From Candidatus Levyibacteriota bacterium (GTDB lineage: Bacteria; Patescibacteriota; Microgenomatia; Levybacterales; UBA12049), in contig JACROF010000003.1 in assembly GCA_016214555.1 (NCBI GenBank), positions 64,930 through 128,929 on the forward strand: a DNA stretch of 64,000 bases. The letters are read 5' to 3'. The notes beneath the pieces were generated by a model that had not been told where the DNA came from, made no database searches, and worked only from the letters and a program-made list of their open reading frames with translations. How positions within the stretch are numbered: position 1 is the stretch's first letter; each line of letters starts with the position of its first letter. Below are positions 1 to 64,000 of this stretch, piece by piece. The translations under genes and the position numbers were made by a program.

Positions 1-1119
1 TTGGTAAGTTTGAAATCTTTTGCATTTTGACCTTCATTTTTGACTTTTAACTTTTGGCTTTTGATCTCTATCACTGTCGGTCCTCCAACTGAAGATAGAG
101 TAATTTTTTGATCCAATCCTTTAAGTAAATAAGTTGTGCCGTTAACGTCTGGTTGAAGACCTTGCGGACCAAACGAAATAAAAGTTCCTCCAACCTCCGG
201 AGGCAGCCTATCAATAACTAAGGTATATGATTTGGACGAACCAATATTTCCCGATAAATCTATCGCCCTTGCCTTGATTTGATAATTACCATCCTCAAAA
301 AGTGAGGGTGTAAATTCGAAATTCGAATTTCGAAATCCGAAACTTTTTGGATTTTTGTTATTTGAATTTGCTTCGAGTTTCGTGCTTTGTGCTTCGAATT
401 TATCAACCGGTATCCAATTTTTCCCACCATCAGTTGAGTACTCTACCTTCGCTATCCCGGGATTAACAAGTCCAGTATCTGATGCCTCACCCGTAATTCT
501 GGGTCCTTCCCTAAATGGTTTTGAAAAATCAAGATCAATCGTGACAAATGGTGCGGTTTTATCGGTAGGCTTTGGAGTCGGAGTAGGTGTAGCCGTGGAC
601 GAGGAGCTAGACGAAGATTTGGGGGTAGGAGTAGCTGTAGCACCTGGAGCTGATGTTGGCGTTGGAGTAGGAGTCGAAACAAGCACAACCGAAACTCCAC
701 TACTTGCGTAACATTGATCATAGCTACTACCGTCTGATGAAGCAAAACCATCTATCTGTAGCTCCTCTTCTGTTATAACTAGACCACTAATAGTAATTGT
801 GAATGTCACCGTTTGGGAACCAGGGATACTTCCTCCTGAGAAAGTTATTTCTCCTCCATTTGCACTTGTATTCCACCCCGTGGCACTTCCTCCAGTAAAC
901 TCCATATATCCCGTATCAGGATTGAGAAATCTTACAGAACTGGCACTATCCTCACCAACATTACTAATGCCAATCGTTACCGATCCTGTTTGATCAACGC
1001 CAACAGATGCACTTGAACCTACCACATCGCATGAAACAGCTAAGGCTGGTTTAGCTACCAATGACATAAAAACACCAAGGAGCAAAAAAAGGAGGATAAA
1101 AAGTCTTAGGGCAGGCATA
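1..1119 (-). CDS. Partial secreted protein; its 3' end lies beyond the window start. It has a Sec signal peptide, an N-terminal beta-rich domain, a Pro/Thr/Ser linker and an Ig-like C-terminal region.
   Basis: Manual translation of the reverse strand from the ATG at 1119 stays open to position 1. The N-terminus MPALRLFILLFLLLGVFMSLVAKPALA is a typical signal peptide. A linker TPTPTPTSAPGATATPTPKSSSSSSTATPTPTPKPTD follows. Then comes a KVEYSTDGGKNWIPV...GNYQIKARAIDLSGN Ig-like segment. The listed ORFs 355..711(+) and 452..751(-) are shadows of this gene. Confidence 0.55.
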
Positions 1120-1155
1120 CAAATTCAGTATAGTATAATTAACAAAAAAACATAC

Positions 1156-3129
1156 ATGAATTTATTACATCAAATACAAACCCTCAATAGTCAAGCATTT
1201 ACTTTAAAGCAAAATGGCCAGATTGACAAAGCTGAGCAAACTCTAAAAATAGCTCTAAGACTTGCCCCAAACCACCCACTTACTAATTACAACCTAGGAA
1301 CATTATTAAAAAATCAAGGAAAACCCGACGAGGCGCTCGCTTTGCTAAAAAAAGCAGCAGATTTCACTCACGACTCGACTGCTCCACTGAACAATCTAGC
1401 ACTATGCCTTAACCAACTAGGACTAGTAGATGAGGCAATTCAAACCTATAAAAGAGCGCTCAAAATCGAACCTACCAACCCGCTTCTAAACTACAACATC
1501 GCCAACCTCTATCTTGAAAACAATATGCAGCAAAAGGCTATAGTTTTTTACAAAAAATCCATAGAATATGAACCCAAAAATCCTCTAGCTTATGCTAATT
1601 TAGGTATTTCCTACTTTCAATTATCTGATAAAAAGGCGATATTACCTTTTAAAAAAGCCATAGAACTTTCACCACAAACAACTCAATACTACTACACTCT
1701 AGCCTATATTTATGAAAAAGCTGGGGATACTAAAAATGCAATCAAATACTACGAAAAAACAATACAAATGGAGCCTAATTTTGAATATGCCTTGGCGCAT
1801 CTTTTTACCCAGAAAAGAAAAATCTGTGATTGGACTGGGCTTGAAAGTATTAGTCAACTCCTTGATCAAACCCACAAAGAATCTCCTTGGTCATCGATAA
1901 TGCGAACTGAAGACTTGAAATCTAATTTGATTGCAGCAAAAGGATACAGTCAGGAACTCGAGGGTAAAATTTCTAAAAATTTATTTTCATTTAAAAAAGG
2001 GGGTGGGAGACAAAAAATCCGCTTGGGCTATATCTCTGCCCACTTTGGCAACCACCCCATTACTTTTACTACCGCTTCAGTTATCAAAAATCATGATAGA
2101 TCAAAGTTTGAAGTTTTTGTTTACTCTTACGGCCCAAATGATAAAAGTACATATAGAAAAAACATAGAAAACGCCGCTTCTCAATTTATTGATGTAACAA
2201 AACTAACAGATAAAGAGGCTGCTAAGAAAATCTTTGATGACCAGATTGATATTTTGGTAGACCTTTCAGGCTATACGCAGGGTAATAGAGCTGAAATTTT
2301 AGCTATGAGACCCTCACCTCTGCAAATAACATGGGCGGGACTTTGCGCAACAACAGGCTCTGATTTTATTGATTATTTTATTGCTGATTCAGTCATAGTT
2401 CCAAAAAAAGATGCGCAATTTTATTCAGAAAAAATGATTTATCTTCCCCCCTGCTTTTGCCCTATTCAGGACATAATTCCCCTATCTAGAAAAAAACTTA
2501 CTAAAAAGCACTTTGGATTACCTGAAAATACATTCATTTTTGCCAGCTTTAATCAAATGTATAAGATCGATAAAACAATCTGGGAGACTTGGATGGAAGT
2601 TTTAAAAAAAGTACCACAAAGCGTTCTCTGGGTATTTATCCAAAATAATGAAGGCAAAAACAACCTTAAGCGCCACGCTCAAAATCAAGGGATCAACCCA
2701 AATCGTATTATCTTCACCAACCAGTTATCTCTTGAAGAATTTTACTCAAGTATCTCACTTGCCGATTTGGCGCTTGACACGCTCGTTTATGGTGGAGGCA
2801 CTACCTCCTATCATAGTCTCCTAAAAAAAGTCCCGCTTATCACCCTCAGAGGCAAGCATCCAGCATCGCTTTTCTCAACAAGCATTCTCAAAGAGTTAGG
2901 GCTTGAAGAATTGAGTACAAAAAATATTCAAGAATATAAAAATATTGCAATTAGTCTTGCTACAGATAATGACAAATTAATGATGATAAAACATCATCTC
3001 ACGCCTGAGAAATTCGACAAAACAATTCTCAATATTGGACAAAAAGTCTCCCACCTAGAAGATGCATATCAACAAATTTGGCACAATTATCTTCTAGGCA
3101 ATAAACCAAAACAAGTTGAGGTTAGTTAG
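1156..3129 (+). CDS. TPR-repeat protein fused to a GT41 (OGT/SPINDLY-like) glycosyltransferase domain
   Basis: The N-terminal ~230 aa carry multiple 34-aa TPR-like repeats (e.g. AIQTYKRALKIEPTNPLLNYNIANLYLENN). The C-terminal part contains the characteristic GT41 block LGYISAHFGNHPITFTT...FEVFVYSYGPND...IDILVDLSGYTQGNRAEILAMRPSPLQITWAGLCATTGSDFIDYFIAD, which resembles eukaryotic OGT and bacterial HMW1C/NGT catalytic regions. Confidence 0.8.
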   Translation: MNLLHQIQTLNSQAFTLKQNGQIDKAEQTLKIALRLAPNHPLTNYNLGTLLKNQGKPDEALALLKKAADFTHDSTAPLNNLALCLNQLGLVDEAIQTYKRALKIEPTNPLLNYNIANLYLENNMQQKAIVFYKKSIEYEPKNPLAYANLGISYFQLSDKKAILPFKKAIELSPQTTQYYYTLAYIYEKAGDTKNAIKYYEKTIQMEPNFEYALAHLFTQKRKICDWTGLESISQLLDQTHKESPWSSIMRTEDLKSNLIAAKGYSQELEGKISKNLFSFKKGGGRQKIRLGYISAHFGNHPITFTTASVIKNHDRSKFEVFVYSYGPNDKSTYRKNIENAASQFIDVTKLTDKEAAKKIFDDQIDILVDLSGYTQGNRAEILAMRPSPLQITWAGLCATTGSDFIDYFIADSVIVPKKDAQFYSEKMIYLPPCFCPIQDIIPLSRKKLTKKHFGLPENTFIFASFNQMYKIDKTIWETWMEVLKKVPQSVLWVFIQNNEGKNNLKRHAQNQGINPNRIIFTNQLSLEEFYSSISLADLALDTLVYGGGTTSYHSLLKKVPLITLRGKHPASLFSTSILKELGLEELSTKNIQEYKNIAISLATDNDKLMMIKHHLTPEKFDKTILNIGQKVSHLEDAYQQIWHNYLLGNKPKQVEVS

Positions 3130-3131
3130 TA

Positions 3132-3641
3132 TCACTTGAGATAATCAGCTCTCAAAAACCCCATAATGAGTGAGTCAACGTACCGATTGCCTTTCTTCAC
3201 ATGATGTCGCCTGACACCTTCTTTTTTAAAACCAAGTTTTTTATAAAGCGATATAGCTGGCGTATTGAAATCCAAAACTTCAAGTGAGACTTTATTGAAT
3301 TTTTTCTCTCTTAATAAAAAGTCAATAAAGAGCTTGAGAGCCTCAAATGCAAATCCCTTTTTTCTATACTTAGGTTCAATATCCGCACCCACATACACAT
3401 TTTTATTTTGTAAGTCCCATGCAGATGTACGGATGTAGCCTACTTTGCTACCCTCAAACTCAATAACGAAATACTGAGGATTTGTCGTTTTAAACCATCT
3501 TTTGGCATCACTCAAGCTAAATTTTCGACTATCATGAAGATATGCTACGCATTTATTTCGAAGGCTTACAAAAAAATCAAGATCTGTGGATTTCATAGGT
3601 CGAATGATGATTCTTTCTGATCGTAAATTAATTTCAAACAT
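3132..3641 (-). CDS. GNAT-family N-acetyltransferase
   Basis: 169 aa with a GNAT acetyl-CoA-binding core (VGADIEPKYRKKGFAFEALKLFIDFLL...LYKKLGFKKEG). It is convergent with the GT41 gene. Confidence 0.75.
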   Translation of the reverse strand: MFEINLRSERIIIRPMKSTDLDFFVSLRNKCVAYLHDSRKFSLSDAKRWFKTTNPQYFVIEFEGSKVGYIRTSAWDLQNKNVYVGADIEPKYRKKGFAFEALKLFIDFLLREKKFNKVSLEVLDFNTPAISLYKKLGFKKEGVRRHHVKKGNRYVDSLIMGFLRADYLK

Positions 3642-3647
3642 TGTTAT

Positions 3648-4775
3648 CTAGAACCCTTCAAGAATAGACGCAATCTCTTTTGCTTTTTTGATACTCACCC
3701 ACTGTCCAATTGGAATGGCAATATTCTCCTTGTCAAATGTATCAACTCCGGGAAGTTTTCCTGTTGTAAGCTTGCGAAATACAGGATAAATATCATTTCG
3801 CCTGTGCGCCTCTACCGCCTCAACGCCAATTTTTTTTAGGGCTTTAACAAGTTTTGATCTATTTTCAGAGCTTCCGCACAGAACGATATATAACCAATAG
3901 TTCGGCTTGGAGTCAGGAAGAATTGTTTGAGGTTTTAAAGACTTGCTTTTTGATAGTGCTTTGTCATAAATTGCTGCTATTTTTCTTCTATAAGCAATAC
4001 GGCTAAGTAGGTATGGGATTTGGCCTAATCCAATTGAAGCTGCAATATCAGTCATCTGCATTTTGTACCCTACTTCAGAAATAGGATACTCCCAAAAAGT
4101 CTCTCCCCAGACCCTTTGTTCCCTATCAATCCCATACCATCGTAATGTTTTTGCGCGTTTTACATCTTTCTTTCTTTTACAAACCAAAACTCCTCCGTCA
4201 CCTGTTGTTATTATCTTTGTAGCTTGAAAACTAAAAGCCACAAAATCTGAATGAGTACCAATTGGTTTACCTCCGTATTCAGATCCTAATGCCTGAGCTG
4301 CATCTTCAATAACTGGAATACCAAACTTCTTAGCAATCCTGTTTATTTTGTCAATTTCTGAAGAAACACCTCCAAAGTCTACCACCATTATTGCCTTAGT
4401 ATGTTTGGTAATTTTTCGCTCAATATCTTCAGGATCAATATTACCCGATTCAGGATCAACATCTGCCCAGATTGGAATCCCGCCCTCAAGAACAATCGCG
4501 GCATTGGTAGCAAAACAAGTCATCGGAGTAGTGATAACTTCCCCTTCTTTAACTCCAGCTAGTCGCAGAGCAAGCTGCAAAGCTGAAGTTCCGGAGTTTA
4601 GGGCAACAACATTTGGGTTTTCAATAACCTTTCCGATATCTTCTTCGAACTCCTTAACCCTTGGCCCATCTCCCCCAATCCACCCAGATCTTAAAGTCTT
4701 ATTTACTAATGCGATAGACTCTTTAGTCACACTTACTTTGTATGAAGATGTATTCTTAATCCTTTTCATGGCCAA
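3648..4775 (-). CDS. DegT/DnrJ/EryC1/StrS-family PLP-dependent sugar aminotransferase
   Basis: Typical family motifs: NSGTSALQLAL, the catalytic lysine context DFVAFSFQATKIITTGDGGVL, and IEDAAQALGSEY. Paired with the GNAT this resembles PseC/PseH or PglE/PglD-type amino-sugar synthesis. Confidence 0.9.
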   Translation of the reverse strand: MAMKRIKNTSSYKVSVTKESIALVNKTLRSGWIGGDGPRVKEFEEDIGKVIENPNVVALNSGTSALQLALRLAGVKEGEVITTPMTCFATNAAIVLEGGIPIWADVDPESGNIDPEDIERKITKHTKAIMVVDFGGVSSEIDKINRIAKKFGIPVIEDAAQALGSEYGGKPIGTHSDFVAFSFQATKIITTGDGGVLVCKRKKDVKRAKTLRWYGIDREQRVWGETFWEYPISEVGYKMQMTDIAASIGLGQIPYLLSRIAYRRKIAAIYDKALSKSKSLKPQTILPDSKPNYWLYIVLCGSSENRSKLVKALKKIGVEAVEAHRRNDIYPVFRKLTTGKLPGVDTFDKENIAIPIGQWVSIKKAKEIASILEGF

Positions 4776-4847
4776 ATAATACCATAATGAAACAAAAATA
4801 CAATTTGAAGATTGAAAACAAAGGCTAATACATAGTAAATTAGATAC

Positions 4848-7800
4848 ATGCCAGCAGTCCGCGACTATACTTTTGCTTATGAAGCCTCCACAGCAGATGC
4901 AGGAATTACAATTCCCATGTGCGGATATGCAACAAATGATCTTTTAATAGCATTTGCCATCTCAGACACAGGTACTCCAGCATGGGTTCCCTTGAGTGAT
5001 GTTTCAGGGGCAGCTTCTGAAGATGCTGGAACTCCCGTAAGCGATTTAACCGATGCTGTATCAGCTACTGCAAATGATATGGAACTAACCCCAGCAGTAG
5101 GAAATGCAGGAACCGGGGACGGGTATTATTTTGGTAGCACACAACCATTCAACATGGTTAGAGTTAACGTGGGCACTGCTGCATCTGCTTCTTGGACTAT
5201 TACTTGGAAATATTGGAATGGGTCATGGACCACAATTCCCGGCTACACTGATGGAACTACAAATTGGACAGCAGGGACCGGAAATCGTGACGTTACCTTT
5301 AATCCTCCCAACGACTGGGCTACCACGACGGTAGTGTCACAAAATATTTACTGGGTAAAAGCTGAGATAACTGCATTTACTTCCCTCACTACAAGACCTC
5401 TAGGCACTCAAGCCTGGGTACGAAACTGGACACAGCTTTTTGGGCGCAATAATACACTTGCTTCTATCTGTTATTTCAAAATCGCCTCATCATCAACCTC
5501 AGAAGAAGACCTCTTGATGTATACCGCAACAAATGAAACGTATAACGGAAGTATCACTTCAATCCGAGATATTAATACCAAAACCCCATTCGGGGTGGCA
5601 AGCATAGCAAGCTATTCAGAGACGAACGCTGATAGTTATGCAAGTCTTGGAAACGGAACAATAACTGGAGTTGCACAATCATTTACCAATACTGCAGTAG
5701 TCAATACTATTGCAAAAGTCAGATTTTATCTTAAAAAAAACGGGACACCAACTGGTAATGCTACGGCAAAACTCTATACCCATTCAGGAACATTAGGCAC
5801 ATCATCTGTTCCAACCGGCACTGCGCTTGCGGTTTCAGATGCCTTTGATGTGTCAACGTTGACTACCACTGCAACCTTATCTGATTTTGTATTCAGTAAT
5901 TATACAAACTGGTATTCTATGGTAGCATCAACTAATTACGTAGTTTCAATTGAATATTCAGGAGGTGACTCATCAAATTATGTCCAGGTTGGCTACGATA
6001 ACAGCTCTCCCTCCCATGGTGGAAACTATTCTGAAAACACGGGGTCATGGGCTGCAAATTCAGGCAGGGATGTAGCATTTTATCTCCAAACTTTCGCAGC
6101 AAATGACAGCACCCAAGCCGCATCTGCCAGGTTTGCAATGCCTCAGATTACAACTGACGCAAATAATGCACTTGTACTTTACTTTAACTCCACCTCAGGA
6201 ACTGCAGGAACCCCCTCTATTATTGAAGGGCCCGTATTTAGTCTTATCGCAGGAGACGGAACTGCGGAGTCTCATGCAGTGGGATGGGGATTTAAAGCCA
6301 CGGCGGGATCAACACCTAACAATGTTTATGCTACAGCTGCTGTTACAGGGGCAGGCGTCAAAGCTGTTATCCAAGTCTCCCCTCCCACAACAGGAGCTAC
6401 AATAATCCCTGCCTATACTCCACAGGATGACTGCACCTACATAGATCCTATTGCTGGTGTAAGTGCATATAATTCTAATACTGCCTTGGCTGCTACTGCA
6501 GATACTAACTTTGGTACGTCTCTTGGAGGCTTTACTGCTAATGATGCAACCGTAGCTGCTATGGCTGATACCGGAATTAACTCATTCCACTCACTTGGAG
6601 GAATGACAAATGCTGCGACAGCAAAAACAATTAGCGGGGCAGAATTGGTTCTCGCAGCTGCAAATAGATTTAATATGGGGACTAAAAATCTGCTTTGCCA
6701 TGTGTATGCCGCCACCCCTGCACATATGCAAAGATTCTCAGCCGTATCTTCAGAGCGTGGTTTTTGGATGGGAGTCCGATCAAATACGGGGTCTGGAGGA
6801 GCAACAACAGGATATAAAATCTGGCAGGTACATGGAGTTGATGCTCCATGGGATTTTGGGTTCCATGTACCAATCATTGTAAACTCAGGCGCAGGAAATA
6901 CTAAGGCAACATCGGGAACTCTAGATACAGCAGTTATTGCATCTGTTGGTTTTTGGAATAGCTCTATAGGAGCTCTTACTAATCAACAAGGAGTAGGATC
7001 ATTATGGCTTATGGACAAAACGGTTGTTTGTGGAGGAAATAGTGCAGAACCTCTCAATGTGCCAGGTATTGTCAAAACAATTGCTCGCGGCAAAGAACGT
7101 CAATCAGGAATTCTTCAAGGAGCAAAGCAGATGCTTTTGCTTCAAGATATTCAGCTTGGTGATGGCGGAACAGACCCAACATATCTTGATCTAGATTCGA
7201 CAGCGACTGAATTTCCAAGACAATATAATGCTGCGACAGCCCAGGTTAATTATAATTCAACGGATAACATCATAGGAATTACCTATTATCCCGGAGCTTC
7301 GGATACTATCAAGCATCGCAACTCAATCATATCAAGCAGTAGCAGATACAAATGGGGGTTACATGCTTCCGCATCCACTTCAGCATCGTATGATTTTTCA
7401 GGTCTTATCGTAATCGGCGCTGGAATAATCACCCTTAATAAAGCAATTACCATAACCGAACTCACCATTAACGACTACTCAACTCTTGATGTCTCAGGAC
7501 TTACCTTTAATTTAGGAACTATATTAAATATGCCTGCTACCAGCGACTCTATAACTACCTCAAGTAGTACGGTTATTTCAAATAGCTCAATAACCACAAC
7601 TACCGTTACGGCTGGTAATAGATGGGCCTCTGTTGCAACAGCTGATCTAGATATGTTCTCAGGCAATACCTTTACCGGTTCGACAACGAGCGGACATGCT
7701 ATCAGGCTCACATCAACGGGAACAGTTAGCTTTTCAGGGAATACATTTACTTCTTATGGCCCGGCAGCAAGAAGCTTTGATGCGTCAACGGACGTCAATA

Positions 7801-8603
7801 CAACAACAAATATCATTACTCTTGACGCAGCCCATGGGTACAACAACGGCGAACCAGCGTACTTTCAGGATCAAGGAGGAACCGCCCCAACAGGTCTTAC
7901 CGATGGCAATCTTTACTATGTAAGAAGTGAATCCTCAACCACCATCACTCTTTATGACACATCAGCACACGCCATAGCTGGAGGCGCCACAGGACAAGCA
8001 GACATCACTGCCACAGGCTCTGGAACACAATATATTTATAGTGCGGCAGCAGCCATCTACAATAATTCTGGTGGGGCTGTAACTATCAATGTCACCAACG
8101 GAGGAAGTACACCAAGTATTAGGAATTCAGACGGATCATCAACTACAGTCAATAATTCTGTCAATCTCACAATCACCGTCATTGATGCGAGTACAAATCC
8201 TGTGCCAACAGCCCAGACCGCCATCTATCGAACAAGTGACAACGTTGAGCTTATGAATGAAGATACAGAAACAGTAACTGCTGGCTCATTTGTTGTCGGG
8301 GTAAAATACACCATCGTCAGCGTTGGCTCAACAGACTTTACAGCAATTGGAGCCGCTTCAAATACAGTTGGCGTTGCTTTCACGGCAACTGGTGTAGGAT
8401 CGGGAACTGGCACTGCCTCAAATGGTATCGCAACAGCCACGTTTAGTTATATTACTGATACGGCAGTATATGTCAGAGTCAGAAAATCTTCCACAGGTAC
8501 TACAAAATATACACCAGTTTCAACAACAGGAACTATCACGAGCACAGGATATTCTCTAACAGTTACTCTAACAAGTGACACGATAGCCGATCCGACCTTG
8601 TGA
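4848..8603 (+). CDS. Giant Ser/Thr/Asn/Gly-rich protein (1251 aa), paralog family member 1; no signal peptide; function unknown
   Basis: Long uninterrupted ORF. The N-terminus MPAVRDYTFAYEAS...ITIPMCGYATNDLLIAFAISDTGT is paralogous to the N-terminus of 10547..13114. Shared central blocks: SIIEGPV...AGVKA.IQ, CGG...PGIV...IQLGDGGT.PTYLDLD, GITYY.GASDTIKHR. Shared C-terminal blocks: AAHGY..G...Y.QDQGG and YVRVR. It also shares a VTF..P.DWA.T...QN.Y block with 13367..16246. Confidence 0.7.
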   Translation: MPAVRDYTFAYEASTADAGITIPMCGYATNDLLIAFAISDTGTPAWVPLSDVSGAASEDAGTPVSDLTDAVSATANDMELTPAVGNAGTGDGYYFGSTQPFNMVRVNVGTAASASWTITWKYWNGSWTTIPGYTDGTTNWTAGTGNRDVTFNPPNDWATTTVVSQNIYWVKAEITAFTSLTTRPLGTQAWVRNWTQLFGRNNTLASICYFKIASSSTSEEDLLMYTATNETYNGSITSIRDINTKTPFGVASIASYSETNADSYASLGNGTITGVAQSFTNTAVVNTIAKVRFYLKKNGTPTGNATAKLYTHSGTLGTSSVPTGTALAVSDAFDVSTLTTTATLSDFVFSNYTNWYSMVASTNYVVSIEYSGGDSSNYVQVGYDNSSPSHGGNYSENTGSWAANSGRDVAFYLQTFAANDSTQAASARFAMPQITTDANNALVLYFNSTSGTAGTPSIIEGPVFSLIAGDGTAESHAVGWGFKATAGSTPNNVYATAAVTGAGVKAVIQVSPPTTGATIIPAYTPQDDCTYIDPIAGVSAYNSNTALAATADTNFGTSLGGFTANDATVAAMADTGINSFHSLGGMTNAATAKTISGAELVLAAANRFNMGTKNLLCHVYAATPAHMQRFSAVSSERGFWMGVRSNTGSGGATTGYKIWQVHGVDAPWDFGFHVPIIVNSGAGNTKATSGTLDTAVIASVGFWNSSIGALTNQQGVGSLWLMDKTVVCGGNSAEPLNVPGIVKTIARGKERQSGILQGAKQMLLLQDIQLGDGGTDPTYLDLDSTATEFPRQYNAATAQVNYNSTDNIIGITYYPGASDTIKHRNSIISSSSRYKWGLHASASTSASYDFSGLIVIGAGIITLNKAITITELTINDYSTLDVSGLTFNLGTILNMPATSDSITTSSSTVISNSSITTTTVTAGNRWASVATADLDMFSGNTFTGSTTSGHAIRLTSTGTVSFSGNTFTSYGPAARSFDASTDVNTTTNIITLDAAHGYNNGEPAYFQDQGGTAPTGLTDGNLYYVRSESSTTITLYDTSAHAIAGGATGQADITATGSGTQYIYSAAAAIYNNSGGAVTINVTNGGSTPSIRNSDGSSTTVNNSVNLTITVIDASTNPVPTAQTAIYRTSDNVELMNEDTETVTAGSFVVGVKYTIVSVGSTDFTAIGAASNTVGVAFTATGVGSGTGTASNGIATATFSYITDTAVYVRVRKSSTGTTKYTPVSTTGTITSTGYSLTVTLTSDTIADPTL

Positions 8604-10135
8604 TTTTAAGTCTTAATCATGCAAAAATACTCCAAAAAGAAAGGTTGACGACAGCAGCAAGGATTGCTGCAACAGAACACATACAAATTATTGAAGGAGC
8701 AAGACAACTTCTTGTCTCGCTCTCAACATCCCCATTTATACTCTACCCTGACGAAAACTGCTCGCTATATTTACAACAAGTACTAAATAAATATCAACGC
8801 TACAATAATATTGCACTCGCAAATCTTCATGGTGATGCGATATGCAATGCTGCAGCACTTCCAGAACAAAAAATTGTCAATGTGTCCGATCGTTATTTTT
8901 TTAAAGAGGTGATAAAAACAAATGAATTTACCGTTGGAGAATATTCTTTAAGCAAGACAACCAAACAACCCGTAATATCACTTGGCTATCCGGTCCATGA
9001 CTACCAAGGACGTCTTATTGGTATTATCTATTCATCGCTTGATCTAGATTGGCTAAAAAATCTCGTATCAAGCCTGTCGCTTGGGGACAATTCCGTGCTA
9101 TTAATAACAGATAAAAATGGTAAAATTCTTGCCTCAAATCAAAACTCATTTCAAGCAGGCTCTCTCCTCTCTGACAAAGGAATAGTTCTTAACCTAAAGT
9201 CAGACTCAGGATTAATTGAACCACAAGATACTAAGAACTATTTCTTTGCTTACAATCAAATCGGTGGTTCGAGTTCAAACCCTTTTGCTTTCGTAGGGCT
9301 CCCAAAAGCTACAGTTTATCAAAAACCTAACGAGGACTTTGCTAAATCTCTCCTCTTCTCCGGATTGATAGCACTCCTCTCTTTGACAGGAGGATGGTAC
9401 ATAGGCAACTCGCTCATAACCAAACTTGTTATGGCTGTACAAAAAGTAGACCAACTTAGGCAGGATTTTGTCTCTTTAGTATCGCATCAACTTCGGACAC
9501 CACTAACCGCAATAAAGTATTTTTGTGAAATCCTCCTTTCAGAATCCTCAGGCAAACTTAATAAAAAACAGAAAGAATTTATCACTGACACACTTACTTC
9601 AGCTTCACGGTTGAGCCAGCTGGTAGGAACTCTTCTTGATATCGGAAGACTTGAAGAGGGAAAAATGCTTCTTAATTTTAAGGAAGTATCAGTTGAAAAA
9701 TTGCTAGAAAACAGCATGAAAGATATCGCTCCCTTTATCAAAAAAGAGGGCCTCAAGCTGTCGCGGGTTAAAAAAAGAGGCGTACCTAGCAACATTTTTG
9801 TCGATGAAAAACTAATGATACAGGCCGTGTCAAATCTCCTCTCAAATGCAGTAAAATACAGCGACCCAAAATCACTTATTGAAATTATTCTCTCAAAATC
9901 AAACAATGGCATACTTTTTGAGATCAAAAACAGAGGGATAGTCATACTTCCTGAAGATAAGTCCCATATCTTTTCAAAATTTTACCGATCAACTATGGCA
10001 AGAAAAAAAGCAGACGAAGGGTCTGGATTAGGACTTTATCTGACAAAACTTATTATAGAATCACATGGGGGCAAAATCTGGTTTGAAAGCGATAAAAATA
10101 GTACGTCATTTTTCTTTACTCTAGAGATTAAATAA
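8600..10135 (+). CDS. Sensor histidine kinase with an extracytoplasmic Cache-like domain; it appears to lack an N-terminal TM/signal segment
   Basis: HisKA box VSLVSHQLRTPLTAIKYF. HATPase_c motifs NLLSNAVKYSD, GSGLGLYLTKLIIESHGGKIWFES. One TM helix (LLFSGLIALLSLTGGWYIGNSLI) precedes HisKA. The first ~250 aa are Cache-like (YQGRLIGIIYSSLDLDWLKN...LLITDKNGKILASNQ) but no hydrophobic segment precedes them. An in-frame stop lies immediately upstream, and the start (GTG at 8600) overlaps the stop of the preceding giant gene. Confidence 0.8.
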   Translation: MILSLNHAKILQKERLTTAARIAATEHIQIIEGARQLLVSLSTSPFILYPDENCSLYLQQVLNKYQRYNNIALANLHGDAICNAAALPEQKIVNVSDRYFFKEVIKTNEFTVGEYSLSKTTKQPVISLGYPVHDYQGRLIGIIYSSLDLDWLKNLVSSLSLGDNSVLLITDKNGKILASNQNSFQAGSLLSDKGIVLNLKSDSGLIEPQDTKNYFFAYNQIGGSSSNPFAFVGLPKATVYQKPNEDFAKSLLFSGLIALLSLTGGWYIGNSLITKLVMAVQKVDQLRQDFVSLVSHQLRTPLTAIKYFCEILLSESSGKLNKKQKEFITDTLTSASRLSQLVGTLLDIGRLEEGKMLLNFKEVSVEKLLENSMKDIAPFIKKEGLKLSRVKKRGVPSNIFVDEKLMIQAVSNLLSNAVKYSDPKSLIEIILSKSNNGILFEIKNRGIVILPEDKSHIFSKFYRSTMARKKADEGSGLGLYLTKLIIESHGGKIWFESDKNSTSFFFTLEIK

Positions 10136-10155
10136 TGGTAGAATGAAATAAAATC

Positions 10156-10530
10156 ATGCCTAAATCATATAAAGTCCTTATCGTTGAAGACGATAAATTT
10201 ATACTAAAAGCAATTCGCTACAAATTTGAAGAAGCAAAATTTAACGTTAAAACTTCACAAACTGCCGAAGGAGGGTTAACATTGCTTGAAAAATGGACTC
10301 CTAATGCAATTATATTAGATATTTTGCTTCCGGGGATTGATGGATATGCTTTTTTACGAACAGTCAGAAACCACCCCAAATGGAGCACCATCCCTGTTAT
10401 CGTTGCCTCAAATATCAATGAGCCTCCAGATATAGAACCAGGAGAAAATACCGGATACAAAGAGTATATTGTAAAATCTGATCTTGATCTCAATAGTCTT
10501 GTTGAAAAAGTCAAAACACTCGCCAGATAA
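10156..10530 (+). CDS. Stand-alone response-regulator receiver domain (CheY-like)
   Basis: 124 aa. It has the acidic pocket KVLIVEDD, the phospho-acceptor context AIILDILLPGIDG, and a conserved T/K downstream. It lies directly after the kinase. Confidence 0.8.
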   Translation: MPKSYKVLIVEDDKFILKAIRYKFEEAKFNVKTSQTAEGGLTLLEKWTPNAIILDILLPGIDGYAFLRTVRNHPKWSTIPVIVASNINEPPDIEPGENTGYKEYIVKSDLDLNSLVEKVKTLAR

Positions 10531-10546
10531 GATATTCAGATTTCAC

Positions 10547-13114
10547 ATGCCAGCAATACGAGATTTCGCAAGTAATTACACTACTGTTACAACAGGCACA
10601 ACTATCATCATTCCGGTTCCTGCTGTTGTTGAAAACGACCTCATGATCGCAATACTCGTAGCAGACACAGGAACAGGGACATGGTCCTGCACAGGGTGGA
10701 CAGAGCTTTTAAGGCAGACTAACACATCGCAACTTTGCGTTATGTACAGGATAGCAACGTCAAGTGAGCCTGATGACTACACCTTTACGAGAAGTACCTC
10801 AGAAACTTTTAACGGCCGCATAGTTAGTATCCGAGATATCGATACAACCAATCCCTTTGGCAGTACGCCAACATATACTGTTACGAATCAATCATCAGCT
10901 GCAAAATATACACTCCCCCAGGTCACTACCACAGTTGCCAACTCCCTCATATTATATGCAGTCTCAAATTCAGCAGCTGGTGTACCTTCAATAATTGAAG
11001 GGCCAGTAAGTCTTATCGTTGGAGAAGATGGAAGCGCTGAGTCTGGAGGTGTCGCATGGAGCTTTATGCCATCAACTGGTGCAAGTCCAAATAATATAAC
11101 GTGTTCAAACATTTCAAGCGGTGCTGGAGTAAAAGCAGCAATACAAATTGCTGCTCCGTCAGGCGGTGCGACCATCGTGCCAGCATACTGCTCATCTGAC
11201 GCTAGTATTTATATTAATCCCATTCATGGAACAACCGCATATAACTCAGACACAGGACTTGCCGCAACCTGGGACACATTAATTGGAACTTCCCTTAATG
11301 GAATCACACTCGCTGACGCGACTGTCGCTGCCGCAGCCGACGTAGGAATCAACCCCTACCATTCTGCAGGAAGACTAACATCGATATCGGGTAGTAGAAA
11401 TTGGTCTGGAGCAGCGCTTGATTTAGCATCTGGAAATAACGTAAATCTTTCTGGAAAAAATATTCTTGTACATACGGGCCCATCAACTCCTGGGCAAATT
11501 CAAAGATTTGGCGCAGCAGCTTCACAAAAAGGGACAGCAATCGCAATGCAGTCTTCGTCAGGGAATTGGAAGGCATGGCATGTGCATGGGAAAGGAACTC
11601 CTTATGGATACCAAAGAGATGTCCCTTTAATTGTCAATTCTAGTAATACAGGTGGTCTCCTAGAGTCAGCAGGCACATTTGATGCCTCTGCGGTTGATAT
11701 TTTTGGATTTGCTGTGGCAGGAGGAGGAGTATCAACTACAATTTGGGATTTTTATTCCCTTTGGGTACTTGATATCGTCACAATTTGCGGCGGAATAGCA
11801 AGTTCTCCCATAGACGTTCCTGGTATCGTTCTTGCCGCTGCCGACGGACATGAAAGAAAATCAATAGTGCAACAAGGAACAGGACAGGCAATTGTTTTTC
11901 AGCCAATTCAGATCGGAGATGGAGGAACTCACCCAACCTATCTTGACCTTAACGCTACAGCTATCGAATTCCCAAAACAGTATGATCTCACAAGCCTTCA
12001 GGTAAATTATTGCTCTGTTGATAATGTTGCAGGGATAACGTATTATGCAGGCGCTTCTGATACGATTAAGCACCGCAGTTCGGTTATTTCAAGTCCTAAT
12101 AAATATCATTGGGGATTTCATGCCTCAACCTCAACCTCTGCAACGTATGACTTTTCCGGTCTTCAAGTAATTGGTGCTGGAACTATTACTTTAGTAAATA
12201 ATTTATCATTGTCAGGCATAACTTGGTCTGATTGCGACAACTTTTCATCAGCTGGTACATATTTAGATAACTGCACGATTAAAACCACAGTTGCAACATC
12301 CGCTCTTACAGTCTCATCAACTACAAATATGGGCAGGATCACCAACTGCACTTTCAATACTAACAATGATGGCGATATCGGACATTCAATAGAGCTAACT
12401 GCAACAGGTACTCATGCTTTCGATAATATCGCTTTTGCTGGTGGCGGAGTGGCCAAGAGAAGTTTTAATACTACAACCGGGGTTGATGCGGGAACTGACA
12501 TCATTACAGTCGATGCAGCCCATGGGTATGTTGACGGAGATGCTATTTACTACCAAGACCAAGGAGGATCACAAAATATGGGGTTGACTGATGGAACGCT
12601 GTACTATGTAAATGCTCAATCTACGACCACCCTTTCATTCCATACAACAAAAGCAGATGCAATTGCGAACACAAATAAAGTTGCGCTCACTTCAGCTGGT
12701 GGAGAAACACATTCTATCTATTCTGCAAAAGCTGATGTCTACAACAACTCAGGAGGTGCTGTCACAATTAATGTATCAAATGGTGGAACTGTCCCAACTG
12801 TTCGAGAATCAAATGGGTCAAGTACGACGATAAATAATTCTGTAACTCTTGAAATAAACGGGGTCGCCCAAGGCACACGCTGCTATATCGAGGCGGCACT
12901 TGGAGGACCAGAGACATCAGGAACAATCCTCATGAATGAGGAAGCAGACGCACTGGGCATTGCTACCCAAACATATAACTACACATCAAGCCAACCAGTA
13001 AGAATTAGAGCAAGACTCGCAGGCTACATACCCTTTGAAACAACAGGAACTATTGCATCAACAGGCCTTACAATTACTGCTGTTTGGCTAGAAGACTCCA
13101 ACTACACACCGTAA
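10547..13114 (+). CDS. Giant Ser/Thr/Asn-rich protein (about 855 aa), paralog family member 2; no signal peptide
   Basis: Start chosen at the internal ATG giving MPAIRDFASNYTT..., which matches the MPAVRDYTF start of paralog 1. The ORF track begins 21 codons upstream at an alternative start. Conserved blocks are the same as in 4848..8603; the middle is divergent. Confidence 0.65.
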   Translation: MPAIRDFASNYTTVTTGTTIIIPVPAVVENDLMIAILVADTGTGTWSCTGWTELLRQTNTSQLCVMYRIATSSEPDDYTFTRSTSETFNGRIVSIRDIDTTNPFGSTPTYTVTNQSSAAKYTLPQVTTTVANSLILYAVSNSAAGVPSIIEGPVSLIVGEDGSAESGGVAWSFMPSTGASPNNITCSNISSGAGVKAAIQIAAPSGGATIVPAYCSSDASIYINPIHGTTAYNSDTGLAATWDTLIGTSLNGITLADATVAAAADVGINPYHSAGRLTSISGSRNWSGAALDLASGNNVNLSGKNILVHTGPSTPGQIQRFGAAASQKGTAIAMQSSSGNWKAWHVHGKGTPYGYQRDVPLIVNSSNTGGLLESAGTFDASAVDIFGFAVAGGGVSTTIWDFYSLWVLDIVTICGGIASSPIDVPGIVLAAADGHERKSIVQQGTGQAIVFQPIQIGDGGTHPTYLDLNATAIEFPKQYDLTSLQVNYCSVDNVAGITYYAGASDTIKHRSSVISSPNKYHWGFHASTSTSATYDFSGLQVIGAGTITLVNNLSLSGITWSDCDNFSSAGTYLDNCTIKTTVATSALTVSSTTNMGRITNCTFNTNNDGDIGHSIELTATGTHAFDNIAFAGGGVAKRSFNTTTGVDAGTDIITVDAAHGYVDGDAIYYQDQGGSQNMGLTDGTLYYVNAQSTTTLSFHTTKADAIANTNKVALTSAGGETHSIYSAKADVYNNSGGAVTINVSNGGTVPTVRESNGSSTTINNSVTLEINGVAQGTRCYIEAALGGPETSGTILMNEEADALGIATQTYNYTSSQPVRIRARLAGYIPFETTGTIASTGLTITAVWLEDSNYTP

Positions 13115-13300
13115 CTATCTAACAATTGTTCGATTAACTTTTCTTACTAAGAATTGAATAAGACTGTTACCTATTGATACTTTTTACAAGCTTTTGATCT
13201 AGTTTCTATCACTCAATTTTACCTCTCGATTATTTTTATTTTTTTTATTTCAAATTATATAGACACGTGGAGAGTGACAAAGCTAATTTAAAATTGCCCA

Positions 13301-13331
13301 TTGACAAGCTATTACGCATTCATACTAATAT
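13301..13331 (+). promoter_or_regulatory. Candidate sigma70-like promoter (TTGACA, then 19 nt, then TAATAT) in the AT-rich 250-nt spacer upstream of the third giant gene
   Basis: TTGACA at 13301-13306 and TAATAT at 13326-13331. The spacer is longer than the optimal 17 nt, so this is weak. Confidence 0.25.
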
Positions 13332-13366
13332 AGATATGTTAGGTAATTTGGTAATTATTGTAATTT

Positions 13367-16246
13367 ATGGCTGATACGATTTTATCCGGTAGATGGGTTG
13401 TCTATTACGAAGCTGAGAATCGCCAAAAGAGAATTTGGCGTGATACTTCTGTTTCGCCGACGACGACTGACACCGTCAATGCTCTCTACTCTGCTCTGCA
13501 GGGTCATTTTGATGAGCTGGGACAGATGGACGATGGTGTCCCCATGTCTGCACAGACCCCGACTGAGTACACGATCGGCATCATCGACGCAGGAGACACA
13601 GATCCTTGGTTTATTGACAGAACATCAATTGAATACCTCACTGGCGGAGCTCTCAAAACAGCTTCGTGGGACAGAGTTACTTCCAGCAATACAGGCATTG
13701 TACGATTCACCTACACCACAGGCACTGACTTTGATACGACCGATATCGGTAGAGACATCACCAATGCGACAGGCCTAGACTCAGGAACGCTCCTAGACTT
13801 TAATTCAACGGGTGCAACAAAGTATGCGTGGGTACGACCTGACTCAAATGCCGCTGCAAATGACTGGGACTCCACCTCAGGAACGGTTGCTGTATCAAAT
13901 GACTCATTTGCTCAAGTGTGGCAGGTAGACAACACTACCTTTGTAGACCAATCATCTGGAGCAAATGATGCCACCAATGCCAACTGGACTGTTTTCCCTG
14001 CTTCTGAGGATACATCAGATTATGTTGCGATGGGATACAGGCAAAAGTTCAAAAAAGTGATCTTTGATTATGCTAACGGTACTGCAGGAGTTGGAGGAAC
14101 AGTCACATGGCAATACTGGAACGGATCTACCTGGGCTGCTCTGTCTGGTGTATCAGACGGCACAACAGGCTTTACCGCAACAGTAGGTGATGGCAAAGTG
14201 CTTACCTTTACTGTTCCATCAGACTGGGCAGCAACATCACTTAATGGCTCACAAAATCTCTACTATATCAGAGCACTTGTATCTGGTACCTACTCTACCA
14301 ATCCTATTTTGGACCAAGGATTTATCGGGGGAACAGGCTCGGTAACCCAAGCAACAGCCGGAGCATCTGCTGGAGAGTCACTCTGGGCTAACATCTACTC
14401 AATCGGTACTATTGAAGCAAATACACATCTTTATATTCAACAAAATGGCTCAAATCTCACTGCCTACAAAGCCTCAACTGACTGGTGGAGCGATGGGCAT
14501 ATTGACATTTTGGTCAATGTAAAAGAGCTTGGTACCGAGACAGATGAGGGATACATCAAGGTATTTGCCCGCCAGTACTCAAAGACTTATTCCTACTACA
14601 CAGTAGACTTAACTGCCGGAGGACGAAATCCTATCCCGCTTCAGACAGGAAATGATTTGGACAACCAGACCGGCTACAAAACAATAGCATTTGATAACGG
14701 TACTGGAACTCTTGCTGTGGGAGACGTCATCACTGTCAGCGCAACAGCACGAGCAATCGTCACAGCTGTGACTGGTGCAGCATCAGCAACAGGAACATTT
14801 GACTATTATCTTATCGGCGATCCTATTACCGATTTAACAAATAACGAAGCATTTACTTCAACCACAGGCAAAGCAGCAGACATTAACGGCTCATCATCAA
14901 ATGCCGGTCCCGCAGCCCTTGGCTCCCCACCTAGCATTACCTTTGGAGGATTAACAGCAGGTGGAACTGAAGACATTGATGAAAATGGAACTGCTGAAAA
15001 TTATTCAATTACTATTGACTGTAACCAAAACGCCCTAGCAGATGTTTATGAATATACCAAGTATATTACAAGGCGTGGAAACACAGGAGACATCGATGCT
15101 GGCTCACTCACCATCGAGGGACAATTCTATTTAGGAACTGAGTATAGGCTGAAATACACTGGCTCAGTAACTGGAACTATCGTTGACGGCAATACGGTAA
15201 CACAAGAAACATCAGGAGCTACAGGTATCGTTGTTAATCACAACACAACAGACAAAATCATCATGCTTCGCAACACGAGAGGAACCTTTGCTACTCACGC
15301 TAGCACCCATACACTTACTGACAACACAACCGGCGGAACAGTTGAGATTAATTCAGAGGCAACAGCCGTAACACCAGTTGGCGCAGCTCCCTTTGGAACA
15401 TTCGCTGGAGGAACATTCTTCGTCGCTACAGGTATCGTACTCACCGATTATTTGACAGCAGAAGCAAATAATTTCCAGCTCAAAACTGATGAAGGAACTG
15501 TTGTCGAAGCGCCAACCAAAGTCACTATCTCTGTTGGTAACACGAGATCCGGAGACAAAGTTGGAGTATTCCGTCTTTCTGGATCAGGCGGATCAATCAT
15601 CAAAGACAGATACAACGCCACTGTTCAATCAGCCCTCGCAACTACAGCTGTCATGGGCTCCTCAATTGCCGTTGACGAACCAGGAAGAACTGCCGGAGGT
15701 GTCATAAGACTAGTTGATACCTCAGCGAGTGCTGAATACAGAATTAGATTTAGTAGCTGGGCTTCAAGCACATTTACTCTTGCAAGTAGCGACATAGCCT
15801 CAGCTGATTCGGGAACAAATACCACAACTATCGTAGAATCTGGAGCATTCGCCTCTTCAAAAGTCGGAGATCTCGTAGTTAATGTAACGAGAGGAAATGC
15901 TGTTTCATACATTACTGTTATTACTGACAGCAATACCGTGACGATATCTCCTGCAATTACAGGCCAAACAACAGCTGACAACATCAAGCTTAACGTCTTA
16001 CCTGTTGCAACAACCACCTCCCCACAAGACACCTGGTATGTACCTATGATTGATACATACGAAACAACAGGTAGCGCTGGAACACCAGGCACAGAGACCG
16101 CACTTATCACTTATCTTGCTGATATATATGTAAGGGTAAGAGCAAGAAATGCAGGAAATATTATTCCTTATGAAGCTGACTCTACCGTAACAAGTACCGG
16201 TATGAGTAACAGTATCATTAGAACAACTGATACAATATTTACCTAA
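13367..16246 (+). CDS. Giant Ser/Thr/Gly-rich protein (959 aa), paralog family member 3 (more divergent); no signal peptide
   Basis: Shares the block TVTWQYWNGSTWAALSGVSDGTTGF...KVLTFTVPSDWAATSLNGSQNLYYIRA with paralog 1 (WTITWKYWNGSWTTIPGYTDGTTNW...VTFNPPNDWATTTVVSQNIYWVKA). Also shares the C-terminal IYVRVRARNAGNIIPYE block with both other paralogs. Confidence 0.65.
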   Translation: MADTILSGRWVVYYEAENRQKRIWRDTSVSPTTTDTVNALYSALQGHFDELGQMDDGVPMSAQTPTEYTIGIIDAGDTDPWFIDRTSIEYLTGGALKTASWDRVTSSNTGIVRFTYTTGTDFDTTDIGRDITNATGLDSGTLLDFNSTGATKYAWVRPDSNAAANDWDSTSGTVAVSNDSFAQVWQVDNTTFVDQSSGANDATNANWTVFPASEDTSDYVAMGYRQKFKKVIFDYANGTAGVGGTVTWQYWNGSTWAALSGVSDGTTGFTATVGDGKVLTFTVPSDWAATSLNGSQNLYYIRALVSGTYSTNPILDQGFIGGTGSVTQATAGASAGESLWANIYSIGTIEANTHLYIQQNGSNLTAYKASTDWWSDGHIDILVNVKELGTETDEGYIKVFARQYSKTYSYYTVDLTAGGRNPIPLQTGNDLDNQTGYKTIAFDNGTGTLAVGDVITVSATARAIVTAVTGAASATGTFDYYLIGDPITDLTNNEAFTSTTGKAADINGSSSNAGPAALGSPPSITFGGLTAGGTEDIDENGTAENYSITIDCNQNALADVYEYTKYITRRGNTGDIDAGSLTIEGQFYLGTEYRLKYTGSVTGTIVDGNTVTQETSGATGIVVNHNTTDKIIMLRNTRGTFATHASTHTLTDNTTGGTVEINSEATAVTPVGAAPFGTFAGGTFFVATGIVLTDYLTAEANNFQLKTDEGTVVEAPTKVTISVGNTRSGDKVGVFRLSGSGGSIIKDRYNATVQSALATTAVMGSSIAVDEPGRTAGGVIRLVDTSASAEYRIRFSSWASSTFTLASSDIASADSGTNTTTIVESGAFASSKVGDLVVNVTRGNAVSYITVITDSNTVTISPAITGQTTADNIKLNVLPVATTTSPQDTWYVPMIDTYETTGSAGTPGTETALITYLADIYVRVRARNAGNIIPYEADSTVTSTGMSNSIIRTTDTIFT

Positions 16247-16252
16247 TAACGT

Positions 16253-16657
16253 ATGAGATTTGAAATTTCACGATCACTAAACGGTAACAAAGTTACATAC
16301 ATCGCCAGAGATACCAATGGCATTGTAAGACTACGCGCTGACAGTGTTGAGGCACTGCAAGAAGCCATCAAGCAATACAATGATGCGCTACTTGAGCAAT
16401 CTCATGCCAAAAAAACCAAAACGAAAATCGACCTATCAGACAATGAACAGCCACAGACCACAAACGAATCTGACGAAAGCATAGTGACTTCAGTTACCAC
16501 CGTGTCTGAATCGACTCAACCTGAGACTGAGGAAACATCAGACACCTCTGCTGCGCCTGAAGAAAAGAAAGAATTCCTAACAAATGATGCCAAAAAGCAA
16601 ACAGATGAGAGAAGACGAAAAACAAGCTCAAAAAGCTTTTGGGACAAACTAAAATAA
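16253..16657 (+). CDS. Small acidic hypothetical protein with a Glu/Ser/Thr-rich centre and a Lys/Arg-rich C-terminus
   Basis: 134-aa ORF starting 6 nt after the stop of the giant gene, so it is operonic. No recognisable domain. Confidence 0.45.
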   Translation: MRFEISRSLNGNKVTYIARDTNGIVRLRADSVEALQEAIKQYNDALLEQSHAKKTKTKIDLSDNEQPQTTNESDESIVTSVTTVSESTQPETEETSDTSAAPEEKKEFLTNDAKKQTDERRRKTSSKSFWDKLK

Positions 16658-16661
16658 TTAA

Positions 16662-16770
16662 AAAGGCAAAACTCAAAGGTCAAAAGTGAAAGTATAAATC
16701 CAAAAGTTATATACACTTTTTAATTTTGAATTATACTTTTGCCTTTTTAATTTTGACTTTTAACTTACTT
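16662..16770. repeat. AT-rich imperfect palindromic intergenic element
   Basis: The inverted pair AAAAGGCAAAA / TTTTGCCTTTTT and the inner pair AAAGTATAA / TTATACTTT bracket about 60 nt. The right arm contains TTTTGACTTTTAACTT (16751-16766), which is identical to 37-52 at the window start. Confidence 0.4.
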
Positions 16771-16775
16771 AAGGT

Positions 16776-17093
16776 ATGGCAGGCATAACTACAACACCAA
16801 TCACCAGAGAAGAAGCACTTCAGTATGACGCAGAAGCACTTCGGGCTAATTGTGAAAAACGCAAAAATAATATCAAGATCTTTGAGGAGGCTATCGCAAA
16901 AGAACAAGAGTCAATCAAGCAAGACGAGTACATGATCTCTGCTATAGATCCCAATCACCCAGACGTCCAAACGCTTAAGGGTAATATAGAAAAAATAAAG
17001 CTCAACATCAAAACTTTTCAGGACGCCATTACTGAAGAAAACTCCCAGATTGATCGAAATAATCAAATGATCACGATGATCGAAGCCAATTAA
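16776..17093 (+). CDS. Small coiled-coil hypothetical protein
   Basis: 105 aa. Heptad-rich and Glu/Lys/Ile-rich (EEAIAKEQESIKQDE...IEKIKLNIKTFQDAITEEN). No known motif. Confidence 0.45.
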   Translation: MAGITTTPITREEALQYDAEALRANCEKRKNNIKIFEEAIAKEQESIKQDEYMISAIDPNHPDVQTLKGNIEKIKLNIKTFQDAITEENSQIDRNNQMITMIEAN

Positions 17094-17224
17094 AATTTTC
17101 TAATTTCTAAGTACTCTAATTAACCTAAATAAAGTCAAAAGCTGCAATTGACGAAATGAGAATTTAATAATTGGGATTTTTTTAGATCAATTAGAAATTA
17201 GAATAATTAGGTCAATTTTAAGCT

Positions 17225-18529
17225 ATGGCACTAACATTTAATAAAAATACCAAAATTATCACTGTTGGATCACCTCAGACAACCCTGACTATACAGGATC
17301 TTCATGATGATATTAGGCTGTTTGAGCATCTCCCTCAAAATTTGGAGGAGGCGCAAATTGCTAATGCCTCAGGCAAACAAAGCCTTGGTGGTGGTGTTAC
17401 GGTAGGCATCACCCTTGAGCTAATCAACAACTGGAGACTCGCTTTTGAGGCTCGACCAGGACCTGACACTATTCTTTGCAGCGTCACGGGAGGTAATCTA
17501 GTGGCGACAAATGACTATGACAACAACCCAATCTACCCTACTGCCTATACTCAGGTCACAATCGCCCAATCATCATCAGCAACGGTGATCGAAGCGCCAT
17601 CTGATGACCATATGCTTTACCTTTTGGCCTCTCTTCGTGGCAAACAACGAGGTGTTGGAAGTTATTATTACTGGAATCCAACCTCAGGCAGCGACAGCAA
17701 TGATGGCACAACCCCTGGCAAAGCTGTACTGACTTTTGCACAAGCACAATCTCTTGCCTCAGCTGGAACTGGAGACACAATTTTTTGCATAGCCTCCAAC
17801 TCATCTGGAACAACTACTGTTACAGAAACACTTAATATCACAAAAGCCAATCTCAAAATCATGGGCCCAGGCTACACATTCCAACTAGTACCAACCGCAA
17901 CGACATCTCCAACCATCACCATCGCAGCTGCCAACGTTGAAGTGTCAGGACTTTATGTATCAACTGCTGGCACAGGATCACAAGACGCTATTTCAGTTGG
18001 CGCCAACCGTGCTTTTATTGAAGATTGCTGGATAGCAAGCGTTCGTGGTAACGGCATCAATCTCGCAAGCACTGCAAGGACACAGATCAATAGTTGTGTT
18101 ATTGAACACTGCGGCCTATCAGGTACAGGAGATGGTATCAAACTAGGTAACACCACTACGGAAGCACTCATTTCTAAATCAATTGTCTTTGACAATGTTA
18201 ATGGTGTCTCACTTTCTGGTACTGGACTTGCTGACAATATCTTTGAAAACAATCTCATCTATCAAAACACTGGATATGGCATCACTGTTGGAGCAAATGT
18301 TCTTCGAACTCACGTACGCTCTGGGCACACCTTTAATAAAAACACAGCTGGTAGCACTCAAGATCTTGGAACTGATACCTTTATAGAGACACAGGCAGGC
18401 GGAGCATCTGCTTCAGAAATCGCGGATGCAGTCTGGGATGAGGTCATATCAGGTCATATCACCAGTGGCTCTGCAGGAAGAACACTCAAAGACGCAAAGA
18501 CAAGAGCAACGCTCGCCTCTCTGCAATAA
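17225..18529 (+). CDS. Right-handed parallel beta-helix (pectate-lyase/tailspike-like) protein; no signal peptide
   Basis: Repeated PbH1-like rungs: NGINLASTARTQINSCVIEHCGLSGTGDGIKLGNTTTEALISKSIVFDNVNGVSLSGTGLADNIFENNLIYQNTGYGITVG. The C-terminus SEIADAVWDEVISGHITSGSAGRTLKD matches the repeats of 21010..23955. Confidence 0.7.
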   Translation: MALTFNKNTKIITVGSPQTTLTIQDLHDDIRLFEHLPQNLEEAQIANASGKQSLGGGVTVGITLELINNWRLAFEARPGPDTILCSVTGGNLVATNDYDNNPIYPTAYTQVTIAQSSSATVIEAPSDDHMLYLLASLRGKQRGVGSYYYWNPTSGSDSNDGTTPGKAVLTFAQAQSLASAGTGDTIFCIASNSSGTTTVTETLNITKANLKIMGPGYTFQLVPTATTSPTITIAAANVEVSGLYVSTAGTGSQDAISVGANRAFIEDCWIASVRGNGINLASTARTQINSCVIEHCGLSGTGDGIKLGNTTTEALISKSIVFDNVNGVSLSGTGLADNIFENNLIYQNTGYGITVGANVLRTHVRSGHTFNKNTAGSTQDLGTDTFIETQAGGASASEIADAVWDEVISGHITSGSAGRTLKDAKTRATLASLQ

Positions 18530-18593
18530 GATTGAATTATGAAATAAGAAGCAAGAATCATGCGAGCATAATTCGTTATTCAAGATTCATAAT

Positions 18594-19040
18594 TCATTTT
18601 TTTAGAAGTTTCTCTACTCTCACATGCAACTCAATAGCCTCTTCAGTCTTACCGGTAAAAAATAAAACAGAACCTAAATTCCTCAGTGCATCTATGTACT
18701 CTGGCCTTAACTCAATTGCTTTTCTATAGTACTTGATGGCATTACTAAATTCACCCAATTCTGTATAAACATTACCCATATTATTATACGCGGCAGCAAA
18801 ATTAGGCTTTAGCGAAAGTGCGACAGAAAATGCATCCAAGGCCTCTTTGTATTGCTTAAGACACTTCATAGCCACTCCCATATTGATATACACTTTAGGG
18901 TCTTTTGTTCCAATTTTTATAACTTCTTTATAATTTGATATAGATGAAAGATATTCTTTTTTCCTTAAAAAATGGTTTGCAGCGGTGCGATACTGCCTTA
19001 AAAGCTCAGCTTGATTCATAAGGATTATTATAAATTCCAT
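18594..19040 (-). CDS. TPR-repeat protein
   Basis: 148 aa with three or four TPR-like 34-mers (AFSVALSLKPNFAAAYNNMGNVYTELGEFSNAIKYYRKAIELRPEY). Confidence 0.7.
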   Translation of the reverse strand: MEFIIILMNQAELLRQYRTAANHFLRKKEYLSSISNYKEVIKIGTKDPKVYINMGVAMKCLKQYKEALDAFSVALSLKPNFAAAYNNMGNVYTELGEFSNAIKYYRKAIELRPEYIDALRNLGSVLFFTGKTEEAIELHVRVEKLLKK

Positions 19041-19176
19041 TATAAAAAAATGACAAGTCTAAAAATATTACTGTGTCGAACTATTCTCTCCAAATACTAC
19101 TTGCTTTTTGCAAAAAAGATAGGATATGATGGGTTAAGACGTCTTTTGGACGAAGTAAAGGGGGTGAATAAGACAT

Positions 19177-19338
19177 ATGTTTAATAATATTGGTTGGCCA
19201 GAATTTGCAATTGTCGGTTTTATCCTTCTTCTTTTATTTGGAAGCAAAAAAATCGTTGAGCTTGCACGAGGACTCGGTGAATCTACGAAAGAATTAAAGC
19301 GTGCAAAAAATGAATTTTCTAAAGCGAAGGAAGAGTAA
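19177..19338 (+). CDS. tatA: Twin-arginine translocase subunit TatA/E (53 aa), not in the ORF track
   Basis: MFNNIGWPEFAIVGFILLLLFGSKKIVELARGLGESTKELKRA: an N-terminal TM helix, a G-hinge and an amphipathic helix. A strong RBS AAAGGGGGTG lies upstream. Confidence 0.75.
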   Translation: MFNNIGWPEFAIVGFILLLLFGSKKIVELARGLGESTKELKRAKNEFSKAKEE

Positions 19339-19431
19339 TATTATTCTCGCCAGCCATAGAGACCACACTCTCCTCTATGGCTTCTTCGTCTTTATATAAT
19401 TCTGCAAATCTAGTGATAAGGAGGTGGATCT

Positions 19432-19569
19432 ATGTTACAAAATATCGGAACAGTAGAAATTGTTATCGTTGCGTTACTGATAGTCTTGTTCTTTGGCGGC
19501 AGGAAAATTCCTGAGTTTATTCGTGGCATTGCTGAAGCAATTCGTGAATTCAAAAAAAGCAGTAAATAA
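19432..19569 (+). CDS. tatA: TatA/E paralog (45 aa), not in the ORF track
   Basis: MLQNIGTVEIVIVALLIVLFFGGRKIPEFIRGIAEAIREFKK. RBS GGAGGTG upstream. Confidence 0.7.
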   Translation: MLQNIGTVEIVIVALLIVLFFGGRKIPEFIRGIAEAIREFKKSSK

Positions 19570-19581
19570 CGATAAAAATCC

Positions 19582-20364
19582 ATGGACGCATTAGAAGGTC
19601 TCAATTTGGAGTCTGCATCAGTCAGATATATGCCCTTTCTTATCGAGATTCGAAAGAGGTTACTTTTTTTGTCTGCAGTTTTTTTAGTTACTTGTGCTCT
19701 TGGATTTATTTATTACCAAAAAATTATTCTTTTTATCCTCAACCTATACGATCTTCAAAGCATCAACGTCACATTTACCTCGCCTTTTCAATTTGTTAAC
19801 CTCGCCATCAGCTCAGGAATGATAGTTGGATTTGCCCTCACACTTCCTTTGATCCTCCATCAAGTCCTCAGCTTTTTAAGGCCAGCCCTCCATAAAGGGG
19901 AGTACAACCTTTTGATCCGCTTTCTCCCTCTGAGCCTTATCCTTTTTGTGATAGGATTCTCATTTGGAAGCTGGATAACCAAACTTATTATTGAGGTGTA
20001 CTCCCGACAGACGACACAGCTTGAGATTCAAAATTTGTGGGATATTAATAGCTTTCTTTCACAAATTCTGTATACATCACTGCTTCTTGGCATTGTCTTT
20101 CAATTCCCTCTTGTCATCACGCTTCTTGTTCGATTTGGTGTCATTTCTCATAAAGTCATGTCAAAGCAGCGCAAGATCGCCTATGCTATTATTTTGATTG
20201 TAGTAATCCTTCTTCCCCCAACTGATTTACTGTCAATGGTGCTTATTTTTCTTCCGCTTGCAATCGTTTATGAACTTACTTTATCATTGAATAAAAGAGC
20301 CAAAGTACAGACTTGGCATAGTTTGAAAACACAAGTAAGTCATTCGAAAGGGGGTGAAAAGTAA
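19582..20364 (+). CDS. tatC: Twin-arginine translocase subunit TatC
   Basis: 260-aa polytopic membrane protein with the TatC N-terminal signature FLIEIRKRLLFLSAVFLV and six predicted TM helices. The true start may be the internal MPFLIEIRKRL. Confidence 0.8.
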   Translation: MDALEGLNLESASVRYMPFLIEIRKRLLFLSAVFLVTCALGFIYYQKIILFILNLYDLQSINVTFTSPFQFVNLAISSGMIVGFALTLPLILHQVLSFLRPALHKGEYNLLIRFLPLSLILFVIGFSFGSWITKLIIEVYSRQTTQLEIQNLWDINSFLSQILYTSLLLGIVFQFPLVITLLVRFGVISHKVMSKQRKIAYAIILIVVILLPPTDLLSMVLIFLPLAIVYELTLSLNKRAKVQTWHSLKTQVSHSKGGEK

Positions 20365-20522
20365 TGTTTGGTAATATAGGTACACCTGAAATTATTATTG
20401 TTGCAGTTGTTCTTCTCATTCTATTTGGAGGCAAAAAACTTCCTGAGCTAGCACGAGGACTCGGCGATGCGATCAGAGAATTTAGACGATCAGCTGGAGA
20501 TGACGACGGAAAAAAGAAGTAA
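20364..20522 (+). CDS. tatA: TatA/E paralog (52 aa), not in the ORF track; its start overlaps the tatC stop (TAATG)
   Basis: MFGNIGTPEIIIVAVVLLILFGGKKLPELARGLGDAIREFRRS. Confidence 0.75.
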   Translation: MFGNIGTPEIIIVAVVLLILFGGKKLPELARGLGDAIREFRRSAGDDDGKKK

Positions 20523-20604
20523 TTTTTTCTGTTGTGAATTTATTTTTTAGCAGGGGGATTAATAGATAACAATCCAAAACTATTATCCCCCTCTTATTCT
20601 CACT

Positions 20605-20997
20605 ATGTTACTCGAACCAATTATTTCTCTACCGCTTGCGCTTATTGCTCCGTTTGTTCTCTGGCCAATTGAGTTATTACTTCCTTATCCATTTATTCTT
20701 GAAGAGATAGCAAAAACCCTGATCATCATCCCTCTCCTCTCAAGTCACAAAAACAAAGTATTGCTCTATGGGGTTGGAATAGGGATTCTCTTTACACTCT
20801 CTGAAACGATTCTATATGCTCTCAATACAGTCTATGGATCTTCCCACTACCTAGCAACACGACTCCTTGCAACGGGTGCGCTTCACGTCACGACAACACT
20901 AATTATTCTTTCATCAGGATTTTATAAAAAAAGATACCTACTTGCAGGCCTAATGGGAGCAATCATTGTGCATTATCTCTACAATAGTTTTATATAA
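20605..20997 (+). CDS. Small polytopic membrane protein, possibly a PrsW/CPBP-type intramembrane protease-like protein
   Basis: 130 aa with four hydrophobic segments. It has EEIAK (EExxK-like), HVTTTL and HYLYN (HxxxN-like) motifs in TM regions. The assignment is weak. Confidence 0.4.
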   Translation: MLLEPIISLPLALIAPFVLWPIELLLPYPFILEEIAKTLIIIPLLSSHKNKVLLYGVGIGILFTLSETILYALNTVYGSSHYLATRLLATGALHVTTTLIILSSGFYKKRYLLAGLMGAIIVHYLYNSFI

Positions 20998-21009
20998 AGA
21001 AGCTACCTG

Positions 21010-23955
21010 CTACTCAGTTGAGGAAGGGTCATTCTCTTTTACGTACTCTGCTGATACCCATCCAGTTCCATCTTTAAATTCTACCTCATACCATCCTTCT
21101 TTTTTCCCAACAACAGGAAGGATGTCGTGGGGCATAACTCTTGCGATCTCCGACCCTCCAGGGCCACTACGAACGCGTAAAAAGCCAACGGAGGTCTCCA
21201 ACACCTCTACAGATACCTGCTCTAGACTTTCGTCTTCTGGTGACTGAAGGACACCATCTGGAACCCAACCTATAACCTCTGCGGATGCCTCTTCAAGATC
21301 AATAAGCTTAACCTGAATCCAATCGCCTTTTTTTGCAACAATTGACCCTTTGACAGGCTCATAGATGGTATACACGGGAACACTTCCCTCGGATGGCTCC
21401 ATCATAAGTGCCACTGTGTCTGTCTCTGATCCAACAATTGTTATCGCATCATCGCCAGAGCCTACTTGCTCATCTTTTTCTGAAAGAACCTGAGCTATCT
21501 GAGGCGACTTATGGGTAGTTGCAGTACTATCTCCTTTGCGGGCGGTAATGCTAAATACGATGGCTGATGAAATGCCTGCCGTCAAAAGACTACTGACCAC
21601 AACAGCTACTCCCCACCTAACTTGTCTTCTTTTATGGAAAGGCAAAACGCTTTTGATGTCTTCTTTCAAATTTTGCTTTAAAACATCTTGCTGTTTTTTT
21701 CCAGATTGTTTTTGTTTGGCATCTTGCACGCGAAGAATCCGCATATAAAGAACCAAGAATACAAATCCTGTAACCATGATGATAATAAGTCCCCAAACAG
21801 CGATCGCCTGTGCGCCTCCCACAAATCCAACAAGAGACCCAGATGAACTTACCTGCGTCACAAGCTCTTTTAATTTCTCCATTTTTACCTTGACACCTTC
21901 AAGCTCAATTTTTGCCTCACGATATGCGCGTATTCTCCCCTCAGGAGTCACTGCAGCTTTTTGTTTTTGAATAATTTTATCAAGAGCGACATTAATATCG
22001 CTTGTCAGCGTGACGCCTTGTGCAAAAAATGAGGTGTTCTTTAATGGCTCTGAAAGCTCCTCAGCCTGAGTCTTTAGTGACTCAATTTCATCACTTGCAA
22101 TCGAAAATATACTCTCATCAACTGTTATAGATATTGTCTTAGTTTCCTCTGGATCAAGGCTAAATTCTGCGCTTACAAAGTATTGATCCTTCTCAGAGTC
22201 ATATTCAACAGACAACCCAGCATCAACCTCCAAAATACTCTCTTTCGTCACCTCAGGCGGAAGATAATACTTCAAAGGAACTGTTTGAGAGACAAGTGAG
22301 GATGGATTGGTCACAAGTGACTTAAATACAATACTTCCCTCCTCAAGCCACATATTCACCAAAGGCTTCTTTGTACCACTTGCTAACAATTTCTTATTAG
22401 ATGCTATAACACCTTTCATTCCAAGCACTTTGTTCTTTAGCTGCTTGTCAGTCTCAAGCCCTTTGGGGTCAATCGCAAGCGCGATCATCGCTTGAGGAAT
22501 AGTGTTTCTTTTACTAATGCTCTCATAGAGTCCAGAGGCACTTTGTCTAATGTATGGTTTTTTGTAGGCTTTCCAGTTTGCCAAGAGCCTATCAGCTTTA
22601 GTGTTATCTTTGTCAAAAGAGCTAGAAAGATTCGTAAGATACGCAATCGTCCCCATAAAAGTCTTTGCGGTTTGCTGATCTTCTGTGCTCCCAATATCAT
22701 CAGAGATGCCACTCAAAATTGTTTTTAATTTAACAACATCGACATAACCAGACTGAGATTTGCCATATGTACGTAGGTCGCTTCTCATACTCTCAAATCT
22801 CATTTTTAACGCCAATGATTGATCATATAACGCATCAACTTCCTGCATATCCCACAAATCATGAAGCTGTTTGAGACTGCCTATAAAGGATTTTTTAGAG
22901 GATGCTCCCTCATTGCCAATTGTTTTTGCTATATCATCAAATGCAGCAAGTACTTCTTTTGATGAAGCTTTTGTCCACTGCTTACTCAAGAGGGTAAGTT
23001 TTTTATCAAGCGATTGAGATGAGCTAAGAAGACTTGACGACAATATCTTGGTCTGCTGAAGCTTAACTCCCAAATCGACTGAGTCTTCCTCAAGATAATT
23101 TTGAATAATCGGTTTGTTAACAAGCTTTTCTAAAAGAAGCCTGCTGTCAAGAGTTCTCTTTTCAACGTTTTCTAACGTCTGAGTGTTAAGAGTTGTCGAG
23201 CTTGACACGGTCGCAACGATGGTACTTACCTCAGTTTTGACCTTTGAGACATCGCTCTTTACTGAGTCAACATCTTCTTTTGTCGCAATTGAACCTGATG
23301 TCAACCCTGAGCCTGTAAGTGTTCTCGTCGCATACCCCCAGACATCAGATGCAATTGAGCTAGCGCCTGTAATAGTACGAGTTGAATAATCCCATATATC
23401 TGCAACAAGCGTTCCAAAACTGGTTAACGTTCTCCCAGAATACCCCCAAACAGCTGAAGCAATATCACTTGTTGAAGGAACAATATTTTGTAAAGCCTGA
23501 CCAAATGTCCCAGATGTAGTATATGAGGATCGATTTGCGTTCCATACCGCACTCGCAACATCTGAGCCACTAAGCGAGGCAGATGAGGTCGCGACTACTT
23601 CAAAAGATTTATCAAGACACATATACTCTCCGCTTGCAGTACAACAAATACTTGATCGATAAAGCCCTGCAGCCCCAGTTGCAACAATGTCATAGGAGTA
23701 CCAACCGTCCGCTGAGGAAGCCATAGGCTGTGAGTTAACAAAAACTGTTCCGTTAGGATACTTACTCGTTATGCTACAGGAAGCATTTGATATCGGAAGA
23801 TAGGTATCATCATACAAAAATTCTCCTACTTCACAAGTCTGACCTATCTCACAACTTTGTGGCCCAGCAGGAATAGCATAGGCATGCCCGACCGTTAAAA
23901 AAAACAGAAGTAAAAAAACGGGTAATATTTTTTTATATGACTGCAGTCTTTTCAT
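21010..23955 (-). CDS. Large secreted/membrane protein (981 aa) with a signal peptide, a Cys-rich N-domain, four tandem AVW-Y-RTLT repeats, a long coiled coil, two TM helices and two C-terminal SH3b domains
   Basis: Signal peptide MKRLQSYKKILPVFLLLFFLTVGHAYA. Repeats SDIASAVWGYSGRTLTSFG / ADIWDYSTRTITG / SDVWGYATRTLTG. TM helices GLIIIMVTGFVFLVLYMRIL and VAVVVSSLLTAGISSAIVFSI. SH3b-like GDWIQVKLIDL...GWVPDGVLQ and GWYEVEFKDGTGWVSAEYVKE. Confidence 0.75.
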   Translation of the reverse strand: MKRLQSYKKILPVFLLLFFLTVGHAYAIPAGPQSCEIGQTCEVGEFLYDDTYLPISNASCSITSKYPNGTVFVNSQPMASSADGWYSYDIVATGAAGLYRSSICCTASGEYMCLDKSFEVVATSSASLSGSDVASAVWNANRSSYTTSGTFGQALQNIVPSTSDIASAVWGYSGRTLTSFGTLVADIWDYSTRTITGASSIASDVWGYATRTLTGSGLTSGSIATKEDVDSVKSDVSKVKTEVSTIVATVSSSTTLNTQTLENVEKRTLDSRLLLEKLVNKPIIQNYLEEDSVDLGVKLQQTKILSSSLLSSSQSLDKKLTLLSKQWTKASSKEVLAAFDDIAKTIGNEGASSKKSFIGSLKQLHDLWDMQEVDALYDQSLALKMRFESMRSDLRTYGKSQSGYVDVVKLKTILSGISDDIGSTEDQQTAKTFMGTIAYLTNLSSSFDKDNTKADRLLANWKAYKKPYIRQSASGLYESISKRNTIPQAMIALAIDPKGLETDKQLKNKVLGMKGVIASNKKLLASGTKKPLVNMWLEEGSIVFKSLVTNPSSLVSQTVPLKYYLPPEVTKESILEVDAGLSVEYDSEKDQYFVSAEFSLDPEETKTISITVDESIFSIASDEIESLKTQAEELSEPLKNTSFFAQGVTLTSDINVALDKIIQKQKAAVTPEGRIRAYREAKIELEGVKVKMEKLKELVTQVSSSGSLVGFVGGAQAIAVWGLIIIMVTGFVFLVLYMRILRVQDAKQKQSGKKQQDVLKQNLKEDIKSVLPFHKRRQVRWGVAVVVSSLLTAGISSAIVFSITARKGDSTATTHKSPQIAQVLSEKDEQVGSGDDAITIVGSETDTVALMMEPSEGSVPVYTIYEPVKGSIVAKKGDWIQVKLIDLEEASAEVIGWVPDGVLQSPEDESLEQVSVEVLETSVGFLRVRSGPGGSEIARVMPHDILPVVGKKEGWYEVEFKDGTGWVSAEYVKENDPSSTE

Positions 23956-24139
23956 AATTTACAACAACCCCTCAAAGGGCTTTCTCTACATCTATTAAAT
24001 AGCGGAAGATTGGGTGAGGTCAACTTTTCACATAAAATGTATACAATTACATACTTATATATAAAAATAAATATGCTATATTTTTCGTTCGTAATTTGCC
24101 TCGTGAAAAGTACTGAGTATTTCTGTCAATGAAAAAATG

Positions 24140-24168
24140 AAAAAAGACCCCAAAACGGAGTCTTTTTT
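24140..24168. terminator. Bidirectional intrinsic-terminator-like hairpin inside a 690-nt intergenic region
   Basis: AAAAAAGAC-CCCAAAACGGA-GTCTTTTTT: a 9-bp stem flanked by an A-tract and a T-tract, so the stem is followed by a U-run on either strand. Confidence 0.5.
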
Positions 24169-24678
24169 CTACCAGATCAGTCCAAGGGAAAGCTTTTTTG
24201 ACGATCCCTTTTTAATTTAACTGGGACATCTGCAGCAGTGCAAATACTGCGCGCAAATTCCTCAGTGTCTTTTCAACTCTTTTATGAACTGACTTTTTTA
24301 GATCATGACTAATAACTACTAACATAATGTAAAGATGAGAGGTATAGCTCCTCTCATAAAATAACCAGACCATGGGTGCCTGAAGTCCAACAGGCTGAAA
24401 ATGTCAGACTTCAGGTCCCCCACAAAAAGTAAGGTAATTATTGAGTAGACTACATAGCAAGAAGACAAACCACCAAGAGCAAGAAGAGTCTTGCTATGTT
24501 AATTAACTTTCAAACAATTACTACAAAACTTGTTTGACTTAGTTAATTGCTCTACGTTAGCATAGTTAAAATTATTTCTTCACAAAGGTCAAATTTTTCA
24601 CAACAATGTATATCTATGCTGATAAATACATAATTTTGCATATTGATTTTTCCTATTTTTACTGCTTCTATAAATACA

Positions 24679-24963
24679 GTGGATAATTTATTTAATGTAA
24701 ATCAGGCGGCATTTATTCTTAAGGTACATCCCCTTACTATTAGGAGATATATAAAAGAAGGTAGACTAAAAGCTCTTAAAGTAGGAGGAGCAATCCGAAT
24801 TAAAGAGAAAGACCTTCATGAGTTTAACAAAGACTACACTCCCAACTCCCGCTCTGTCGATACAGGAGTTAAAACAAAAATTAATCCAGCAAAATCATTC
24901 ACCATGGAGGATCCTTTCTTAAGACTCAACGGAAGAGGCGCAAGTATCAAGCTCAGTAGCTAA
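24679..24963 (+). CDS. Putative HTH (excisionase/MerR-like HTH_17) DNA-binding protein; candidate antitoxin
   Basis: VDNLFNVNQAAFILKVHPLTIRRYIKEGRLKALKVGGAIRIKEKDL matches the excisionase-type HTH pattern. The start is uncertain: GTG at 24679 is chosen here, and the ORF track starts at TTG 24643. The gene lies immediately upstream of a PIN-domain gene. Confidence 0.5.
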   Translation: MDNLFNVNQAAFILKVHPLTIRRYIKEGRLKALKVGGAIRIKEKDLHEFNKDYTPNSRSVDTGVKTKINPAKSFTMEDPFLRLNGRGASIKLSS

Positions 24964-24970
24964 AAAAACT

Positions 24971-25396
24971 ATGGCAATTCTAAGTAAAAAAGTATATCTT
25001 GACTCTTCTGTATTTGTCGCGTTTATCGATAGGGCTCATATTAAATATGATCAAGCAACAGCATACTTTCGATACTTTGCCCTTGAAGAGTATCAGCTTT
25101 TCTCTGATCCATACACTCTTATCGATGCCTATAATAGACTCTATAATGATATTAGTCCAAGTCTAGCGAAAGATTTTATGAGGGTCATGGCACTAAGCAA
25201 CATCACCATGGTGTATCCAGAAGAATCAGACGTTAAAAATGCTCTTAAGGCAATCGTCAATTTTAAAACAACTGATCTCACCTATCCCAAGGCGCTCTTG
25301 TCAGTTTTGGCAAATAGACGAGGAGTTCCACAAATTTGCTCTTTTGACTACATGCCAGCTCTCTTTGGTCTATCGATGTTCTATCTTCCAATCTGA
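24971..25396 (+). CDS. PIN-domain (VapC-like) protein
   Basis: 141 aa. The N-terminus VYLDSSVFVAFID carries the first PIN acidic residue. Size and downstream position relative to the HTH gene are typical of VapBC. Confidence 0.6.
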   Translation: MAILSKKVYLDSSVFVAFIDRAHIKYDQATAYFRYFALEEYQLFSDPYTLIDAYNRLYNDISPSLAKDFMRVMALSNITMVYPEESDVKNALKAIVNFKTTDLTYPKALLSVLANRRGVPQICSFDYMPALFGLSMFYLPI

Positions 25397-25503
25397 ATAT
25401 GATTTAATATAAACTATAGCATCAAAAGATAAACTACCAAATCACATTTAACCTAGTTCGATCTACTTTACAGCCCTCCAAGATTGATATACAATCCGTC
25501 CAC

Positions 25504-26781
25504 ATGAACAAAATAATTGATAATAAGAGAGTAAAATTGAATAGAATCTGCATGATAAATCCACAAGGATTTGTTGAGTATCCTGCTCCCCTTGGTCGAT
25601 CAGACACGGGAGGGCAGATACTCTATGTCATTGAACTTGCCAAAGCAATTGCCACCAAGGGAATTAAGGTAGACATCATCACAAGACAATTTGATGATCA
25701 TCCAGAAGAAGAAAAAATCAATGATTTTGTAAAAATTGTGAGAATCCCTTGCGGCCCTAAAGGATTTGTAGCTAAAGAAAAACTCTATGAGAGTATGCCC
25801 GAGTTTGCTGAGAATTTTATGGCGTATATCGAAAAGACGAGAAAGACCTATGACCTTATTCACTCTCACTACTGGGATGGCGGCTATGCTGGCAATATCC
25901 TTAAAAAACTCCTTGATATTCCTCACATCCATACACCTCATACTCTTGGAAAGATGAAAAAGATAGAGATGGCAGCTGAGGAGACTCATCCAACAAAACT
26001 AAAACCGATCTATCGTTATCATCTACGCATAGCAATCGAGCAAAAAATTATGACACAAGCCGATGCTGTCTTGGTTCTCTGTGAGACAACTCGAATCCAG
26101 ATACTCCAACACTATATTGTAGACTTTGAAAAAATTCATGTCATTTTTCCTGGAGTTGATACCAGCATCTTCACAACGACTAAAAATGCTTTTGATAAAC
26201 AAATAAAGCTTGAAAAAAATGCTATCCTCACAGTTAGTAGGCTTGTACCCGCAAAAGGTTTAGATCGAGTCGTGGAATCACTTTCCCAGATCAAAAATAA
26301 AGTCCCCTTCCATCTTTATATCGCAGGTGGAGAGTCAAATACGATGTCTGATGAGGAAAAACAAACAGAAGAACAGCTCAACACTCTAATAAAAAAATTT
26401 AAGCTTGAAAAGAAAGTTACGAGACTTGGAAAAATTGACCACACAACTACTCTCCCGGCATACTACAGAGCGGCAAGTGCATTTATCCTTGGCGCTCGTT
26501 ATGAACCCTTTGGCTTGACCACTCTTGAGGCTATGGCCTGCGGAGCAGCTCCTATCATCTCAAGTGTCGCGGGAAGTCGAGAGGTAATTATAGACGGCCT
26601 CAATGGTTTTATCGTTAATATGCACGACAGAACAAGCCTCTCTGAGGCTATTGTCAAGCTCATCTCAGATGATAAATTGAGAAAAAAAGTAGCAGAGAAT
26701 GCAGCATTTACCACCAAAGAGCATTCTGATTGGGATAAGGTTGTTGAAAAAATGATCTCACTATACCTCAATCTGCTATGA
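25504..26781 (+). CDS. GT4 glycosyltransferase resembling the sucrose-phosphate synthase (SPS) glucosyltransferase domain
   Basis: The N-terminal block NPQGFVEYPAPLGRSDTGGQILYVIELAKAIA parallels the SPS motif GRDSDTGGQVKYVVELARAL. The C-terminal GT4 donor-binding block is EPFGLTTLEAMACGAAPIISSVAGSREVIIDGLNGFIV. Confidence 0.75.
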   Translation: MNKIIDNKRVKLNRICMINPQGFVEYPAPLGRSDTGGQILYVIELAKAIATKGIKVDIITRQFDDHPEEEKINDFVKIVRIPCGPKGFVAKEKLYESMPEFAENFMAYIEKTRKTYDLIHSHYWDGGYAGNILKKLLDIPHIHTPHTLGKMKKIEMAAEETHPTKLKPIYRYHLRIAIEQKIMTQADAVLVLCETTRIQILQHYIVDFEKIHVIFPGVDTSIFTTTKNAFDKQIKLEKNAILTVSRLVPAKGLDRVVESLSQIKNKVPFHLYIAGGESNTMSDEEKQTEEQLNTLIKKFKLEKKVTRLGKIDHTTTLPAYYRAASAFILGARYEPFGLTTLEAMACGAAPIISSVAGSREVIIDGLNGFIVNMHDRTSLSEAIVKLISDDKLRKKVAENAAFTTKEHSDWDKVVEKMISLYLNLL

Positions 26782-26790
26782 TAGAGTGGT

Positions 26791-27912
26791 ATGAAGATTG
26801 CCCTCATCGCTCCGGTTGAAGAAACAGTTCCCCCTCAGAAATATGGTGGTATCGAATGGATTGTTTATGAGTTGGCCTCAGGGTTGAGTAAAAAAGGCCA
26901 CGAAGTTGATCTCTACGCAAGCGCAGACTCCCACAGAAGCTCTGACTATCATGTAATTCCTATTACTCCCAAAAGCTTAAGGCAACATGACACCTTCTCC
27001 TCAGACTTAACACTTCGTGAAGGGGCAAAATGGCTGGCAATTGCTAAAGCCATCGAAGAAGTAGGTAAAAAAAACTATGACATTATCCATAACCATGTGG
27101 GCTGGAGACTCCTTACCTTTTCAAACACGCTAACACCTCCTCTTTTAACCACCCTTCATGGACCTCTCACTATCCCTAAAGAAAATTTTATTTTTTCCCA
27201 GAAAGCACACTTACCATATATATCTATATCAAACAATCAAAGAAGAGATCTTCCAGAACTATCCTATCTTAAAACTATTTATAACGCAGTAGATACCACT
27301 CTCTTCCCCTTCAAAGAATCACCTGATAAAACCTCTCTTCTCTTCTTTGCCCGAATGAGTCCTGAGAAAGGGGTTATAGAAGCAGTTAAGTCGGCAATTC
27401 ATGTTAAGAAAGAATTACTTGTTGCTTCAAAAGTTGACGAGGTTAATAAGGGGTACTATGAGGAGTTTAAAAAAATATCACAAGACAATCCACTTGTTAC
27501 TGACATTGGAGAAATAAAAGTTGCCGACAGACAGGCATATTTTCAAAACTCCAAAGCGCTTCTTGCTCCCATCGCTTGGGAAGAACCTTTTGGACTTATG
27601 TTTATTGAGGCTATGTCTTCAGGAACACCCGTTATCGCCTATGCACGAGGCGCAGCACCTGAGATCATCAAGGACGGTGAGACAGGATACTTGGTAAATT
27701 TCTCAGATCAGGACAAAAGAGGTGATTTTGTTATTAAAAAATCTGGCTTTGAGGGACTTTGCGAGGCTATCGAAAAACTCTATGGTCTTTCAGAAAGTGA
27801 ATATAAACAGATGAGAAAACAAGCAAGAAAGCATGTTGAGGAAAACTTCTCAGCAGGACTGATGGTTGATAACTATGAAAAAGCCTATCAGGAACTACTA
27901 AAAAAACACTAA
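26791..27912 (+). CDS. GT4-family glycosyltransferase
   Basis: EPFGLMFIEAMSSGTPVIAYARGAAPEIIKDGETGYLV (E-x7-E GT4 motif). The N-terminus KIALIAPVEETVPPQKYGGIEWIVYELASGL. Confidence 0.75.
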   Translation: MKIALIAPVEETVPPQKYGGIEWIVYELASGLSKKGHEVDLYASADSHRSSDYHVIPITPKSLRQHDTFSSDLTLREGAKWLAIAKAIEEVGKKNYDIIHNHVGWRLLTFSNTLTPPLLTTLHGPLTIPKENFIFSQKAHLPYISISNNQRRDLPELSYLKTIYNAVDTTLFPFKESPDKTSLLFFARMSPEKGVIEAVKSAIHVKKELLVASKVDEVNKGYYEEFKKISQDNPLVTDIGEIKVADRQAYFQNSKALLAPIAWEEPFGLMFIEAMSSGTPVIAYARGAAPEIIKDGETGYLVNFSDQDKRGDFVIKKSGFEGLCEAIEKLYGLSESEYKQMRKQARKHVEENFSAGLMVDNYEKAYQELLKKH

Positions 27913-27915
27913 GCT

Positions 27916-28854
27916 TCACTTACCAAATCGTCTTTGCGCTCTTCTTAAAATTTCAGCAGCATGTATAATACTTTCAGGTCCCACTCTTTCTGAAGCCTCT
28001 TGGTAGTAAAGCTTATCCCCAACCCTCCTGAAGCTCCCCTTACCGCTACCACTACCCGCCTCCTCTGAGATTGCTGCTACAGCTTCATCCCTTGCTCCGC
28101 CTACCAAAATAGAGACATCTCCACTACCTTCCAGCATTTCAGTATCATTTCCGCTGTCACCTGCAACAACTGCAATATCAATATCTAAAGATGATTTAAG
28201 ATAATTTACTGCATCAGATTTTGTAACAGGAAGAACGTCAACGCAATACTTTTTTGCTTCCCCAGGCTGAATTTTGCTGTTATGTCCAATCTCTTCACAA
28301 ATTACCACTTTTTGACCTGAGAATTGATCCCTTATCGATGAGACTAGCCCATCATAGGCATCCTGACTTGAAAGGAAATAAAAACTAGTTTTATAAGGCT
28401 GTACCTGTCTACCTTGACCTAACAAAAGAGCCTCCTCCTGTTCAGGCTGTTGAAAAACAAAACCAGAAGCAGGACTCGTTACGCTCATTTCTTCTATTAA
28501 TGCTGCTCCTAAGGCTGCAATGGCTTTTCTATCATATCCATGTGAGGCTACTTCTTGAGCAAAAGCATTGTCTTGCAGATACCGTCTATCTGTACCATCG
28601 CCGTTAAGAACCCATATCTCAGTTCCTACACAAGACGCTATAGCGCTAAAATAAGGCAACTCTCCCGATGCAATTCGAGCCTGAACATCCGCAAGACCAT
28701 TACCTGTAACAGCAACAACCGGAAAATTACCCTCTAGGGCAGAATTCCACAATTTGCTTGATGCATCATTTTTACCGTCTGCTACAAAAGTATTATCGAT
28801 ATCTGTAAAAAGGGCTGTAAAAGCTCTTCCCTCCTCTAGTTGCTTCTTCTTCAT
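27916..28854 (-). CDS. HAD-IIB phosphatase resembling sucrose-phosphate phosphatase (SPP)
   Basis: HAD motif I FTDIDNTF (DxDxT) and motif IV VVAGDSGNDTEML (SPP-like GDSGND). The start is placed at the internal MKKKQLEEGRAF; the ORF track extends to 28938 and would overlap the next gene. Confidence 0.7.
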   Translation of the reverse strand: MKKKQLEEGRAFTALFTDIDNTFVADGKNDASSKLWNSALEGNFPVVAVTGNGLADVQARIASGELPYFSAIASCVGTEIWVLNGDGTDRRYLQDNAFAQEVASHGYDRKAIAALGAALIEEMSVTSPASGFVFQQPEQEEALLLGQGRQVQPYKTSFYFLSSQDAYDGLVSSIRDQFSGQKVVICEEIGHNSKIQPGEAKKYCVDVLPVTKSDAVNYLKSSLDIDIAVVAGDSGNDTEMLEGSGDVSILVGGARDEAVAAISEEAGSGSGKGSFRRVGDKLYYQEASERVGPESIIHAAEILRRAQRRFGK

Positions 28855-28924
28855 CCCTTCAATAACTGAGCCTTTATATACGGGATTTTCAACCTCTTTG
28901 TGAGCAGCAAGACCAATCTCAGAA

Positions 28925-29725
28925 TTACTTTCTGTCATACATGAAATATTCTTTGATGAATAATCCGATAAATGTTATAAGTGCGAGTTGCCTTCTCCAT
29001 CTCCAGGGCTGACGGATAAGACGAAAAAGCCATTCAAGACCTACTGAGCGGATAAAAAACGGCGCTCTGATAATATCTCCACTGATATAGTCAAACGCGC
29101 CCCCAACTCCCATTGCCAATCGAACAGGTAGCTTTTCAAGGTTTTTCATAATCCATTCCTCTTGCTTCGGAACACCAAAAGCTACAAAAAGCATATCTAT
29201 GTTAGAATTTCGTATTATGTGTTTAGTATTATGAATCCTTTCTTCTTTATACTTTATACTAGATACTTGATACTTAACCGCGCGAGCAAACCCCTCCTCG
29301 CTCCACTCCTGTGCAACGAAAACTATATTCAGTCCCGGATACTTTTCACGTAAGCACTTAGCTGCTCTTTCTGCTACTCCATCTCTTCCTCCTAGTAATC
29401 CTATGGACAAGCCATTTTTAATAGACTTTTCACACAAACTTTTCATAAAATCTACACCACTTATCCTCTCTTTGACCCCCACCCCCAGCAATCTACCTGC
29501 AATGAAGAGTCCGACACCATCACACAAGGCTATTTCTGCCCTATTAAGGGTTGTTTGGTATTGTCTGTTAGACGAAGCATACACTACCATTTCGGGGTTG
29601 GGGGTCACTATAAAGAGCTTTTCTTTGGAGTTTTTGAGTATGCTATCAATATACTCTAAGATTTCATTTGAAGATGAGGTTGTTATGTCGATACCAAGAA
29701 TATTCTTTTTCACAAGCTTTTTCAT
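28925..29725 (-). CDS. WecB/TagA/CpsF-family (GT26) glycosyltransferase
   Basis: LGIDITTSSSNEILEYI..., CDGVGLFIAGRLLG, FGVPKQEEWI, GVGGAFDYISGDIIRAPFFIRSVGLEWLFRLIRQPWRWRR are all characteristic GT26 motifs. Confidence 0.85.
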   Translation of the reverse strand: MKKLVKKNILGIDITTSSSNEILEYIDSILKNSKEKLFIVTPNPEMVVYASSNRQYQTTLNRAEIALCDGVGLFIAGRLLGVGVKERISGVDFMKSLCEKSIKNGLSIGLLGGRDGVAERAAKCLREKYPGLNIVFVAQEWSEEGFARAVKYQVSSIKYKEERIHNTKHIIRNSNIDMLFVAFGVPKQEEWIMKNLEKLPVRLAMGVGGAFDYISGDIIRAPFFIRSVGLEWLFRLIRQPWRWRRQLALITFIGLFIKEYFMYDRK

Positions 29726-29952
29726 AAGTCTTATTTAGAAAAAATAGAAATAGATAGACGTATCTTTATAATAATAAGTTGTTTAACTTTAGTACTCAAA
29801 ATATAAGTATAAATAAAAATACTTAATCGTGATATTTTATTTAATAAAAAGTATTATAGTATAAATATTTGCTACTATCGAATTTAGAGCACTTTTACTA
29901 CCGCCTATACTCTTCTTGTGAAAACTGCTCTAATAAGTATTTACTTATAAGA

Positions 29953-30987
29953 CTATCTCTTGGCAATACTTCTTTTGTATAGTTCTATATTCTCCATAGC
30001 AACCCCAGTCCCCTTAACAACACAAAGGAGCGCATCTTCTGCAACGTGACAAGGAACTCCAGTCATCTGTGTCATGAGCGAATTAAAGTTAGTCAAAAGT
30101 GACGTCCCGCCAGACATGACAATACCTTTATCAATAATATCGCTTGCTAACTCCGGAGGACATTGTTCCAAAACTTCCTTTGCACCTCCAATGATGTCCA
30201 GGAGAACGGGTTTAATTGCTTCATTGATCTGTATCTCATCCAACTCGACTGATCGTGGAAGTCCAGTAATATTATCCCGTCCTCTGATCTCCATCTTCTT
30301 TGTATCTGAGCCTTTTTTCTTTTCAGTGTCTACCATAGCATTACCAAGCTCAATTTTTATATGCTCTGCCGTTGTCTCCCCAACTAAAAGATTAAATTTC
30401 TTTCTAATATAAGCTGCTATTGCCTCGTCGATCTTATTGCCAGCAACGCGAATTGAGCTATGAACAACCACGCCACCAAGAGAAATAACTGCTGACTCGG
30501 TAGAACCGCCACCAATATTGACAATCATATGCCCCGCAGGCTGAGCAATAGGAATTTTTGCACCTATTGCTGCTGCCAATGGCTCATCAATAAGATAAGC
30601 TATTTTTGCTCCAGCAGACATCGCAGCATCCAGCACTGCTCTTCTCTCAACTTGAGTAACACCCGATGGTATACAGACCATCACCTCAGGTTTAAAAAAA
30701 CGAGACTGCCCACATGCTTTATCGATAAAATAAGAAAGCATCGCTTCTGTAATCGTATAGTCAGCAATTACACCGTCACGAAGAGGTCGAAGTGCCATGA
30801 CATTTCCAGGAGTTCGTCCAAGCATATCTTTTGCCTCTTTACCAACAGCAACAACACGATTTTCCTCAACAGTCACAGCAACAACGGTTGGTTCGTTAAG
30901 AACAATTCCCTCGCCGACTAGATAAACAAGCGTATTAGCCGTACCCAAGTCTATGCCGATTCTTTTTGATGTGGGAATAGTAAACAT
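29953..30987 (-). CDS. mreB: Rod-shape-determining protein MreB
   Basis: MFTIPTSKRIGIDLGTANTLVYLVGEGIVLNEPTVVAV... is an actin-like ATPase with the GIDLGT phosphate-1 motif. The start is set at the internal ATG 30987; the ORF track begins 13 codons upstream. Confidence 0.9.
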   Translation of the reverse strand: MFTIPTSKRIGIDLGTANTLVYLVGEGIVLNEPTVVAVTVEENRVVAVGKEAKDMLGRTPGNVMALRPLRDGVIADYTITEAMLSYFIDKACGQSRFFKPEVMVCIPSGVTQVERRAVLDAAMSAGAKIAYLIDEPLAAAIGAKIPIAQPAGHMIVNIGGGSTESAVISLGGVVVHSSIRVAGNKIDEAIAAYIRKKFNLLVGETTAEHIKIELGNAMVDTEKKKGSDTKKMEIRGRDNITGLPRSVELDEIQINEAIKPVLLDIIGGAKEVLEQCPPELASDIIDKGIVMSGGTSLLTNFNSLMTQMTGVPCHVAEDALLCVVKGTGVAMENIELYKRSIAKR

Positions 30988-31176
30988 AATACTAGTATTT
31001 AGTAGATGGTATCTCGTATTTAGCAAGCTTTTCTTAATACCATATACAAAATACTAAATACTAGACTTTAAAGCAAGAGGAACTCTATCATAATCTATAC
31101 TTACTAGATCATTATTCTCTTTAACAAGGGTTGCTTGCCTTGCAAGTCCTATTTTGACTGGAGTATAATAAAATCT

Positions 31177-32403
31177 ATGAGAAATCCTCGCGGAAATATT
31201 TTTATATCCCTTATTATTCTTATATTTTTACTCCTAGGCACAACTCTGGTGATCCTCTATGCAAGAGGTTATCGTTTTAATCTTTTACAGGGTAAGCCTA
31301 ACATATCCAAAACAGGCCTTCTGGTAACCACAAGCATCCCTGACGGCGCACAGGTAATCATCAATGGTAATCTCACTACAGCTACAGACAACACGCTTGA
31401 CCTTCTCCCTGGAGAATATGACGTAAAAATAGTTAAAGATGGCTATTTCCCTTGGGAAAAAAAGCTCAAAGTCCAAAAAGAGCTTGTTACCAAAGCAGAC
31501 GCACTTTTGTACCCAATTGCTCCCAAGCTTGAAAGCATCACTACAGCAGGCGTTAAAGAACCAGTCATTGACCCATCTCAAACAAAAATTGCCTTCAAGG
31601 TTGCTTCTCAGTCAGCCTTAAAAAACGGCATTTATGTTTATGACATGAATGCACGAGTCGTGCTCTCTCTCCAAACGGCAGCAAAGCAGATAGCCAATGA
31701 CACGGCTGCTCTTTTTTCGACTGCAAGCCTCGCATGGACTCCAGATGGCGAACAAATCATCGCTACAATAAAAAACGCTACAAACACTACTACCTACCTT
31801 CTCTCTGCAAATCAACTCAATACCCAACCTCGAAATATTACAGCAACACTCCCGGCATTCCAGGCACAATGGACTCAAGACAAAGAAGAAAAAGCAGCTG
31901 CTCAAGTTGTGGGTCTTAAATCATCCTTGAGGAAATTAATCAGAGAAAACTTCTCTATCGTCTCATGGTCTCCTGATGACACCAAAATACTTTATATAGC
32001 TTCACAATCTGCCTCACTCCCTCTTACTATCAAACCTCGCCTCTTGGGTATTGATACGGCAAGAGAGGTAAGAGATATCCAAAAAGGAGGCCTCTATGTA
32101 TACGATATCAAAGAAGATCGTAATACCAAAATAATGGATCAAATACCATCAGAATGTAGTGATAATTTTACCCTATGCAAGCTTCCTATCTCATGGTTTA
32201 CCGATAGCGAGCATCTTCTATCAGTAAAAAATAGACAGATTCATATGCTTGAATATGACGGAACAAATGACACTGTTATTTACGCCGGACCGTTTATTGA
32301 TAGTTATGTTTTTCCATGGCCAAATGGACAAAAAATCGTCATGCTCACAGACCTCAACAATACAACAATCCTCCCCAACCTCTACACAATCAGCCTCAAA
32401 TAA
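31177..32403 (+). CDS. Membrane-anchored PEGA-domain protein with a beta-propeller-like C-terminal region
   Basis: N-terminal TM IFISLIILIFLLLGTTLVILYA. PEGA motif SIPDGAQVIINGNLTTATDNTLDLLPGEYDVKIVKDGYFPWEKKL. The start is chosen at MRNPRGN. Confidence 0.5.
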   Translation: MRNPRGNIFISLIILIFLLLGTTLVILYARGYRFNLLQGKPNISKTGLLVTTSIPDGAQVIINGNLTTATDNTLDLLPGEYDVKIVKDGYFPWEKKLKVQKELVTKADALLYPIAPKLESITTAGVKEPVIDPSQTKIAFKVASQSALKNGIYVYDMNARVVLSLQTAAKQIANDTAALFSTASLAWTPDGEQIIATIKNATNTTTYLLSANQLNTQPRNITATLPAFQAQWTQDKEEKAAAQVVGLKSSLRKLIRENFSIVSWSPDDTKILYIASQSASLPLTIKPRLLGIDTAREVRDIQKGGLYVYDIKEDRNTKIMDQIPSECSDNFTLCKLPISWFTDSEHLLSVKNRQIHMLEYDGTNDTVIYAGPFIDSYVFPWPNGQKIVMLTDLNNTTILPNLYTISLK

Positions 32404-32489
32404 TATTCTATGCTATAATTACCCGGTAGCGTCAGCCTCAAAAGGCAACGCAATCGGCTCTTTCACATCCAAAAAGAAAGGAAACCCAA

Positions 32490-32732
32490 ATGAACGACAT
32501 TGGTTCAGCAGTTGTAGTCATCCTTGGCACTCTGGCAGGAGCGGGAATGGCACTGTCTGGATTTATTCCTGCCCTCTCATATTTATTGGCCAGATCCACA
32601 CCTCATTTCGATATAACACAAAAAAGAAATAGGCTCACCCTACAACTCAGACCTTATGCGTTTCGCATTTTCTTGGCATCAGTGGCCATCGGGATCGTCG
32701 GAGCTATAGTTGAGTTTTTGACAGGAGGCTGA
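32490..32732 (+). CDS. Small two-TM membrane protein (hypothetical)
   Basis: 80 aa. RBS AAAGGAAA upstream. The next small ORF starts at 32734. Confidence 0.4.
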   Translation: MNDIGSAVVVILGTLAGAGMALSGFIPALSYLLARSTPHFDITQKRNRLTLQLRPYAFRIFLASVAIGIVGAIVEFLTGG

Positions 32733-32733
32733 A

Positions 32734-32934
32734 ATGGACAGCAAATACGATCTCGATATTCTCTTGTCGCCGCAGTATTTCGACGATGAGGATGCCTATC
32801 TAGGAGATCCTCTCGCGTACATAATCCTGTACAGGATACTTCAGCTCACTAGGCTTGTCTGGTTCTGTCTTCTTTTGCCTATCAAACTTGTCAATGGTAT
32901 TTCTAACACCTATGACAAGATGGTCAAAAGATGA
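32734..32934 (+). CDS. Small hypothetical protein
   Basis: 66 aa. A strong RBS AGGAGG lies 6 nt upstream. The start is coupled to the preceding ORF. Confidence 0.35.
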   Translation: MDSKYDLDILLSPQYFDDEDAYLGDPLAYIILYRILQLTRLVWFCLLLPIKLVNGISNTYDKMVKR

Positions 32935-33352
32935 ACCACCCTGTTGAGCTCAATTTTGAGAGAGTTCTCCCGCTCTTTATCGTCCTTTTTGTACTTGAGA
33001 TCGAAAGCTTCACATGGGCATGTATGTCCATAAGCTCTTTGAGGAAATCTCGAGTGAGTTCTCATCCTAAAAAAAGTGAGAAACTCAGACTCGAGTCAGA
33101 GAAGTATGAATTTTTCAGCGCATGCTGTATCTTTGGTCAGTTCCTTTTTGTAGGATGGTATCGCACCTTTTGGAATTTTCTTACTGGCTTGCTTGTCACT
33201 TGATGAGCAAGCCTTTTTTATTCACCCAAATACAAATCTATATAATCTCTGTATAATTTTTGCATCAATAGACACACTTTGATACAATACACACCAAGAC
33301 GTCTTGCATGGGCAATTCGTCGCTCGTTGATAAAGAAGTGAAGGAGAAAGTG

Positions 33353-33850
33353 ATGGAATCTCTTGAAAAATTCTATCATACTCACGAAGTAACTCGTCAT
33401 GCTCAAATAGACAAATTATTTTGCTGGGTATTAAGCTTCGCGCTTGTACACTTTGGACTCTTTATGGCACTAGGTGCTCCTGAATACCTCGCAGTCTTTT
33501 CAGCTGGACTTATACCTTTCGCATGGACTATCTACTGGTTTGAGAAAAATAGACTAACTCCAGTAAACAAATCTATTCTCAAAGAATTTGAGAGCGTTGA
33601 AGAAATGAAACAAGACCCCTTATTCCGAACAATACCAACATTCAGCTGGCAAAGCATCGTCTTAGTATCGATTGCAGAAATCGTGTGCGGAGGGCTGATT
33701 GTCAGCCGCTTTCTGCCAAACGAAATTGTGTCACAAAGTGCTGGAGGAATCTTGCTTGGGGCAATTGTTGCAGCCATCCTCTGGCTTGGATCAAGCGTTC
33801 CTACCAAATCTCGAGATAGCTACGGCAGGGTAGTCTCTATCGCAGGCTAG
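33353..33850 (+). CDS. Hypothetical membrane protein (4 TM)
   Basis: Start chosen at MESLEKFYH, preceded by a strong RBS AAGGAGAAAG. The region has higher GC than the surrounding sequence. Confidence 0.45.
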   Translation: MESLEKFYHTHEVTRHAQIDKLFCWVLSFALVHFGLFMALGAPEYLAVFSAGLIPFAWTIYWFEKNRLTPVNKSILKEFESVEEMKQDPLFRTIPTFSWQSIVLVSIAEIVCGGLIVSRFLPNEIVSQSAGGILLGAIVAAILWLGSSVPTKSRDSYGRVVSIAG

Positions 33851-34002
33851 TTCTTCAATTTCTTTATCTGTTTTCATACCGCCTTAAAGGTTATTACCTA
33901 TAAGGCGGCTTTTTTTGATCTTATTACTTCAATTTTGATACAATACACCCATCATCCTGCAAAAGCAGGATAGCACCTTGTCAGCAGTAGAGGGAGAAAG
34001 CA

Positions 34003-34362
34003 ATGATTCGATATGTTGCGAAAGTTGATCCTGAAGCCTACATACTCATGCTGTTTGCATCTTTCTATGGATGGAGCAAAATAGCACCAGAGCTCGCCTT
34101 CGATGCGCTTAACATATTTTGTCTGATGTTCATCGTGTTGATTGCCATCGGGCTTGGACTGAGTGTACTTCGCATGATTCTTTTCATGCCCATTGAAGAA
34201 CCAGATGTCATCGTGATCGACGACCTTGCCATTATGGTTGGGATTCGAAACGCTCTTCTGACTTTTGTTCTCATGGTAGCAACGGCAATTGTTGCTACTC
34301 ACGAAAGCGAAACGATTCGTCTTCTCGATCGGATTTTTTGGACTCTGCTTAGGCAGAAATAA
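34003..34362 (+). CDS. Hypothetical membrane protein (3 TM)
   Basis: RBS AGAGGGAGAAAG upstream. It is preferred over the overlapping minus-strand ORF 33952..34380, which has a non-protein-like His/Asn-rich composition. Confidence 0.45.
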   Translation: MIRYVAKVDPEAYILMLFASFYGWSKIAPELAFDALNIFCLMFIVLIAIGLGLSVLRMILFMPIEEPDVIVIDDLAIMVGIRNALLTFVLMVATAIVATHESETIRLLDRIFWTLLRQK

Positions 34363-34378
34363 CAGGAAGGAAAGAGAC

Positions 34379-34522
34379 ATGTTCTCTCGAAAAGTCGTAG
34401 CCCTGGGAGTCGGAGCAATGGTGCTCCTGAGGGTCTTCCCATCGCTTCCTGAGGCAATCAGTAAACGTTTGCGTCGGATTGAACGACAAATCTCCTGGGC
34501 ATTTGACTCCGACCTCTACTAA
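34379..34522 (+). CDS. Small hypothetical protein (47 aa)
   Basis: RBS AGGAAGGAAAGAG upstream. It ends 13 nt before a strong terminator. Confidence 0.35.
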   Translation: MFSRKVVALGVGAMVLLRVFPSLPEAISKRLRRIERQISWAFDSDLY

Positions 34523-34534
34523 TACATCGACACG

Positions 34535-34563
34535 CCCCTCCCCCTACGGGGAGGGGATTTTTT
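34535..34563 (+). terminator. Rho-independent terminator
   Basis: CCCCTCCCCC-TAC-GGGGAGGGG followed by ATTTTTT: a 9-bp GC stem plus a T-run. Confidence 0.85.
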
Positions 34564-34652
34564 AACCTCAAATTAACCTCTATGCTATAATCCAAAGCAT
34601 CGAAGGATCATGCGATTCTTCTCTTGAACATTAACTACAAAAAGGAGACTGT

Positions 34653-34979
34653 ATGCCAGAAGGTCTAACGAGACTCAAAGCTCCTCGCGATCGAAATCTA
34701 GTAGTGCACAAGAATCTTCCTGAAGGGTTCATAGAACCATCTGGAACAGATGCACAAACCTATCGCGCGCTCGATGGCTATCGCTCAGCATTCAACGATG
34801 CTGAGGGGAAGCAAATGTATTTCTGCGATGACAAATGCAATGGATGGATTGAGGGATCGCCCAGTCGCATCCCTGAAAGCACCATGAGCCCACTTCATCC
34901 TTTGTCTGGCAGACAGGGAGAGTCTATCTGTTGCCGTCGATGCGGAGAGGAAATCGCCTTTGATGGATGGATTTCGTAG
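34653..34979 (+). CDS. Small zinc-ribbon protein (two Cys pairs)
   Basis: FCDDKCNGWIEG...CCRRCGEEI. RBS AAAGGAGA upstream. Confidence 0.5.
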   Translation: MPEGLTRLKAPRDRNLVVHKNLPEGFIEPSGTDAQTYRALDGYRSAFNDAEGKQMYFCDDKCNGWIEGSPSRIPESTMSPLHPLSGRQGESICCRRCGEEIAFDGWIS

Positions 34980-34999
34980 TCAATAGAGGAGGATTCCCC

Positions 35000-35266
35000 A
35001 TGGCTAAAAGAAAACATCAATTGCCTCCAGGCTATCGTCAAGTCGGGAATAACTCGGTCCTACCAGATCGAGGATCAGTCGAAACAGCTATCAAAACGGC
35101 CTACCTCTGTCCTGAGTGTGGATGGGTCGAAAAGCCACCAAAAGCTGCTCCTTTCAGATCTGGAAATCAAAGGTCTCAAGCGTTTGGGACTAGCTATGGC
35201 TGCGGAAATTGCGGCAAGGAAATTGGAACGCGTATTACTGGTGGGTCTTACTCACCAAAACAATAA
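35000..35266 (+). CDS. Small zinc-ribbon protein, paralogous to the preceding gene
   Basis: CPECGWVEK...CGNCGKEI, the same C-x2-3-C-x-GW-[IV]-E ... C-x2-C-G-x-E-I arrangement. RBS GAGGAGGA upstream of ATG 35000. Confidence 0.5.
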   Translation: MAKRKHQLPPGYRQVGNNSVLPDRGSVETAIKTAYLCPECGWVEKPPKAAPFRSGNQRSQAFGTSYGCGNCGKEIGTRITGGSYSPKQ

Positions 35267-35303
35267 CACCTCAACCGTGGCCTCATACAGAGGTCACGGT
35301 TTT

Positions 35304-36218
35304 TTATTGGGTCTCAGGCGTTGCAATAACAAATAACCTTTTCCATGTTGTGCCGGGCGGCCAGCAGGTCTGGAGGATAAGCTGCTCTTTCCCAGGAATC
35401 TGGCTATTTACTAACAAATCAACATCTTGGGGATCTTTGACAACGCTGTGGTCAACAACAAAATTGTATCTGGTATCTTCAAAATAAATGGAAATCTTGT
35501 CTCCTTTCTGAAGCTCTTTTAAGAGATAAAAGATTGCATTATACCTCCCCACATTCCAAAAATTATCTGTAGAGTGGGCAAAAAGATAGATATTCCCCTG
35601 CATCCCTGGGAACACACTCCCCTTGGCATGCGCAACACCATCTTGTAATTTTGGTAGAAAATCTTTTTCGCTTAAAGGATCGACGTTTGGCCATATCTTA
35701 GCAGCTGCGCCGATTTTAGGAATAATGATACTAAACCTGGGATCAGGCGGAACAAGCACCTGTTCTTTGGCGCCAGCAATGATATCACCAAACCCTGGCT
35801 GGATATTTTCTGCAGCAACTACTCCATTGCCAAAATTATCTTTTGAGATATTAAATTGCACGCCTCTTAGTTGCGCTATACGAAATTGCGCTTCGTACAA
35901 AATAGCAGGGCTAAAAGTTGCGATGACTCCATAAAGACTGATAAGCAGAAGAAAATTCCCAAGGCTTCGAATAGCCATATATCGCAATTTCTCATTACGT
36001 GTCATGACGTGCTTGTAAACAACTGACTTTGGTGGCTCTACAAAGACATGAGGAGGTTCTATCTGTGGAACAATAGTGTGGTGGTGAGGAGCCTCAACTT
36101 CTGGTAGATAAATACCCTCCCCACTCTTTTTTGAAGGGGCGACAAAAATATCACCATATTTGGCAAGGGATCTCTCTTTAGATTTTTTGGCAAACTCACT
36201 TCCTGAAGTATGCGACAT
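35304..36218 (-). CDS. Sortase-family transpeptidase
   Basis: N-terminal TM anchor (YMAIRSLGNFLLLISLYGVIATF). Catalytic His context NIYLFAHS. Active-site TLxTC-like motif LILQTCWPPGTTWKRLFV. Confidence 0.7.
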   Translation of the reverse strand: MSHTSGSEFAKKSKERSLAKYGDIFVAPSKKSGEGIYLPEVEAPHHHTIVPQIEPPHVFVEPPKSVVYKHVMTRNEKLRYMAIRSLGNFLLLISLYGVIATFSPAILYEAQFRIAQLRGVQFNISKDNFGNGVVAAENIQPGFGDIIAGAKEQVLVPPDPRFSIIIPKIGAAAKIWPNVDPLSEKDFLPKLQDGVAHAKGSVFPGMQGNIYLFAHSTDNFWNVGRYNAIFYLLKELQKGDKISIYFEDTRYNFVVDHSVVKDPQDVDLLVNSQIPGKEQLILQTCWPPGTTWKRLFVIATPETQ

Positions 36219-36326
36219 ACCAATATTGTAGAGGATTCTAGTAAAAATGTACTCAATAAAAAAGCGCCTTACCTTTCGGCTCGGCGCTGATTAGTGTATC
36301 GAAAAACTAACCTCTCGGCTTAACTT

Positions 36327-36755
36327 TTAAACTCGAGAACCGAGTTCGTCAGCAAGCCAATTGATAAGGTCGTAATTACTGAAAAAGATTAATGCGTTTG
36401 GGTAGCGTTTGAGCAAGCTCTCCAGCTCAGCCTTAATACTTTCCCAGCCTTTATTCCCTGCCTTAAAAGGCTCTAGATAAATGGCTGTTGAAGTCATATC
36501 CTGAGCGAAAGCACCAAAGGCACGAGCTATAAAGGACATTGCATCTGCAGTGGTCTCCCACTCGACGTTTGTCTCGATCATATAGACTTCAATGCCTTGA
36601 GCGTGATAATTCTGAAAAAGTCTTAAAAGGTCTACGCGTTTCATCAGGAGTTCATGGCGAATCTTGCTGCACAAGAACTTGCTTCCGAAAATACTAACGG
36701 AACGTTGGTTTCTTCGCGTAATCGACATGTCAACTCCCTTGATGTGCTTGGCCAA
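36327..36755 (-). CDS. Hypothetical protein
   Basis: 142-aa ORF adjacent to the 3' end of tRNA-Arg. There is only a faint, unconvincing resemblance to serine-recombinase catalytic cores. Confidence 0.35.
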   Translation of the reverse strand: MAKHIKGVDMSITRRNQRSVSIFGSKFLCSKIRHELLMKRVDLLRLFQNYHAQGIEVYMIETNVEWETTADAMSFIARAFGAFAQDMTSTAIYLEPFKAGNKGWESIKAELESLLKRYPNALIFFSNYDLINWLADELGSRV

Positions 36756-36875
36756 ATTGCCAGACTAGAAAAAATATTTCCACTCTGGCAAGGCCAAACA
36801 ATTCCAAACATTAATGTGCAATATGGCTAATTGTAGCAAAAAAACGGGGGAAAATCAAACTATAGGATCTACTTG

Positions 36876-36947
36876 TAGCCCCGAGGGGAATTGAACCTCT
36901 ATCTTGCCCTTAGGACGGGCCTGCTCTATCCGTTGAGCTACGGGGCC
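36876..36947 (-). tRNA. tRNA-Arg (anticodon CCU), 72 nt, no encoded CCA
   Basis: Reverse-strand sequence GGCCCCG TA GCTC AACGGATA GAGC A GGCCC GTCCTAA GGGCA AGAT AGAGG TTCAATT CCCCT CGGGGCT A. It folds as a cloverleaf with a 7-bp acceptor stem (terminal G-U), a 4-bp D stem, the anticodon loop GU-CCU-AA, a T loop TTCAATT, and one mismatch each in the anticodon and T stems. Confidence 0.7.
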
Positions 36948-37074
36948 ATATCAATATATATCAATACATAAAGAATGATAACAATGACTCTTAATCTATT
37001 TTAGCATAGCGTCGATACATCATGCTACGAAAAAGGCGGGTCCGAAGTTACATCGGACCCGCCAAAAAGAATCG

Positions 37075-37524
37075 TTAGGCTCCTTTGGTGGCTGGCGTAA
37101 AGACGACCGTATCGTCAGGACGCCAATCACCAAGTTGACCTGAAAACTGCTTTCTCAGAGACTCCATAAGAAGCCGGAGATTGCTGGCGTAAAGATCAAG
37201 GAAGTACTCCTCTTCATCGGTGTCATAGATCAAGACCACGACCGCATGATTGGATCTCCATTCAGGCCCTAACAGACAATCCTCTGACTCGAGGAGGTCC
37301 AGGTATGTTTTGTTTTCTGTGAAGCCAGCAAGGAGTTTGCCCAAAAATGACTTTGGCGCGGACAACCCCTCCTCAAACTTCATGAGAGCCGACATCATGT
37401 CACTGCTGATACTAACAGCCAAAGACTTGAGTGCGTCAAACTGCTCCTCTGTGAGACCAAGTCTGTCAGCTGGGCCGACATACTGGACAAAGCCGGAAAA
37501 AAGCTCCTCATCTCGAGTGTCCAT
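37075..37524 (-). CDS. Hypothetical acidic protein (higher-GC segment)
   Basis: 149-aa ORF with no recognisable motif. Its composition differs from the flanking sequence. Confidence 0.4.
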   Translation of the reverse strand: MDTRDEELFSGFVQYVGPADRLGLTEEQFDALKSLAVSISSDMMSALMKFEEGLSAPKSFLGKLLAGFTENKTYLDLLESEDCLLGPEWRSNHAVVVLIYDTDEEEYFLDLYASNLRLLMESLRKQFSGQLGDWRPDDTVVFTPATKGA

Positions 37525-37617
37525 GAGGCTTTCCTTTCACTTTTTACAAGGTGCAAAACGATCGGAAACAAGTATAACACGAGAAATGAAGAATCGCAAA
37601 CTATAAGATGCTTATAG

Positions 37618-39060
37618 TTAGAAAGTAACCGATGCTGTATAAGTCATGATCTGCCAATAGTCTCCAGGAGGTGTCGCGCTGCCAGCTCGCGCTCCATAAA
37701 CAACATAAACCACGTCTCCTCCTGATGGTGATGGGGCTGAGGGATAATTGACAAGAGTGTAATAGAATTTTGCCGATGGATTAGCAAAGCTTGGAGTTGC
37801 CTGACCCCAAATAGTTGTATTAACTCTACTATTGGCATCACACGCAGTAATACCATACCCCCCTGTTGTACCACTAATAGTCGTAGGTGCTGGAGTATTA
37901 TTGGCAGTAACGTTACCCTGAGCATTCACGACGTACTGTCCTGAAGCAGGATTAAGCAAAAAACCCGATGAGGTTGCGGTAATCACATACCCAGAACCTG
38001 TATTGGACTGAAGCGTCATTCTTTGTGCTGCATAGGTATTTCCTGAGCTATTAATAGTCCCCAGATTAACATCTGTTGATGTAGAAGGAAAATTTACGTT
38101 TGCATTCAATGCCGACCCACCATTGTAGCTTCCACCACAGACGCTGACCATATTTGTACTCGCCATTCCATCAATATTAAAGCTAAATGTAGGATCAATA
38201 TGGGCAACGACAAAAACTGATTCTATTGTACCCATCTTAAGAGATGCTGTGTCCAAAACGCTTCCCCCCGAACTACTGTAGGTAGTAACCCCAATATTTT
38301 TAACATCAGCTGTGCCTCGTGCCCCACTGGAATTATGTGTTGGGTTAATAATCGTTGGGAGTTGTGTGGTGCATGTTGTTGCAGATGTGGCTGAACACCC
38401 AAGCCATATCCAGACAGTTGTACCTCCAGGAATACTGCCTCCTGATGTCGTGCAGGTAGCCTTTGGTGTCTGACCATTTGAGCCATTGGTCACACCTGTC
38501 AGAGCCCATGAACAAGTAGCAGCTCCTTGGCCTATTTTTTCTTTGATGTTTCCACTTGCAAGACCATTAAACATCCAGGTATTTGCTGAAGGAGAGGCCT
38601 GGACAGTATCCTGACCCGTGACAGATGATGAAGTTGGATATGAAATTTCAATTACTCCCCCTGATGGAATCGCTGATTGAGTCGTAAAAACGATCTGATG
38701 CATTGCTGTGATAGGCACTGCCAAAATTCCTGTTTTGTCATGCGCAGCAGTCGTACTTCCTGTAAAGTAGACTGTCAGCCTATCAGCAGAAGTCGTTGCG
38801 ACCTGGACATACTCCTGAGCTCCATTTCGAAAAAAGACAGCAGAGTCGGATGAAAGATAGGTCGATGAATTATCAATAACGGTTACATTTGCAGCGCTTG
38901 CTGAGTAGTCTGCTGAGAGAGGAGCAGAGGCTGAGGGTCTTGAGGTTGTAGCGCTTGCTGAGGCATTAGAGAGTGAGGCTGCAAGGGTCTTTTTTGGCAA
39001 AAATACTCCTAGGCAAATCAAGGCAAGTAAAAAAATACACGACCGAAATCTAACGGGCAT
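37618..39060 (-). CDS. Secreted cell-surface protein (480 aa), paralog of 54547..55992; WxL-like C-terminus
   Basis: Signal peptide MPVRFRSCIFLLALICLGVFLPKKTLA. Matches the paralog block by block (ASLxNASASATTSRPS, VATTSADR, ITAMHQ.VFTTQ.AIP, VQASPSANTWMFNGL, VFVVAH.DPTF, GNVTANNTPAP, PPGDYW.IMTYTASV.F). Confidence 0.75.
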   Translation of the reverse strand: MPVRFRSCIFLLALICLGVFLPKKTLAASLSNASASATTSRPSASAPLSADYSASAANVTVIDNSSTYLSSDSAVFFRNGAQEYVQVATTSADRLTVYFTGSTTAAHDKTGILAVPITAMHQIVFTTQSAIPSGGVIEISYPTSSSVTGQDTVQASPSANTWMFNGLASGNIKEKIGQGAATCSWALTGVTNGSNGQTPKATCTTSGGSIPGGTTVWIWLGCSATSATTCTTQLPTIINPTHNSSGARGTADVKNIGVTTYSSSGGSVLDTASLKMGTIESVFVVAHIDPTFSFNIDGMASTNMVSVCGGSYNGGSALNANVNFPSTSTDVNLGTINSSGNTYAAQRMTLQSNTGSGYVITATSSGFLLNPASGQYVVNAQGNVTANNTPAPTTISGTTGGYGITACDANSRVNTTIWGQATPSFANPSAKFYYTLVNYPSAPSPSGGDVVYVVYGARAGSATPPGDYWQIMTYTASVTF

Positions 39061-39111
39061 AGTATTATACTATCCAAGAAGAGATGAGAAATTCAAGAGG
39101 CAACAAGGAGG

Positions 39112-39621
39112 TTATTTACTCTTACCCTGAGTAAAGTATTCATGAACTGTCGGATACTCGTGTAGTTCCTGCTCTGAGAACCAATGTGCTATCTCTTTTT
39201 CAGCATCCTGCGCGTCTCCTGATGCATGAACCAGATTTCCAACGCCAACTGTCTTTTCGTCTGCATGGGCAAAACTGATATGGGCGTAGTCTCCTCTAAT
39301 TGTTCCTGGAGCTGCAGCTTTTGGCTCAGTTGTACCAACCATTTTTCGAACAAGCGCTATAGCCTCTACTCCTTCAAGTACCATAGCAAGAACAGGTCCC
39401 TTTTGCATAAGATCCAAAACCATTTCAAATGCTTTTTGTCCTCGACGAGAAATCATCTGACCGATGCCTTCATAATGCTTGTGGTAATGTTCGTAGTCAG
39501 GCTGTACCAATTTTGCACCAACGATTTTAAGACCTGCTCTTTCAAAACGCGTAATAACTTCGCCAATTATTCCTCTTTGAATAGCGTCTGGTTTGAGAAT
39601 TACTAATGTTCGCTCGATCAT
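39112..39621 (-). CDS. ndk: Nucleoside diphosphate kinase
   Basis: ERTLVILKPDAIQRGIIGEVI... and the active-site His context NLVHASGDAQDAEKEI. The start is set at the internal MIERT. Confidence 0.85.
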   Translation of the reverse strand: MIERTLVILKPDAIQRGIIGEVITRFERAGLKIVGAKLVQPDYEHYHKHYEGIGQMISRRGQKAFEMVLDLMQKGPVLAMVLEGVEAIALVRKMVGTTEPKAAAPGTIRGDYAHISFAHADEKTVGVGNLVHASGDAQDAEKEIAHWFSEQELHEYPTVHEYFTQGKSK

Positions 39622-39628
39622 ATAATTA

Positions 39629-40927
39629 TTATAACACAACCAACTCTTCAAGTGCTTTTTTGTCTTCGAAGTTTCCAATAAGCGCCAAATTGAGTCCAGA
39701 ATTTACAAAATACTTTTTCCCGACCTCATCTACTTGCTCTTTGGTAACGCCATCAATTTTTTTAAGAATTTGATCTGGGTTAAGAATTTCTTTTTCCAAA
39801 AGTTCCTGATGAGCATAAAACGTTGAGACGGAACGACTATCCTCAAGCTCCAAGACAAGGTGTCCCTTCATATACTCTTTGGCCTTTTTAAACTCTGTGT
39901 CGCTAATATTGAGCTTACCTGCTGAAACCAGACCATACTGCTCAACCATCACTGCAATCGCATCTTTGACTCTTTTTGGATCGATGCCTGCTGTAGAAAC
40001 AAGTGAACCGCAATCGATATATTCATCAGAGCTTGATCTAACATAATACGCAAGCCCTCTCTTCTCTCTGACTTCGTTGAAAAGCCTTGAGCTCATACCT
40101 CCACCTAAAATTGATGACAAAACAGAGAGAGGATATTTATCGGGGTGGTTAAGATCTATTGTTCTGACACCTAGGGCAATATGAATCTGTTCTGTTTTTT
40201 TGTTGCGGATCAAAACTTGAGGCTTTTTTTGAGATTCTTTGAGAGGCTTTGCTGTAATTGTCTCAAATGACCCCATGTCACCAAAATATTTCCCGACTAA
40301 TTCCCGCATCTTATCTGAAACTTGTGGTGAGCCTGCCGAACCATCAATACCACCTGCTATGACAACGGTCATATTGTGTGGACTGTAAAGGCTTTGCATG
40401 TAGGAGACGAAGTCCTCACGAGTAATCGAACGAATAATATCTTTCTCGCCAGCTATATCCCACCCCATGGGGGTGTCGCCATACAAAAGATTTTCATAGA
40501 TATCGCCGATCTTTCGCATCGGCATATCCTCATAAAGATTGATCTCCTCAATAATGACTCCTTTTTCTTTTTCAATCTCCACAGGATCAAGCTTTGAGTG
40601 CTTGAGCATATCTGAGAGGACGTCTAAGATAGTCTCAACATTCCCTTTTCCTGCTTTGACATAGTAGCCTGTATACTCTTTACCAGTAAATGCGTTGAAT
40701 TCTCCACCAATCCCATCGATGAGTGAGGCAATATCCAAAGCGCTTGGACGTTTTTGTGTCCCTTTAAAAGCCATGTGTTCTAAGAAATGAGAAATGCCGC
40801 TATTTTTTTTGTTCTCATAGCGGCTTCCAGCCCCGACCATGACAAGAGCGGTAGCGGACTCAAAAGAAGGCATAGGGATTGTGATGACTCGAAGGCCGTT
40901 GGGGAGTGATGTTTTTGAAAACTGCAT
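39629..40927 (-). CDS. M16-family (pitrilysin/insulinase-like) zinc peptidase
   Basis: Inverted zinc-binding motif HxxEH in GISHFLEHMAFKGT, with a downstream Glu in EYTGYY. Confidence 0.85.
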   Translation of the reverse strand: MQFSKTSLPNGLRVITIPMPSFESATALVMVGAGSRYENKKNSGISHFLEHMAFKGTQKRPSALDIASLIDGIGGEFNAFTGKEYTGYYVKAGKGNVETILDVLSDMLKHSKLDPVEIEKEKGVIIEEINLYEDMPMRKIGDIYENLLYGDTPMGWDIAGEKDIIRSITREDFVSYMQSLYSPHNMTVVIAGGIDGSAGSPQVSDKMRELVGKYFGDMGSFETITAKPLKESQKKPQVLIRNKKTEQIHIALGVRTIDLNHPDKYPLSVLSSILGGGMSSRLFNEVREKRGLAYYVRSSSDEYIDCGSLVSTAGIDPKRVKDAIAVMVEQYGLVSAGKLNISDTEFKKAKEYMKGHLVLELEDSRSVSTFYAHQELLEKEILNPDQILKKIDGVTKEQVDEVGKKYFVNSGLNLALIGNFEDKKALEELVVL

Positions 40928-41054
40928 AGAAGAAGCCTATTCTAGCAGGTTCATTAAAAAAATCCAAGTGATTTATTGCATGTATCACAATAAAAAAACT
41001 CCTGTCTCGAAATCCGAAACAGGAGTATGTGTCTAGTAACTAAAAGGTGTCAGT

Positions 41055-41729
41055 CTAGTTCCCCAACCACTCATTTGTGGCTGTATCCACGGCTTTGGCA
41101 ATTGCTGTCTCCAGCTCCTGAAGATCAGACAGTAAGCAGAATGCGTTAAATGGTCCGTCTTCCAAAAGCGGAAGCTGTTCAGGAAATTGAACGATGACAT
41201 ACAATTTCCCATCAAACATGAACTCATTTTCAACAGGAATTCCCTTAGTAATTCCAGCGATGCAAAAAGCAGCAGCCTCCCTGAATTCCAGAGGATAATT
41301 CGATACCCATCGTGGACGTGTCCATACGGGGCGAAGCTCGTAGCAGGACTTGCTACCAACCTGCAGATGGAACAACTGCCACTCAAACCTAAAGAACTCA
41401 TTCTCCTTAAAGCACTCGGGATAAAAAACCTCCCGAGGAAGATCGCCGATGGTGATCGTAACTTTCCTAAAACCCAAGCTGCTCAGCGAACGACCATCGG
41501 TGACAGTCGCTCCAGCATCCTTAAGGGCAGAAAGAAATTCTTGACCACCATTGAGAATAATTGGGTTTGAAATTTCATGAAGGTCTTCAAGAACTCCTAC
41601 AACATCGCCAAGCGTATTGACTGGATACCACTTGCTTGTGTCCATGACTGGTCTCCTTTTTAAGGTTCTTCTTAACTCACATGAGTAAGATCGTGGCTGA
41701 ATTATAATTGAAGCTAATTGCATATGCAA
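41055..41729 (-). CDS. Hypothetical protein (higher-GC segment)
   Basis: ORF with no recognisable motif. The start is probably the internal MDTSKWYPV. Confidence 0.35.
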   Translation of the reverse strand: MHMQLASIIIQPRSYSCELRRTLKRRPVMDTSKWYPVNTLGDVVGVLEDLHEISNPIILNGGQEFLSALKDAGATVTDGRSLSSLGFRKVTITIGDLPREVFYPECFKENEFFRFEWQLFHLQVGSKSCYELRPVWTRPRWVSNYPLEFREAAAFCIAGITKGIPVENEFMFDGKLYVIVQFPEQLPLLEDGPFNAFCLLSDLQELETAIAKAVDTATNEWLGN

Positions 41730-41830
41730 ATGAGTTTATAAGAGGTTTAGAGGAAATATGAGGCGGGGAAGGTTGCAGTTTTTACTGCAGTTCTGACAAA
41801 GATGTCAGTCCCCGCCACCTTGTGAATATG

Positions 41831-42142
41831 CTACTCGGTTACAAACTGGAGCTCACCATTTCGGTAAGTAGTCGCAAAACTACCCTTGACCTTCACAGTG
41901 ACTTCTGAAAAGAAACATGCAGAAGCATATCCCCAAAACTTCCAGTGCTCGTCAGAGCGACCTTCTCGCTCAGCCCCCATGATCCTAACATTGACCAGGC
42001 GACTGTTGTCTAAAGTAAAACAGACTGTTCGCTGTGGACACTCTGGATATTCAGCAATCCCATCAAAGAGAGATAGCATGAACTCCCATTTTGAAGGACC
42101 ATTCTTAATACCAAAGATCCTTCTATCTGTGCCTGAAGGCAT
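41831..42142 (-). CDS. Hypothetical protein
   Basis: 103-aa ORF in a higher-GC segment. Confidence 0.3.
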   Translation of the reverse strand: MPSGTDRRIFGIKNGPSKWEFMLSLFDGIAEYPECPQRTVCFTLDNSRLVNVRIMGAEREGRSDEHWKFWGYASACFFSEVTVKVKGSFATTYRNGELQFVTE

Positions 42143-42309
42143 ACGCCTCCTCCTTTTTGTTAATTCCTGCTCAAAACCGCAGGAGGGTTGTTGTTCCGAT
42201 CCACCAACTGGGGGTACGAAACCACCTGAACATCCATTCAGGAATTAAGGAAATTATAAAGAAAACAAACGTTAAAGTCAAACTATAGGGTGATTCTTGG
42301 AATTAAAAA

Positions 42310-42660
42310 CTATTGGGAAGCTCTTCGGGCTTTTTGGACAAAGTGATGCTGAATCCTATCAAACAAAACACGAGATGCGGAGGGCATTTGTGAACGCTCG
42401 ATTCTGGCCTGTCTTTGCTCCCGCTCTCTTCTCAGCTGAGCAAGAGATGGAGACATATTGCCGCACTCATCTACAAAAGGCAGTTCATCATATCCAAGCT
42501 GCTCCTCGATCTCATGAAGTGGCATACGACTCACAGCATCCATGCCTCCAATTGCCTCAAATGCAGCCTCTCTTTGCCTTCGCTCTCTCTCGAGAGACTC
42601 ACGCGTTTGGAAAATATCTTTTATCGTTTCGAGGACACCTGGTCTTCTTCTCTCTCCCAT
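42310..42660 (-). CDS. Hypothetical Arg/Glu-rich protein
   Basis: 116-aa ORF. It abuts the 3' end of the disrupted argS. Confidence 0.3.
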   Translation of the reverse strand: MGERRRPGVLETIKDIFQTRESLERERRQREAAFEAIGGMDAVSRMPLHEIEEQLGYDELPFVDECGNMSPSLAQLRREREQRQARIERSQMPSASRVLFDRIQHHFVQKARRASQ

Positions 42661-42661
42661 A

Positions 42662-44151
42662 TTACATCCTCTCAGGTGCTTGGATGCCTAAAACATGCAA
42701 GCCTTCTTTGAAGATTATACCAACAGATCTAGTCAACGCAAGACGGAAATTCTTGAGATCTTCATCAGCTTTTAAAATAGGATACTTTTGATAAAAAAGA
42801 TTGAATAATTGGGCTAGTTCAAAAAGATACGTTGTGACAATATTGGGTGAAAATGACTCTGCAGCCTCAGAAATGATCTCGTTATATCTACTTAGATATA
42901 CTAATATTTGCCTCTCCTCAAACTCTAATGCTGTACCTCTTGCTTCTGATAAAGATACATCAATTTTTGATTTTTGGTTTTTGGTTTTTGATTTTTCTAA
43001 GATGCTTTTTGTTCTCACATAGGTATACTGCAAATAAGGTCCTGAGTTGCCCTCAAAACTTACTGACTCCTCAAATGAGAACTCGATGTCTTTGCCTATT
43101 CCTGATCGCAAGAGTGCCCATTTGACCGCCCCTACACCTACTACCTCAGCAACGTCCTCGTTTTTAGAGGTGATACCTCTACTATTCAGTCATACGTTGG
43201 CAGCCCGAGTGAATTGATGAAAACTCTTGTATGGAGGCCATAATCTTCGCCTGGAAAAACGACAGCTCCTTGACTCTCTTTAAATACATCTTTATTTTTT
43301 TTGACGAGCTCAAGGCCAATTACCCCGGCATAGCTCTCAAAATAAAGATGAAGAAACTCAGTACCAAGCCTCTCGTAGATGGACTCAAAATAATCCAGAC
43401 TCCATTGCCTACCTTTGAGATAAAGCTCACTAACCATTTTATTATCTTCTGAAACTTGTGCTGAGCTTATTGAAGCATAAACTTTTTTATTGATCTCAAT
43501 AATTTCCTCTTTTGCATGCGGATCTTCTTCATAAGCTGCTGCACCTAACGCATAAGCCTCTCCTAGAGCTTTTGCTTTTCCCTTCAAGCTCTTTTGATCA
43601 AATTCTGCTATTTTCCATATGCCATTAGCTATTTGCTGGCTTAGTCCCCAAATCGCTTTTGCTACATGGAGCCCAACATCGCCTTGATAACAAACCCTTC
43701 TGACCTCTCCACCTGCTCTTTCTATCAAACGCGAAATCGACTCACCAACGATGTTGCTGTAAAGGTGTCCGATGTGAAACTCCTTAAAAGGATTGGGGTC
43801 TGTAAACTCAATCATGATCTTTTTACCCTTAAAATGTTCAGAGGCTACCTCTTGAGTGTCTCTATCTAAGCTTTTAAGGAGTGCTTTTTGACTCAGAAAA
43901 AAATTAATAAAACCAGGCTTTGCGATCTCAATTTTTTTAAAACTCTCTCCTGTCTTTAATTTTAAAGCTGAACAGATCTTATCTGCCGCCTCCATGGGGC
44001 TTATCTTAAGTATTTTTGCAGCCTGAAAAGCAATATTTGTCGCATAATCACCATGTGTCGGATCAGCAGTAGCAGTAACAACCACATGAAATCCATCCAA
44101 GCCAAGCTCTGGCAAAACTTCTGTAAGTAATTGCTCAAGTTCATGTCTCAT
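42662..44151 (-). pseudogene. argS: Arginyl-tRNA synthetase disrupted by an internal deletion (KMSK region missing) plus a frameshift
   Basis: The N-terminal fragment (44151..43186) has GDYATNIAFQ, KIEIAKPGFINFFL and the HIGH motif FKEFHIGHL. It ends at ...GLHTRVFINSLGLPTYD, the equivalent of the E. coli ...YLYTTTD segment. The C-terminal fragment frame (open from 43189) starts at ...EDVAEVVGVGAVKWALL and continues through GNSGPYLQYTYVR to ...PERM, matching the ArgS anticodon-binding domain. The two frames differ. Only about 75 nt separate them, whereas about 95 residues including KMSK(S) are expected. Confidence 0.65.
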
Positions 44152-44539
44152 GCCTCAATTATACACTAATGACAATTAACGATGATCCTACCTTTACCTT
44201 GTCACTTTGCACATTCGATATAAAGCTTTGTGAGATGAACGTTAAAAAAGACGAAAGGCGAAGTCCGTGTCTTTTAGCGAATAAACAAAGCTTGTATTTA
44301 TGAATTTTATGTGCAACCGTGGCGAGAGCTTTTGGATACTTTTCTCGACAGAAAAGTATTACTCCAAAGGCAATGTAAGAAAAATGTAAGAGAGAATTTT
44401 CACAAAAATCATCACAAAATCACTCACGATTCTATATGCAAATTTATGCATTGTTATTCAATTGCATACACTTTTTAAAATTCACCATCTAGCAAAAGAA
44501 GGAGATTAACTGCTAAGAATTTTTTTCACAAAAGAAAAA

Positions 44540-44569
44540 GGCGCCATTTACCAACTGGTAAAAAGCGCC
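44540..44569 (-). terminator. Intrinsic terminator downstream of 44577..45095
   Basis: GGCGC-c-a-TTTACCA-ac-TGGTAAA-aa-GCGCC hairpin, followed on the minus strand by CUUUUUCUUUU. Confidence 0.6.
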
Positions 44570-44576
44570 TGAAGAC

Positions 44577-45095
44577 TTACAAAAGAGGTTCTCTGATTTG
44601 CAGAGTTGCTACAAAGTGATCATCTTCGTCACGCCTTGAAATCAAACGAATACAATCCTCCCTACTAATACCCACTTCTTGATCTGCAAAACGAAGCATC
44701 GAATGATCAGCATCAAGGAGATATGAACCGATAAATAATTTCCAATCCATGGTCGTCCCAGGACGATAGTCTGTAGAGGGCCCAACTCTACAAAGTTCAA
44801 CATCAACAGATGAATGGATAACGAGAAAAACAGACTGCTCTGGATCATCTTTAACATGTGTCTCTCGCGATGAGATATAGCAGTCAAAAAGCTGCTTAAC
44901 CATCGCCCCAGACTCACCAACTAGATCCCAGCCGGAAAGAGCATAAAGATCTCTGACCGCGTCAATGACGGTAGGCGCCTCAAGCACCAACTGCTTTACT
45001 GCATATTGTGTTCGATCAGACTTAGCAAGCCCACTCAGATGCTCGAAGAAAAGCTCTTTCGTCCACTCGTCACGAGCCTTTGGCGTGAGTACCAT
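44577..45095 (-). CDS. Hypothetical protein (higher-GC segment)
   Basis: 172-aa ORF with no motif. Confidence 0.4.
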   Translation of the reverse strand: MVLTPKARDEWTKELFFEHLSGLAKSDRTQYAVKQLVLEAPTVIDAVRDLYALSGWDLVGESGAMVKQLFDCYISSRETHVKDDPEQSVFLVIHSSVDVELCRVGPSTDYRPGTTMDWKLFIGSYLLDADHSMLRFADQEVGISREDCIRLISRRDEDDHFVATLQIREPLL

Positions 45096-45251
45096 ATGAT
45101 TTCTCCTCTTTGATAATGTGCAAGTTTACTCCCCAATTGGAGTGAGGAAGTATAGCACGGAAATAAATATTTGATCAAGTTTGATCTACTTAGATGATGT
45201 TATTTAGGATGAAAAAGGCGTCTTCCCAAAAAATGGTAGACGCCTTGTGTT

Positions 45252-45752
45252 TTACTTCTCTTTAAATCTTGCTGGTGGATTTTCCTGAATCTGCATCCAG
45301 TGCCACCACATAATATGTGCGCCAATAGATCTTCCCTTAGGTAATATCAGCCATCTATGGTCTTGGCGGATGATGCCTCCGCGTGAAAGCGTCAACTGGT
45401 GCATTCCTGGCTTCAAATACCCATTGACGAGCTCTATCTCATGAAAGACTTCAACCTCAAATAGCTTCCCCCAAGGCAATTTTGCATAATAATTCCTGCC
45501 TACTTGAGTTAGATAATACTGAAAAAGATACTGTCCGTCTTTAAATGATGAAGTCAATCTTTTTATCTCAAGCTCATCCACATCTGTTGCCATAAAACCA
45601 AGCATTCGAAGCCCCTGAAGAGGGACATTCGAGCCAAAAGGCCTTACAAATCTTTTCTCAAAAAGGGAAATGGCCTCAGAAAGAGCATCTACTTTTACCA
45701 AACCAAGAGGTTTCATCTCTACTCCATCAATATAAGGTGCAAAAGACAACAA
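45252..45752 (-). CDS. Hypothetical protein
   Basis: 166-aa ORF with no motif. Confidence 0.35.
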   Translation of the reverse strand: MLSFAPYIDGVEMKPLGLVKVDALSEAISLFEKRFVRPFGSNVPLQGLRMLGFMATDVDELEIKRLTSSFKDGQYLFQYYLTQVGRNYYAKLPWGKLFEVEVFHEIELVNGYLKPGMHQLTLSRGGIIRQDHRWLILPKGRSIGAHIMWWHWMQIQENPPARFKEK

Positions 45753-45878
45753 ATTACTGTCTTGAAGAAAGTATAGCAGCCCAATCGATGCCGATCAACT
45801 TTGATCATGTTTGATCCTAATCTGTATATATTGAATCTAATTGATCCTATTTAATACTCAAATTAACTATAGGTAAAA

Positions 45879-46766
45879 TTATTGGAGATTATAGGTCTTA
45901 CCATCAGTGACTAACCTCAAATTCCCTTCTGTGTCAGTCCTATGAACTTCTACACCATGCTCTCTCAAGGTCTTTACAATCTCAGAAGCTGGATGGCCAT
46001 AACTATTACCCTTACCTGATGAAATTGTTGCTATTGTTGGGTGCAACCAAGCCACTAAAGCCTTAGTAAGCCCTGTTCTAGAGCCATGATGTGGCACCTG
46101 CAATACTTCAATACTTCTCCTGCCACTGTGGCCATCAAAGAGATGTTGATATGCCGATATTGCCTCTTTAAGCTCTTGGTGCTGGCTATCTCCTGTAAGA
46201 AGAAGATCAAAATCGCCGTATGAAACAAGAACTTCAAGTGTTGGAACCTCACCTGAGGAGAGCACAAGTCCACCAGCAACGGTTTTTTTGACAAACTCCT
46301 CAGACGGCCCAATGATCGTAAAAGTGACTTCATCATCAGTCTTCACTATGTCTCCAATCTCAAGAAGTTCCCACGAAATGCCCTCTTTTTCGACCTCATT
46401 TTGCAACGCCTTATAGCCATATGAGGTATTTCCTACAGCCTCAGTTGCAAATTTTTTAACAGCATAATGAGCAAAGACATCCACAAGGCCATTAAGGTGA
46501 TCAGCATGAGGATGAGAAAGAAGCACAATGTCTATACTCTTTTGCCAAAAAGGGAGAGAGCTATCAAGACATCTGAGGATACTTTGATCTGGGCCGCCAT
46601 CAAATACAATCACATGACCTCGTGGAGTTCTAATGACAATTCCATCTCCTTGCCCGACATCACAGATTGTTACATGAAGCTTGCTATCATAGAAAGAAAA
46701 ATAGGTGTAGATTCCAAAAAATAAAAAGAATGCCGGAATTACAATCGTAAATAAGGTAAGCCTCAT
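45879..46766 (-). CDS. comEC: ComEC/Rec2 C-terminal metallo-beta-lactamase domain, encoded as a separate ORF
   Basis: N-terminal TM helix, then DVGQGDGIVIRTP and the HxHxDH motif LLSHPHADHLNG. Its start overlaps the stop of the upstream comEC membrane ORF by 4 nt. Confidence 0.8.
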   Translation of the reverse strand: MRLTLFTIVIPAFFLFFGIYTYFSFYDSKLHVTICDVGQGDGIVIRTPRGHVIVFDGGPDQSILRCLDSSLPFWQKSIDIVLLSHPHADHLNGLVDVFAHYAVKKFATEAVGNTSYGYKALQNEVEKEGISWELLEIGDIVKTDDEVTFTIIGPSEEFVKKTVAGGLVLSSGEVPTLEVLVSYGDFDLLLTGDSQHQELKEAISAYQHLFDGHSGRRSIEVLQVPHHGSRTGLTKALVAWLHPTIATISSGKGNSYGHPASEIVKTLREHGVEVHRTDTEGNLRLVTDGKTYNLQ

Positions 46767-48034
46767 GCGCTCTCAGAAGATACTCCCATTGCTACACTAT
46801 TTTTCTTAGGATAAGCTTTTAAACGTAGCATCAGAAGCGTCAGGAAAAAAATTAAAAAATAATAACCAATTACAAGCGATAGAGGCAACGTGGAAATTGT
46901 CACAACAGGAGATAAAGAGCCAAAAAACCTGATTATAGTAAAAAAGTATAACAAGAATGGCATAGCCAAAACCGCAATGAGGATCCCAAGCCAAGACGAC
47001 ACAAGCCCAATAATAGCTGCCATCGAGCCTATTATCATGACTGGTGGGACGATCCATAAGACTAAAACATTAACAAGAAGAGATAACACTCCTAGTGTAT
47101 GAAAATAGTACAAGAGAATAGGCATGGTTGTAATCTGTGCAGAAAAAGTGGTTGTAAAATCATCAAAAAGGATGCCTTTTAGTCTCTTAGGTTCTGGGAA
47201 AAGAGGCTTGAGAAGAAGTATCCCCAGAGTTGCTGCAAATGACAATTGAAATCCTATATCAAAAATTACTGAAGGAGTTATAAGAATCATTATACATCCT
47301 GTAAGATACATTGCGACAAACGCTGTTTTTTGCCTTCCAAGCATCATCCCCACAAAGCCAACAGAGGACATAATCGCTGCCCTTACGATAGAGGCTGAGA
47401 GTCCGGACAGGACTGCATAACCCCCTATCGCAAGTATGGTAAAGGCTAGGGCGAATTGTCTTCGCATGACTCTACCAAAAAGAGGCATAAGAAATCCCGC
47501 AAGAAGTGTCACATTCATACCGCTTGCGGCGATGACGTGCATAACGCCTGTTTTGACAAACGCATCTTGGTCTGACTTATCAAATCCTGGATTTATACCA
47601 AAGACAATTCCCATAAGTAACTTTGCTTGATCGTGAGGCAAAGCATGCGAAAAAACCACATCTACCCTAGACCTAATCCAGCCAGCAACCCAAAAAATCA
47701 CTCCTGTGTCATTGGAAATTTTCTTAATTATAGGAAAATACATTGAAGACACAACCCTTTTATCATCTAGCACCGATGTGTTAACTTTGCCAGATACCGA
47801 TATTAAATCTCCGTAACCATACCCACTAAAGCGTGGTAACGTAAGTGAAAGCTTTCTCCCCTCAGCCATAACACTAAAGCGTTCTGTCTTCCCTGAAATA
47901 ACAGCGCTTGAGAGAATACGAGTTGTAAATGAAAGCTCTTTTCCATCAGAAAAAGGCTGCACAAAAGCAGACTGAGCAATTCTTGCTACTACAACAATAG
48001 CTGTCAAAAAGTAACAAATGAGAACAATTTTCAT
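46763..48034 (-). CDS. comEC: ComEC/Rec2 membrane channel part (DUF4131 plus Competence domain)
   Basis: Polytopic membrane protein with the competence-domain block VKTGVMHVIAASGMNVTLLAGFLMPLFG. Confidence 0.8.
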   Translation of the reverse strand: MKIVLICYFLTAIVVVARIAQSAFVQPFSDGKELSFTTRILSSAVISGKTERFSVMAEGRKLSLTLPRFSGYGYGDLISVSGKVNTSVLDDKRVVSSMYFPIIKKISNDTGVIFWVAGWIRSRVDVVFSHALPHDQAKLLMGIVFGINPGFDKSDQDAFVKTGVMHVIAASGMNVTLLAGFLMPLFGRVMRRQFALAFTILAIGGYAVLSGLSASIVRAAIMSSVGFVGMMLGRQKTAFVAMYLTGCIMILITPSVIFDIGFQLSFAATLGILLLKPLFPEPKRLKGILFDDFTTTFSAQITTMPILLYYFHTLGVLSLLVNVLVLWIVPPVMIIGSMAAIIGLVSSWLGILIAVLAMPFLLYFFTIIRFFGSLSPVVTISTLPLSLVIGYYFLIFFLTLLMLRLKAYPKKNSVAMGVSSESA

Positions 48035-48036
48035 AG

Positions 48037-48765
48037 CTAAAGAGAGATCTGATTTTTAATTTTATCTAGCGTCTTTGAGGAAATAGACTTCTTGCTTACA
48101 AGTTCATCAATACTTGCGTAAGGACGATTGGAAATGATCTTTTGAGCCGTTACTCCCCCTATACCAGGAAGGCTCTCAAGTTGAGATTGCGATGCTGTAT
48201 TGACACTAATCATACCTGTCTGACTTCCCATAACGCTCTGATTACTTCCTGATGCAGATTCACCATGAAAAGGGATATAAATCTTCATCCCATCACTAAC
48301 TCTTGAGGCTAGATTGAGGCTTTTTGCTAACTCACTTTTGTCTACCTTGGCAGAGAGACCCCCTGCGGCAACAATAGCATCTTGCACACGAGCATCGCTT
48401 GAGAGATCATACACTCCAGGCTTGAGGACTGCGCCTTCGATATCAACCTTAATACCACTATCTGCATACGTTGGCGCTGGAGCACTATCACCTGAGGCTT
48501 TCTGAACAAGTATTTCTTCATGCTTGGGCTGTGATATCTGATACAAACCATATCCTAAGAATATCAAACCACCCACTCCAGCAACGATAAGTAAGAGATT
48601 ACTTCGAATAAATTGAGGCAATACATCCTCTTGTTGGTCCACAAGATTACTGTACTGCCAGAGGATGTACTTTGTAAAGCAAAGAAAAAGCCAGGCTCGC
48701 TTGAGCCTGGCTATAGAGTCATCCTTTCTCATCAATACAAAAAACAAGAGTGCCGAAAAAGACAA
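48037..48765 (-). CDS. comEA: ComEA-like DNA-binding competence protein (helix-hairpin-helix)
   Basis: C-terminal HhH pair VNTASQSQLESLPGIGGVTAQKIISNRPYASIDEL. N-terminal membrane anchor. Confidence 0.8.
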   Translation of the reverse strand: MSFSALLFFVLMRKDDSIARLKRAWLFLCFTKYILWQYSNLVDQQEDVLPQFIRSNLLLIVAGVGGLIFLGYGLYQISQPKHEEILVQKASGDSAPAPTYADSGIKVDIEGAVLKPGVYDLSSDARVQDAIVAAGGLSAKVDKSELAKSLNLASRVSDGMKIYIPFHGESASGSNQSVMGSQTGMISVNTASQSQLESLPGIGGVTAQKIISNRPYASIDELVSKKSISSKTLDKIKNQISL

Positions 48766-49307
48766 ATCCTAGCGCTATAACACACCAGGTCATAACAAGG
48801 TCTGCAATCGACTCTCCACGAAGGTACAAAGTCGAGATCATACCGTATTGAACAAGTGCCGGCAGAAAACCGACAAAAAGGCCAAGCTTGCCCAATATGC
48901 TATAGGCACCAACTAAAGTTGCTACAAAAGCGACAAAGCCTGCAGCAAATTCACCAGTCAGAAAATAGTCCAAGGATGCATCCACGTGACGTCCTCCTTT
49001 TTTAGGTCTAGACTCGATCCTCTTCCCCATCCATCATAATGATGAAAAAGAGCATCCCAACCTGAATACAAAAGAAAAATAGTCCTAGAACAGCGATGAG
49101 AACTATATCGCGTAATCCAAAATAAACCCAATGTGAAACGACATTGCCAAAGACCATTCCAAAGACAGCTCCCAGCACTACCCCATCTCTTTTTAAGATC
49201 AAGATGCTCATGCCAAGATAGCATAAAAAGGCAATGATGCCATTGCCTGTAGCTCCTTCAGGGAAAATGCCAAGCGTCCAATTGACGATCTGATTGATCG
49301 TATCCAC
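48719..49307 (-). other. Two overlapping small membrane-protein ORFs (49008..49307 and 48719..49030); possibly one gene of about 200 aa interrupted by a frameshift
   Basis: Both ORFs are hydrophobic (about 3 TM each), adjacent on the same strand in different frames, with a 23-nt overlap. Confidence 0.3.
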
Positions 49308-49434
49308 TTTGCCTCCATTGGGTTTTCAAATCTTCAAAGTGAAGACTTAAAATACATTGTTTAGGTGCTCGCTTGAGTAAGATCGCCTGATCCTACTCTG
49401 AGATGAGGAATTATAGCATAAGTGAAGCTAGGAG

Positions 49435-52008
49435 CTATACGGCAACGACGAAATTTAAAATTTTACCTGGGACATAGATTGCTTTCTTAATAGTTTTTCC
49501 TTCAAGATGCTTTTGAACCGAAAAATCTTCATGCGCGATACGCTCTACCTCTTCCTGACTTGCTTGAGGGTCGTTAAGAACAAAAGTGCCTCTTAATTTC
49601 CCATTGATCTGTACAGCAATCACCGTATCTCCACTTTCAATGAATTTCTGATCAAAAGCTGGCCAGACAGAAGTATGGATTGAGCCTTGTTCGCCTAGTC
49701 TGTGCCATAACTCCTCTGTTATATGTGGTGCAAAAGGAGCAAGAAGCTGCAATAGCACTTTAGCCTCAGTCAATGAAATCTCTTTTTGCTCTGAGAGGAA
49801 ATTGTAGTAGGTCATAATCTTAGCAATGGCTGTATTGTAGTGAAAACCTTCGATATCCTCTGTCACACCTTTAATAGCCTTGTGCATCTCGGATTTAGCA
49901 CTACTGTCAACCTCTTTGCTAATAATTGTTTGGCTTGATAACAAGACCCAAATTCTCTTCATGAAGCGAAACATACCTTCAATGCCACTATCCCGGAAAT
50001 CACCACCCATATTAAATGGTCCTAAAAACATCAAATATGTTCGAAGTGTGTCAGCTCCAAATTTCTTGATATATTCATCAGGCACGACTACATTGCCTTT
50101 TGACTTGCTCATCTTCGCACCATCTTTGATAATAAGTCCATGAGCAAAAAACCTTGGAAAAGGCTCGTCGAAGTCTACAAGCCCTAGGTCGTGAGAAACT
50201 TTAGTCAAAAATCGTGCATATAACAAATGCAAAACAGAGTGCTCTGCCCCACCCGTATAAATAGTTGGCGGAAGCCATAACTTACCAACTCCCTCATCCC
50301 ATGCATGATCATTATCACTCGTTGAAGTATAGCGATAAAAATACCAAGCGCTATCTAAGAAAGTATCAGATACATCTGTTTCTCTTTTTGCTTCTTTCCC
50401 ACACGATGGACAGTTAACTGTGTAAAACTCTGGATGCCTTCCAAGAGGCGATGTTGCCTCAGAATTCTCAGATGAAGCACCAATTGGCTTGTAATCCTCA
50501 ATATATGGCAACTCAATTGGCAAATTTTCATCAGGATACCAACCAGGCATTTGAGTAGATAGGGTCTGGTGTTGAACAGCTTGCAAGCTCTCCCTATTTA
50601 CTAAATACTTACTACTAACCCCTTCTTTTGAGGTAAACCATGATCTTCCCTCTTTGGCACAATGCTCACAATAAATCATCGGTATCGGCGGCCCCCAGTA
50701 TCTCTGCCGAGATATGAGCCAATCTCTCAAATGATAATTCGTTGACTCCGTTGCCAATCCTCTCTCTTGAAGATATGCGATGATCTTGTCTTTATCTTTA
50801 GGGGCAAGAAGACCATTCCACTCACCTGAATTAATAAGCTTTCCCTCGCCCGTATAGGCCTCCTTAGTAATATTTGCTGATTCGTGCTGGATGACCTGGA
50901 TAATAGGTAACTCATATTTACGGGCAAATTCGTAATCTCTCTGATCATGCCCGGGAACTGCCATAATTGCCCCTGTTCCATAAGACATCAGGACATAATC
51001 AGCAATCCAAACAGGCATCTGCTGATTATTGATTGGGTTGATGACATAGGCCCCACTAAAAACACCGCTCTTTTCTCTATCACTTAAATCTTTTTCTAGT
51101 GCGCGGATCTTTGCTTTTGCAACATAGTCTGATACTCCAGGATTGCTCATCCATTCCTTAACCAATGGATGCTCAGGCGAAACAACCATAAAAGTTGCGC
51201 CAAAAAGCGTATCTGGTCGAGTAGTGAAGACTGAAAGATCGTTATCGGTATCGGCTACTCGAAAAGTGATTTTTGCCCCCTGACTCTTTCCTATCCAGTT
51301 TCGCTGTGCCGTCTTTACCTTCTCAGTCCAGTCAATCTTGTCTAATCCCTCAAGAAGTTGCTCTGCATATTCTGTGATCCGAAACATCCATTGCTTGAGC
51401 TCCTTCTTTTCAACCTCAGCTCCACATCGCTCACACTGACCATCAATGACCTGCTCATCAGCCAGAACAGTCATGCACGAGGGACAAAAATTGACACCAA
51501 CGCTCTCCCTGTAAGCAAGACCAGACTTAAATAACTCAATAAAGATCCACTGTGTCCATCTATAATAATCTGTATCATATGTTTCTAAAATATGTGACCA
51601 GTCATAGCCACTCCCTAGTGATTTGACCTGATCATAAAATCTCTTCTCACTTTTTTTAGCCTGCTCCATAGGATGACTCCCAATTTTGAGAGCATAGTTC
51701 TCAGAATGAATTCCAAACCCATCAAGGCCAAATGGCTGGAAGACATCAAAGCCTTGCATTCTCTTAAAACGACCGTGGATATCGGCTCCGGTAAAAGCAT
51801 AAACATTTCCTACATGAAGACCTTCCGCTGAAGGATAAGGAAACATATGGAGGTTATAATATGGCCTTTTAGCAGAATGTAAATCTGGCTGATAAATCTT
51901 TTCCTTCAACCAAATCTCTTGCCACTTCTGCTCTATCCTTTGAGGAAAATACTTTGTATCCTCGCCTTGGACCTGATCCTTAGCGCTTAGCGCACTAGCT
52001 TTCTTCAT
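49435..52008 (-). CDS. leuS: Leucyl-tRNA synthetase
   Basis: 857 aa with the class I HIGH-region PYPSAEGLHVGNVYAFTGADIHGRF and a KMSKS-type MSKSKGNVV motif. Full length. Confidence 0.95.
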   Translation of the reverse strand: MKKASALSAKDQVQGEDTKYFPQRIEQKWQEIWLKEKIYQPDLHSAKRPYYNLHMFPYPSAEGLHVGNVYAFTGADIHGRFKRMQGFDVFQPFGLDGFGIHSENYALKIGSHPMEQAKKSEKRFYDQVKSLGSGYDWSHILETYDTDYYRWTQWIFIELFKSGLAYRESVGVNFCPSCMTVLADEQVIDGQCERCGAEVEKKELKQWMFRITEYAEQLLEGLDKIDWTEKVKTAQRNWIGKSQGAKITFRVADTDNDLSVFTTRPDTLFGATFMVVSPEHPLVKEWMSNPGVSDYVAKAKIRALEKDLSDREKSGVFSGAYVINPINNQQMPVWIADYVLMSYGTGAIMAVPGHDQRDYEFARKYELPIIQVIQHESANITKEAYTGEGKLINSGEWNGLLAPKDKDKIIAYLQERGLATESTNYHLRDWLISRQRYWGPPIPMIYCEHCAKEGRSWFTSKEGVSSKYLVNRESLQAVQHQTLSTQMPGWYPDENLPIELPYIEDYKPIGASSENSEATSPLGRHPEFYTVNCPSCGKEAKRETDVSDTFLDSAWYFYRYTSTSDNDHAWDEGVGKLWLPPTIYTGGAEHSVLHLLYARFLTKVSHDLGLVDFDEPFPRFFAHGLIIKDGAKMSKSKGNVVVPDEYIKKFGADTLRTYLMFLGPFNMGGDFRDSGIEGMFRFMKRIWVLLSSQTIISKEVDSSAKSEMHKAIKGVTEDIEGFHYNTAIAKIMTYYNFLSEQKEISLTEAKVLLQLLAPFAPHITEELWHRLGEQGSIHTSVWPAFDQKFIESGDTVIAVQINGKLRGTFVLNDPQASQEEVERIAHEDFSVQKHLEGKTIKKAIYVPGKILNFVVAV

Positions 52009-52148
52009 AGCTTAAAGTATAGCATAGCACTCCGATACTTAGCATGAAGTCATAGCCCCCCCGCCTCCATCCCCTAACTACTAGCTACTAGCTACTAAAT
52101 CTAACTCCTAGATACCAACTCCTGAATTATTTGCTATAGTTAATCTAT

Positions 52149-52643
52149 ATGTCACTTACAAGACAAGCTGTCCTTATTGTAGGAATAGGCATTCTCATCT
52201 GGATCTGGCAATTACTGTCCCTAGAGAGCCTCACTGTCCCCATTATTGGACTTATGGTGCTGGCATACCTTGTAGCTTCAAAGCTTACGCAAAAAAATCG
52301 CTCTGGAGAAAAAAGGGCAATCGATCACTATCTTGTCCTTCTGCTCTCGAGTATTGTTGTTCTCCTTGTCTTCTCAACGGGAGGCCTGGACTCTTCAATT
52401 TTTTTTCTTTTGTATTTTGCTTTTTTTGCTATTGGATTTGCTCTCATGCCAGATAGTGTTTTTATTTTTATGGCCGTTGTCGTTTTGCTACTCCTGCCCC
52501 AAGGACTCAAAGAAAATATGTCTGAAAATCTGATAAAAATTGGCTCACTCATTTTGATTGCCCCTCTTGCCTATTTTTTTTCTGAAAAAACAAAAGCTGA
52601 GCTCGCAGATATCATTACTAAATCCGAGGAGTTTAAGGAATAA
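52149..52643 (+). CDS. Hypothetical polytopic membrane protein
   Basis: 164 aa, 4-5 TM helices. It is the first gene of the surface-protein cluster. Confidence 0.45.
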   Translation: MSLTRQAVLIVGIGILIWIWQLLSLESLTVPIIGLMVLAYLVASKLTQKNRSGEKRAIDHYLVLLLSSIVVLLVFSTGGLDSSIFFLLYFAFFAIGFALMPDSVFIFMAVVVLLLLPQGLKENMSENLIKIGSLILIAPLAYFFSEKTKAELADIITKSEEFKE

Positions 52644-52649
52644 TCTCGT

Positions 52650-53402
52650 ATGAAACTTGCCTATCTTAGCCTATCAATCCTCTTGGCCTTCTTTTTTTTA
52701 ACTGCTCAAAAAGCTATCAATCTAGAACAAATTAGTGCATTTACCATGAGTAATGCGAATTGGATTATCGATTTTGCCAATCTCAATATGACATCCGGAA
52801 AACCAACAGGGCCAAATTACAAAGTCAGTAACACCGTTGGCCAGATTGCACCAGGTCTGTACTCAGGAACCAATTTTAAGGTTCGAGCAGGCTTCCAATA
52901 TGTTTATTCCATCATCCCCTTTAGCTTTACCATAAGCACGCTTGAAATTAACTTTGGCACACTTATTCCAACCAATCCCGTGACAAGAACAAACGTCCTA
53001 ACCCTTAGCAATGGCTCGGCAAATGGCTACTCAGTCCTTGCCTATGAAAATCACGCACTACTGATCCCGGGAAGCGGCAGAATGATCCCAGACACAAGCT
53101 GTGATGCCGGAACATGCACGCAAATAACAGCAGCTGCATGGACGAGTTCGCTTGCGTATGGATTTGGATATCGATGCGACAACCTCAGCGGTACAGACTG
53201 TTCAACAGACTTCTCAACAGGTACTTTTTATAAGCAATTTGCCAATGACTCTGATGGCGAAACTGCCCAAGCTGTTATGAGAGGGGTGAATGTCGGAAGG
53301 TCAAAACAAGTGCAAATTACCTACAAAGCAAATATTTCAGCAACCCAACCTCCTGGAGAATATACCAATCAAATAATTTACTTGGCAATACCAACTTTTT
53401 AA
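52650..53402 (+). CDS. Secreted WxL-like small surface protein (250 aa)
   Basis: Signal peptide. The C-terminus TQPPGEYTNQIIYLAIPTF parallels the C-termini of the 480-aa paralogs (TPPGDYW.IMTYTASV.F). Confidence 0.55.
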   Translation: MKLAYLSLSILLAFFFLTAQKAINLEQISAFTMSNANWIIDFANLNMTSGKPTGPNYKVSNTVGQIAPGLYSGTNFKVRAGFQYVYSIIPFSFTISTLEINFGTLIPTNPVTRTNVLTLSNGSANGYSVLAYENHALLIPGSGRMIPDTSCDAGTCTQITAAAWTSSLAYGFGYRCDNLSGTDCSTDFSTGTFYKQFANDSDGETAQAVMRGVNVGRSKQVQITYKANISATQPPGEYTNQIIYLAIPTF

Positions 53403-53404
53403 TT

Positions 53405-54469
53405 ATGAATAAACATATAGAGTATAAAGTAGCAAGAATTAAGCAAAAGGCAGTAATAATTAGCTTGCTATCTACTTTATTCTGCATACTATCTACTAAT
53501 CAAATAGATGCTGCAAGCTTTGAGCTTTCCGTCTCGCCGCCGATCTTTGAGATAGAATTAACTCCTCCAGCCGTTGCCGATGTGAATGAACAAATTATTC
53601 TTGAAAACACCGGTGATGATGGTATGAATTTAGAAATTGATTTCAGACTATTCAGACCTCAAGACAAGAACGGCGATATTGTCTATCTTAAAAAGGGAGA
53701 CCTCTATGGGGATGATCCTTTAATCCTTAAAAGAATTCGCATTATGGATGACGATAAAGAGATTCATGAACTTTATCTCTCTCCCCATACCAAGAAAAAA
53801 CTTAACCTCATCATAACTATTCCCAAAGATGAGCCACCCTCTGATTATTACTTCAGTATTCTTTTCTCATCAAAGGAGGATGAAAAACAAAATAACGGCT
53901 CGTATACAGAGTCAATTGGCGGTGTTGCGGTCAATACTCTCCTTTCTATCGGCCCTAAAGACTCAACGAAAGGCTCTATCGAAGAATTTTCGACGGATTT
54001 TTTTAGGACTGAAGGCCCGGTGCCTTTTGTCGTGACGATCCACAACAAGAGCAAACATTTTATCTCCCCTCAAGCAAGTATAGCTATCAGAAACATGTTT
54101 GGACAAACGATAGGAAAGATTGAGCTTTTACCCGTAAATATCCTTTCAGAATCAAGTAGATCTCTTCCCAGTAAAGAACAATTTGTTATCAACGCTCAAG
54201 AAACTGACGAGGATAAAAAAACAAAAAAACAAAATGCGACCATACTTAAGCTCATCTCACACTCTCTTACTCCAGTTGCAGTCTGGCCTGAGTCTTTTCT
54301 CCTTGGCCCCTACTCTGCCACCCTCACAGTTGCTCTTTCAGAAAATGGCCCTTTATATGTGAAGACTATTCATTTTTTCGCATTTCCACTTCATATTCTT
54401 ATTGGATTTATCATCGCTATTCTTCTTCTCTTAACAATTAAGCATCGACTCGCGTACAAAAAAGTTTGA
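53405..54469 (+). CDS. DUF916/DUF3324-like cell-surface protein with a C-terminal TM anchor
   Basis: Signal peptide. FELSVSPPIFEIELTPPA start. C-terminal TM LHILIGFIIAILLLLTI followed by a basic tail KHRLAYKKV. Confidence 0.55.
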   Translation: MNKHIEYKVARIKQKAVIISLLSTLFCILSTNQIDAASFELSVSPPIFEIELTPPAVADVNEQIILENTGDDGMNLEIDFRLFRPQDKNGDIVYLKKGDLYGDDPLILKRIRIMDDDKEIHELYLSPHTKKKLNLIITIPKDEPPSDYYFSILFSSKEDEKQNNGSYTESIGGVAVNTLLSIGPKDSTKGSIEEFSTDFFRTEGPVPFVVTIHNKSKHFISPQASIAIRNMFGQTIGKIELLPVNILSESSRSLPSKEQFVINAQETDEDKKTKKQNATILKLISHSLTPVAVWPESFLLGPYSATLTVALSENGPLYVKTIHFFAFPLHILIGFIIAILLLLTIKHRLAYKKV

Positions 54470-54546
54470 AGCCATAAACAATCAGAACTGTCACAATTTG
54501 ACCTATTCTAGCCCTTGACAACCTGACATTTTTCACACAATACTGG

Positions 54547-55992
54547 ATGTACATGAGAAAATACTTTCTGCTCTTATTCTCGTTGTTTTCGTTGGCTCTT
54601 TTTTTTGTGGTCGCAACACAAAAAACCGAAGCTGCTTCCTTACTCAATGCTTCAGCAAGTGCTACAACCTCACGACCCTCCCCATCATCCCCCCTCTTTA
54701 TCCCAGATCCCATGAGCATAGGAACCTCATCAGCAAGAGTCTATGACAATCTCTCAACTTTTCTCTCATCTGATTCTGCAAAATTCTTTAACAACGGCGT
54801 TTTTAGCGAGATATTAACTGTCGCTACAACCTCAGCTGATAGACAAACGCTTTTTTTCACAGGCGCAGCCACTGCTGCCCACAATAGAACTTCAGTTATT
54901 ACTGCTCCCATCACTGCGATGCATCAATTTGTGTTTACTACCCAAACCGCTATCCCTGTTAACGGAACTATCGAGATCACGTATCCAAACTCAGGATCCC
55001 TGGATACTGTCCAGGCATCGCCTTCGGCAAATACCTGGATGTTTAATGGGCTATCAACAAGCAATATTAAGCAAAAAATTAGCCAAGGCACTGCTGGATG
55101 CAACTGGACCAAGTCTGGAGATACCAATGGCTCAGGCGGGCAGACTCCAAAGTTAGTCTGTACAGTAACTGGAGCAATTATCCCAGCAGGAGCAACAGTG
55201 TGGGTTTGGGTTGGCTGCTCTACTTATACCAATGGCACCTCATGCGCAACACAAAATCCCAACCTTATTAACCCAACAGCTTTAACAGGACGAGGTATCG
55301 CTGATGTAAAAAATATCAATGTGATTACGTATGATGTATCTGGAGGCAACATTCTTGACTCATCGTCGCTGAAAATGGGGACCATTGATTCGGTCTTTGT
55401 CGTTGCTCACGTTGATCCTACATTCACCTTCCGTATTGATGGCGTGGCATCAGGAGTAGATATCAACACGTTATGCTCAGGCTATACGAGCGCAACATAT
55501 TTCACCCAAAACCAAAGTGGTGTTAACTTCCCCACAACAGGAACTGATGTCAACTTAGGCACAGTCAGTAGCGGAGGACCAAATTATGCAGCGCAAAAAA
55601 TGAGCATTGTCTCCAACACCAGCGTTGGGTATGTAATCACTGCTACGTCTTCAGGATTCCTAGTAAACCCCTCGAGTGGAAAATACATCGTAAATACCCA
55701 AGGCAACGTCACAGCGAACAATACACCTGCACCTGTTGTGATGCCTGGCACGGGAGGGTTTGGTATCAATGCATGCGATAGTAGCAGCAGAGTTAACACG
55801 ACCACCTGGGGTACTACAGCACCGAAATTTGCCAATCCGTCACAAAACTTCTACTACACACTAGTAAACTATGCTGGAGCTCTCAGCGGCACGGACAATA
55901 TCTATGTAGTATACGGCGCTCAAGCGCAGGCAACGACACCTCCTGGAGACTACTGGGAAATTATGACATATACTGCCTCTGTAGCGTTTTAA
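54547..55992 (+). CDS. Secreted cell-surface protein (481 aa), paralog of 37618..39060; WxL-like C-terminus
   Basis: Signal peptide MRKYFLLLFSLFSLALFFVVATQKTEA. Conserved blocks shared with the paralog as listed there. Confidence 0.75.
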   Translation: MYMRKYFLLLFSLFSLALFFVVATQKTEAASLLNASASATTSRPSPSSPLFIPDPMSIGTSSARVYDNLSTFLSSDSAKFFNNGVFSEILTVATTSADRQTLFFTGAATAAHNRTSVITAPITAMHQFVFTTQTAIPVNGTIEITYPNSGSLDTVQASPSANTWMFNGLSTSNIKQKISQGTAGCNWTKSGDTNGSGGQTPKLVCTVTGAIIPAGATVWVWVGCSTYTNGTSCATQNPNLINPTALTGRGIADVKNINVITYDVSGGNILDSSSLKMGTIDSVFVVAHVDPTFTFRIDGVASGVDINTLCSGYTSATYFTQNQSGVNFPTTGTDVNLGTVSSGGPNYAAQKMSIVSNTSVGYVITATSSGFLVNPSSGKYIVNTQGNVTANNTPAPVVMPGTGGFGINACDSSSRVNTTTWGTTAPKFANPSQNFYYTLVNYAGALSGTDNIYVVYGAQAQATTPPGDYWEIMTYTASVAF

Positions 55993-56041
55993 AAAGACAC
56001 TTTACAGCACAATGGTAGTATGGTAGCGTTGAAGTATAGCT

Positions 56042-57019
56042 ATGATAATTAAAACTGCCCAAAAAGGATCATTGGTTGCAAAAATACAAACAGGAGCGAT
56101 TGTTACCTCTCTTGCTCTTTCCGTTTTGGGAACAGCAACCTACACAGGCCTTGTTGATCAAATATCAGCACAGGCTAGCACAGCTAGATCCATAACTATT
56201 ACTCCTCCATCTCTCCCCTTTACTGTTAATCCTGGAGAAAAAAAGGAAGGTGTTTTGGGACTAATTAATGAGTCAAATGACGACATTGTCTTTAGCGTTG
56301 TCATCTACGATATGATCGTTGAGGACAATCAAGGAACACCAGAATTTCTTCCCGCTGGAACAATCTCAAGTAACAAATACGCTGCGAGTTCATGGATAGG
56401 CGTTGACTCACCTAGTCTTCTCGTAAAGGCGCACTCACGAGGCACTCTTCACTACTATGTACAAGTCCCAGCTGATGCAGGTCCTGGCGGTCATTATGCA
56501 GGCATCGTGTATCACCCTGAGAGAGTTGAGATCGCAAAAGGCTCAGGAGCAGCAATCAATCAACAATTAGCAACGCTTGTTTACTTTGACGTAGCAGGAC
56601 CTGTTAAGGAAAGTGCTCAGGTAAAACAGTTTAGCGCTCCAGGATTCTCAGAGTATGGACCCGTAAAGCTTACTACAGAAATCAGCAACTTCGGAGACAC
56701 TCACATCAAACCAACTGGAACTCTGACCGTAACTGACATGCTTGGAAAAGTTGTAGCTTCAAAGAAGATTCAGGAGCAAAATATTTTTCCAGGAGGAATC
56801 TCTCGCCTATTTGAAGAATCAGTTGGTAAGAAATGGATGCTTGGAAAATATGAGGCAAAGCTAATGGCTACTTATGGTCGAAACAACAACCTTCCTCTTG
56901 TTGCCTCAGTTGCTTTCTGGGTATTCCCATGGAAGATAGCACTTCTCATCATCACACTTATCGTTGCAGCAATCCTTGGCTATCTGTACGTAAAGAAAAA
57001 CAAGCACACCCCGCAGTAG
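56042..57019 (+). CDS. DUF916/DUF3324-like cell-surface protein with a C-terminal TM anchor
   Basis: Signal/anchor at the N-terminus, SITITPPSLPFTVNPGEKKEGVLGLINESNDDIVF, and a C-terminal TM WKIALLIITLIVAAILGYLYV plus a KKNKH tail. Confidence 0.6.
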   Translation: MIIKTAQKGSLVAKIQTGAIVTSLALSVLGTATYTGLVDQISAQASTARSITITPPSLPFTVNPGEKKEGVLGLINESNDDIVFSVVIYDMIVEDNQGTPEFLPAGTISSNKYAASSWIGVDSPSLLVKAHSRGTLHYYVQVPADAGPGGHYAGIVYHPERVEIAKGSGAAINQQLATLVYFDVAGPVKESAQVKQFSAPGFSEYGPVKLTTEISNFGDTHIKPTGTLTVTDMLGKVVASKKIQEQNIFPGGISRLFEESVGKKWMLGKYEAKLMATYGRNNNLPLVASVAFWVFPWKIALLIITLIVAAILGYLYVKKNKHTPQ

Positions 57020-57141
57020 ATCCAGGGAGTAGATAGTAGGCTCTAGAAGATACTAACGAGATAGCGATTTTCTCATATCTCTTTTACTGTAATATAGCTA
57101 CTACCTCTACTTACTACCCCCTACATCCTATCTCCTACCTC

Positions 57142-58068
57142 CTAATACCCCACAAACCACGAATGGTGCAGCTTTTTTCTCTCAGGATGAAAGAATAGAT
57201 ACATTTTGTTGTTGTAAACAAAAGTAAACTTCTCCGGCCAAAGCTTGAGGAGTAAATAAACAATAAGAGGTATGAGAGGCAATATGATCCATAATGGGCC
57301 AAGCCCAAAGCCTGTGAGTACGTTCCATAGCCATCTGAAGAAATCTTTGAGCCATTGAAGCAATTGACCAAGCCATGATAACGCAACAAGCTTTACGGTA
57401 TTGGAAGGATTTTCAGACGATTTCCCATCGTACACAGCGGTCGCGTAGAGCTCGTAGACGCCTGCTTTTAAATTCTTGAGGGTTAACTCATAATATCCAT
57501 CTTTATCAGCCACAACCGTGTACGTGGTCCCATCCTGCAGATGAATAGTGACTGTAGCACCCGGCATCGTGTACCCAAAAACAACAGCATTCCCTCCTGC
57601 TGTAATCTGCGATCTCTGAAGCCCAATTGTTGGTGGAAGGAAAATATTCTTCTTATCAATATTGTTATTGGCTGCAGGAATACTCAGGCATGTAGTTGAC
57701 TCTCCTATGTTCTTGTAATCGATATGCTGTAAACAAAAACTAGAAAAATTACGATTAATAAGAATATCTTTAAAAGCCCAAAAGCCATTTTGATCTGCGA
57801 CGGTGCTTCGGTAAAAAACACCATTGGAGGTAAGAATAATTGAGGCAAATGGCGAAGCGAATCCAGAGAGGTTAAGGTAAAACTCACCAATACGGGCAGA
57901 GACTTTAACAGGGTCCTCAGTCTCAGATATCGTTGTGGTCGCCAACACAGGACAATTTTGGAATAGCAAAAACAACATTGCTATGACAAAAAACAATTTG
58001 ACTATACTAAAACTCTTAATGCTCATACACCACAAACGAGAGAGCCTTTTAAAAACAGGCTCTCTCAC
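57142..58068 (-). CDS. Secreted/anchored hypothetical protein with an Ig-like (carboxypeptidase-regulatory-like) domain and a C-terminal TM
   Basis: N-terminal hydrophobic signal VKLFFVIAMLFLLFQNCPVLA. TVTIHLQDGTTYTVVADKDGYYELTLKNLKAGVYELYATAV. C-terminal TM LGPLWIILPLIPLIVYLLL. Confidence 0.5.
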   Translation of the reverse strand: MREPVFKRLSRLWCMSIKSFSIVKLFFVIAMLFLLFQNCPVLATTTISETEDPVKVSARIGEFYLNLSGFASPFASIILTSNGVFYRSTVADQNGFWAFKDILINRNFSSFCLQHIDYKNIGESTTCLSIPAANNNIDKKNIFLPPTIGLQRSQITAGGNAVVFGYTMPGATVTIHLQDGTTYTVVADKDGYYELTLKNLKAGVYELYATAVYDGKSSENPSNTVKLVALSWLGQLLQWLKDFFRWLWNVLTGFGLGPLWIILPLIPLIVYLLLKLWPEKFTFVYNNKMYLFFHPERKKLHHSWFVGY

Positions 58069-59113
58069 TAGTATAGTAGTATTAATTTTAAAAATGAGAG
58101 ACTATCAATCTATATATAAATATATTAATAGATATCAATAAATTATCTTACAAAGCTTCGCAAGAAAATCGATAACTAGTGGCACAAAGCAAAGTAAATC
58201 TCATATACAAGAGCAACATGGTAAGGAAAAGGACTAATTACGGTAGTGGAAAATGATAAGGCTATATTATTTGTGCCTAAAAAATAAAAATAGATTGAAT
58301 TATCAATCTAAATATAACTATTATTTTTCTATCAGTCTAATGACATGATTGACAAAACAACCCGAAAGCGAAATAGACATGAGGCTAATTATTGAAAAGT
58401 CATAACTTATAAAAAAGGTAAGGACCAATTTTTTACCCCTTTCACACAAGTAATGGGGAAGAAAAAATTAACAGTAGCTAAAAATCTTCTTGGAAATATA
58501 TCTAACTATATCACCTATCAAAAATACCGACGTAGGAATATTATGATATCTTTAGATATATTCACTGTTTTTTACCGAGAACGACATAGTCGAAAAAAGA
58601 AAGAAATATCGTTGTGAAATAATAAAAACTTATCAATTTTCTTATTATTTTTGTATCTTTATTAAGATATCTAAAAATATCTAAATATATCAATACTATT
58701 TTACTCTAGGGTATTGACAGCCTCAATCACACTTGCGAACATATTAATAGATGTATTTATTAATATATGTAAGATTTTCATAAAAGAGATAGGTGATAAT
58801 CGGTATAATCTATATAATCTCAAGGCTAGAAACCAAATCACAATCTTTAAAAAATCTTACAAAAATAGAATTCATCAAGAAGGAACAAGCTATGAAAAAT
58901 CATAAAGTTGGGCACGATCTTATTTTCACAAGTAGAAAGTCGAATTCATCCATGAAAACGGCTGTGAAATATTCCTATGAGACTCACTCCTCTACTGGGG
59001 AGATGGATAGAATCATGATAATCCTTTCAGCAGTTGCACTGAGCTTCTTTGTTAGTCAATTCTTTTTGATTATTGCAAGATAGCGAATGTATCTAAACCA
59101 ATATGGACTTATC

Positions 59114-62100
59114 TGCCCAGTTCAAATCGTTTCTTAGTAAACAGAAGAAGCCTGCTTCAAAGATAACGATTAAAAATTATATAGCTGACCTCAATCAGTT
59201 TGTTCGTTGGTACAAATCTCACTACAACAAGGATTTCCATCCATCGCAATTCACTTCTGAAGTCGTTGAGATCTACAAGACAACTCAAAGCGGTCTTTCT
59301 CCTGAATACAAAAATGCCACCTCCATCTCAGCTCGATCGCTCAAACGACATCTATCAACTCTTCGTAAATTTGCCAGCTTCCTAGTAGTAAAGGGCTATA
59401 TCTCAAGCTCGCCATTAGCTATTAACCATTCGCCATTAGCAAAATCTGACCCGTTCCATCTCAAAGCCTTCAAAGAGCATCTCTATCTCTCCAAATCATC
59501 GGATCTTACTATAAAAAACTATATCAATGACATCAAGCAGCTTTGTCACTGGGCTGGAGAAATAGATGATATCTCTTCATTGATTAATAGCGCCTCACTA
59601 AAAAACTACCGAGAAAATCTTATTGCTAACTCTGGCCTCTCTGAGGCCTCAATACATCGCAAGCTTTCCTCTCTTCGCCGCTATGCGAGATTTATGCAAG
59701 AGAAGAACTTTATCAATGCAAAAGACTTATCTGAATACTTAGACCAGACTCTTACTAGCAAATTGTTAGCAGGAGCAAGATCACTGGAAGAGGCAAAAGA
59801 AAGATTGTCGCCAGGGCAAGATCTAAACAGAACTCAGCAATCAACCATACCTGCTGCTAATCATGACTTGGACACTTCCGCTCTGACCTCAAGTGCTCAG
59901 CTCCCTGAGAAGCCAGTATCTAGTATTTCGTATCAAGTATCTAGCAAAGATACTAATAAATCTCAGCTAAATACTAAATACCAAATACCAAATACTAGAT
60001 ATTCCCGTTTTGCTCCTTTCAGGCTAAGCCAAAAAATTCTCGCCCCTCTTGTTCTCGGATTTGATAATTCAGTCGTATCACTATCGGCAAAGGCACTTGA
60101 AAAAGCTCAATACCTTTCCTGGATAGCCAGAGGAAAGCAGATATTCTCATCTAGTGCTAAAAATGGTTTAGCTGATGCTATTAAAATAAAATCTATCGTT
60201 CCAGGCAATGTCCTTCCCAGCTTACTTCAAAATAACAGTGGATCTTTGCTAAATACTAAATACCAAACTTCAAATGCTAAATACCAAATACTAAATACTA
60301 AATACTCCCCCCTCCATCCTTCCCACCCATCATTTTCTAGTCTTCCGTTCCACCTCCGAGCTCTCGGTCATGCCCGACATACTAGACCAAACTGGTATAA
60401 AAAATATCATTCCTATTCAGTGGTGCATTATTTCCACTTTGCTGCACTTATCATCATGATGTCGGCTCTTGGATTTGGCTTGTACCGCTCGTTTATTGAA
60501 AATCCACAAAAAGAGCAGGCTCTTGCTGCTCCGCCAACAGCACCGCCAAGGCTCCTCTCGTTTCAAGGTCGGCTGACAGACTCAAACGACAACCCTATCA
60601 CAACCGCAAAAGACTTGCGGTTTACGGTTTATAATGACGCCTCTGCTACAGGCGCGGCCCTCCTCTGGCAAGAGACTCAACAGCTCACCCCAGACCAGGA
60701 TGGCATATTTTCTATACTCTTGGGGTCAAGTACTGCCATTCCTTCAACAGTATTTACCGACAACTCAACTCTCTATCTTGGCATCACTGTCCAATCTGAT
60801 AGCGAGCTTACTCCTCGTCAGCAAATTGCGACAGTTGCCTTTGCAGCAAATGCCGAAACCATCCAAGGCCTTCTTCCAAGCACAGGGGCAGGCGCTGGTC
60901 AAACAAATGTAGTCCTTGCTCTTGACTCAAGCGGCAATTTAACAATTGGCGGGACTGCTAACCCTACTTTTTCAGCAACGGGTGGATCATTTACGCTCTC
61001 TGGAAAAACATTAGCGCTCAACACAACAGCTGGCTCAAATGGCAATGTCACTCTTACCCCCGACGGAGTCGGCATCATCCAGCTCAATGCGCCAGTCCAA
61101 AACACAAACACAAATTATCGAAACAACATACCAACTGCTAAAGGTGCTGTTGAGATCGATGATATGTTTGCTGTCTTAGCTACATCCTCAGGTCAATCAG
61201 CATTCACTCTCAACCAAGACAGCACTGGTCCGCTGATTAGCGCTTCAACAAGTGGAGTTGCTAAATTTACCATTGCCAATGATGGCTCTGGCTACTTTGC
61301 AGGATCTGTCGGCATCGGTGATGTTACACCCGATGCTCCTCTTGATGTCGTTGGTGATGTCTATATCAGCGATGGGCTTAGTCTCTATGAAACAGCAGTC
61401 TCAGATGGCACAGTTGAAGCGACCAAATTCTGCACAGGAGATGGTGAGACTAATTGTGTTACAGACTTCTCTGCTCTCGTGTCTGGAAGTAGTTATTGGC
61501 TCAGAAATCTTGGAGCACTCTCTCCTGCAAATGTGACTGATGATTTGCTTCTAGGGGCAAATGCAACCACAAGTGCAATTGTAAAACTTCCAGGCCTTAC
61601 CAACAATAATGCATTCTTTAATCTAGGAACTGGCAATGTTGGAATAGGTACCACAGCACCTGTTGCCAAATTAGACATACGAGGCTCTGGCATCTCCTCC
61701 CCTGTTGCTTCTATCTCAGGACAGACAAATGCTGTAGCTGCATTAGTCGTTGACAACAAAGTTGGAGATCTTTTTGCAGCTTCAAGTTCCGGATTAACAA
61801 GGTTTGTGATCACCCAGGCCGGAAATGTCGGCATCGGCCTTGGGACTATCATGCCCGTACAAGCACTAGACGTTTCAGGCAATGGCATGTTCCGCAATTC
61901 AGGAGATCTTGCCTCTACCTTCAGAGGTATTCATGTTCTTCCTACAACGACAACATCTGGTGGAAGCAACCAAGTAGTGAGAGGGTACTCAACCTCAAAT
62001 GGCTTTGCGCTTGAAGGGGGGAATACAGCCTTTGGCGCAACGCCTGCAACCATTGTCCTAAACGGACCGGGTGGCTACATATCATTTCAAACAAACACAA

Positions 62101-64000
62101 CAAATAGAAATGCTATTGGTGCATCTGAAAAAATGCGTATCACTAGCGATGGCAATATAGGTATTGGCACTACCGCTCCCCTTGCAACACTTCATGTTGC
62201 TAGTATTTCGGCAAAAGCGCTTGTGATCCTAGATCAAAACAACTCAACCCAGGATATTTTCACAGCTTCAGCTGCAGGAGTTACTAAATTTGTGATTAAT
62301 AATGGAGGCAATGTTGGAATTCTTGATAACAGTCCTGATGCGCCACTTGATGTCGTCGGAGATGTATACATAAGTGATGGTTTGAGTCTTTTTGAGACAG
62401 CAGTTAGTGATGGCACAGTAGAAGCGACTCAGTTCTGCACTGGTGATGGAGAAACTAACTGTGTAACAGATTTCTCAGCTCTCGTATCTGGAAGTAGCTA
62501 TTGGCAATTAAACAATAAAGTCCTCTCCCCAGGCAACTCTACCCATGATCTAGCTATTGGCGGCACAGCTACAAGCAGTGCCCTCTTCCAAGTATTTGCA
62601 GTAGGTACGAATGCAGGAACTGCATCTAGTTCAGGTCAACTGACCTTCAGGGGTACTACAGATCCTAAGATTAATATTCTTAATGGAGAGGCATTTGGGA
62701 TTAGCACCTCTGCGGGTGGAGATGCTGGGCTTACTGAGAGATTGACGATCACTAATGATGGTAACGTAGGGATTGGAAGTACCTTGCCTACACAAAAACT
62801 TTTTGTTGATGGAAACATTGGTATCACAGCAGGAGCAGCAAACAGCTTTATTGGAAGTAGTACATTTAATGGTTACAACCCAGCTGACAATGGAGGTAGG
62901 GCTGGAATAAATGCAGCAGCTAGTTTTTATCTCAATCTAGACTCAAATAATGATGGGACGACAGCTTTTTTCCAAATTGCAAAAGACTCTAACTCGCTCT
63001 CAGGCGGAACGCAGCTTTTCACAGTTAATGAGTCTGGAAATGTCGGGATCGGCACAACAACTAATCATGGATTTGTTCACATAAATGGAGGCACACAGGG
63101 AGGAAATGCAGCACTTGTTATCAATCAAACAGGTGCTCAGACAAATGACATCTTCACCGCATCATCATCTGGCGCCACCCGATTTAGTCTTGCAGGCGAT
63201 GGATCAGCCACCCACTCTGCTGTGACAAGCGGTGGATATGCCTATAGACTTACTGCCAACAATCTCACAACCGGAACAGGTATGTATCTTTCCTCAACTA
63301 GCACTGGACTTAGCACAGGTGGACTTCTGGCTCTAGACTGGTCACCAGGGTCTTCAACTGTCGCCACCGGCGATCTTTTGAGTCTCAATGTTGGAGCCAA
63401 TGGAACGTTGGGAAATATCTTTAATGTTAAAGATAATGGATCTAGTGTCTTCTCTGTCTCACAGAGTCAAATCACAGCTGCCCTCCCTACTTCATTTACT
63501 GCAGCTGGAGATACCTCATTTGCCTATGACATCAATTTTACCAATCCAACTGCTTCATACATCAAGAGTGCGGCTCCACTCTATCTCCAGGCTGGAGAAA
63601 CGTTTAACTCATCAGATCTGACATTACAAACATATAATGCAGGCAATGTCATCATTGACTCACAAGCATTTGTTACCAATTACGCAGCCACTGTCTCTGG
63701 CCAGCTGGTTGTCGGCACATCAACAGCTCCTGCCAATATCGGCAATTTCTACCTGACCAACTCAGCTGAATTTGGTAAGTCTCTGGCTATTCTCAATCAG
63801 ACTGAGTCAAACGATATCTTAACAGGTAGCAGTAGCGGTGTATTTAAATTCGTTTTTAACCAAAATGGCAACCTAGGCATCGGCACTTCTCTTCCTGCTG
63901 CTCCTCTGGATGTAGTTGGAGATATATATGGTTCATCTGGTATCTCACTGTATAACACAGCTGTTAGTGATGACACAGTTGAGGCAGTAAGATTTTGCAC
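59114..64000 (+). CDS. Giant partial protein (over 1628 codons, continues beyond the window) with two N-terminal integrase-type SAM-like (core-binding) domains, a single TM helix, and a long repetitive extracellular region
   Basis: Manual translation from ATG 59114 is open to the window end; it is absent from the ORF track because it has no stop. Core-binding-like copies: ITIKNYIADLNQFVRWY...SISARSLKRHLSTLRKFASFLVVKGYISSSP and LTIKNYINDIKQLCHWAGE...ASIHRKLSSLRRYARFMQEKNFI. TM helix VVHYFHFAALIIMMSALGFGLY with a basic N-flank. Downstream modules repeat NVGIGTT.P...L.V and three copies of PDAPLDVVGDVYISDGLSL[YF]ETAVSDGTVEAT.FCTGDGETNCVTDFSALVSGSSYW. Confidence 0.7.
59967..60001 (+). repeat. Heptanucleotide tandem repeat (T/C)AAATAC, about 5 units, inside the giant CDS
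   Basis: taaatac taaatac caaatac caaatac tagatat. Encodes NTKYQIPNTRYS. Confidence 0.7.
60240..60295 (+). repeat. Heptanucleotide tandem repeat (T/C)AAATAC, about 8 units (two degenerate), inside the giant CDS
   Basis: taaatac taaatac caaactt caaatgc taaatac caaatac taaatac taaatac. Encodes LNTKYQTSNAKYQILNTKYS. Confidence 0.7.

Follow-up and report, generated by a model that had tools for sequence, protein, structure and literature searches.

A three-gene cluster near the start of the window (the whole stretch of 64,000 nucleotides analysed here, from an uncultivated Levybacteria genome) encodes a TPR-GT41 glycosyltransferase, a GNAT acetyltransferase, and a DegT-family aminotransferase. 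We give about an even chance to its being a lineage-specific cassette of Microgenomates (CPR) for O-glycosylation of proteins in the cytoplasm, acting on the adjacent large protein. For the enzyme activity, donor sugar, O-linkage, acceptor, and export route of this cassette we infer the following. The TPR-GT41 protein would be an OGT/SPY-type inverting glycosyltransferase, the TPR superhelix of which would hold the acceptor polypeptide while the GT-B domain moves one sugar from a nucleotide sugar onto Ser/Thr. The products of the DegT and GNAT genes, which adjoin the GT41 gene and are probably translationally coupled, would most likely turn an NDP-4-keto sugar, presumably made elsewhere in the genome by an enzyme absent from the window, into an NDP-4-acetamido-4-deoxy or 4,6-dideoxy sugar as the donor. 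The acceptor would most likely be the adjacent 1251-aa protein, and perhaps also its paralogues, as putative domesticated relatives of phage tail/baseplate proteins. Since these large proteins lack a signal peptide, they would be modified while still in the cytoplasm and only later released or displayed.

The GT41 gene (1156-3129, + strand; 657 aa) converges, with a 2-bp gap, on the GNAT N-acetyltransferase gene (3132-3641, - strand; 169 aa). The latter lies 6 bp downstream of, and on the same strand as, the gene for a DegT/DnrJ/EryC1-family PLP-dependent nucleotide-sugar aminotransferase recognized by profile match (3648-4769, - strand; 373 aa); in two related loci, L002 and L004, these two genes overlap. 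A divergent intergenic region of 78 bp (4770-4847, no strand) separates the DegT gene from that of a 1251-aa all-beta protein homologous to phage virion (tail/baseplate-type) proteins (4848-8603, + strand). GT41, DegT-GNAT, and the 1251-aa gene make up three transcription units of differing orientation in the window. The intergenic region contains one promoter-like site (4812-4841, + strand), a count no higher than chance. Profile searches confirmed the positions and domains that a preliminary description had assigned to the three enzyme genes, with domain calls all well above chance level, and its placement of the cassette directly upstream of the giant-protein locus also holds, the 1251-aa ORF beginning 78 bp beyond the DegT gene. 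Farther along the + strand lie genes for a dCache histidine kinase (8600-10135), a single-domain response regulator (10156-10530), an 855-aa paralogue of the 1251-aa protein (10547-13114), a 959-aa protein of the conserved module (13367-16246), and a 434-aa right-handed beta-helix protein (17225-18529). The kinase and the response regulator sit between the paralogous large proteins, a position kept in at least six related genomes.

Members of GT41, as the preliminary description had it, attach sugars to proteins in the cytoplasm. The window protein matches the Glyco_transf_41 profile (PF13844) with an E value of 1.9e-89 and 300.8 bits (cut-off, 25). About five to six TPRs (residues 1-215; nt 1156-1800) precede this domain, both catalytic lobes of which (N-Cat, residues 286-435, nt 2011-2460; C-Cat, residues 447-653, nt 2494-3114) align to human OGT (hOGT); the metazoan intervening domain is absent. 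hOGT is also its closest solved relative among PDB matches (E value, 4.8e-120), followed by SPINDLY (SPY; 1e-69), XcOGT (7e-54), and TtOGT (2e-50), and the 60 best-ranked of 130 PDB matches include no HMW1C/NGT structure. Judged by its sequence, the enzyme is OGT-like, not NGT-like, so that only the first half of the earlier label "OGT/NGT-like" stands. The TPR "ladder" position is occupied by Asn in four consecutive repeats in the alignment to hOGT, and such an Asn ladder binds substrate (PMC9715652). The TPRs and the OGT/SPY matches make O-glycosylation a better guess than N-glycosylation, in which case N-x-S/T sequons would be irrelevant. The clade is very rare, with only three proteins at ~1000 bits among 5.8 billion and the next at 653.

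Inspection of the active site, which had been proposed earlier as a check, revealed the catalytic Lys (K470). H300 of the window protein corresponds to H558 of hOGT, Q467/Y469/K470 to Q839/Y841/K842, and T549/T550 to T921/T922; these residues are invariant or near-invariant across the clade. hOGT activity is abolished by K842M and by Q839A (PMC2556091), and SPY likewise requires the Lys equivalent to K842 (PMC9715652). The window protein thus retains the catalytic Lys, His558, and the two Thr that bind phosphate, whereas the nucleoside contacts (D925, K898, and H901) are lost: H553 stands at D925, L526 at K898, F529 at H901, and Y545 at C917. Within the clade, the D925 carboxylate, which binds ribose in OGT, is replaced by His, Met, or Leu. 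Nearly all of 60 other bacterial GT41 homologues retain D925, H901, and R904, which sets the window clade apart. The Tyr at the C917/Y744 position is the same as in SPY. Taken together, the changes D925→H, K898→L, H901→F, and Tyr at C917 make UDP-GlcNAc an unlikely donor.

The large proteins are related to phage virion proteins of the tail/baseplate type. They have no match in Pfam, NCBIfam, or PHROG; their relatives were found in 34 IMG/VR loci, in three of which, those checked, the homologue lies beside sheath/tube/baseplate, terminase/portal, or tail genes, and their fold matches are phage tail and baseplate complexes. The 855-aa paralogue is 43% identical to residues 423-1245 of the 1251-aa protein and lacks the insert found at residues 47-420 of the latter, with which the 959-aa protein has one domain and the C-terminal module in common. 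The conserved module ends with the 434-aa beta-helix protein, which shows a weak PHROG tail-fibre match. As described previously, the large proteins have no N-terminal hydrophobic signal and are rich in Ser and Thr (23-26% versus ~12% in housekeeping proteins of the window), and the 22 N-x-S/T sequons counted in the 1251-aa protein agree with the earlier figure of about 22. Their N-terminus, MPA(V/I)RD, is nearly invariant in the family; in the structure models, a folded beta domain begins with this segment as its first strand. Predictions were compact and fully folded (pLDDT of 87 for the 855-aa paralogue and 84 for residues 1-470 of the 1251-aa protein), and in these models no disordered Ser/Thr tract for threading through the TPR lumen is obvious. 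GT41 genes occur within 10 kb in 0 of the 34 phage loci carrying large-protein homologues, and at least five cellular loci (L006-L010) have the large-protein module without GT41, indicating that glycosylation is no general requirement of this family.

All six loci of the GT41 clade that were found (window, L002/L003, L004, L005, L015, and L016) lie next to the gene of a 1251-aa-protein homologue with 50-66% identity. In L016, the genes are co-directional and overlap or abut: GT41 (4944-6707), MT (6700-7173), SDR (7170-7997), and giant (8001-11828). The more distant GT41s of L064 and L054 also adjoin proteins sharing domains with the module. The companion genes vary, with DegT+GNAT beside GT41 in the window, L002, and L004, Methyltransf_11+SDR in L005, L015, and L016, a Methyltransf_24/rhamnosyl-O-MT-like gene in L064, and GT4 in L054; glycosylation islands show this pattern, in which the donor cassette is exchanged while its position stays fixed. 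The conserved adjacency supports a functional tie between the GT41 cassette and the large signal-less proteins beside it, although adjacency by itself does not identify the GT41 substrate. This tie upholds one part of the earlier proposal that the giants are glycosylated in the cytoplasm, whereas the non-classical export attached to it is reframed by their kinship with phage virions.

The DegT protein matches DegT_DnrJ_EryC1 (E value, 1.3e-91) and has the PLP lysine motif SFQATK; its start is more likely ATG 4769 (373 aa), which is also the gene call on an independent Logan contig, than TTG 4775 (375 aa). The GNAT protein matches Acetyltransf_3 (1.4e-15) and Acetyltransf_1 (5e-14), and its role is probably N-acetylation of an amino sugar. 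The preliminary description had compared this pair to PseC/PseH or PglE/PglD. A pathway of this type (pseudaminic acid/bacillosamine) combined with an NGT-like GT41 acting on N-x-S/T sequons is largely refuted and extremely improbable: PseC and PseH rank first among NCBIfam names for the two enzymes, but both scores are far under the curated cut-offs (248.6 versus 423.5 bits and 51.2 versus 93.1 bits, respectively), the closest solved relatives of DegT (4zwv/4xau, CalS13, ArnB, and perosamine synthase) outrank PglE and PseC in the PDB, PseB, PseG, PseI, and PseF genes are absent from the 64-kb window, and its GT41 carries TPRs instead of the NGT all-alpha domain. Moreover, GT41 enzymes take NDP-sugars, not CMP-nonulosonates, and PglD does not belong to the GNATs, being a left-handed beta-helix enzyme. 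An upstream 4,6-dehydratase, another check proposed earlier, did not appear, nor did any other SDR gene, among ORFs of at least 150 aa in the window, and the ~1 kb that the Logan contig adds upstream merely completes the gene of a secreted 676-aa protein. That GT41, DegT, and GNAT feed a cell-wall or capsular polysaccharide instead of a protein is very unlikely. DegT and GNAT enzymes are common in polysaccharide pathways, and GT4 and WecG/TagA genes lie 20 kb off in the window, but the characterised GT41 members in the literature examined all modify proteins, and the polysaccharide operon that had been considered in related genomes does not surround these genes: no flippase, polymerase, ABC exporter or other polysaccharide export gene, or initiating transferase was found within 6-10 kb of the trio in four genomes (window, L002, L004, and L016).

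The 676-aa protein, conserved as a neighbour as well, competes with the large proteins as candidate glycosylation target. It has a signal peptide (MPALRLFILLFLLLGVFMSLVAKPALA) and Ig-like, CarboxypepD_reg, and Redoxin domains; its gene, of which the 5′ part occupies 1-1119 (- strand; Logan contig L001 sequence and gene call), extends past the window start and diverges from GT41 across a 36-bp gap. GT41 might thus glycosylate this protein, or others of the envelope, ahead of Sec export, the phage-like large proteins being mere neighbours, a reading we consider unlikely. HMW1 offers a precedent for cytoplasmic glycosylation before export (PMC3983070), and four loci (window, L004, L016, and L064; gaps of 22-36 bp) have a homologue of the 676-aa protein immediately upstream of a divergently oriented GT41; loci without GT41 have none. 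However, a LytR_C protein with N-terminal similarity only takes this place in L002, L015 and L054 have no match, and GT41 shares its overlapping operon in L016 with the large-protein gene instead of the 676-aa gene. There is a similarly small chance that GT41 is a general multi-substrate OGT/SPY-like regulator or a non-catalytic TPR scaffold whose position was inherited or hitch-hikes on an accessory island. Bacterial OGT homologues with many or unknown substrates exist, e.g., Yersinia HmwC (PMC11329713), O-GlcNAc activity was undetectable in XcOGT and TtOGT, and mutation of D925 or K898 also abolishes hOGT activity, so that their replacement here would be compatible with a non-catalytic TPR protein; in addition, the genomes that carry these loci are related. 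Against this, orthologues only 38-66% identical keep the adjacency though the genes between GT41 and the giant are exchanged, sugar-tailoring genes always accompany GT41, and the equivalents of K842, H558, Q839, and Y841 and the GGG(T/A)T motif are invariant in the clade, which is unexpected for a pseudo-enzyme. Less probable still is an anti-phage system in which strain-variable host sugars on the cell's own receptor or decoy, or on phage tail proteins homologous to the host's, block adsorption or assembly. The homology of the large proteins to those of phages presumably infecting these bacteria, the swapped sugar cassettes and mosaic C-terminal tip, which fit diversifying pressure, and the presence/absence polymorphism of the unit speak for it; yet PADLOC matched 0 genes, and no known defence genes lie nearby.

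The preferred reading, O-glycosylation of the adjacent large protein, resembles several known systems. Mycobacteriophage capsid and tail-tube proteins, like the putative acceptors here, are signal-less phage structural proteins glycosylated in the cytoplasm, but by phage-encoded, non-GT41 transferases, whereas the window locus is chromosomal and none of the 34 phage loci has GT41. Phage virion glycosylation is also alluded to elsewhere (PMC11256854). Flagellin islands (FlmG/Maf plus Pse/Leg genes) likewise combine a soluble TPR-bearing glycosyltransferase, the TPR domain of FlmG binding flagellin substrates, with strain-variable rare-sugar genes (PMC7591256), and a signal-less structural protein is modified in the cytoplasm, as may be the case here; unlike the window enzyme, FlmG and Maf fall outside GT41 and take CMP-nonulosonic acids as donors, and the window locus has neither a flagellar export system nor the Pse pathway. 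In Haemophilus and Actinobacillus, the HMW1C (GT41) gene adjoins that of its very large surface adhesin target, HMW1 (PMC3983070, PMC3012730), which receives its sugars in the cytoplasm prior to export, as proposed for the window large protein. HMW1C/NGT, however, lacks TPRs and adds N-linked hexose to N-x-S/T from plain UDP-Glc/Gal, while the window enzyme is OGT/SPY-like by sequence. Human and Drosophila OGT and plant SPINDLY, its nearest sequence relatives, have the TPR Asn ladder and the catalytic Lys/His/Thr-Thr in common with it; it differs from the animal OGTs in lacking the intervening domain and the D925 carboxylate. Synpcc7942_0051 of Synechococcus elongatus and OgtA of Nostoc punctiforme are likewise bacterial cytoplasmic TPR-GT41 proteins without an intervening domain, with K445 of the cyanobacterial Ogt equivalent to K470 (PMC9306852). 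The cyanobacterial enzyme uses UDP-GlcNAc, whereas the window GT41 is altered at the D925, K898, H901, and C917 positions, has dedicated sugar-tailoring genes beside it, and would target a phage-type protein instead of a pilin. In S. elongatus, ogt adjoins pilA and is required for cytoplasmic glycosylation of PilA, an extracellular structural protein (PMC9306852), just as the window GT41 gene adjoins that of its putative target.

The three genes of the preliminary description were found in their places by profile matches. A 657-aa TPR-GT41 (1156-3129, + strand), with 5 to 6 TPRs at residues 1-215 followed by Glyco_transf_41 (PF13844, E 1.9e-89), precedes two genes on the minus strand that encode a 169-aa GNAT acetyltransferase (3132-3641; Acetyltransf_3, 1.4e-15) and a DegT/DnrJ/EryC1 aminotransferase (3648-4775; E 1.3e-91). 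For DegT, both the sequence itself and a separate gene call made on a Logan contig favor the ATG at 4769 as the start. The ORF of the 1251-aa protein, the first of the large proteins, starts at 4848 (+). The GT41, DegT-GNAT, and 1251-aa genes are arranged as three transcription units in the window, and a promoter/terminator scan of 900-5100 yielded chance levels (13 promoter-like sites versus 12.6 expected). The locus is chromosomal, since the window carries housekeeping genes (LeuRS, MreB, NDK, TatC, and ComEC) and no phage hallmark genes were found in it. PHROGs returned nothing on ten unassigned window ORFs; therefore, the window is not an obvious prophage. Rfam detected only a tRNA-Arg in the window, and PADLOC gave only generic domain noise on ten locus genes.

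The searches proposed earlier for GT41 and DegT recovered both families, with 300.8 bits for PF13844 (cut-off, 25; both GT-B lobes covered) and 308 bits for PF01041. N-Cat (residues 286-435) and C-Cat (residues 447-653) of the GT41 both align to human OGT (hOGT). The metazoan-type intervening domain (∼120 residues) is absent, with GT41 residues 435-447 spanning hOGT chain residues 704-829. The nearest sequence relatives were metazoan OGT (E 4.8e-120), SPINDLY (SPY; 1e-69), XcOGT (7e-54), and TtOGT (2e-50), in that order. The label "NGT-like" was not borne out; the enzyme has TPRs (TPR_1, E 1e-33) instead of an all-alpha N-terminal domain, and no HMW1C/NGT chain was among the 60 best of the 130 PDB matches listed. 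Judged from sequence only, Asn aligns with the substrate-binding Asn ladder of hOGT, located on the concave TPR face, in four consecutive TPRs (NYNLG, LNNLA, NYNIA, and YANLG); at the two TPR positions closest to the active site, Thr and His take its place.

The hOGT positions (1036 numbering) were transferred via a HMMER pairwise alignment and a 67-sequence MAFFT alignment. The GT41 keeps H558 (H300), Q839 (Q467), Y841 (Y469), K842 (K470), and T921/T922 (T549/T550). These include the catalytic Lys (hOGT K842, SPY K665), invariant in the clade, the active-site His (hOGT H558, SPY H495) within the motif HFGNHP, and the phosphate-binding Gln and Thr-Thr; the loss of catalytic residues that the preliminary description had named as a counterargument was thus not seen. 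In hOGT, K842M and Q839A almost abolish activity (Clarke et al. 2008, PMC2556091). The changed positions are D925 (H553), K898 (L526), H901 (F529), R904 (S532), H920 (G548), T560 (I302), and C917 (Y545). Hence, the nucleoside contacts D925 and K898 of OGT are not kept; the clade has H/M/L at the former and L/I/T/S at the latter position, and D925, H901, and R904 are near-invariant among 60 other bacterial GT41 homologues. The alignment revealed the pattern of altered nucleoside contacts in five sequences, i.e., those of the window, the related loci L002, L004, and L005, and the homologous protein P0008. The small residue Cys917, which leaves room for GlcNAc, is replaced by Tyr545 (compare SPY Y744, XcOGT Y463, and TtOGT Y419). 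According to Zhu et al. 2022 (PMC9715652), this position (Y744 in SPY) determines how large the sugar pocket is, and a Tyr here clashes with GlcNAc. The chemistry-bearing residues are thus conserved, whereas nucleoside and sugar contacts have been rebuilt, from which we infer that the enzyme is active and uses some donor besides UDP-GlcNAc. Alternatively, with D925 and K898 gone, activity itself could have been lost; hOGT mutants in either residue are inactive, and the XcOGT counterpart of D925 hydrogen-bonds the UDP ribose (PMC2556091). For an active enzyme, the donor might reasonably be guessed to be a 6-deoxy sugar or one carried on a deoxy-ribonucleotide (dTDP), though this is no more than a guess.

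The assignment of the two sugar genes to PseC/PseH and to pseudaminic acid or bacillosamine synthesis failed. PseC and PseH were the top NCBIfam names, both far under their cut-offs: DegT scored 248.6 bits against the 423.5 of the PseC equivalog (TIGR03588), and GNAT scored 51.2 bits against the 93.1 of PseH (TIGR03585). DegT has the PLP lysine, the Lys of SFQATK aligning with that of SFQALK in 4zwv. Among solved structures, it matched best 4zwv/4xau (208 bits), deposited as "putative aminotransferase," followed by CalS13 (172), ArnB-type enzymes (170), and perosamine synthase (157), with PglE (128), PseC (2fn6; 121), and WecE (108) ranking lower. Because of this ranking, DegT is a predicted nucleotide-sugar 4-aminotransferase. 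The GNAT is generic, with AAC(6') and SpeG as best PDB matches and PseH (4ri1) at merely E 4e-4. The two genes are 6 bp apart in the window and overlap in L002 and L004, a close spacing that fits consecutive steps of transamination and N-acetylation. No PseB, PseG, PseI, or PseF was found among ORFs of at least 150 aa in the 64-kb window, nor was any dehydratase, SDR, NeuB-like, or cytidylyltransferase gene; consequently, a pseudaminic-acid pathway lacks support, and the source of the 4-keto precursor must lie elsewhere. Just one other contig bears the GT41 gene, and it extends the upstream sequence by only ∼1 kb.

Only P0002 is closely related to the GT41 (59% identity); the next matches fall below 40%. 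Among 5.8 billion proteins, three stood alone near 1000 bits against the clade profile, and the next scored 653. In all six clade loci, the GT41 adjoins a homologue of the 1251-aa protein. L002/L003 carries GT41, GNAT, DegT, two small ORFs, and then a 1292-aa orthologue (65% identity to the 1251-aa protein), and L004 has the window gene order, including the upstream secreted protein, a dCache histidine kinase (HK), a response regulator (RR), and other large proteins. In L005, L015, and L016, GT41, a Methyltransf_11-like gene, a GalE-like SDR gene, and a large-protein gene run in one direction, and those of L016 overlap or abut (6700 versus 6707, 7170 versus 7173, and 8001 versus 7997). A metagenome scan for further members returned mostly generic GT41s and two more distant loci in which a like tendency was seen. 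One of them, L064, has the secreted neighbor, GT41, a Methyltransf_24/rhamnosyl-O-methyltransferase-like gene, and then proteins with module domains; the other, L054, has a protein with the C-terminal motif of the window's beta-helix protein, GT41, GT4, and TatC. Sugar-tailoring cassettes are therefore of two types within the clade, with two more beside the distant GT41s. For the alternative SDR and methyltransferases, NCBIfam gave no specific type (GalE-like, 130 bits, below cut-off). Polysaccharide assembly genes, whose conservation around the three genes in relatives would have spoken for another role, were not found near GT41 in the four genomes with enough flank. GT41 thus accompanies the large-protein family in all readable clade loci, and the sugar genes are exchangeable; a transferase that adjoins its candidate target across genomes, with variable sugar genes, is the appearance of protein glycosylation islands. 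This comparative evidence strengthens the functional link between cassette and large proteins drawn in the preliminary description, of which the NGT part (TPRs, OGT/SPY relatives) and the Pse/Bac part (cut-offs) have to be given up.

The GT41 unit is accessory, since HK, RR, and an 855-aa-type paralogue, mostly together with the 959-aa and beta-helix types, occur in at least five related loci (L006-L010) in which GT41 is absent from the 8 to 10 kb upstream and from as much downstream flank as each contig offers. The module of large proteins and two-component system is conserved across Levy-, Roizman-, and Woesebacteria. In the window, the dCache HK and a stand-alone receiver (8600-10530, +) are wedged between phage-type paralogues, as in at least six genomes (including L004 and L006-L010), a placement that suggests signal-controlled expression of the phage-derived proteins.

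The large proteins have ∼100 homologues, all unnamed, and Pfam, NCBIfam, and PHROGs identified no informative family in them. Gene neighborhoods and folds pointed to phage virions. In L017/L022, the homologue has baseplate, tail-tube, and sheath genes beside it; P0125 (53% identity) is encoded between a tail-sheath gene and, on its other side, T4-type baseplate and two tail-tube genes. P0150 belongs to an array of genes that all run in one direction, among them those for SAM lyase, PNKP, M23 peptidase, and CCA-adding enzyme. A scan of IMG/VR located homologues at 34 loci, e.g., after terminase and portal in L021 and after tail proteins in L039. AlphaFold predicted all-beta folds for the 855-aa paralogue (pLDDT 87.4, pTM 0.81) and for residues 1-470 of the 1251-aa protein (pLDDT 84.4). 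The best viral structural match, in BFVD, was a full-length uncharacterized Caudovirales protein (E 1e-53, TM 0.66), and among solved structures, the N-terminal part best matched an LME-1 phage portal-tail complex chain (E 7e-9) and phi812 baseplate chains (E 8e-5 and 1e-4). Isolated phages in INPHARED gave only short partial matches, to cyanophage baseplate wedge proteins. The 1251-aa neighbor thus combines homologues among virion genes with fold similarity, as expected of a phage tail-fiber/receptor-binding protein. The phage loci and fold matches mark the large proteins as cellular copies of a tail/baseplate-type protein of phages that is probably receptor binding; this phage-derived identity of what had been called "giant proteins" is new. 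Within 10 kb of the homologues at the 34 phage loci, there was no GT41, DegT, GNAT, MT (methyltransferase), SDR, HK, or RR, and the GT41 clade was not found in IMG/VR viral contigs. Several IMG/VR contigs with homologues are very long (L025, 597 kb; L027, 211 kb; L049, 158 kb; L045, 154 kb), and L047 shows the cellular-type arrangement of 959-aa, 855-aa, and beta-helix types. Some of these contigs may stem from cells or proviruses and not from free phages.

The C-terminal part of the 1251-aa protein (residues 885-1251; window 7500-8603) was compared with L002, L004, and L016. Over residues 885-944, a beta-helix segment, the window and L002 share 98% protein but 78% DNA identity, which indicates strong purifying selection; recent recombination in this stretch was ruled out by the merely 78% nucleotide identity. 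Over the last ∼130 residues, which are exchanged among orthologues, L002 and L016 have unrelated sequence (16 to 38% identity), and L004 is 68 to 75% identical. The tip is thus mosaic, as in tail fibers. A 42-aa C-terminal motif (GASASEIADAVWDE...SAGRTLKDAKTRATLASLQ) of the 434-aa beta-helix protein (window 18400-18529) is 62% identical to the C terminus of an otherwise unrelated 402-aa protein adjoining another GT41 (L054, 2412-2537), and may be a shared attachment or assembly module.

We interpret the whole locus as a putative protein-glycosylation island of CPR bacteria in which a GT41 with a re-specified donor pocket accompanies phage-type proteins, and for which we infer glycosylation, donor, and target. 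An NDP-4-keto sugar made elsewhere would be aminated by DegT and acetylated by GNAT; GT41 would bind an acceptor segment along its TPR Asn ladder and move the sugar onto Ser/Thr by the conserved Lys/Thr-Thr/His machinery. The most likely acceptor would be the phage-type neighbor, a protein that lacks a signal peptide and contains 26% Ser+Thr. Such linkage has precedents: the S. elongatus Ogt gene adjoins pilA and is needed for PilA glycosylation (PMC9306852), HMW1C adjoins hmw1A (PMC3983070, PMC3012730), and flagellins are bound by the FlmG TPR domain (PMC7591256). The weak points are the division of the window's genes into three transcription units, the replacement of D925 and K898, the compactly folded AlphaFold models of the putative targets, with no disordered tract, and the fact that the large-protein family functions without GT41 in phages and several genomes. 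Residues 47-90 of the 1251-aa protein were ruled out as a disordered acceptor tract, AF2 predicting them as folded (pLDDT of ∼89-91 over residues 51-90 and 71 over residues 41-50). A real alternative acceptor is the 676-aa secreted Ig-like/Redoxin protein encoded upstream (1-1119, −, running off the window start) and divergently from GT41, with which it co-occurs in four loci. With the large proteins as acceptors, a fuller scenario, which we regard as tentative and rather improbable as a whole, would be that CPR bacteria (Microgenomates) domesticated a phage tail/baseplate-type receptor-binding protein and diversify it by cytoplasmic O-glycosylation via a new GT41 sub-clade. Its nucleoside/sugar pocket would have been rebuilt for a non-UDP-GlcNAc donor, such as a 4-acetamido-4,6-dideoxy sugar or a methylated 6-deoxy sugar linked to dTDP or another NDP, and plug-in cassettes of tailoring genes would determine which donor is made, with glycan variation serving in an arms race with phages bearing homologues or in episymbiont-host attachment.

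If this holds true, CPR bacteria, whose surface biology and host attachment are almost unknown, would for the first time be seen to have a dedicated system for protein glycosylation; none of the full-text papers searched named both "Candidate Phyla Radiation" and "GT41." It would also add rare amino or deoxy sugars to the GlcNAc, fucose, and glucose of GT41 chemistry, offer a natural experiment in donor-pocket re-specification (D925, K898, H901, and C917), and connect protein glycosylation, within a cellular genome, with receptor-binding proteins of phage origin. As the putative system comprises 4 to 5 adjacent genes, it is directly testable by heterologous co-expression.

Other features were observed in and around the window. 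At a distance of 20 kb from the GT41 locus, two GT4s, a sucrose-6-phosphate-phosphatase-like HAD, and a WecG/TagA-family transferase (25504-29725) make up a glycan cluster of their own, which probably serves a wall glycopolymer. TatC lies just downstream of the phage-type module in the window (19582-20364, +) and in L054 (5847-6587); a twin-arginine signal is absent from the large proteins. A 321-aa ORF (43186-44151, −) may encode an arginyl-tRNA synthetase that is truncated, split, or interrupted: besides the ArgRS N-terminal domain, it includes no more than the initial ∼70 residues of the catalytic domain. The ORF-poor 3′ end (59097-64000, +), which has no rRNA or other Rfam match, is one long ORF, a single stop-free frame of at least 1634 aa that runs off the end and is much larger than the 1251-aa ORF. 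Finally, the records of L004, L005, L007, L008, and L010, all GTDB representative MAGs, are titled "uncultured Gammaproteobacteria" or "Pseudomonadales bacterium," yet they carry the Microgenomates-type locus at 43 to 66% protein identity, and these titles are probably taxonomic mislabels.

Follow-up and report, generated by a model that had tools for sequence, protein, structure and literature searches.

The split arginyl-tRNA synthetase gene (argS) in a deposited Candidatus Levybacteria genome bin is probably the product of a local assembly or scaffolding error, and the organism itself would not be defective. The first-pass annotation of this region had read the gene as inactivated in the organism, a reading that is not supported, as an independent assembly of this population has an intact 598-aa ArgS at the locus; it had also named misassembly as one possible explanation, and this is the one we favour after comparison with that assembly. 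The split is therefore best classed as not being a real biological feature, and nothing about it points to new biology.

In the window (the whole 64,000-nt stretch of DNA that was analysed, part of a contig of 131,375 bp in the bin), argS lies on the minus strand in two fragments. The N-terminal fragment (43186–44151) consists of 321 codons and a TGA created by the junction between the two, and is deposited as MBI5044679.1, ‘arginine--tRNA ligase’. The C-terminal remainder (42662–43189) consists of 175 codons and a stop codon in a frame shifted by one base; part of it (42662–43111) is deposited as MBI5044678.1, ‘hypothetical protein’. As initially described, the 321-codon ORF carries a normal N-domain and the HIGH motif: it contains Arg_tRNA_synt_N (PF03485; residues 4–86, E=2.1e-21 in Pfam), the sequence FHIGHL, which corresponds to the HIGH motif in alignments with homologues and with the structure 2zue, and the first half of the Rossmann fold, before it ends with ...INSLGLPTYD and the TGA. 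The C-terminal frame, LNSRGITSKNEDVAEVVGVGAVKWALL...GNSGPYLQY...APERM, starts directly past this TGA, one base out, and ends at 42662. It holds the tail of a lineage-specific loop (LNSRGITSKNE), followed by a DALR anticodon-binding domain that is complete in Pfam, although in the shifted frame (PF05746, DALR_1; profile positions 1–117 of 117, E=5.7e-32). The earlier proposal that this domain resumes only about 75 nt further on does not stand, as LNSRGITSKNE is native ArgS sequence and there is no spacer. Of the catalytic domain (PF00750), Pfam finds positions 14–85 of 349 only, so that the window does not contain a complete Rossmann fold.

The same picture emerges from the NCBIfam equivalog TIGR00456, which has a curated cut-off of 261.65 bits. 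The N-terminal fragment matches profile positions 4–305 with 149.8 bits and the C-terminal fragment positions 407–569 with 153.9 bits, both under the cut-off, and the window copy thus does not reach the score expected over the full profile. It lacks profile positions 306–406 and its two parts are out of frame. In alignments with full-length relatives (549–562 aa), the segment AKELGLA...HGMVRLPEGKMSSRTG...LLDEA is missing, and neither alignment nor tblastn shows anything in the window that corresponds to residues 302–407 of a 549-aa Levybacteria ArgS. The KMSKS-type loop, which reads GKMSSRTG in this clade, falls within the missing stretch. ORFs, Pfam, TIGR00456 and the homologue alignment consequently all confirm what had been noted for the deposited sequence, namely an internal deletion with loss of the KMSKS-type loop and a frameshift.

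For comparison, we used the Logan (k=31) contigs of the SRA run SRR12113407, an accession of which we found no mention in the searchable literature. When proteins were clustered at 90% identity, the 321-aa fragment had a single companion, a 598-aa Logan protein (P0121) encoded on the 25,131-bp contig SRR12113407_510432 (L081 and L082). Over window positions 36902–61617, this contig differs from the bin by two mismatches, by 307 extra nucleotides in argS and by 109 nt in place of 1 nt at 52581. On each side of argS, the flanks in the two assemblies are 100% identical for more than 6 kb, except for one SNP located 142 nt upstream of the junction. Such agreement indicates that the bin and the Logan contigs are near-identical assemblies from one population, even if they may derive from different sequencing runs of it. 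The two window fragments are 100% identical to the two ends of P0121, except for Tyr274 and the codon at the junction.

P0121 itself is complete. It matches TIGR00456 end to end (profile positions 4–569) with 357.3 bits, above the cut-off that the fragments fail to reach, and aligns over its whole length, GKMSSRTG included, to the ArgRS of P. horikoshii (2zue), the closest structure. It has the three domains of the family (Arg_tRNA_synt_N, tRNA-synt_1d and DALR_1), the HIGH motif and the GKMSSRTG loop; compared to its relatives of 550–562 aa, it has three lineage-specific loop insertions. The gene thus encodes an ordinary ArgRS, of the archaeal-like type that is common in CPR bacteria, and it is because of the gap alone that the window copy falls short of the family in length and in its catalytic loop, both of which the intact allele possesses. 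Judged by its sequence, the population carries a functional argS allele, encoding a 598-aa ArgS, at the identical locus. A fixed pseudogene would show its disruption in all independent data, whereas here SRR12113407_510432 bears the intact gene. The first-pass annotation had been prepared to abandon its claim if the missing sequence were found in the data, and it was in effect found there, through an alternative assembly rather than through read mapping.

The comparison also defines the lesion. At 43190/43191, 307 nt of the Logan contig are absent (within L081 10961–11269), the exact ends being ambiguous by a 2-nt GA overlap. The loss noted in the deposited sequence is confirmed, but its size is not the estimated 285 nt or so; it amounts to 102 codons plus 1 nt and takes out the GKMSSRTG loop. 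The intact allele has TAT GAA GCA (Y E A) at the left border and AGC CGA CTG AAT (S R L N) at the right one; in the window, the junction GTATGA/CTGAATAG is read as TAT GAC TGA, which turns GAA (Glu321) into GAC (Asp) and places a TGA in frame. Since 307 is not a multiple of 3, the frameshift and the immediate stop follow from the gap, and this single gap accounts for the missing 102 codons, the frameshift, the exchange of Glu321 for Asp and the stop alike. What had been described as a deletion plus a separate frameshift is hence one event, with the C-terminal frame running on from 43190/43191. The one SNP nearby, at 43332 on the minus strand, gives TAT (Tyr274) in the window and GAT (Asp274) in the Logan contig. 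Homologues mostly have Glu at this residue, so that Asp274Tyr is a non-conservative change of a conserved acidic residue. A 26-mer taken left of the junction had no match in the JGI metagenome contigs for either allele.

It might be asked whether the window is correct and the Logan contig, an automatic k=31 assembly without curation, carries spurious insertions. To this reading we assign a negligible probability, and the homology of the extra sequence effectively refutes it. The 307 nt encode exactly the missing conserved ArgRS segment, in frame and homologous to relatives and solved structures, and the match of P0121 to TIGR00456 and 2zue throughout identifies them as authentic argS rather than an insertion artefact. 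Likewise, extra sequence at two other sites in the window restores coding sequence: 126 nt restore the start codon and the N-terminal segment of a histidine kinase, and 109 nt restore 36 in-frame codons of a hypothetical protein.

The comparison was extended to more of the window, of which positions 1–61617 are tiled by three SRR12113407 Logan contigs (L083; L084/L085; L081/L082). Over these 61.6 kb, the two assemblies differ by a total of four SNPs (26714, 26726, 43332 and 57089) and three indels. All three indels consist of sequence absent from the window, are 100–300 nt in size and contain no Ns, and two of them wreck a gene. At 8608/8609, 126 nt of L083 (about 9570–9697) are missing, again with a 2-nt overlap; the gap removes the intergenic region together with roughly 34 codons from the start of the gene for a dCache_1/HisKA/HATPase_c histidine kinase, a protein of 542 aa in Logan, and the window ORF 8600–10135 thus has an artificial start. 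At 52581, a single A stands in place of 109 nt of Logan sequence (L081 1463–1571). The net loss, 108 nt, corresponds to 36 in-frame codons of the plus-strand gene 52149–52643, whose hypothetical product measures 200 aa in Logan (P0132) and 164 aa in the window (P0131, MBI5044688.1). The truncated 321-aa and 164-aa products are on record from NCBI only, while most other window proteins tested are recorded from both NCBI and Logan. Exact-product look-ups of P0001 and of the window ORFs 10484–13111 and 26791–27909 found no record, in part because these ORF starts differ from those of the called genes; look-ups of P0127 and P0129 found none either, though the Logan listing carries both sequences. 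As a side observation, the SNPs at 26714 and 26726 lie 12 nt apart near the 3' end of a glycosyltransferase gene (25504–26781), a hint of microdiversity or of a small recombined patch in the population.

An independent assembly thus restores the sequence missing from argS, and the same contig holds other gaps that all run in one direction. Three damaging, one-directional deletions beside four SNPs in 62 kb are the signature of an assembly problem rather than of strain divergence; extrapolated to a genome of less than 1 Mb, three deletions per 62 kb would leave dozens of broken genes. Two features of the locus also count for an artefact, namely its housekeeping neighbourhood, which is conserved around a full-length argS in the nearest reference genome, and a tRNA-Arg gene 5.7 kb from argS. 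From the gap with its size and position, the intact allele and the two further gaps, all of them observed directly, we infer that the gaps originated in the assembly and not in the cell. The assembly would have joined, at 43190/43191, two stretches that lie 307 nt apart in the real genome, most likely because two contig ends were wrongly connected in a scaffolding or local assembly step. This join would delete the latter half of the Rossmann fold, along with the GKMSSRTG (KMSKS-type) loop, shift the frame and make the TGA, while the organism proper would have an ordinary full-length ArgRS of 598 aa, encoded at a single locus.

A plausible step for such an error can be named. Accession and locus-tag ranges suggest that the bin may belong to BioProject PRJNA640378. 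In this project, the IDBA-UD scaffolder was used to join MEGAHIT contigs (PMC7906910); if the bin comes from it, it went through a MEGAHIT and IDBA-UD scaffolding step that is able to misjoin contig ends. The tables of the probable source study list several Levybacteria bins of 41–42% GC, and several near-identical ones of 41% GC from different dates (He et al., 2021).

Not all observations fit an artefact equally well, and the argS junction could exist in real molecules. A subpopulation, or some of the genome copies, might carry the 307-nt deletion beside the intact allele, and the assembler might have followed that haplotype. The 2-nt microhomology at the argS junction would agree with this, and such overlaps, found at two of the three junctions, also fit biological deletions. 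So would Asp274Tyr, only 142 nt away, as expected of a linked or degenerating allele: the probability that a SNP comes to lie so close (150 nt or less) to any of the three junctions by chance is roughly 0.04–0.06, although a linked real haplotype and a terminal read with errors at a contig end would both explain the change. Some microdiversity is present in the population (SNPs 26714, 26726 and 57089). Moreover, the k=31 Logan assembly passed all three sites unbroken, which leaves no evident reason for the assembler of the bin to have failed at them. A collapse mediated by repeats, which we considered, has to be rejected: no repeat of at least 16 nt links one gap border with the other or with sequence elsewhere, the only matches being chance 13–15-mers, and this absence of flanking repeats that would account for a collapse counts against an artefact as well.

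Weighed against these points, ArgRS is essential and there is no known source of Arg-tRNA for an argS-null cell; three damaging deletions in 62 kb beside only four SNPs are implausible in a viable lineage; no Logan assembly on record contains the truncated products; and the Logan contig runs unbranched through the site, which shows that the intact path dominates in SRR12113407. We therefore regard a real deletion haplotype as unlikely, and as less likely than an assembly artefact. Its most far-reaching version appears highly doubtful to us: in it, a natural Levybacteria population would maintain, at appreciable frequency, an argS-null haplotype with the 307-nt deletion and Asp274Tyr next to its intact allele, together with deletion variants at 8608 and 52581, and could do so in multi-copy genomes or by complementation from cell to cell.

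The first-pass annotation had also proposed, as the alternative to a misassembly, a second argS copy, in which case the locus would be a true pseudogene compensated by a functional gene elsewhere. The part of the genome inspected here is 64 kb, and a copy could sit outside it; within the window, tblastn with three full-length homologues found none. However, the intact allele occupies the same locus with identical flanks, which makes a second locus needless, and neither assembly would have stayed unbroken across a duplication of more than 24 kb at 100% identity. In addition, no other close ArgS of the organism appears among the best 120 matches listed or in the 90%-identity cluster. We consider this arrangement very improbable.

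With an assembly error as the preferred reading, the case comes closest to known local assembly and scaffolding errors in metagenome-assembled genomes: several gaps of 100–300 nt, all in one direction, with neither Ns nor flanking repeats, in otherwise identical sequence. It differs in that the mechanism is here proposed from a comparison of assemblies and the source project is a probable one. A biological parallel would be the extremely reduced insect endosymbionts, in which aminoacyl-tRNA synthetase genes have genuinely been lost or have decayed. As in these, an essential synthetase gene appears disrupted in a symbiotic bacterium with a small genome, but their loss is fixed and found in every assembly, whereas the present population also has an intact allele at the locus. 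A recurrent split point in CPR ArgS, as a split gene, an intein or an intron would produce, was rejected, given that other truncated ArgS records end at unrelated positions and none at LPTYE. Of the ArgS records from other CPR bins, P0013 and P0063 have frameshift-like tails or premature ends within long contigs (P0063 has 398 aa on a 106-kb contig), which suggests that other public CPR bins share similar assembly or frameshift problems.

The main value of these results lies in quality control. Taken at face value, the record would wrongly present a CPR bacterium without ArgRS, with effects on metabolic reconstructions and completeness scores. Two or more additional silent gaps lie on the same contig, and one of them cuts off the start of the histidine kinase gene. 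Caution is warranted with other ‘pseudogenes’ and short proteins of this bin, and possibly with those of bins from the same pipeline.

The surroundings of argS are unremarkable. Two neighbouring segments of higher GC had been taken as a sign of recombination activity, but their values (0.453 for 41055–42660 and 0.423 for 44577–45752) lie within the normal spread of the window (mean 0.413, SD 0.03), in which about 20% of the same-size windows have a GC content above 0.44. The flanks are identical in both assemblies and the gene order is conserved; foreign or high-GC islands around argS were rejected, and nothing indicates recombination there. In a scan of reference genome contigs, the nearest locus (L001, ArgS identity 60–62%) keeps the order LeuRS-ComEA-ComEC-lactamase_B-ArgS-M16 peptidase-NDK. 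The two segments hold five small minus-strand ORFs of 196, 103, 116, 172 and 154 aa by Logan calls. They have no Pfam matches and, despite the conserved order around them, no counterpart in L001 at E<=1e-5; they appear to be lineage-specific or fast-evolving.

Further from argS, tRNA-Arg(CCT) (36875–36947, minus strand) is the sole tRNA or Rfam match in the window, and it sits exactly where two Logan contigs end and overlap (36902–36930). Towards the end of the window, a 1-kb stretch of 28% GC (58069–59102) without a listed ORF of at least 120 aa precedes an ORF that starts with the ATG at 59103 on the plus strand and stays open to the window end at 64000, over more than 1,632 codons, and thus belongs to a very large gene.

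Follow-up and report, generated by a model that had tools for sequence, protein, structure and literature searches.

The locus analyzed here is very probably a Pam-type pilus operon, encoding an usher-free, chaperone-assisted donor-strand-exchange pilus of an ultrasmall bacterium of Candidatus Levybacteria (CPR, Microgenomates); the pilus likely serves to contact a host cell or a surface or to adhere to one. It is situated in a window of 64,000 nucleotides, the whole stretch of DNA analyzed. Pam pili themselves were described in 2026, and the locus would be a divergent Pam-like example. Pam pilins have been reported to be exclusive to CPR bacteria and most prevalent in Saccharimonadia and Microgenomatia, the homologs in the latter sharing only ~21% similarity and having been found via a language-model search (bioRxiv 10.64898/2026.03.03.709456). 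The genes concerned are listed below, with the basis of each assignment.

52149..52643, + strand: small polytopic membrane protein, 164 aa, first operon gene (5 hydrophobic segments)
52650..53402, + strand: PamT-like single-domain subunit, candidate pilus tip, 250 aa (NF058579, NF058581, hhalign)
53405..54469, + strand: membrane-anchored chaperone-like protein 1, 354 aa (BLASTP, hhalign, hydrophobic segments)
54547..55992, + strand: predicted major pilin, 481 aa (NF058581, AlphaFold2, Foldseek)
56042..57019, + strand: membrane-anchored chaperone-like protein 2, 325 aa (AlphaFold2, Foldseek, PF06030, hhalign)
57142..58068, - strand: Ig/TM protein, 308 aa, convergent (Pfam, family profile, conserved synteny)
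37618..39060, - strand: predicted second pilin, 480 aa, apart from the operon (63% identity to the operon pilin)
35304-36218: sortase gene

Gene content and conservation of the locus

The sequence-only reading had delimited a cluster of four genes, in a region that starts at 52149, where the ORF of the 164-aa protein also begins. The four genes were found as described, but the extent was too small: the upstream membrane protein and the 308-aa Ig/TM protein travel with them in related genomes, and the conserved unit comprises six genes. The chaperone family was detected at no fewer than 561 places in species-representative genomes, and synteny was counted on the best 80 loci, most of which carry CPR titles. 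The order membrane protein, PamT-like protein, chaperone, pilin, chaperone, and Ig/TM protein was complete in 37 of these 80 loci (different species). Considered individually, the polytopic membrane protein was the first gene at 42 loci, and the PamT-like gene, the Ig/TM protein, and the pilin were present at 48, 70, and 71 loci, respectively. The abundance of the chaperone family and the prevalence of CPR titles fit a deep conservation rather than a transfer, the two options previously raised. Records identical to the locus proteins bear the locus tags HZC02_02090/02095 (Candidatus Levybacteria MAG); the NCBI record places the start of the major pilin at 54553, resulting in 479 aa, as compared to 481 aa from 54547.

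The relatives of the 164-aa membrane protein measure ~205 to 290 aa and carry an extra acidic, coiled-coil-like C-terminal tail. Its gene ends 7 nt from the next one, and both genes overlap in the relatives L009/L010. Pfam and PDB searches with this protein returned no informative match; it may act in assembly or regulation. At the other end, the 308-aa protein contains a signal peptide, two Ig-like domains (the second Bap/Big_6-like), a TM helix, and a cytoplasmic tail with the ending KLHH[SA]WFVGY conserved in the alignment. It matched Big_6 (1.8e-7) and CarboxypepD_reg (8.8e-8) in Pfam, and its family profile matched the Bap Ig domains of 7dm0 (6e-16); by sequence, Bap-type Ig domains were matched and RbmA was not. 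Its gene is convergent in Levybacteria and is found on the same strand, directly 3' of chaperone 2, in loci titled Woesebacteria, Shapirobacteria, and Microgenomates group. The protein is a candidate for the PamR role of terminating the fibre or anchoring its base, its likeness to PamR being one of architecture only.

Two alternating types of exported proteins

The four consecutive exported proteins are of two types that alternate, as initially noted; their ORFs have the coordinates listed above, and this alternation is far above chance. The 354-aa and 325-aa proteins matched each other in BLASTP (E=4e-13), and hhalign aligned their families with 99.9% (E=1e-34). Similarly, the last ~155 residues of the 250-aa protein matched the C-terminus of the 481-aa protein (E=4e-7), and the 250-aa family aligned with the pilin C-terminal domain (hhalign 98.3%, E=1.6e-14). 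The motifs on which the two types had been defined were also recovered, namely, the C-termini ...PPGEYTNQIIYLAIPTF and ...PPGDYWEIMTYTASVAF, the F-x-[LV]-S-[VI]-S/T-P-P block (FELSVSPP in the 354-aa protein), and a hydrophobic C-terminal helix with a basic tail on the 354-aa and 325-aa proteins; none of these proteins contains LPXTG.

The alternation had been interpreted as a Csc/WxL cluster, in which non-filamentous surface proteins would be held on the wall by a WxLIP/CscA scaffold and would serve in adhesion or polysaccharide binding, with no polymerisation. We consider this explanation unlikely, and its two halves fared differently. Single-protein Pfam searches of the window gave no significant match to WxL (PF13731) or DUF3324 (PF11797), nor to DUF916 (PF06030; best E=0.071). 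At the family level, PF06030 was matched by 33 of 60 chaperone-family members (best 4.9e-7), and the chaperone-family profile retrieved the EfmWxLIP1 crystal structures 9i25/9i1y from the PDB at 4e-4. Furthermore, hhalign against six enterococcal and lactococcal WxLIPs gave 97.9% and E=3.4e-13 over 305 columns, spanning both domains and the TM helix, and the 354-aa protein aligned with 99.9% to alignment A1 and with 94.1% (E=1.3e-7) to WxLIP.

Structure predictions point in the same direction. In the 354-aa protein, the signal peptide is followed by two Ig-like domains and, at the C-terminus, by a TM helix with a basic tail (hydrophobic segments at residues 16-34 and 319-337). The AlphaFold2 model of the 325-aa protein (pLDDT 87.4) contains beta-sandwich domains at ~51-184 and 192-294, followed by a TM helix (297-321). 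The structural comparison proposed in the sequence-only reading, made with Foldseek against the PDB, placed WxLIP at the top (9i1y_A, 1.2e-11; 9i25_C, 4.6e-11), followed by CfaA, CsuC, Caf1M, FimC, and PapD at 3e-9 to 6e-7; at the sequence level, the PapD and usher Pfam families gave no match. Judged from profiles and predicted fold, both chaperone-like proteins are, at the family level, true remote homologs of WxLIP (DUF916/DUF3324). They also resemble PamC/PamD, for which an architecture of two beta-sandwich domains followed by a C-terminal TM helix has been published (bioRxiv 10.64898/2026.03.03.709456), as in the 325-aa model. The link between Pam chaperones and WxLIP is apparently unreported.

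This homology favors a Csc/WxL complex, as does a similar gene logic, with a small domain-only protein, a large one that adds an N-terminal extension to the same C-terminal domain, and a TM protein with two Ig-like domains. The WxL half, however, did not hold. None of the 59 pilin-family members matched PF13731, hhalign of this family against an 81-sequence WxL alignment gave 2%, which is no better than unrelated controls, and HMM searches in both directions yielded nothing above controls. In addition, the N-terminal WxLIP motif NQIDKxxxYFDLK corresponds to a gap in the hhalign alignment with WxLIP, and no CscD-like LPXTG protein is present. The supposedly WxL-like proteins instead match Pam pilin models, and the Pam proteins of one CPR bacterium form filaments, as determined by cryo-EM (bioRxiv 10.64898/2026.03.03.709456). 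A WxL identity of the 250-aa and 481-aa proteins is not supported; a lack of significant Pfam matches combined with matches to a pilin family is the outcome that the sequence-only reading had itself named as refuting its proposal.

The 250-aa protein matched NF058579 (CPR_pilus_PamT) with E=6.9e-10 and 38.7 bits (cut-off 240) and NF058581 (CPR_Pam_pilin_C) with E=8.2e-7 and 29.2 bits (cut-off 55), and the 481-aa pilin matched the latter with E=7.1e-5. The Pam_pilin_C scores of the locus proteins range from 22.9 to 29.2 bits against a cut-off of 55; being well below the curated cut-offs, the locus proteins do not count, by the NCBI rule, as members of the modelled PamT and Pam_pilin_C families. 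In the pilin family, 39 of 59 members matched NF058581 (best 9.1e-14), and a Saccharibacteria-titled relative aligned over its full length with PamT at 7e-13. Neither sequence nor fold searches of the PDB copies recovered chains of PamA, PamB, PamC, or PamD. In the 250-aa protein, a signal peptide and a short N-terminal stretch precede a Pam pilin C-terminal domain containing 4 Cys, and the protein is a candidate PamT-like pilus tip on sequence grounds. The 481-aa pilin (6 Cys, no LPXTG) starts with a signal peptide, which is followed by the N-terminal beta-sandwich, a highly conserved linker (residues 281-296), and the C-terminal Pam pilin domain. Its last residue, the aromatic Phe, is invariant. 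Conservation peaks in the linker and in GYVITATSSG, one strand of the C-terminal domain; in PamA/PamB, conservation is likewise reported to be highest in the linker and in one strand of this domain (bioRxiv 10.64898/2026.03.03.709456). The AlphaFold2 model of this pilin (pLDDT 89.6) is all-beta with two domains, and Foldseek related it to Csu pilin 7zl4, the TasA fibre, and the PapG, CfaE, and CupB6 adhesins.

These whole-chain pilin matches are weak, and the TM-scores of the chaperone model are modest (0.35-0.56), with many unrelated two-Ig-domain proteins, including ciliary proteins and RbmA, also scoring. Both observations would suit unrelated secreted Ig-like adhesins or an S-layer-type coat, the chaperone likeness being a generic Ig-fold resemblance. 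We regard this as very improbable: the 305-column hhalign match to WxLIP and the NCBIfam Pam matches are independent of generic fold, the gene order is strict across many species with a chaperone-like gene paired with each subunit gene, the C-terminal aromatic residue never varies, and the linker is conserved.

Proposed assembly and the second pilin

In the proposed Pam-type pilus, every component has a signal or TM segment at its N-terminus, predicting Sec export, and the chaperone-like proteins, each with two predicted Ig-like domains as in PapD/FimC and WxLIP, would be tethered by their C-terminal helix to the cytoplasmic membrane, on its outer face. These steps are based on sequence and predicted fold; those from capping to anchoring follow the Pam model for Ca. 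Mycosynbacter amalyticus, which is based on cryo-EM, and the chaperone-usher paradigm. The chaperones would lend a beta-strand, capping the incomplete C-terminal Ig-like domain of freshly exported subunits. The 250-aa protein, essentially a C-terminal domain only, would start the fibre as its distal tip. The 481-aa and 480-aa pilins would then join singly, the incoming linker strand displacing the chaperone strand of the previous subunit, and their N-terminal domains may decorate and stiffen a thin linear filament. The Ig/TM protein probably terminates the fibre and attaches it to the membrane, and the polytopic membrane protein would be accessory.

The 480-aa protein, a candidate second filament subunit, is 63% identical to the operon pilin over 466 residues and lies 15 kb away; conservation extends to the TTSRPS motif at the N-terminus, the linker, and the C-terminal domain. 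It had been taken as evidence of gene duplication. The paralogy is real, but a recent duplicate is contradicted because its ortholog in another species (L001/L002; 66.5% identity), which also has the operon, shares the context M16 peptidase, NDK, pilin, and sortase. The sortase gene, ~1.4 kb from the 480-aa pilin and kept close in that species, could suggest a sortase-assembled pilus of the Gram-positive type. This is extremely improbable, since none of the locus parts carries a C-terminal sorting signal, LPXTG or other, the pilin C-termini (...TASVAF/...TASVTF) are free, and the window was found to contain no ORF that could plausibly encode a sortase substrate.

Comparison with known systems

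The Levybacteria system shares with the Gram-negative chaperone-usher pili (Pap, Fim, Caf1, Csu, and CFA/I) the two-domain Ig-like chaperone fold, Ig-like subunits that end in a conserved aromatic residue, and the presumed assembly chemistry of donor-strand complementation and exchange. It differs in that outer membrane and usher are absent, the chaperones are membrane-tethered rather than soluble, and the pilins carry an extra large N-terminal domain.

Csc/WxL clusters of Lactobacillales, Listeria, and Bacillus combine a short WxL protein, a long WxL protein, and WxLIP/CscA, made of DUF916, DUF3324, and a TM segment (Hassan et al. 2023, PMC10599100). Common features are TM-anchored proteins homologous over both Ig-like domains and the TM helix, a domain-only small protein next to a larger one sharing its C-terminal domain and a two-Ig-domain partner, a similar C-terminal strand motif (PxGxY....T[WY]x[LA]), and, in both systems, a partner thought to donate the beta-strand that completes the subunit beta-sandwich. 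In contrast, the Levybacteria cluster has no detectable WxL domain, WxL motif pair, NQIDKxxxYFDLK, or CscD-like protein, contains two WxLIP-like genes, and belongs to a CPR bacterium, not to Bacillota; moreover, WxL proteins have been described in surface complexes bound to peptidoglycan and not as filaments.

The Pam system of Ca. Mycosynbacter amalyticus consists of the pilins PamA/PamB, the tip PamT, the membrane-anchored chaperones PamC/PamD, and the anchor PamR (bioRxiv 10.64898/2026.03.03.709456). Sequence similarity to it is low, with every NCBIfam score below the curated cut-off. The Levybacteria operon has one pilin, the second being 15 kb away, no PamE was identified, and the candidate anchor combines Bap/Big_6-type Ig domains with a conserved cytoplasmic KLHHxWFVGY tail and gives no RbmA-like sequence match. 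The operon opens with a conserved polytopic membrane protein, a component missing from the preprint, and its neighbors are LeuRS, ComEA/ComEC, and a giant protein, as opposed to ATP synthase/CorB in M. amalyticus. The scores below the cut-offs, the anchor sequence, and this neighborhood speak against the Pam assignment. Both systems have a CPR host and lack an usher, LPXTG, and an ATPase. Each includes a PamT-like protein of a single domain, and in the pilins of each a conserved linker lies between an N-terminal beta-sandwich and a Pam pilin C-terminal domain that has paired cysteines. They also share two chaperones of PapD/FimC-like fold with a C-terminal TM helix, a two-Ig-domain TM protein in the operon, and a second pilin paralog, as in PamA and PamB.

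Gene organization and conservation of the locus

Five tightly packed plus-strand genes (52149-57019) and a convergent minus-strand gene make up a six-gene unit, and a paralog of its pilin, here termed the orphan pilin, is encoded 15 kb away. The ORFs that a sequence-only reading had described were all found where it had placed them. The features of the window relevant to this analysis are listed below.

Features of the locus and its surroundings (window positions)
35304-36218, minus strand: sortase (PF04203, 1.2e-17), about 1.4 kb from the orphan pilin gene
37618-39060, minus strand: orphan pilin, 480 aa, paralog of the 481-aa protein
49435-52008, minus strand: LeuRS, divergently adjacent to the operon
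52149-52643, plus strand: polytopic membrane protein, 164 aa, about five hydrophobic segments
52650-53402, plus strand: PamT-like protein, 250 aa
53405-54469, plus strand: chaperone-like protein 1, 354 aa
54547-55992, plus strand: operon pilin, 481 aa
56042-57019, plus strand: chaperone-like protein 2, 325 aa
57142-58068, minus strand: Ig/TM protein, 308 aa, convergent on the plus-strand genes
59103-64000, plus strand, continuing past the window end: giant ORF of 1,632 aa or more, starting roughly 1 kb past the Ig/TM gene

An N-terminal hydrophobic segment was present in every one of the operon-encoded proteins and in the orphan pilin, and the 354-aa, 325-aa, and 308-aa proteins contained an additional one at the C terminus. 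The two alternating protein types recognized in the sequence-only reading were borne out by paralogy: the 354-aa and 325-aa proteins are related to each other (BLASTP E = 4e-13; family-level hhalign 99.9%, E = 1e-34), and the last ~155 residues of the 250-aa protein resemble the C terminus of the 481-aa protein (E = 4e-7; 98.3% and E = 1.6e-14 at the family level by hhalign). The 481-aa and 325-aa proteins are identical to HZC02_02090 and HZC02_02095 ("MAG: Candidatus Levybacteria bacterium"), encoded on a 131-kb contig; the 481-aa ORF has no exact database record because its annotated start is located two codons later (54553). The host belongs to the CPR (lineage Patescibacteria group > Microgenomates group), and the close homologs were all metagenome derived, those bearing names being Levybacteria or "Patescibacteria group." Between the first chaperone gene and the pilin gene, a perfect -35 element (TTGACA), an 18-nt spacer, and AATACT occupy positions 54515-54544 (plus strand), ending 3 nt before the first ATG of the pilin ORF and 9 nt before its annotated start. 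This could be an internal promoter that gives rise to a nearly leaderless pilin mRNA; in the promoter and terminator scan, sites were no more numerous than in shuffled sequence.

The same gene order was common to four homolog neighbourhoods (42-67% identity), namely, LeuRS (minus strand), a ~210-aa membrane protein, a ~250-aa PamT-like protein, a chaperone, a ~480-500-aa pilin, a further chaperone, a ~290-aa Ig/TM protein, and a giant protein of 2,700-3,500 aa. When one genome per species was scanned with a 29-sequence chaperone alignment as the query, relatives of the chaperones were found to be encoded in at least 561 places. Among the best 80 of these loci, in which the components were counted using HMMs, the pilin was present in 71, the Ig/TM protein in 70, the two chaperones in 52, the PamT-like protein in 48, the membrane protein in 42, and the complete ordered set in 37. 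LeuRS divergently adjoined the operon in 33 of these best 80 loci, with ComEA and ComEC beyond, and LeuRS/ComEA/ComEC is a stable neighbourhood. The CPR operon was also observed, in the same synteny, in L013, L015, L016, L020-L022, and ~30 other loci; these come from species-representative records that bear the title "uncultured Gammaproteobacteria bacterium" (TPA_asm, SRP.../binchicken isolates), and the LeuRS of L015 shares 70% identity with that of the window across 863 aa. Such records appear to be mislabelled as to organism.

The Ig/TM gene is inverted in Levybacteria. In loci titled Woesebacteria, Shapirobacteria, and Microgenomates group, among others, it follows the second chaperone gene on the same strand and is therefore a member of the operon. 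Members of this family possess two Ig-like domains, the second of which matches Bap Ig domains (7dm0, 6e-16), as well as a TM helix, and their cytoplasmic end is conserved (KLHH[SA]WFVGY). There was no match to RbmA by sequence. The Ig/TM protein is PamR-like in architecture, not by sequence, PamR having a pair of tandem Ig/FnIII domains and a TM helix at its C terminus. With an HMM of the pilin linker, 11 of the top 60 non-pilin matches were Ig/TM N termini; none was significant (best E = 0.27), and a linker-like N-terminal strand is no more than hinted at. Pfam and PDB searches with the membrane protein were uninformative. The giant ORF carries two phage-integrase SAM-like domains at its N terminus (PF02899, 3.9e-15), and equivalent genes coding for 2,671-3,529 aa occupy the same position in L009, L010, and L011, one of them with Laminin_G_3. 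It may be the counterpart of the "tail fibre-like protein" that is co-localized with pam operons (bioRxiv 10.64898/2026.03.03.709456).

Several related loci showed variations of this arrangement. A second module type, Ig/TM-pilin-chaperone-pilin on a single strand, was detected in L012, L019, L020, L028, L040-L042, L046, and L077; that of L012 adjoins PEGA, MreB, and WecG genes, a neighbourhood that also occurs at the L001 orphan-pilin locus, past the sortase. In L090 ("uncultured Candidatus Saccharibacteria"), a 1,193-aa protein (252-3833, plus strand; PamT-like HMM, 60.5 bits) is encoded in the position of the tip gene; it resembles a fusion between a large adhesin and a tip-subunit domain and is in this respect similar to "long WxL" proteins. 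In L089, the longest ORF over the first chaperone gene (5333-6658, plus strand; 441 aa) has an N-terminal four-helix-bundle domain (TIGR02436, 1.2e-34) that weakly resembles Avd, a DGR protein; either the two are genuinely fused, or the ORF caller joined an in-frame upstream gene to the chaperone gene.

The putative filament subunits

Pfam did not match the 250-aa, 354-aa, or 481-aa proteins. NCBIfam (release 20, which includes the system) revealed relationships with two models that derive from the study of Pam pili (bioRxiv 10.64898/2026.03.03.709456). The 250-aa protein matched NF058579, "CPR-type pilus protein PamT" (E = 6.9e-10, residues 23-133 on profile positions 17-127), and NF058581, "Pam pilus system pilin subunit" (E = 8.2e-7). 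The latter model was also matched by the 481-aa protein (E = 7.1e-5, profile positions 2-147 of 148) and by 39 of the 59 members of the pilin-family alignment (best, 9.1e-14), whereas the orphan pilin alone gave no match at E ≤ 10, despite 63% identity to the operon pilin across 466 residues. The window proteins scored 22.9 and 29.2 bits against the curated cut-off of 55 bits for NF058581 and 38.7 bits against that of 240 bits for NF058579 (PamT equivalog), and Saccharibacteria-titled relatives were likewise under the cut-offs (26-48 bits). As their scores are far under the curated cut-offs, the window proteins are distant relatives and not members by NCBI's rule. According to the preprint, Pam pilins occur only in CPR, mostly in Saccharimonadia and Microgenomatia, and the Microgenomatia homologs, at ~21% similarity, were found only via a language-model search (bioRxiv 10.64898/2026.03.03.709456).

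A single-domain tip-type subunit is present: the C-terminal half of the 250-aa protein is the Pam C-terminal domain, and the ~250-residue N-terminal domain of the pilins is missing. The AlphaFold2 model of the 481-aa pilin (pLDDT 89.6) is all beta, a linker separating its N- and C-terminal blocks. Whole-chain Foldseek searches with this model gave weak and mixed matches, comprising the Csu pilin 7zl4 (probability 0.99), the TasA fibre, and the adhesins PapG, CfaE, and CupB6, and PDB sequence searches with the pilin and its profile returned no match, the PamA/PamB references included. Conservation in the pilin family peaks at an N-terminal TTSRPS, the linker (281-296, DSVFVVAHVDPTFTF), a strand of the C-terminal domain (GYVITATSSG), and an invariant final Phe. 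This pattern parallels that of Pam pilins, in which conservation is reported to be highest in the donated linker and the site that binds it (bioRxiv 10.64898/2026.03.03.709456).

The sequence-only reading had assigned the 250-aa and 481-aa proteins to a WxL-like type within a Csc/WxL cluster. For comparison, we used six WxL clusters from enterococcal and lactococcal plasmids, which are laid out as WxL proteins, a small LPXTG protein, and a DUF916+DUF3324 protein, and which provided a 14-sequence WxL alignment. An 81-sequence WxL alignment was built from a search of 1.84 billion representative proteins seeded with the WxL protein P0241; a homolog search seeded with a short WxL protein gave 2 matches. 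PF13731 (WxL) matched none of the window proteins at E ≤ 1 and 0 of the 59 pilin-family members. The hhalign probabilities of the Pam C-terminal domains against the 14- and 81-sequence alignments were 0.5-2.8%, no better than those of unrelated controls, and HMM searches between the pilin family and WxL were negative in both directions. Only the last beta-strand (PxGxY....T[WY]x[LA]) aligned the pilin with WxL, and unrelated controls scored equally. The subunits thus showed no WxL similarity over controls, and their identity as WxL proteins was rejected on the basis of the Pfam, hhalign, and two-way HMM searches.

The orphan pilin had been attributed to the duplication of a surface-antigen gene. 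The paralogy holds; a recent duplication does not, as an ortholog exists in a conserved context in a separate species. This ortholog, from a groundwater genome, is 66.5% identical to the orphan pilin (58% for the operon pilin) and is found in the context ArgRS-M16 peptidase (82%)-NDK-pilin-...-sortase (63%). The same genome carries the operon on one of its contigs, so that the pairing of one operon with a pilin encoded elsewhere is an old arrangement that has been maintained. A role as second filament subunit, comparable to the PamA/PamB pair, suits the orphan pilin better than a recent surface-antigen duplication. The proximity of sortase and orphan pilin is kept in L001/L002 (sortase 63% identical). 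Neither pilin nor the PamT-like protein contains an LPXTG motif or a C-terminal TM segment, and no LPXTG substrate ORF for the sortase was found in the window; a sortase-dependent pilus was rejected for this lack of sorting signals. In the enterococcal WxL cluster L007, a sortase gene directly follows the WxLIP gene.

The chaperone-like proteins and their homology to WxLIP

The AlphaFold2 model of the 325-aa protein (60 sequences; pLDDT 87.4) contains two beta-sandwiches (~51-184 and ~192-294) and a TM helix (297-321). Its best Foldseek matches in the PDB were the Enterococcus faecium WxLIP 9i1y_A (1.2e-11) and 9i25_C, "bound to long WxL" (4.6e-11), followed by the chaperones CfaA, CsuC, Caf1M, FimC, PapD, and EcpB (3e-9 to 6e-7); RbmA was also among the matches. 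The PapD/FimC-like fold with a C-terminal TM helix, a feature of PamC/PamD, is thus present, and the operon encodes a second chaperone paralog.

The relationship to WxLIP was also detected by sequence profiles. The 325-aa protein alone matched PF06030 (DUF916, WxLIP_PGBD) with E = 0.071, under the Pfam gathering score, and 33 of the 60 chaperone-family members matched this model (best, 4.9e-7); PF11797 (DUF3324) was not among the Pfam families matched by the 60 members. EfmWxLIP1 was the sole PDB match of the chaperone-family profile (4e-4). In hhalign, the chaperone family aligned with six WxLIPs at 97.9% (E = 3.4e-13) over 305 columns that cover both domains and the TM helix, and the family of the 354-aa protein aligned with WxLIP at 94.1% (E = 1.3e-7). 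The chaperone-like proteins and WxLIPs are hence homologous, the WxLIP/CscA feature being present only at the remote-homology level, and it is in this sense that their earlier description as a DUF916/DUF3324-like type was correct.

Of the Csc/WxL proposal, the chaperone half therefore stood and the subunit half, with neither WxL nor LPXTG, did not. It is unlikely that the locus encodes a non-filamentous WxL-like surface complex: WxL clusters have a comparable layout of subunits and a two-Ig-domain TM partner, in addition to the WxLIP homology of the chaperones, but the Levybacteria locus has no WxL domain and no LPXTG partner, and the N-terminal WxLIP motif NQIDKxxxYFDLK is absent from the 354-aa and 325-aa proteins, falling in a gap of the CPR family in hhalign. 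None of the parts contains LPXTG, as the sequence-only reading had noted for the WxL-like type, and no credible ORF with a sorting signal that might represent a CscD-like partner was found in the window, whereas such a partner is present in the enterococcal and lactococcal comparison clusters.

Proposed assembly model and comparison with known systems

Sequence comparisons and structural models establish a conserved operon for predicted exported subunits that share a C-terminal domain and for two chaperone-fold proteins with predicted membrane tethers. We consider it probable that the locus encodes a Pam-type pilus system; readings other than this or a WxL-like complex carry little weight. In the CPR parasite Ca. 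Mycosynbacter amalyticus, cryo-EM has solved the structure of thin filaments whose subunits are joined by donor-strand exchange; its operon encodes the single-domain tip PamT, the PapD/FimC-like chaperones PamC and PamD (WP_260763277.1, WP_260763284.1) with a C-terminal TM helix, and the RbmA-like membrane-anchored terminator PamR (WP_260763282.1) (bioRxiv 10.64898/2026.03.03.709456). Based on this structure and on the chaperone-usher paradigm, the chaperones would cap the open C-terminal domain of the subunits at the membrane surface, the PamT-like protein would seed the tip, the pilins would be joined by donor-strand exchange via the conserved linker, and the Ig/TM protein would terminate and anchor the fibre. 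Assembly would proceed without an usher and without an ATPase, and the filament may serve in host or surface contact.

Most CPR bacteria are thought to be attached to other cells, and the mode of contact is a central question. Before Pam pili, which so far are known from a single cultured member of the Saccharimonadia, no filament type had been described as exclusive to CPR. Systems of this kind are already on record (2026 preprint, NCBIfam release 20), and the Levybacteria locus is a new, divergent Microgenomates member: a clean, syntenically conserved six-gene version that yields family alignments, confident monomer models of pilin and chaperone, and two extra conserved components. Relative to the literature searched, the chaperone-WxLIP homology, the conserved membrane protein as first gene, and the Ig/TM protein bearing a conserved cytoplasmic tail seem to be new. 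WxL, DUF916, and DUF3324 are not mentioned in the Pam preprint (bioRxiv 10.64898/2026.03.03.709456), and the literature searched contained no link between WxL and donor-strand chemistry, the one paper in which both terms appear being a general 2013 review that uses each once.

Through the chaperone-WxLIP link, an "orphan" CPR machine is connected with a surface system that is widespread and occurs in lactobacilli, enterococci, and Listeria, and a concrete hypothesis emerges on the origin of one and the mechanism of the other. Tentatively, the Pam pili of CPR and the Csc/WxL clusters of Bacillota might have branched from a single ancient system built on one membrane, in which a tethered two-Ig-domain chaperone (PamC/D = WxLIP) would lend a strand to complete an incomplete beta-sandwich subunit; homology between the Pam C-terminal domain and the WxL domain is not detectable by sequence. 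If so, the Pam system would not be "distinct from all previously characterised systems," and donor-strand chemistry, instead of mere attachment to peptidoglycan, may be the way in which WxL proteins are handled and perhaps polymerised. The polytopic membrane protein and the KLHHxWFVGY-tailed Ig/TM protein would then be conserved parts missing from the published model, and may be the assembly platform and anchor.

Compared with known systems, the Levybacteria operon differs from the chaperone-usher pili of Gram-negative bacteria, which have an outer-membrane usher: no usher-like Pfam or NCBIfam match was obtained among the operon proteins, all six parts being of other types. Its genomic context, LeuRS/ComEA/ComEC, differs from the ATP-synthase/CorB context of pam in M. 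amalyticus. With Csc/WxL clusters it shares a layout in which a small protein made up of the subunit domain only, and a larger one ending in that domain, accompany a partner with two Ig-like domains and a TM anchor.

Follow-up and report, generated by a model that had tools for sequence, protein, structure and literature searches.

Why would a giant protein of the cell surface begin with two domains of the kind that tyrosine recombinases use to hold DNA? The question is raised by a gene at the end of a 64,000-nucleotide stretch (the window) from a Candidatus Levyibacteriota bacterium, in which a first-pass annotation had noticed integrase-type repeats, a transmembrane (TM) helix and a repetitive extracellular region in one reading frame. 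The gene is a long open reading frame (ORF) in the frame of position 59097; its first ATG lies at 59103, not at the start of 59114 originally given, and the frame is open to 63998. The window end therefore cuts the gene, as had been supposed, and 1632 aa of the giant protein are held within it. A longer database protein identical to that of the window (P0152) extends to 2385 aa, but the family C-terminus is still missing from it, so that the full-length gene sought by the annotation was recovered only in part. The claimed ectodomain of more than 1400 aa holds for the gene, as judged by P0152, but not for the window, where it has about 1170 residues. The gene and its parts are as follows:

59103..64000, plus strand: the giant gene, 1632 aa visible (ORF translation and database match).
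59109..59420, plus strand: core-binding (CB) domain 1 (CB1; aa 3-106), a four-helix bundle of the core-binding/SAM-like, tyrosine-recombinase type (Pfam, NCBIfam, AlphaFold2 and hhalign).
59460..59702, plus strand: CB domain 2 (CB2; aa 120-200), which repeats the domain together with its motifs on helices B and D (PF02899 and AlphaFold2).
59968..60001, plus strand: first run of the heptamer (Y)AAATAC, in the disordered cytoplasmic linker, encoding LNTKYQIPNTRY (pattern search).
60012..60131, plus strand: conserved cytoplasmic helix (aa 304-343), opening with the family motif YSxFPPxRLxQK (AlphaFold2 and alignment).
60249..60307, plus strand: second heptamer run, encoding LNTKYQTSNAKYQILNTKY (pattern search).
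60348..60500, plus strand: juxtamembrane motif RHTRPNWYKKYHSY and single TM helix (core aa 440-462, nt 60420-60488; hydrophobicity, charge and AlphaFold2).
60552..60824, plus strand: membrane-proximal beta-sandwich of the ectodomain (aa about 484-574), LSFQGRLTD...LLWQE...PDQDGIFS...LYLGITV (AlphaFold2 and conservation).
60825..64000, plus strand: fibre shaft, with beta-helix modules and Cys-containing modules of ~55 aa (phmmer against the PDB, and motifs).

The N-terminal repeats are of the integrase core-binding type, as the annotation had claimed. In the HMM search that it had proposed, a Pfam scan of the window protein found Phage_int_SAM twice, over about aa 3-106 and over about aa 120-198, both above the gathering cutoffs; the score for PF02899 was 64 bits (E value 1.3e-17; cutoff 22.3), the cutoffs of PF13495 and PF13102 were likewise exceeded, and CB2 was aligned over aa 120-198 to positions 1-79 of the 83 in the PF02899 profile. 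The structure prediction, likewise proposed there, was made with AlphaFold2 for the protein alone and modelled both domains as four-helix bundles (pLDDT about 90-98), whose best Foldseek matches in the PDB were the CB domains of XerA, Brujita Int and VchIntI and the CB-only structure 3nrw. When CB1 was aligned by hhalign to residues 8-102 of E. coli XerD, TIKNYIADL fell over NTLNAYRRDL and SLKRHLSTLRKF over SSARLLSAVRRL. Residues T22, K24, N25, Y26, D29, F33, W36, S79 and R82 of CB1 are invariant or at least 90% conserved, and K138, N139, Y140, D143, R186, S189 and S190 of CB2 are invariant in 36 sequences. The XerC and XerD models of NCBIfam were matched only at positions 3-97 of about 295, their N-terminal third (74 bits against a cutoff of 335), and the catalytic Phage_integrase domain (PF00589), reported as missing from the start, was found neither in the 1632 visible residues nor in any of 31 complete homologues scanned with Pfam. 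The CB pair is derived from a Xer-type tyrosine recombinase. Because the catalytic domain is absent, no DNA recombination is possible, and the name 'site-specific integrase, partial', under which fragments of the family are deposited in the database, is wrong. In a true recombinase, the CB and catalytic domains clamp DNA together; CB domains in isolation may perhaps bind DNA only weakly.

The cytoplasmic part of the family proteins comprises about 290-430 aa, with the two tandem CB domains at its start, and the family-wide median of its net charge is +20.5 (+7 for the CB pair alone). The heptamer pattern was matched 10 times in the window against 0.45 expected; nine matches lie inside the giant gene, eight of them in the two runs. 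The conserved cytoplasmic helix was modelled as one long helix (pLDDT 80-88), and S301, P305, R307 and K311 at its motif are invariant in 18 sequences. It was considered as a second TM segment and rejected, being too polar and wrongly placed relative to the K/R-rich segment. The TM helix itself, VVHYFHFAALIIMMSALGFGLY, is the hydrophobicity maximum and was modelled at pLDDT 91-96; the 30 aa preceding it contain 5 K+R and 0 D+E and the 30 aa following it contain 3 and 3, in agreement with the positive-inside orientation first described. Judged from sequence and model, the giant protein is a single-pass, type-II membrane protein (N-in/C-out).

On the predicted outer side, the beta-sandwich (pLDDT 82-92) has many near-invariant columns, and when it was used as a query together with the TM segment, 280 clusters were retrieved at E<=1e-30 among 1.84 billion representatives. 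The shaft beyond it repeats the pattern (S)E(K/R)(M/L)(R/T)IT.(D/N)GN(V/I)GIGT..P...L.V, and the ectodomain contains five GN[VI]G[IL]G motifs and a module of ~55 aa, PDAPLDVVGD...FCTGDGETNC, with three copies counted by eye and two by exact-string search; its composition is dominated by G (12.4%), T (11.9%), A (10.7%), S (10.7%) and N (8.2%). In a phmmer search of the PDB, the shaft matched the Bdellovibrio MAT fibre Bd2133 (8OND) in three stretches with an E value of 5e-12, and Bd1334 (8OML and 8ON4) with E values of 1.4e-5 and 6e-4; the family profile also matched 8OND, as well as the phi29 gp12 autochaperone (3GQH). Composition, repeats and MAT-fibre homology agree with the repetitive, Gly/Thr/Asn-rich, beta-solenoid-like region first annotated. 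The monomer AlphaFold2 model of the shaft was of low confidence, and the Foldseek matches to viral fibres were not significant. The 8OND and Bd1334 structures are trimeric beta-helix fibres (PMC10769870). An intramolecular-chaperone (IMC) domain was found in 24 of the 31 complete homologues (Peptidase_G2 in 15 and Peptidase_S74 in 9), and C-terminal to the IMC-like segment are about 450 more conserved residues, up to the family end FNW(L/W)I(V/I)N; the visible part in the window and P0152 both stop before this region. By analogy with the MAT homologues and from the IMC domains, the fibre would be trimeric.

Relatives of the giant gene are present in at least 145 species genomes. We fetched 80 homologous loci from different genomes, each with a relative, and scanned 31 complete ORFs with Pfam. 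The complete ORFs examined were uninterrupted, encoded 1346 to >3900 aa and contained both CB domains and the conserved C-terminus of the family, for which an overall length range of 1346 to >7000 aa is given; the giant proteins are only 30-50% identical to one another. Where the taxonomic label of a relative is informative, it almost always names Patescibacteria, chiefly the Microgenomates group and mostly Levybacteria, so that of the CPR and Firmicutes genomes in which similar architectures had been anticipated, Patescibacteria yielded them but Firmicutes did not. A few metagenome-assembled genome (MAG) records are labelled as other taxa, probably through binning errors. The family is lineage-wide in the Microgenomates-group Patescibacteria, mainly in Levybacteria. 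It occupies one chromosomal locus: LeuRS adjoins the giant gene in most loci with comparable neighbours, across the whole class, and the conserved neighbour clusters (LeuRS, ComEA, ComEC, MBL, a secreted-protein cluster, a TPR membrane protein and the fibre gene itself) are each found in 21-67 of the fetched loci.

The kilobase upstream of the gene (58069-59102) is AT-rich, as had been stated (GC 0.28), but its description as non-coding has to be amended, as two features lie within it:

58796..58829, plus strand: leader array ATAAT-cgG-TATAAT-cta-TATAAT, in 9-bp phased units (motif search, 81 loci).
58892..59083, plus strand: small ORF in the interval from the array to the giant gene; its 63-aa product has a hydrophobic helix at the C-terminus (gene call on the independent contig L081).

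The array is followed by CTCAAGGCTAG, for which the family consensus is ATAATnnGTATAATCcGTATAAT cTCGagGCTAaa. Its exact core has a single occurrence in the 64-kb window and occurs once per locus in 50 of the 80 homologous loci, always on the plus strand and upstream of the giant gene; with up to two mismatches the array was found in 76 of 81 loci, with 21 further matches scattered over 1.3 Mb. At the positions of ATAA and of both GTATAAT elements, the information content is about 2 bits; three phased units are present in 65 of 77 loci. The array is specific to this gene and has been kept despite the low identity (30-50%) of the proteins. A promoter of the form TTGACA-N16-19-TAnnnT lies upstream of the array in 46 of 77 loci, in most of which the array begins 22-34 nt past the -10 box. 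The array units, which lie in the initially transcribed region, are perfect -10 hexamers. No stable fold of the array RNA was seen (z +1.05). The small upstream ORF is missing where the distance from the array to the ATG is 40-90 nt. The upstream DNA of loci L185 and L187, read by eye, suggests comparable short hydrophobic ORFs.

In other Microgenomates, the giant gene is split inside CB2, at one same point with four different junction types. The small soluble piece comprises CB1 and helices A-B of CB2, while the fibre N-terminus keeps helices C-D. The small protein would dock onto the fibre N-terminus through these two halves of CB2, which argues that the physical link between the CB module and the fibre base is itself under selection. 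The leader array is kept in the split-gene lineages (L185, L186, L188, L189 and L191).

We tentatively propose, with somewhat less than even confidence, that the giant protein is a host-attachment fibre and that DNA, most plausibly the leader array of its own gene, is bound by its CB pair. The TM helix would act as a signal anchor, and the fibre would be exported and trimerised outside the cell, as a cell-surface attachment or recognition device; the host-attachment role rests on the presumption that these bacteria are epibionts of other cells. With three chains, the fibre would therefore display six CB domains along the membrane's inner face. In published recombinase-DNA structures, helices B and D of the CB domains enter the DNA major groove. 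The sequence of the CB pair suggests that it most likely binds duplex DNA, because the helix-B and helix-D residues of recombinases are kept in both copies, the family-specific K-N and N-R-K residues are invariant and the region is basic. Tandem similar domains would suit direct repeats, for which the 9-bp-phased TATAAT array in the gene's own leader is the best candidate target; binding there would keep this gene of >7 kb tethered to the membrane, slow its re-initiation, or both. Such feedback control by a membrane-tethered regulator would follow a logic analogous to that of ToxR or CadC, and the reuse of a recombinase fold as a repressor on repeated elements has a precedent in MrpR of SPbeta (PMC10516654). 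The link between the array and the CB pair is circumstantial, because any gene-specific cis element would co-occur with its gene likewise.

Four other explanations were weighed against this proposal. The possibility that the fusion is an assembly chimera, or a decaying integrase pseudogene reading into a surface-protein gene, might be suggested by the fragments labelled as partial integrases and by the truncation of nearly all deposited copies at contig ends, but such truncation arises because repetitive giant genes break short-read assemblies. Moreover, an independent Logan contig from another read set covers positions 46150-61617 of the window with 99.99% identity and spans the junction, all 31 complete scanned ORFs carry the CB domains and the fibre in one uninterrupted frame, and many residues are invariant across the cytoplasmic part. 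The chimera, which the annotation had itself named as a way in which its reading might fail, is thus refuted, and the chance of any artefact or remnant is negligible. We also consider it very improbable that the gene is a structural one, from a phage, a prophage or a virus with a membrane, and encodes a spike with an internal domain that would hold the viral genome. The modules of the fibre and its chaperone domains do belong to phage types, and an enveloped virion would be well served by a spike that has a DNA-binding tail on its inside; however, the gene has one chromosomal locus, adjoining LeuRS in most comparable loci and with flanking clusters common to many, and only two weak, CB-only matches emerged from 2.9 million viral contigs. 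PADLOC gave no match on the locus, and the scanned ORFs near the giant gene (46-58 kb) included none identified as a capsid, terminase or integrase gene.

The two remaining explanations concern what the CB pair contacts. It could bind DNA other than, or in addition to, its own leader, as a nucleoid-membrane tether or as a ToxR-like regulator of multiple genes that senses host engagement. The domain and topology evidence is common to this explanation and to our proposal, the cytoplasmic part is strongly basic, and ComEA/ComEC and surface-protein genes adjoin the locus in most fetched loci. However, ComEA/ComEC beside LeuRS is a common bacterial arrangement and lies on the opposite strand, and neither a second array copy in 1.3 Mb of related DNA nor another conserved candidate site was seen; we regard binding elsewhere as unlikely. 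It is conceivable, though doubtful, that the CB domains have lost nucleic-acid binding altogether and serve as a module for protein-protein contacts, for instance in fibre clustering, partner docking or export quality control, the array being an independent transcription signal, for instance for sigma-dependent pausing or antitermination-factor loading on a gene of 7 to >20 kb. Sequences resembling the -10 element cause sigma-70-dependent promoter-proximal pauses, as at lambda PR', and for long operons, dedicated factors of the NusG type are often necessary. The consensus -10 hexamers of the array sit after a real -10 box, and the array would look just like this if it were a site of sigma-70-dependent promoter-proximal pausing or of antitermination loading, for which CB domains are unneeded. 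The split forms of CB2 also show that the CB module is able to dock two polypeptides, and the family-conserved CB residues belong partly to the structural core of the fold. On the other hand, the net positive charge is conserved, and the polar or basic residues K24, N25, R82, K138, N139, N185, R186 and K187, on the helices known to enter the groove in recombinases, are invariant, which speaks against a role of the fold only, because such residues would otherwise drift freely.

The combination of a CB pair, a TM helix and a fibre had been called very unusual, and no precedent for it was described in the literature searched; the modules of which it is built are known. With XerC/XerD and the phage tyrosine recombinases, the giant protein shares the CB fold, here doubled, and the motifs T-x3-Y-x2-D-L of helix B and R-x2-S-x2-R of helix D. 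Unlike them, it has neither a catalytic domain nor the R-K-H-R-H/W-Y active site, and its CB domains are in tandem, membrane-tethered and fused to an extracellular fibre. ToxR, CadC and TcpP have a DNA-binding module in the cytoplasm, at the N-terminus, then one TM helix and a domain outside the cytoplasm, and they couple the outside to DNA without a phosphorelay. The giant protein has the same layout (single TM, N-in), but its cytoplasmic module is of the CB type; no OmpR-type winged helix was found in the cytoplasmic part, where Pfam gives CB domains only. The outer domains of ToxR, CadC and TcpP are small sensors, whereas that of the giant protein is a fibre of >1000 aa, and regulation, demonstrated for the former, is hypothetical for the latter. 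MrpR (YopR), which is the master repressor in SPbeta, a prophage of Bacillus subtilis, is likewise derived from a recombinase, has lost recombination and acts by binding DNA at a repeated element (PMC10516654). MrpR keeps the two-domain recombinase fold and is soluble and phage-encoded, whereas the giant protein has only the CB half, in two copies and anchored in the membrane. That MrpR binds DNA is proven; that the giant protein does so is a prediction.

For the fibre, IMC domains and the type of beta-helix shaft are common to the giant protein and to phage tail fibres and tailspikes (endosialidase S74; phi29 gp12 Peptidase_G2, 3GQH), but tailspikes sit on the virion, whereas the giant protein is predicted to lie in the cell membrane and continues for about 450 conserved residues past its IMC-like segment. 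The MAT fibres of Bdellovibrio bacteriovorus (Bd2133 and Bd1334; PMC10769870) have homologous GN(V/I)GIGT beta-helix modules (E 5e-12). MAT proteins are about 1000 aa long and have a secreted N-terminal domain, presumably binding a surface element, and the paper describes for them neither a TM helix nor CB domains nor any cytoplasmic part (PMC10769870); members of the giant family have 1346 to >7000 aa, a TM anchor and a beta-sandwich of their own at the cell-proximal end, and their own conserved C-terminal region. Both groups nevertheless combine an invariant cell-proximal N-terminus with a long modular shaft, in both an S74-type chaperone domain is present in some members and lacking in others, and both are cellular, not viral, and belong to bacteria that live, or are presumed to live, at the expense of other bacteria.

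The giant gene is read in the frame of position 59097 from a first ATG at 59103 (MDLSAQFKSFLSKQKKPASKITIKNYIADLNQFVRW...) and remains open at 63998, giving 1632 codons in the window. The first-pass annotation had placed its start at 59114, but that frame is stop-filled and closed, and it was rejected. An ectodomain of more than 1400 residues had also been claimed; about 1170 residues are visible within the window, whereas beyond it the claim holds, as the identical database protein P0152 is 2385 aa long. This entry, from a 50%-representative library, adds 753 aa to the visible protein, yet lacks the family C-terminus, and the closest relatives extend past 2500 and 3900 aa. An independent Logan assembly (SRR12113407) matches window 46150-61617 with one mismatch and, elsewhere, one 108-nt indel, and its contig stops 2.5 kb inside the giant gene; because this assembly spans the junction of core-binding (CB) domains, transmembrane (TM) helix and fibre, the check for an assembly chimera was negative. 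With these small corrections to coordinates and ectodomain length, the earlier observation was confirmed overall, and we hold the descriptive part of the analysis (domains, topology, fibre homology, conservation and leader array) with high confidence. The interpretation offered with that observation is supported in part: its domain assignment, its topology and its view of the architecture as unusual are right, while its coupling to DNA would be a proposed role.

Pfam recognizes two integrase N-terminal SAM-like stretches in the giant protein, at aa 3-106 and 120-198. Three related models all score above gathering cutoffs on the CB pair (PF02899, E 1.3e-17), and NCBIfam XerC and XerD match over only their first ~95 positions, far under the full-length cutoffs. 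AlphaFold2, supplied with 36 family sequences, models CB1 and CB2 as helical bundles with pLDDT 93-98, and the best PDB matches to this model in Foldseek are the CB domains of XerA, the Brujita integrase and VchIntI, together with the CB-only structure 3nrw. Profile search, model and structural comparison thus agree with the original assignment of both repeats to integrase-type CB domains. In the profile alignment with Escherichia coli XerD, TIKNYIADL lies over NTLNAYRRDL in helix B and SLKRHLSTLRKF over SSARLLSAVRRL in helix D. No catalytic integrase domain was found in the window protein, in line with the first-pass statement that it is absent, or in any of the 31 complete homologues scanned, and the giant protein therefore cannot be a recombinase.

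Across the family, the cytoplasmic part comprises 291-434 aa with a median net charge of +20.5, and consists in order of CB1, CB2, a helix, a disordered linker, a conserved long helix opening with YSxFPPxRLxQK, and a second disordered stretch; its last element, the conserved juxtamembrane motif RxTRPxWYKxYHSY, leads into the TM helix. Cytoplasmic conservation is highest in helices B and D of both copies (T22, K24, N25, Y26, D29, S79 and R82 in CB1; K138, N139, Y140, D143, N185, R186, K187, S189, S190 and R192 in CB2). In recombinase-DNA structures, helices B and D of the CB domain sit in the major groove, and because the conserved residues fall on these helices, we infer that nucleic-acid binding by the pair has been retained. 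The PDB entry 9i5v_14 ('RaiA') was considered as a hint of ribosome binding by CB domains. It is a 400-aa Porphyromonas protein with a CB-like N-terminus, of which just 34 residues are modelled; as these occupy the hpf position, the entry is uninformative on CB domains.

The heptamer (Y)AAATAC has 10 matches in the window against 0.45 expected, nine of them inside the giant gene, and forms two runs in the linker:

59968-60001, coding linker: (Y)AAATAC run encoding NTKYQIPNTKY-like peptides
60249-60307, coding linker: second (Y)AAATAC run encoding such peptides

Changes in unit number not in threes would cause a frameshift between the CB domains and the TM helix. Phase variation through these runs is unsupported, since the runs on the independent Logan contig are identical.

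The hydrophobicity maximum of the giant protein is VVHYFHFAALIIMMSALGFGLY (aa 440-462), which AlphaFold2 models as a single confident helix and which is preceded by 30 residues with five K/R and no acidic residue; charge pattern, hydrophobicity and model all bear out the single positive-inside TM helix first proposed. As a second TM helix, aa 310-330 were rejected: the segment is moderately polar and carries a conserved Asp, the model places it in a single long soluble helix, and with two TM helices the K/R-rich juxtamembrane stretch would lie outside.

The membrane-proximal ~90 residues (LSFQGRLTD...) of the ectodomain are modelled as a confident beta-sandwich; in the model of aa 465-849 only this first beta-sandwich is resolved, the shaft being poor as a monomer, and Foldseek found no significant match between the ectodomain model and viral models. 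The ectodomain is rich in G/T/A/S/N and repeats the motif GNVGIGT. At the sequence level it matches Bd2133 (8OND; E 5e-12, three stretches) and Bd1334 (8OML and 8ON4; E 1.4e-5 and 6e-4). The structures of these Bdellovibrio mosaic adhesive trimers (MATs) are trimeric beta-helix fibres on the predator surface, for prey recognition (PMC10769870). Complete family members carry the intramolecular chaperone domains Peptidase_G2 (15/31) or Peptidase_S74 (9/31), and the family profile matches the phi29 gp12 autochaperone structure 3GQH. Given the MAT matches and chaperone domains, the initial guess of a beta-solenoid-like region was essentially right, and the ectodomain can be described more precisely as a shaft of tail-fibre/MAT type, probably trimeric. 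In a distant relative with two short CB-like segments, a TM helix and a fibre (P0038), an intein splicing domain (PF14890) lies within the fibre region.

When the N-terminal 499 aa were used as a query, 38 relatives were retrieved, every one of them from Patescibacteria; their annotation reads 'site-specific integrase, partial' or 'XerD', and nearly all end at contig edges. A one-genome-per-species scan found a relative in at least 145 genomes, and the 80 loci fetched come from Levybacteria nearly throughout, titles reading 'uncultured Gammaproteobacteria' (a bulk MAG submission) being taken as mislabels. Complete ORFs measure 1346-3854 aa, with further ORFs above 3900 aa, and all complete ones terminate in ...SFTVGI...FNW(L/W)I(V/I)N. 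The TM and beta-sandwich segment as a query gave 280 clusters at E<=1e-30 among 1.84 billion representatives, with proteins of up to 6048 aa.

The surroundings of the gene are strongly syntenic. The minus strand carries LeuRS, ComEA, ComEC and an MBL-fold protein; next, on the plus strand, are a small polytopic membrane protein, a secreted protein of 250 aa and at least one C-terminally anchored protein of ~330 aa, and an Ig-like protein on the minus strand then precedes the giant gene.

45879-48765, minus strand: ComEA, ComEC (Competence domain) and a separate metallo-beta-lactamase-fold ORF, adjoining LeuRS
52149-57019, plus strand: five consecutive ORFs with no Pfam match at E<=0.001
57142-58068, minus strand: Ig-like protein, opposite in strand to the five-ORF cluster
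Beyond the window end, immediately after the giant gene in 31 loci: polytopic membrane protein of ~700 aa whose C-terminal part has TPR repeats (L020, 14664-16760; L042, 14444-16615; 29 more homologous loci)

ComEC is apparently divided into two ORFs here and in many homologous loci (cluster 9, 21 loci). The five ORFs encode a polytopic membrane protein, secreted proteins of 250 and 481 aa, each ending in a motif of PPG(E/D)Y...-type, and two proteins of ~330-350 aa that have a signal peptide and are anchored C-terminally; one of these two weakly matches the WxL-interacting protein PF06030 (E 0.07). Synteny of this cluster with the giant gene extends over 44-67 loci; the cluster may encode a separate surface appendage or a fibre partner. 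The 108-nt difference from the Logan contig (L081 6431-6541, against window ~52580) falls in the small polytopic membrane protein gene; 36 in-frame codons are missing from the window, giving 164 aa against 200 aa, through either strain variation or an assembly difference. The TPR membrane protein matched none of the O-antigen ligase Pfam models; it might serve the Thr/Ser-rich fibre as a glycosyltransferase or as an assembly factor.

PADLOC defence-system models matched nothing, and scanning viral contigs with the family gave two weak matches only, to the CB domains alone. From the synteny and these viral results it follows that the giant gene is a chromosomal gene of the lineage and not a phage gene.

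A CB-pair profile search returned 616 proteins, many of them stand-alone proteins of 155-200 aa from other Microgenomates that contain CB1 and only helices A-B of CB2. All six that were looked up (6/6) lie immediately upstream of a larger gene, giant (>2600 aa) in four cases, one of them called at 7082 aa. The four downstream N-termini that were read start at helices C-D of CB2 and then show the TM helix and the beta-sandwich seen in the window protein.

L184/L185: small CB gene 8001-8483, larger gene from 8621 on
L186: small CB gene 8001-8480, larger gene from 9183 on
L187: small CB gene 8001-8522, larger gene from 8519 on
L188: small CB gene 8001-8570, larger gene from 8572 on
L189 and L191: further split pairs

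The split falls at an identical point in CB2, but the two genes meet in different ways: overlapping by 4 nt, 1-2 nt apart, 132-138 nt apart, or separated by a gap that contains an NYN-domain ORF. Two of the six split loci adjoin LeuRS-ComEA-ComEC and a third adjoins ComEA-ComEC. By itself, half a CB domain is unlikely to be stable. Most simply read, the small protein would complete CB2 by docking at the N-terminus of the fibre.

The leader of the giant gene carries a gene-specific array of 9-bp-phased TATAAT units, whose core ATAATCSGTATAAT occurs once in the 64-kb window; 50 homologous loci also have a single copy each, in every case upstream of the giant gene and on its strand.

58494-58513, 58544-58562 and 58664-58692: ~19-nt motif AAATATATCTAA(n)TATATCA, three to four copies in alternating orientation, within AT-rich DNA upstream of the array
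58796-58829: array ATAATcgGTATAATctaTATAATctcaaggctag, then CTCGAGGCTA
58892-59083: 63-aa ORF with a hydrophobic C-terminus, between array and giant gene, called as a gene on the independent contig
58924-58931: octamer TTTTCACA, ~105 nt downstream of the array end

With up to two mismatches, the array was found in 76/81 loci, the others mostly having cut upstream sequence, and three phased units are present in 65/77. It precedes the homologue in L001-L080 and in the split-gene loci L185, L186, L188, L189 and L191; among the six split loci five have a recognizable array, that of L187 being degenerate and 10-bp-periodic. Information content reaches ~2 bits at ATAA, GTATAAT and GTATAAT in a family whose proteins are just 30-50% identical. 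A TTGACA-N16-19-TAnnnT promoter lies upstream of the array in 46/77 loci, with the array 22-34 nt past the -10 box in most; in distant lineages, the promoter TTGACA-N17-TATTATAG abuts the array. The array thus lies within the first ~45 nt past the -10 box of the giant gene and, judged by its position after the predicted promoter, is part of the initially transcribed region and not the promoter proper. In one subfamily it has been annotated as a protein N-terminus (MYNSYNPEA = ATGTATAATtcaTATAATcctgaagct).

As the mark of a general promoter type or regulon the array was rejected, there being one copy per locus in 1.3 Mb. A metagenome scan for the triple unit gave 80 loci, of which 33 precede family genes; the remaining matches are mostly 9-mer microsatellites, contigs too short for a downstream gene, some of which retain the family's downstream motif, or loci that on inspection had unrelated genes, often at GC 0.48-0.60. 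No Rfam match at E<=1 was found for a riboswitch or structured RNA in the AT-rich upstream kilobase, and the leader RNA folds no better than shuffled sequences, with no stable array structure. The octamer TTTTCACA and its complement are strongly enriched near the leader, ~150 of 296 occurrences in 1.3 Mb lying within 700 nt of the array; in 68/77 loci it is positioned ~164 nt upstream (a sharp peak) and 18-100 nt downstream of the array end, and it may be a site for a second regulator. Among the 22 loci with the element AAATATATCA, most have it 106-156 nt before the array end. By eye, upstream DNA of L185 and L187 apparently contains similar short hydrophobic ORFs before the small CB gene.

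We propose that the TM helix acts as a signal anchor through which the fibre would be exported, to trimerise outside the cell. An attachment or recognition role would follow from the MAT analogy and from the epibiotic lifestyle presumed for these bacteria. A fibre trimer would place six CB domains beneath the membrane. Judged from sequence, the most likely function of the pair is DNA binding; tandem CB domains with the same recognition motifs would suit direct repeats, and related sequence totalling 1.3 Mb holds no conserved direct-repeat element other than the array. The candidate target would be this leader array of the gene itself, placed where a classical operator would lie, just past the -10 box; binding there would anchor the locus at the membrane and restrict re-initiation, as feedback on a very costly gene. 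This combination of exported fibre, own-leader binding, tether and feedback is put forward tentatively, with somewhat less than even confidence. Rather unlikely, in our estimate, is its stronger form, a fibre-genome coupling device in which a trimeric host-contact fibre, with its CB pair on its own array in cis, would hold the gene at the membrane and set expression by fibre occupancy or by mechanical or assembly state, with split-CB2 complementation in sister lineages.

Other explanations bear on the same observations. The CB pair might now serve for protein docking, with the array acting in the transcription of a very long gene as a signal for sigma-dependent pausing or antitermination; perfect -10 hexamers past the start site have the look of such a signal, and we consider this explanation doubtful. 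The pair might also have its DNA sites elsewhere and work as a nucleoid tether or as a regulator of several targets; we regard this as quite unlikely. A viral structural gene and an artefact or pseudogene are both essentially excluded, the latter the more firmly. For the preferred reading, binding to the gene's own array, a DNA-coupling role of the CB pair would be attractive and is testable, the strictly conserved array being a ready candidate DNA target and the split-CB2 forms a natural experiment in domain complementation.

Candidate-phyla bacteria are mostly uncultured. The giant gene is among the largest in genomes of ~0.6-1.6 Mb and is syntenic in at least 145 species genomes of Levybacteria and relatives; from its size and syntenic conservation it is therefore likely to be central to the biology of these bacteria. 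The family is hidden under the database label 'site-specific integrase, partial', and relabelling would affect mobile-element counts in these genomes. If the CB domains bind DNA, this would be the first surface fibre wired directly to a chromosome and a clear case of an integrase half being reused; the coupling device, if true, would represent a new class of transmembrane signalling or autoregulation and a new fate of integrase domains.

A full-text literature search found no paper describing the CB-TM-fibre family, in keeping with the first-pass view of a very unusual architecture. All the modules are known; what appears undescribed is their combination, together with the leader array and the splitting of CB2, and that the finding represents a truly new coupling mechanism we judge rather unlikely. 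Phage fibres with intramolecular chaperones and MAT fibres are among the closest known systems, the latter sharing shaft homology and cellular use but lacking a TM anchor, a cytoplasmic part and CB domains. Xer-type recombinases share the CB domain alone, the catalytic domain that defines them being absent from the family. MrpR of SPbeta, in which a recombinase fold is reused as a repressor on repeated elements (PMC10516654), is a precedent for such a fold as a DNA-binding regulator, although MrpR is soluble and keeps both domains. The proposed feedback logic would resemble that of ToxR or CadC; ToxR-type regulators share the topology and logic, but theirs is a different fold with a small sensor domain.
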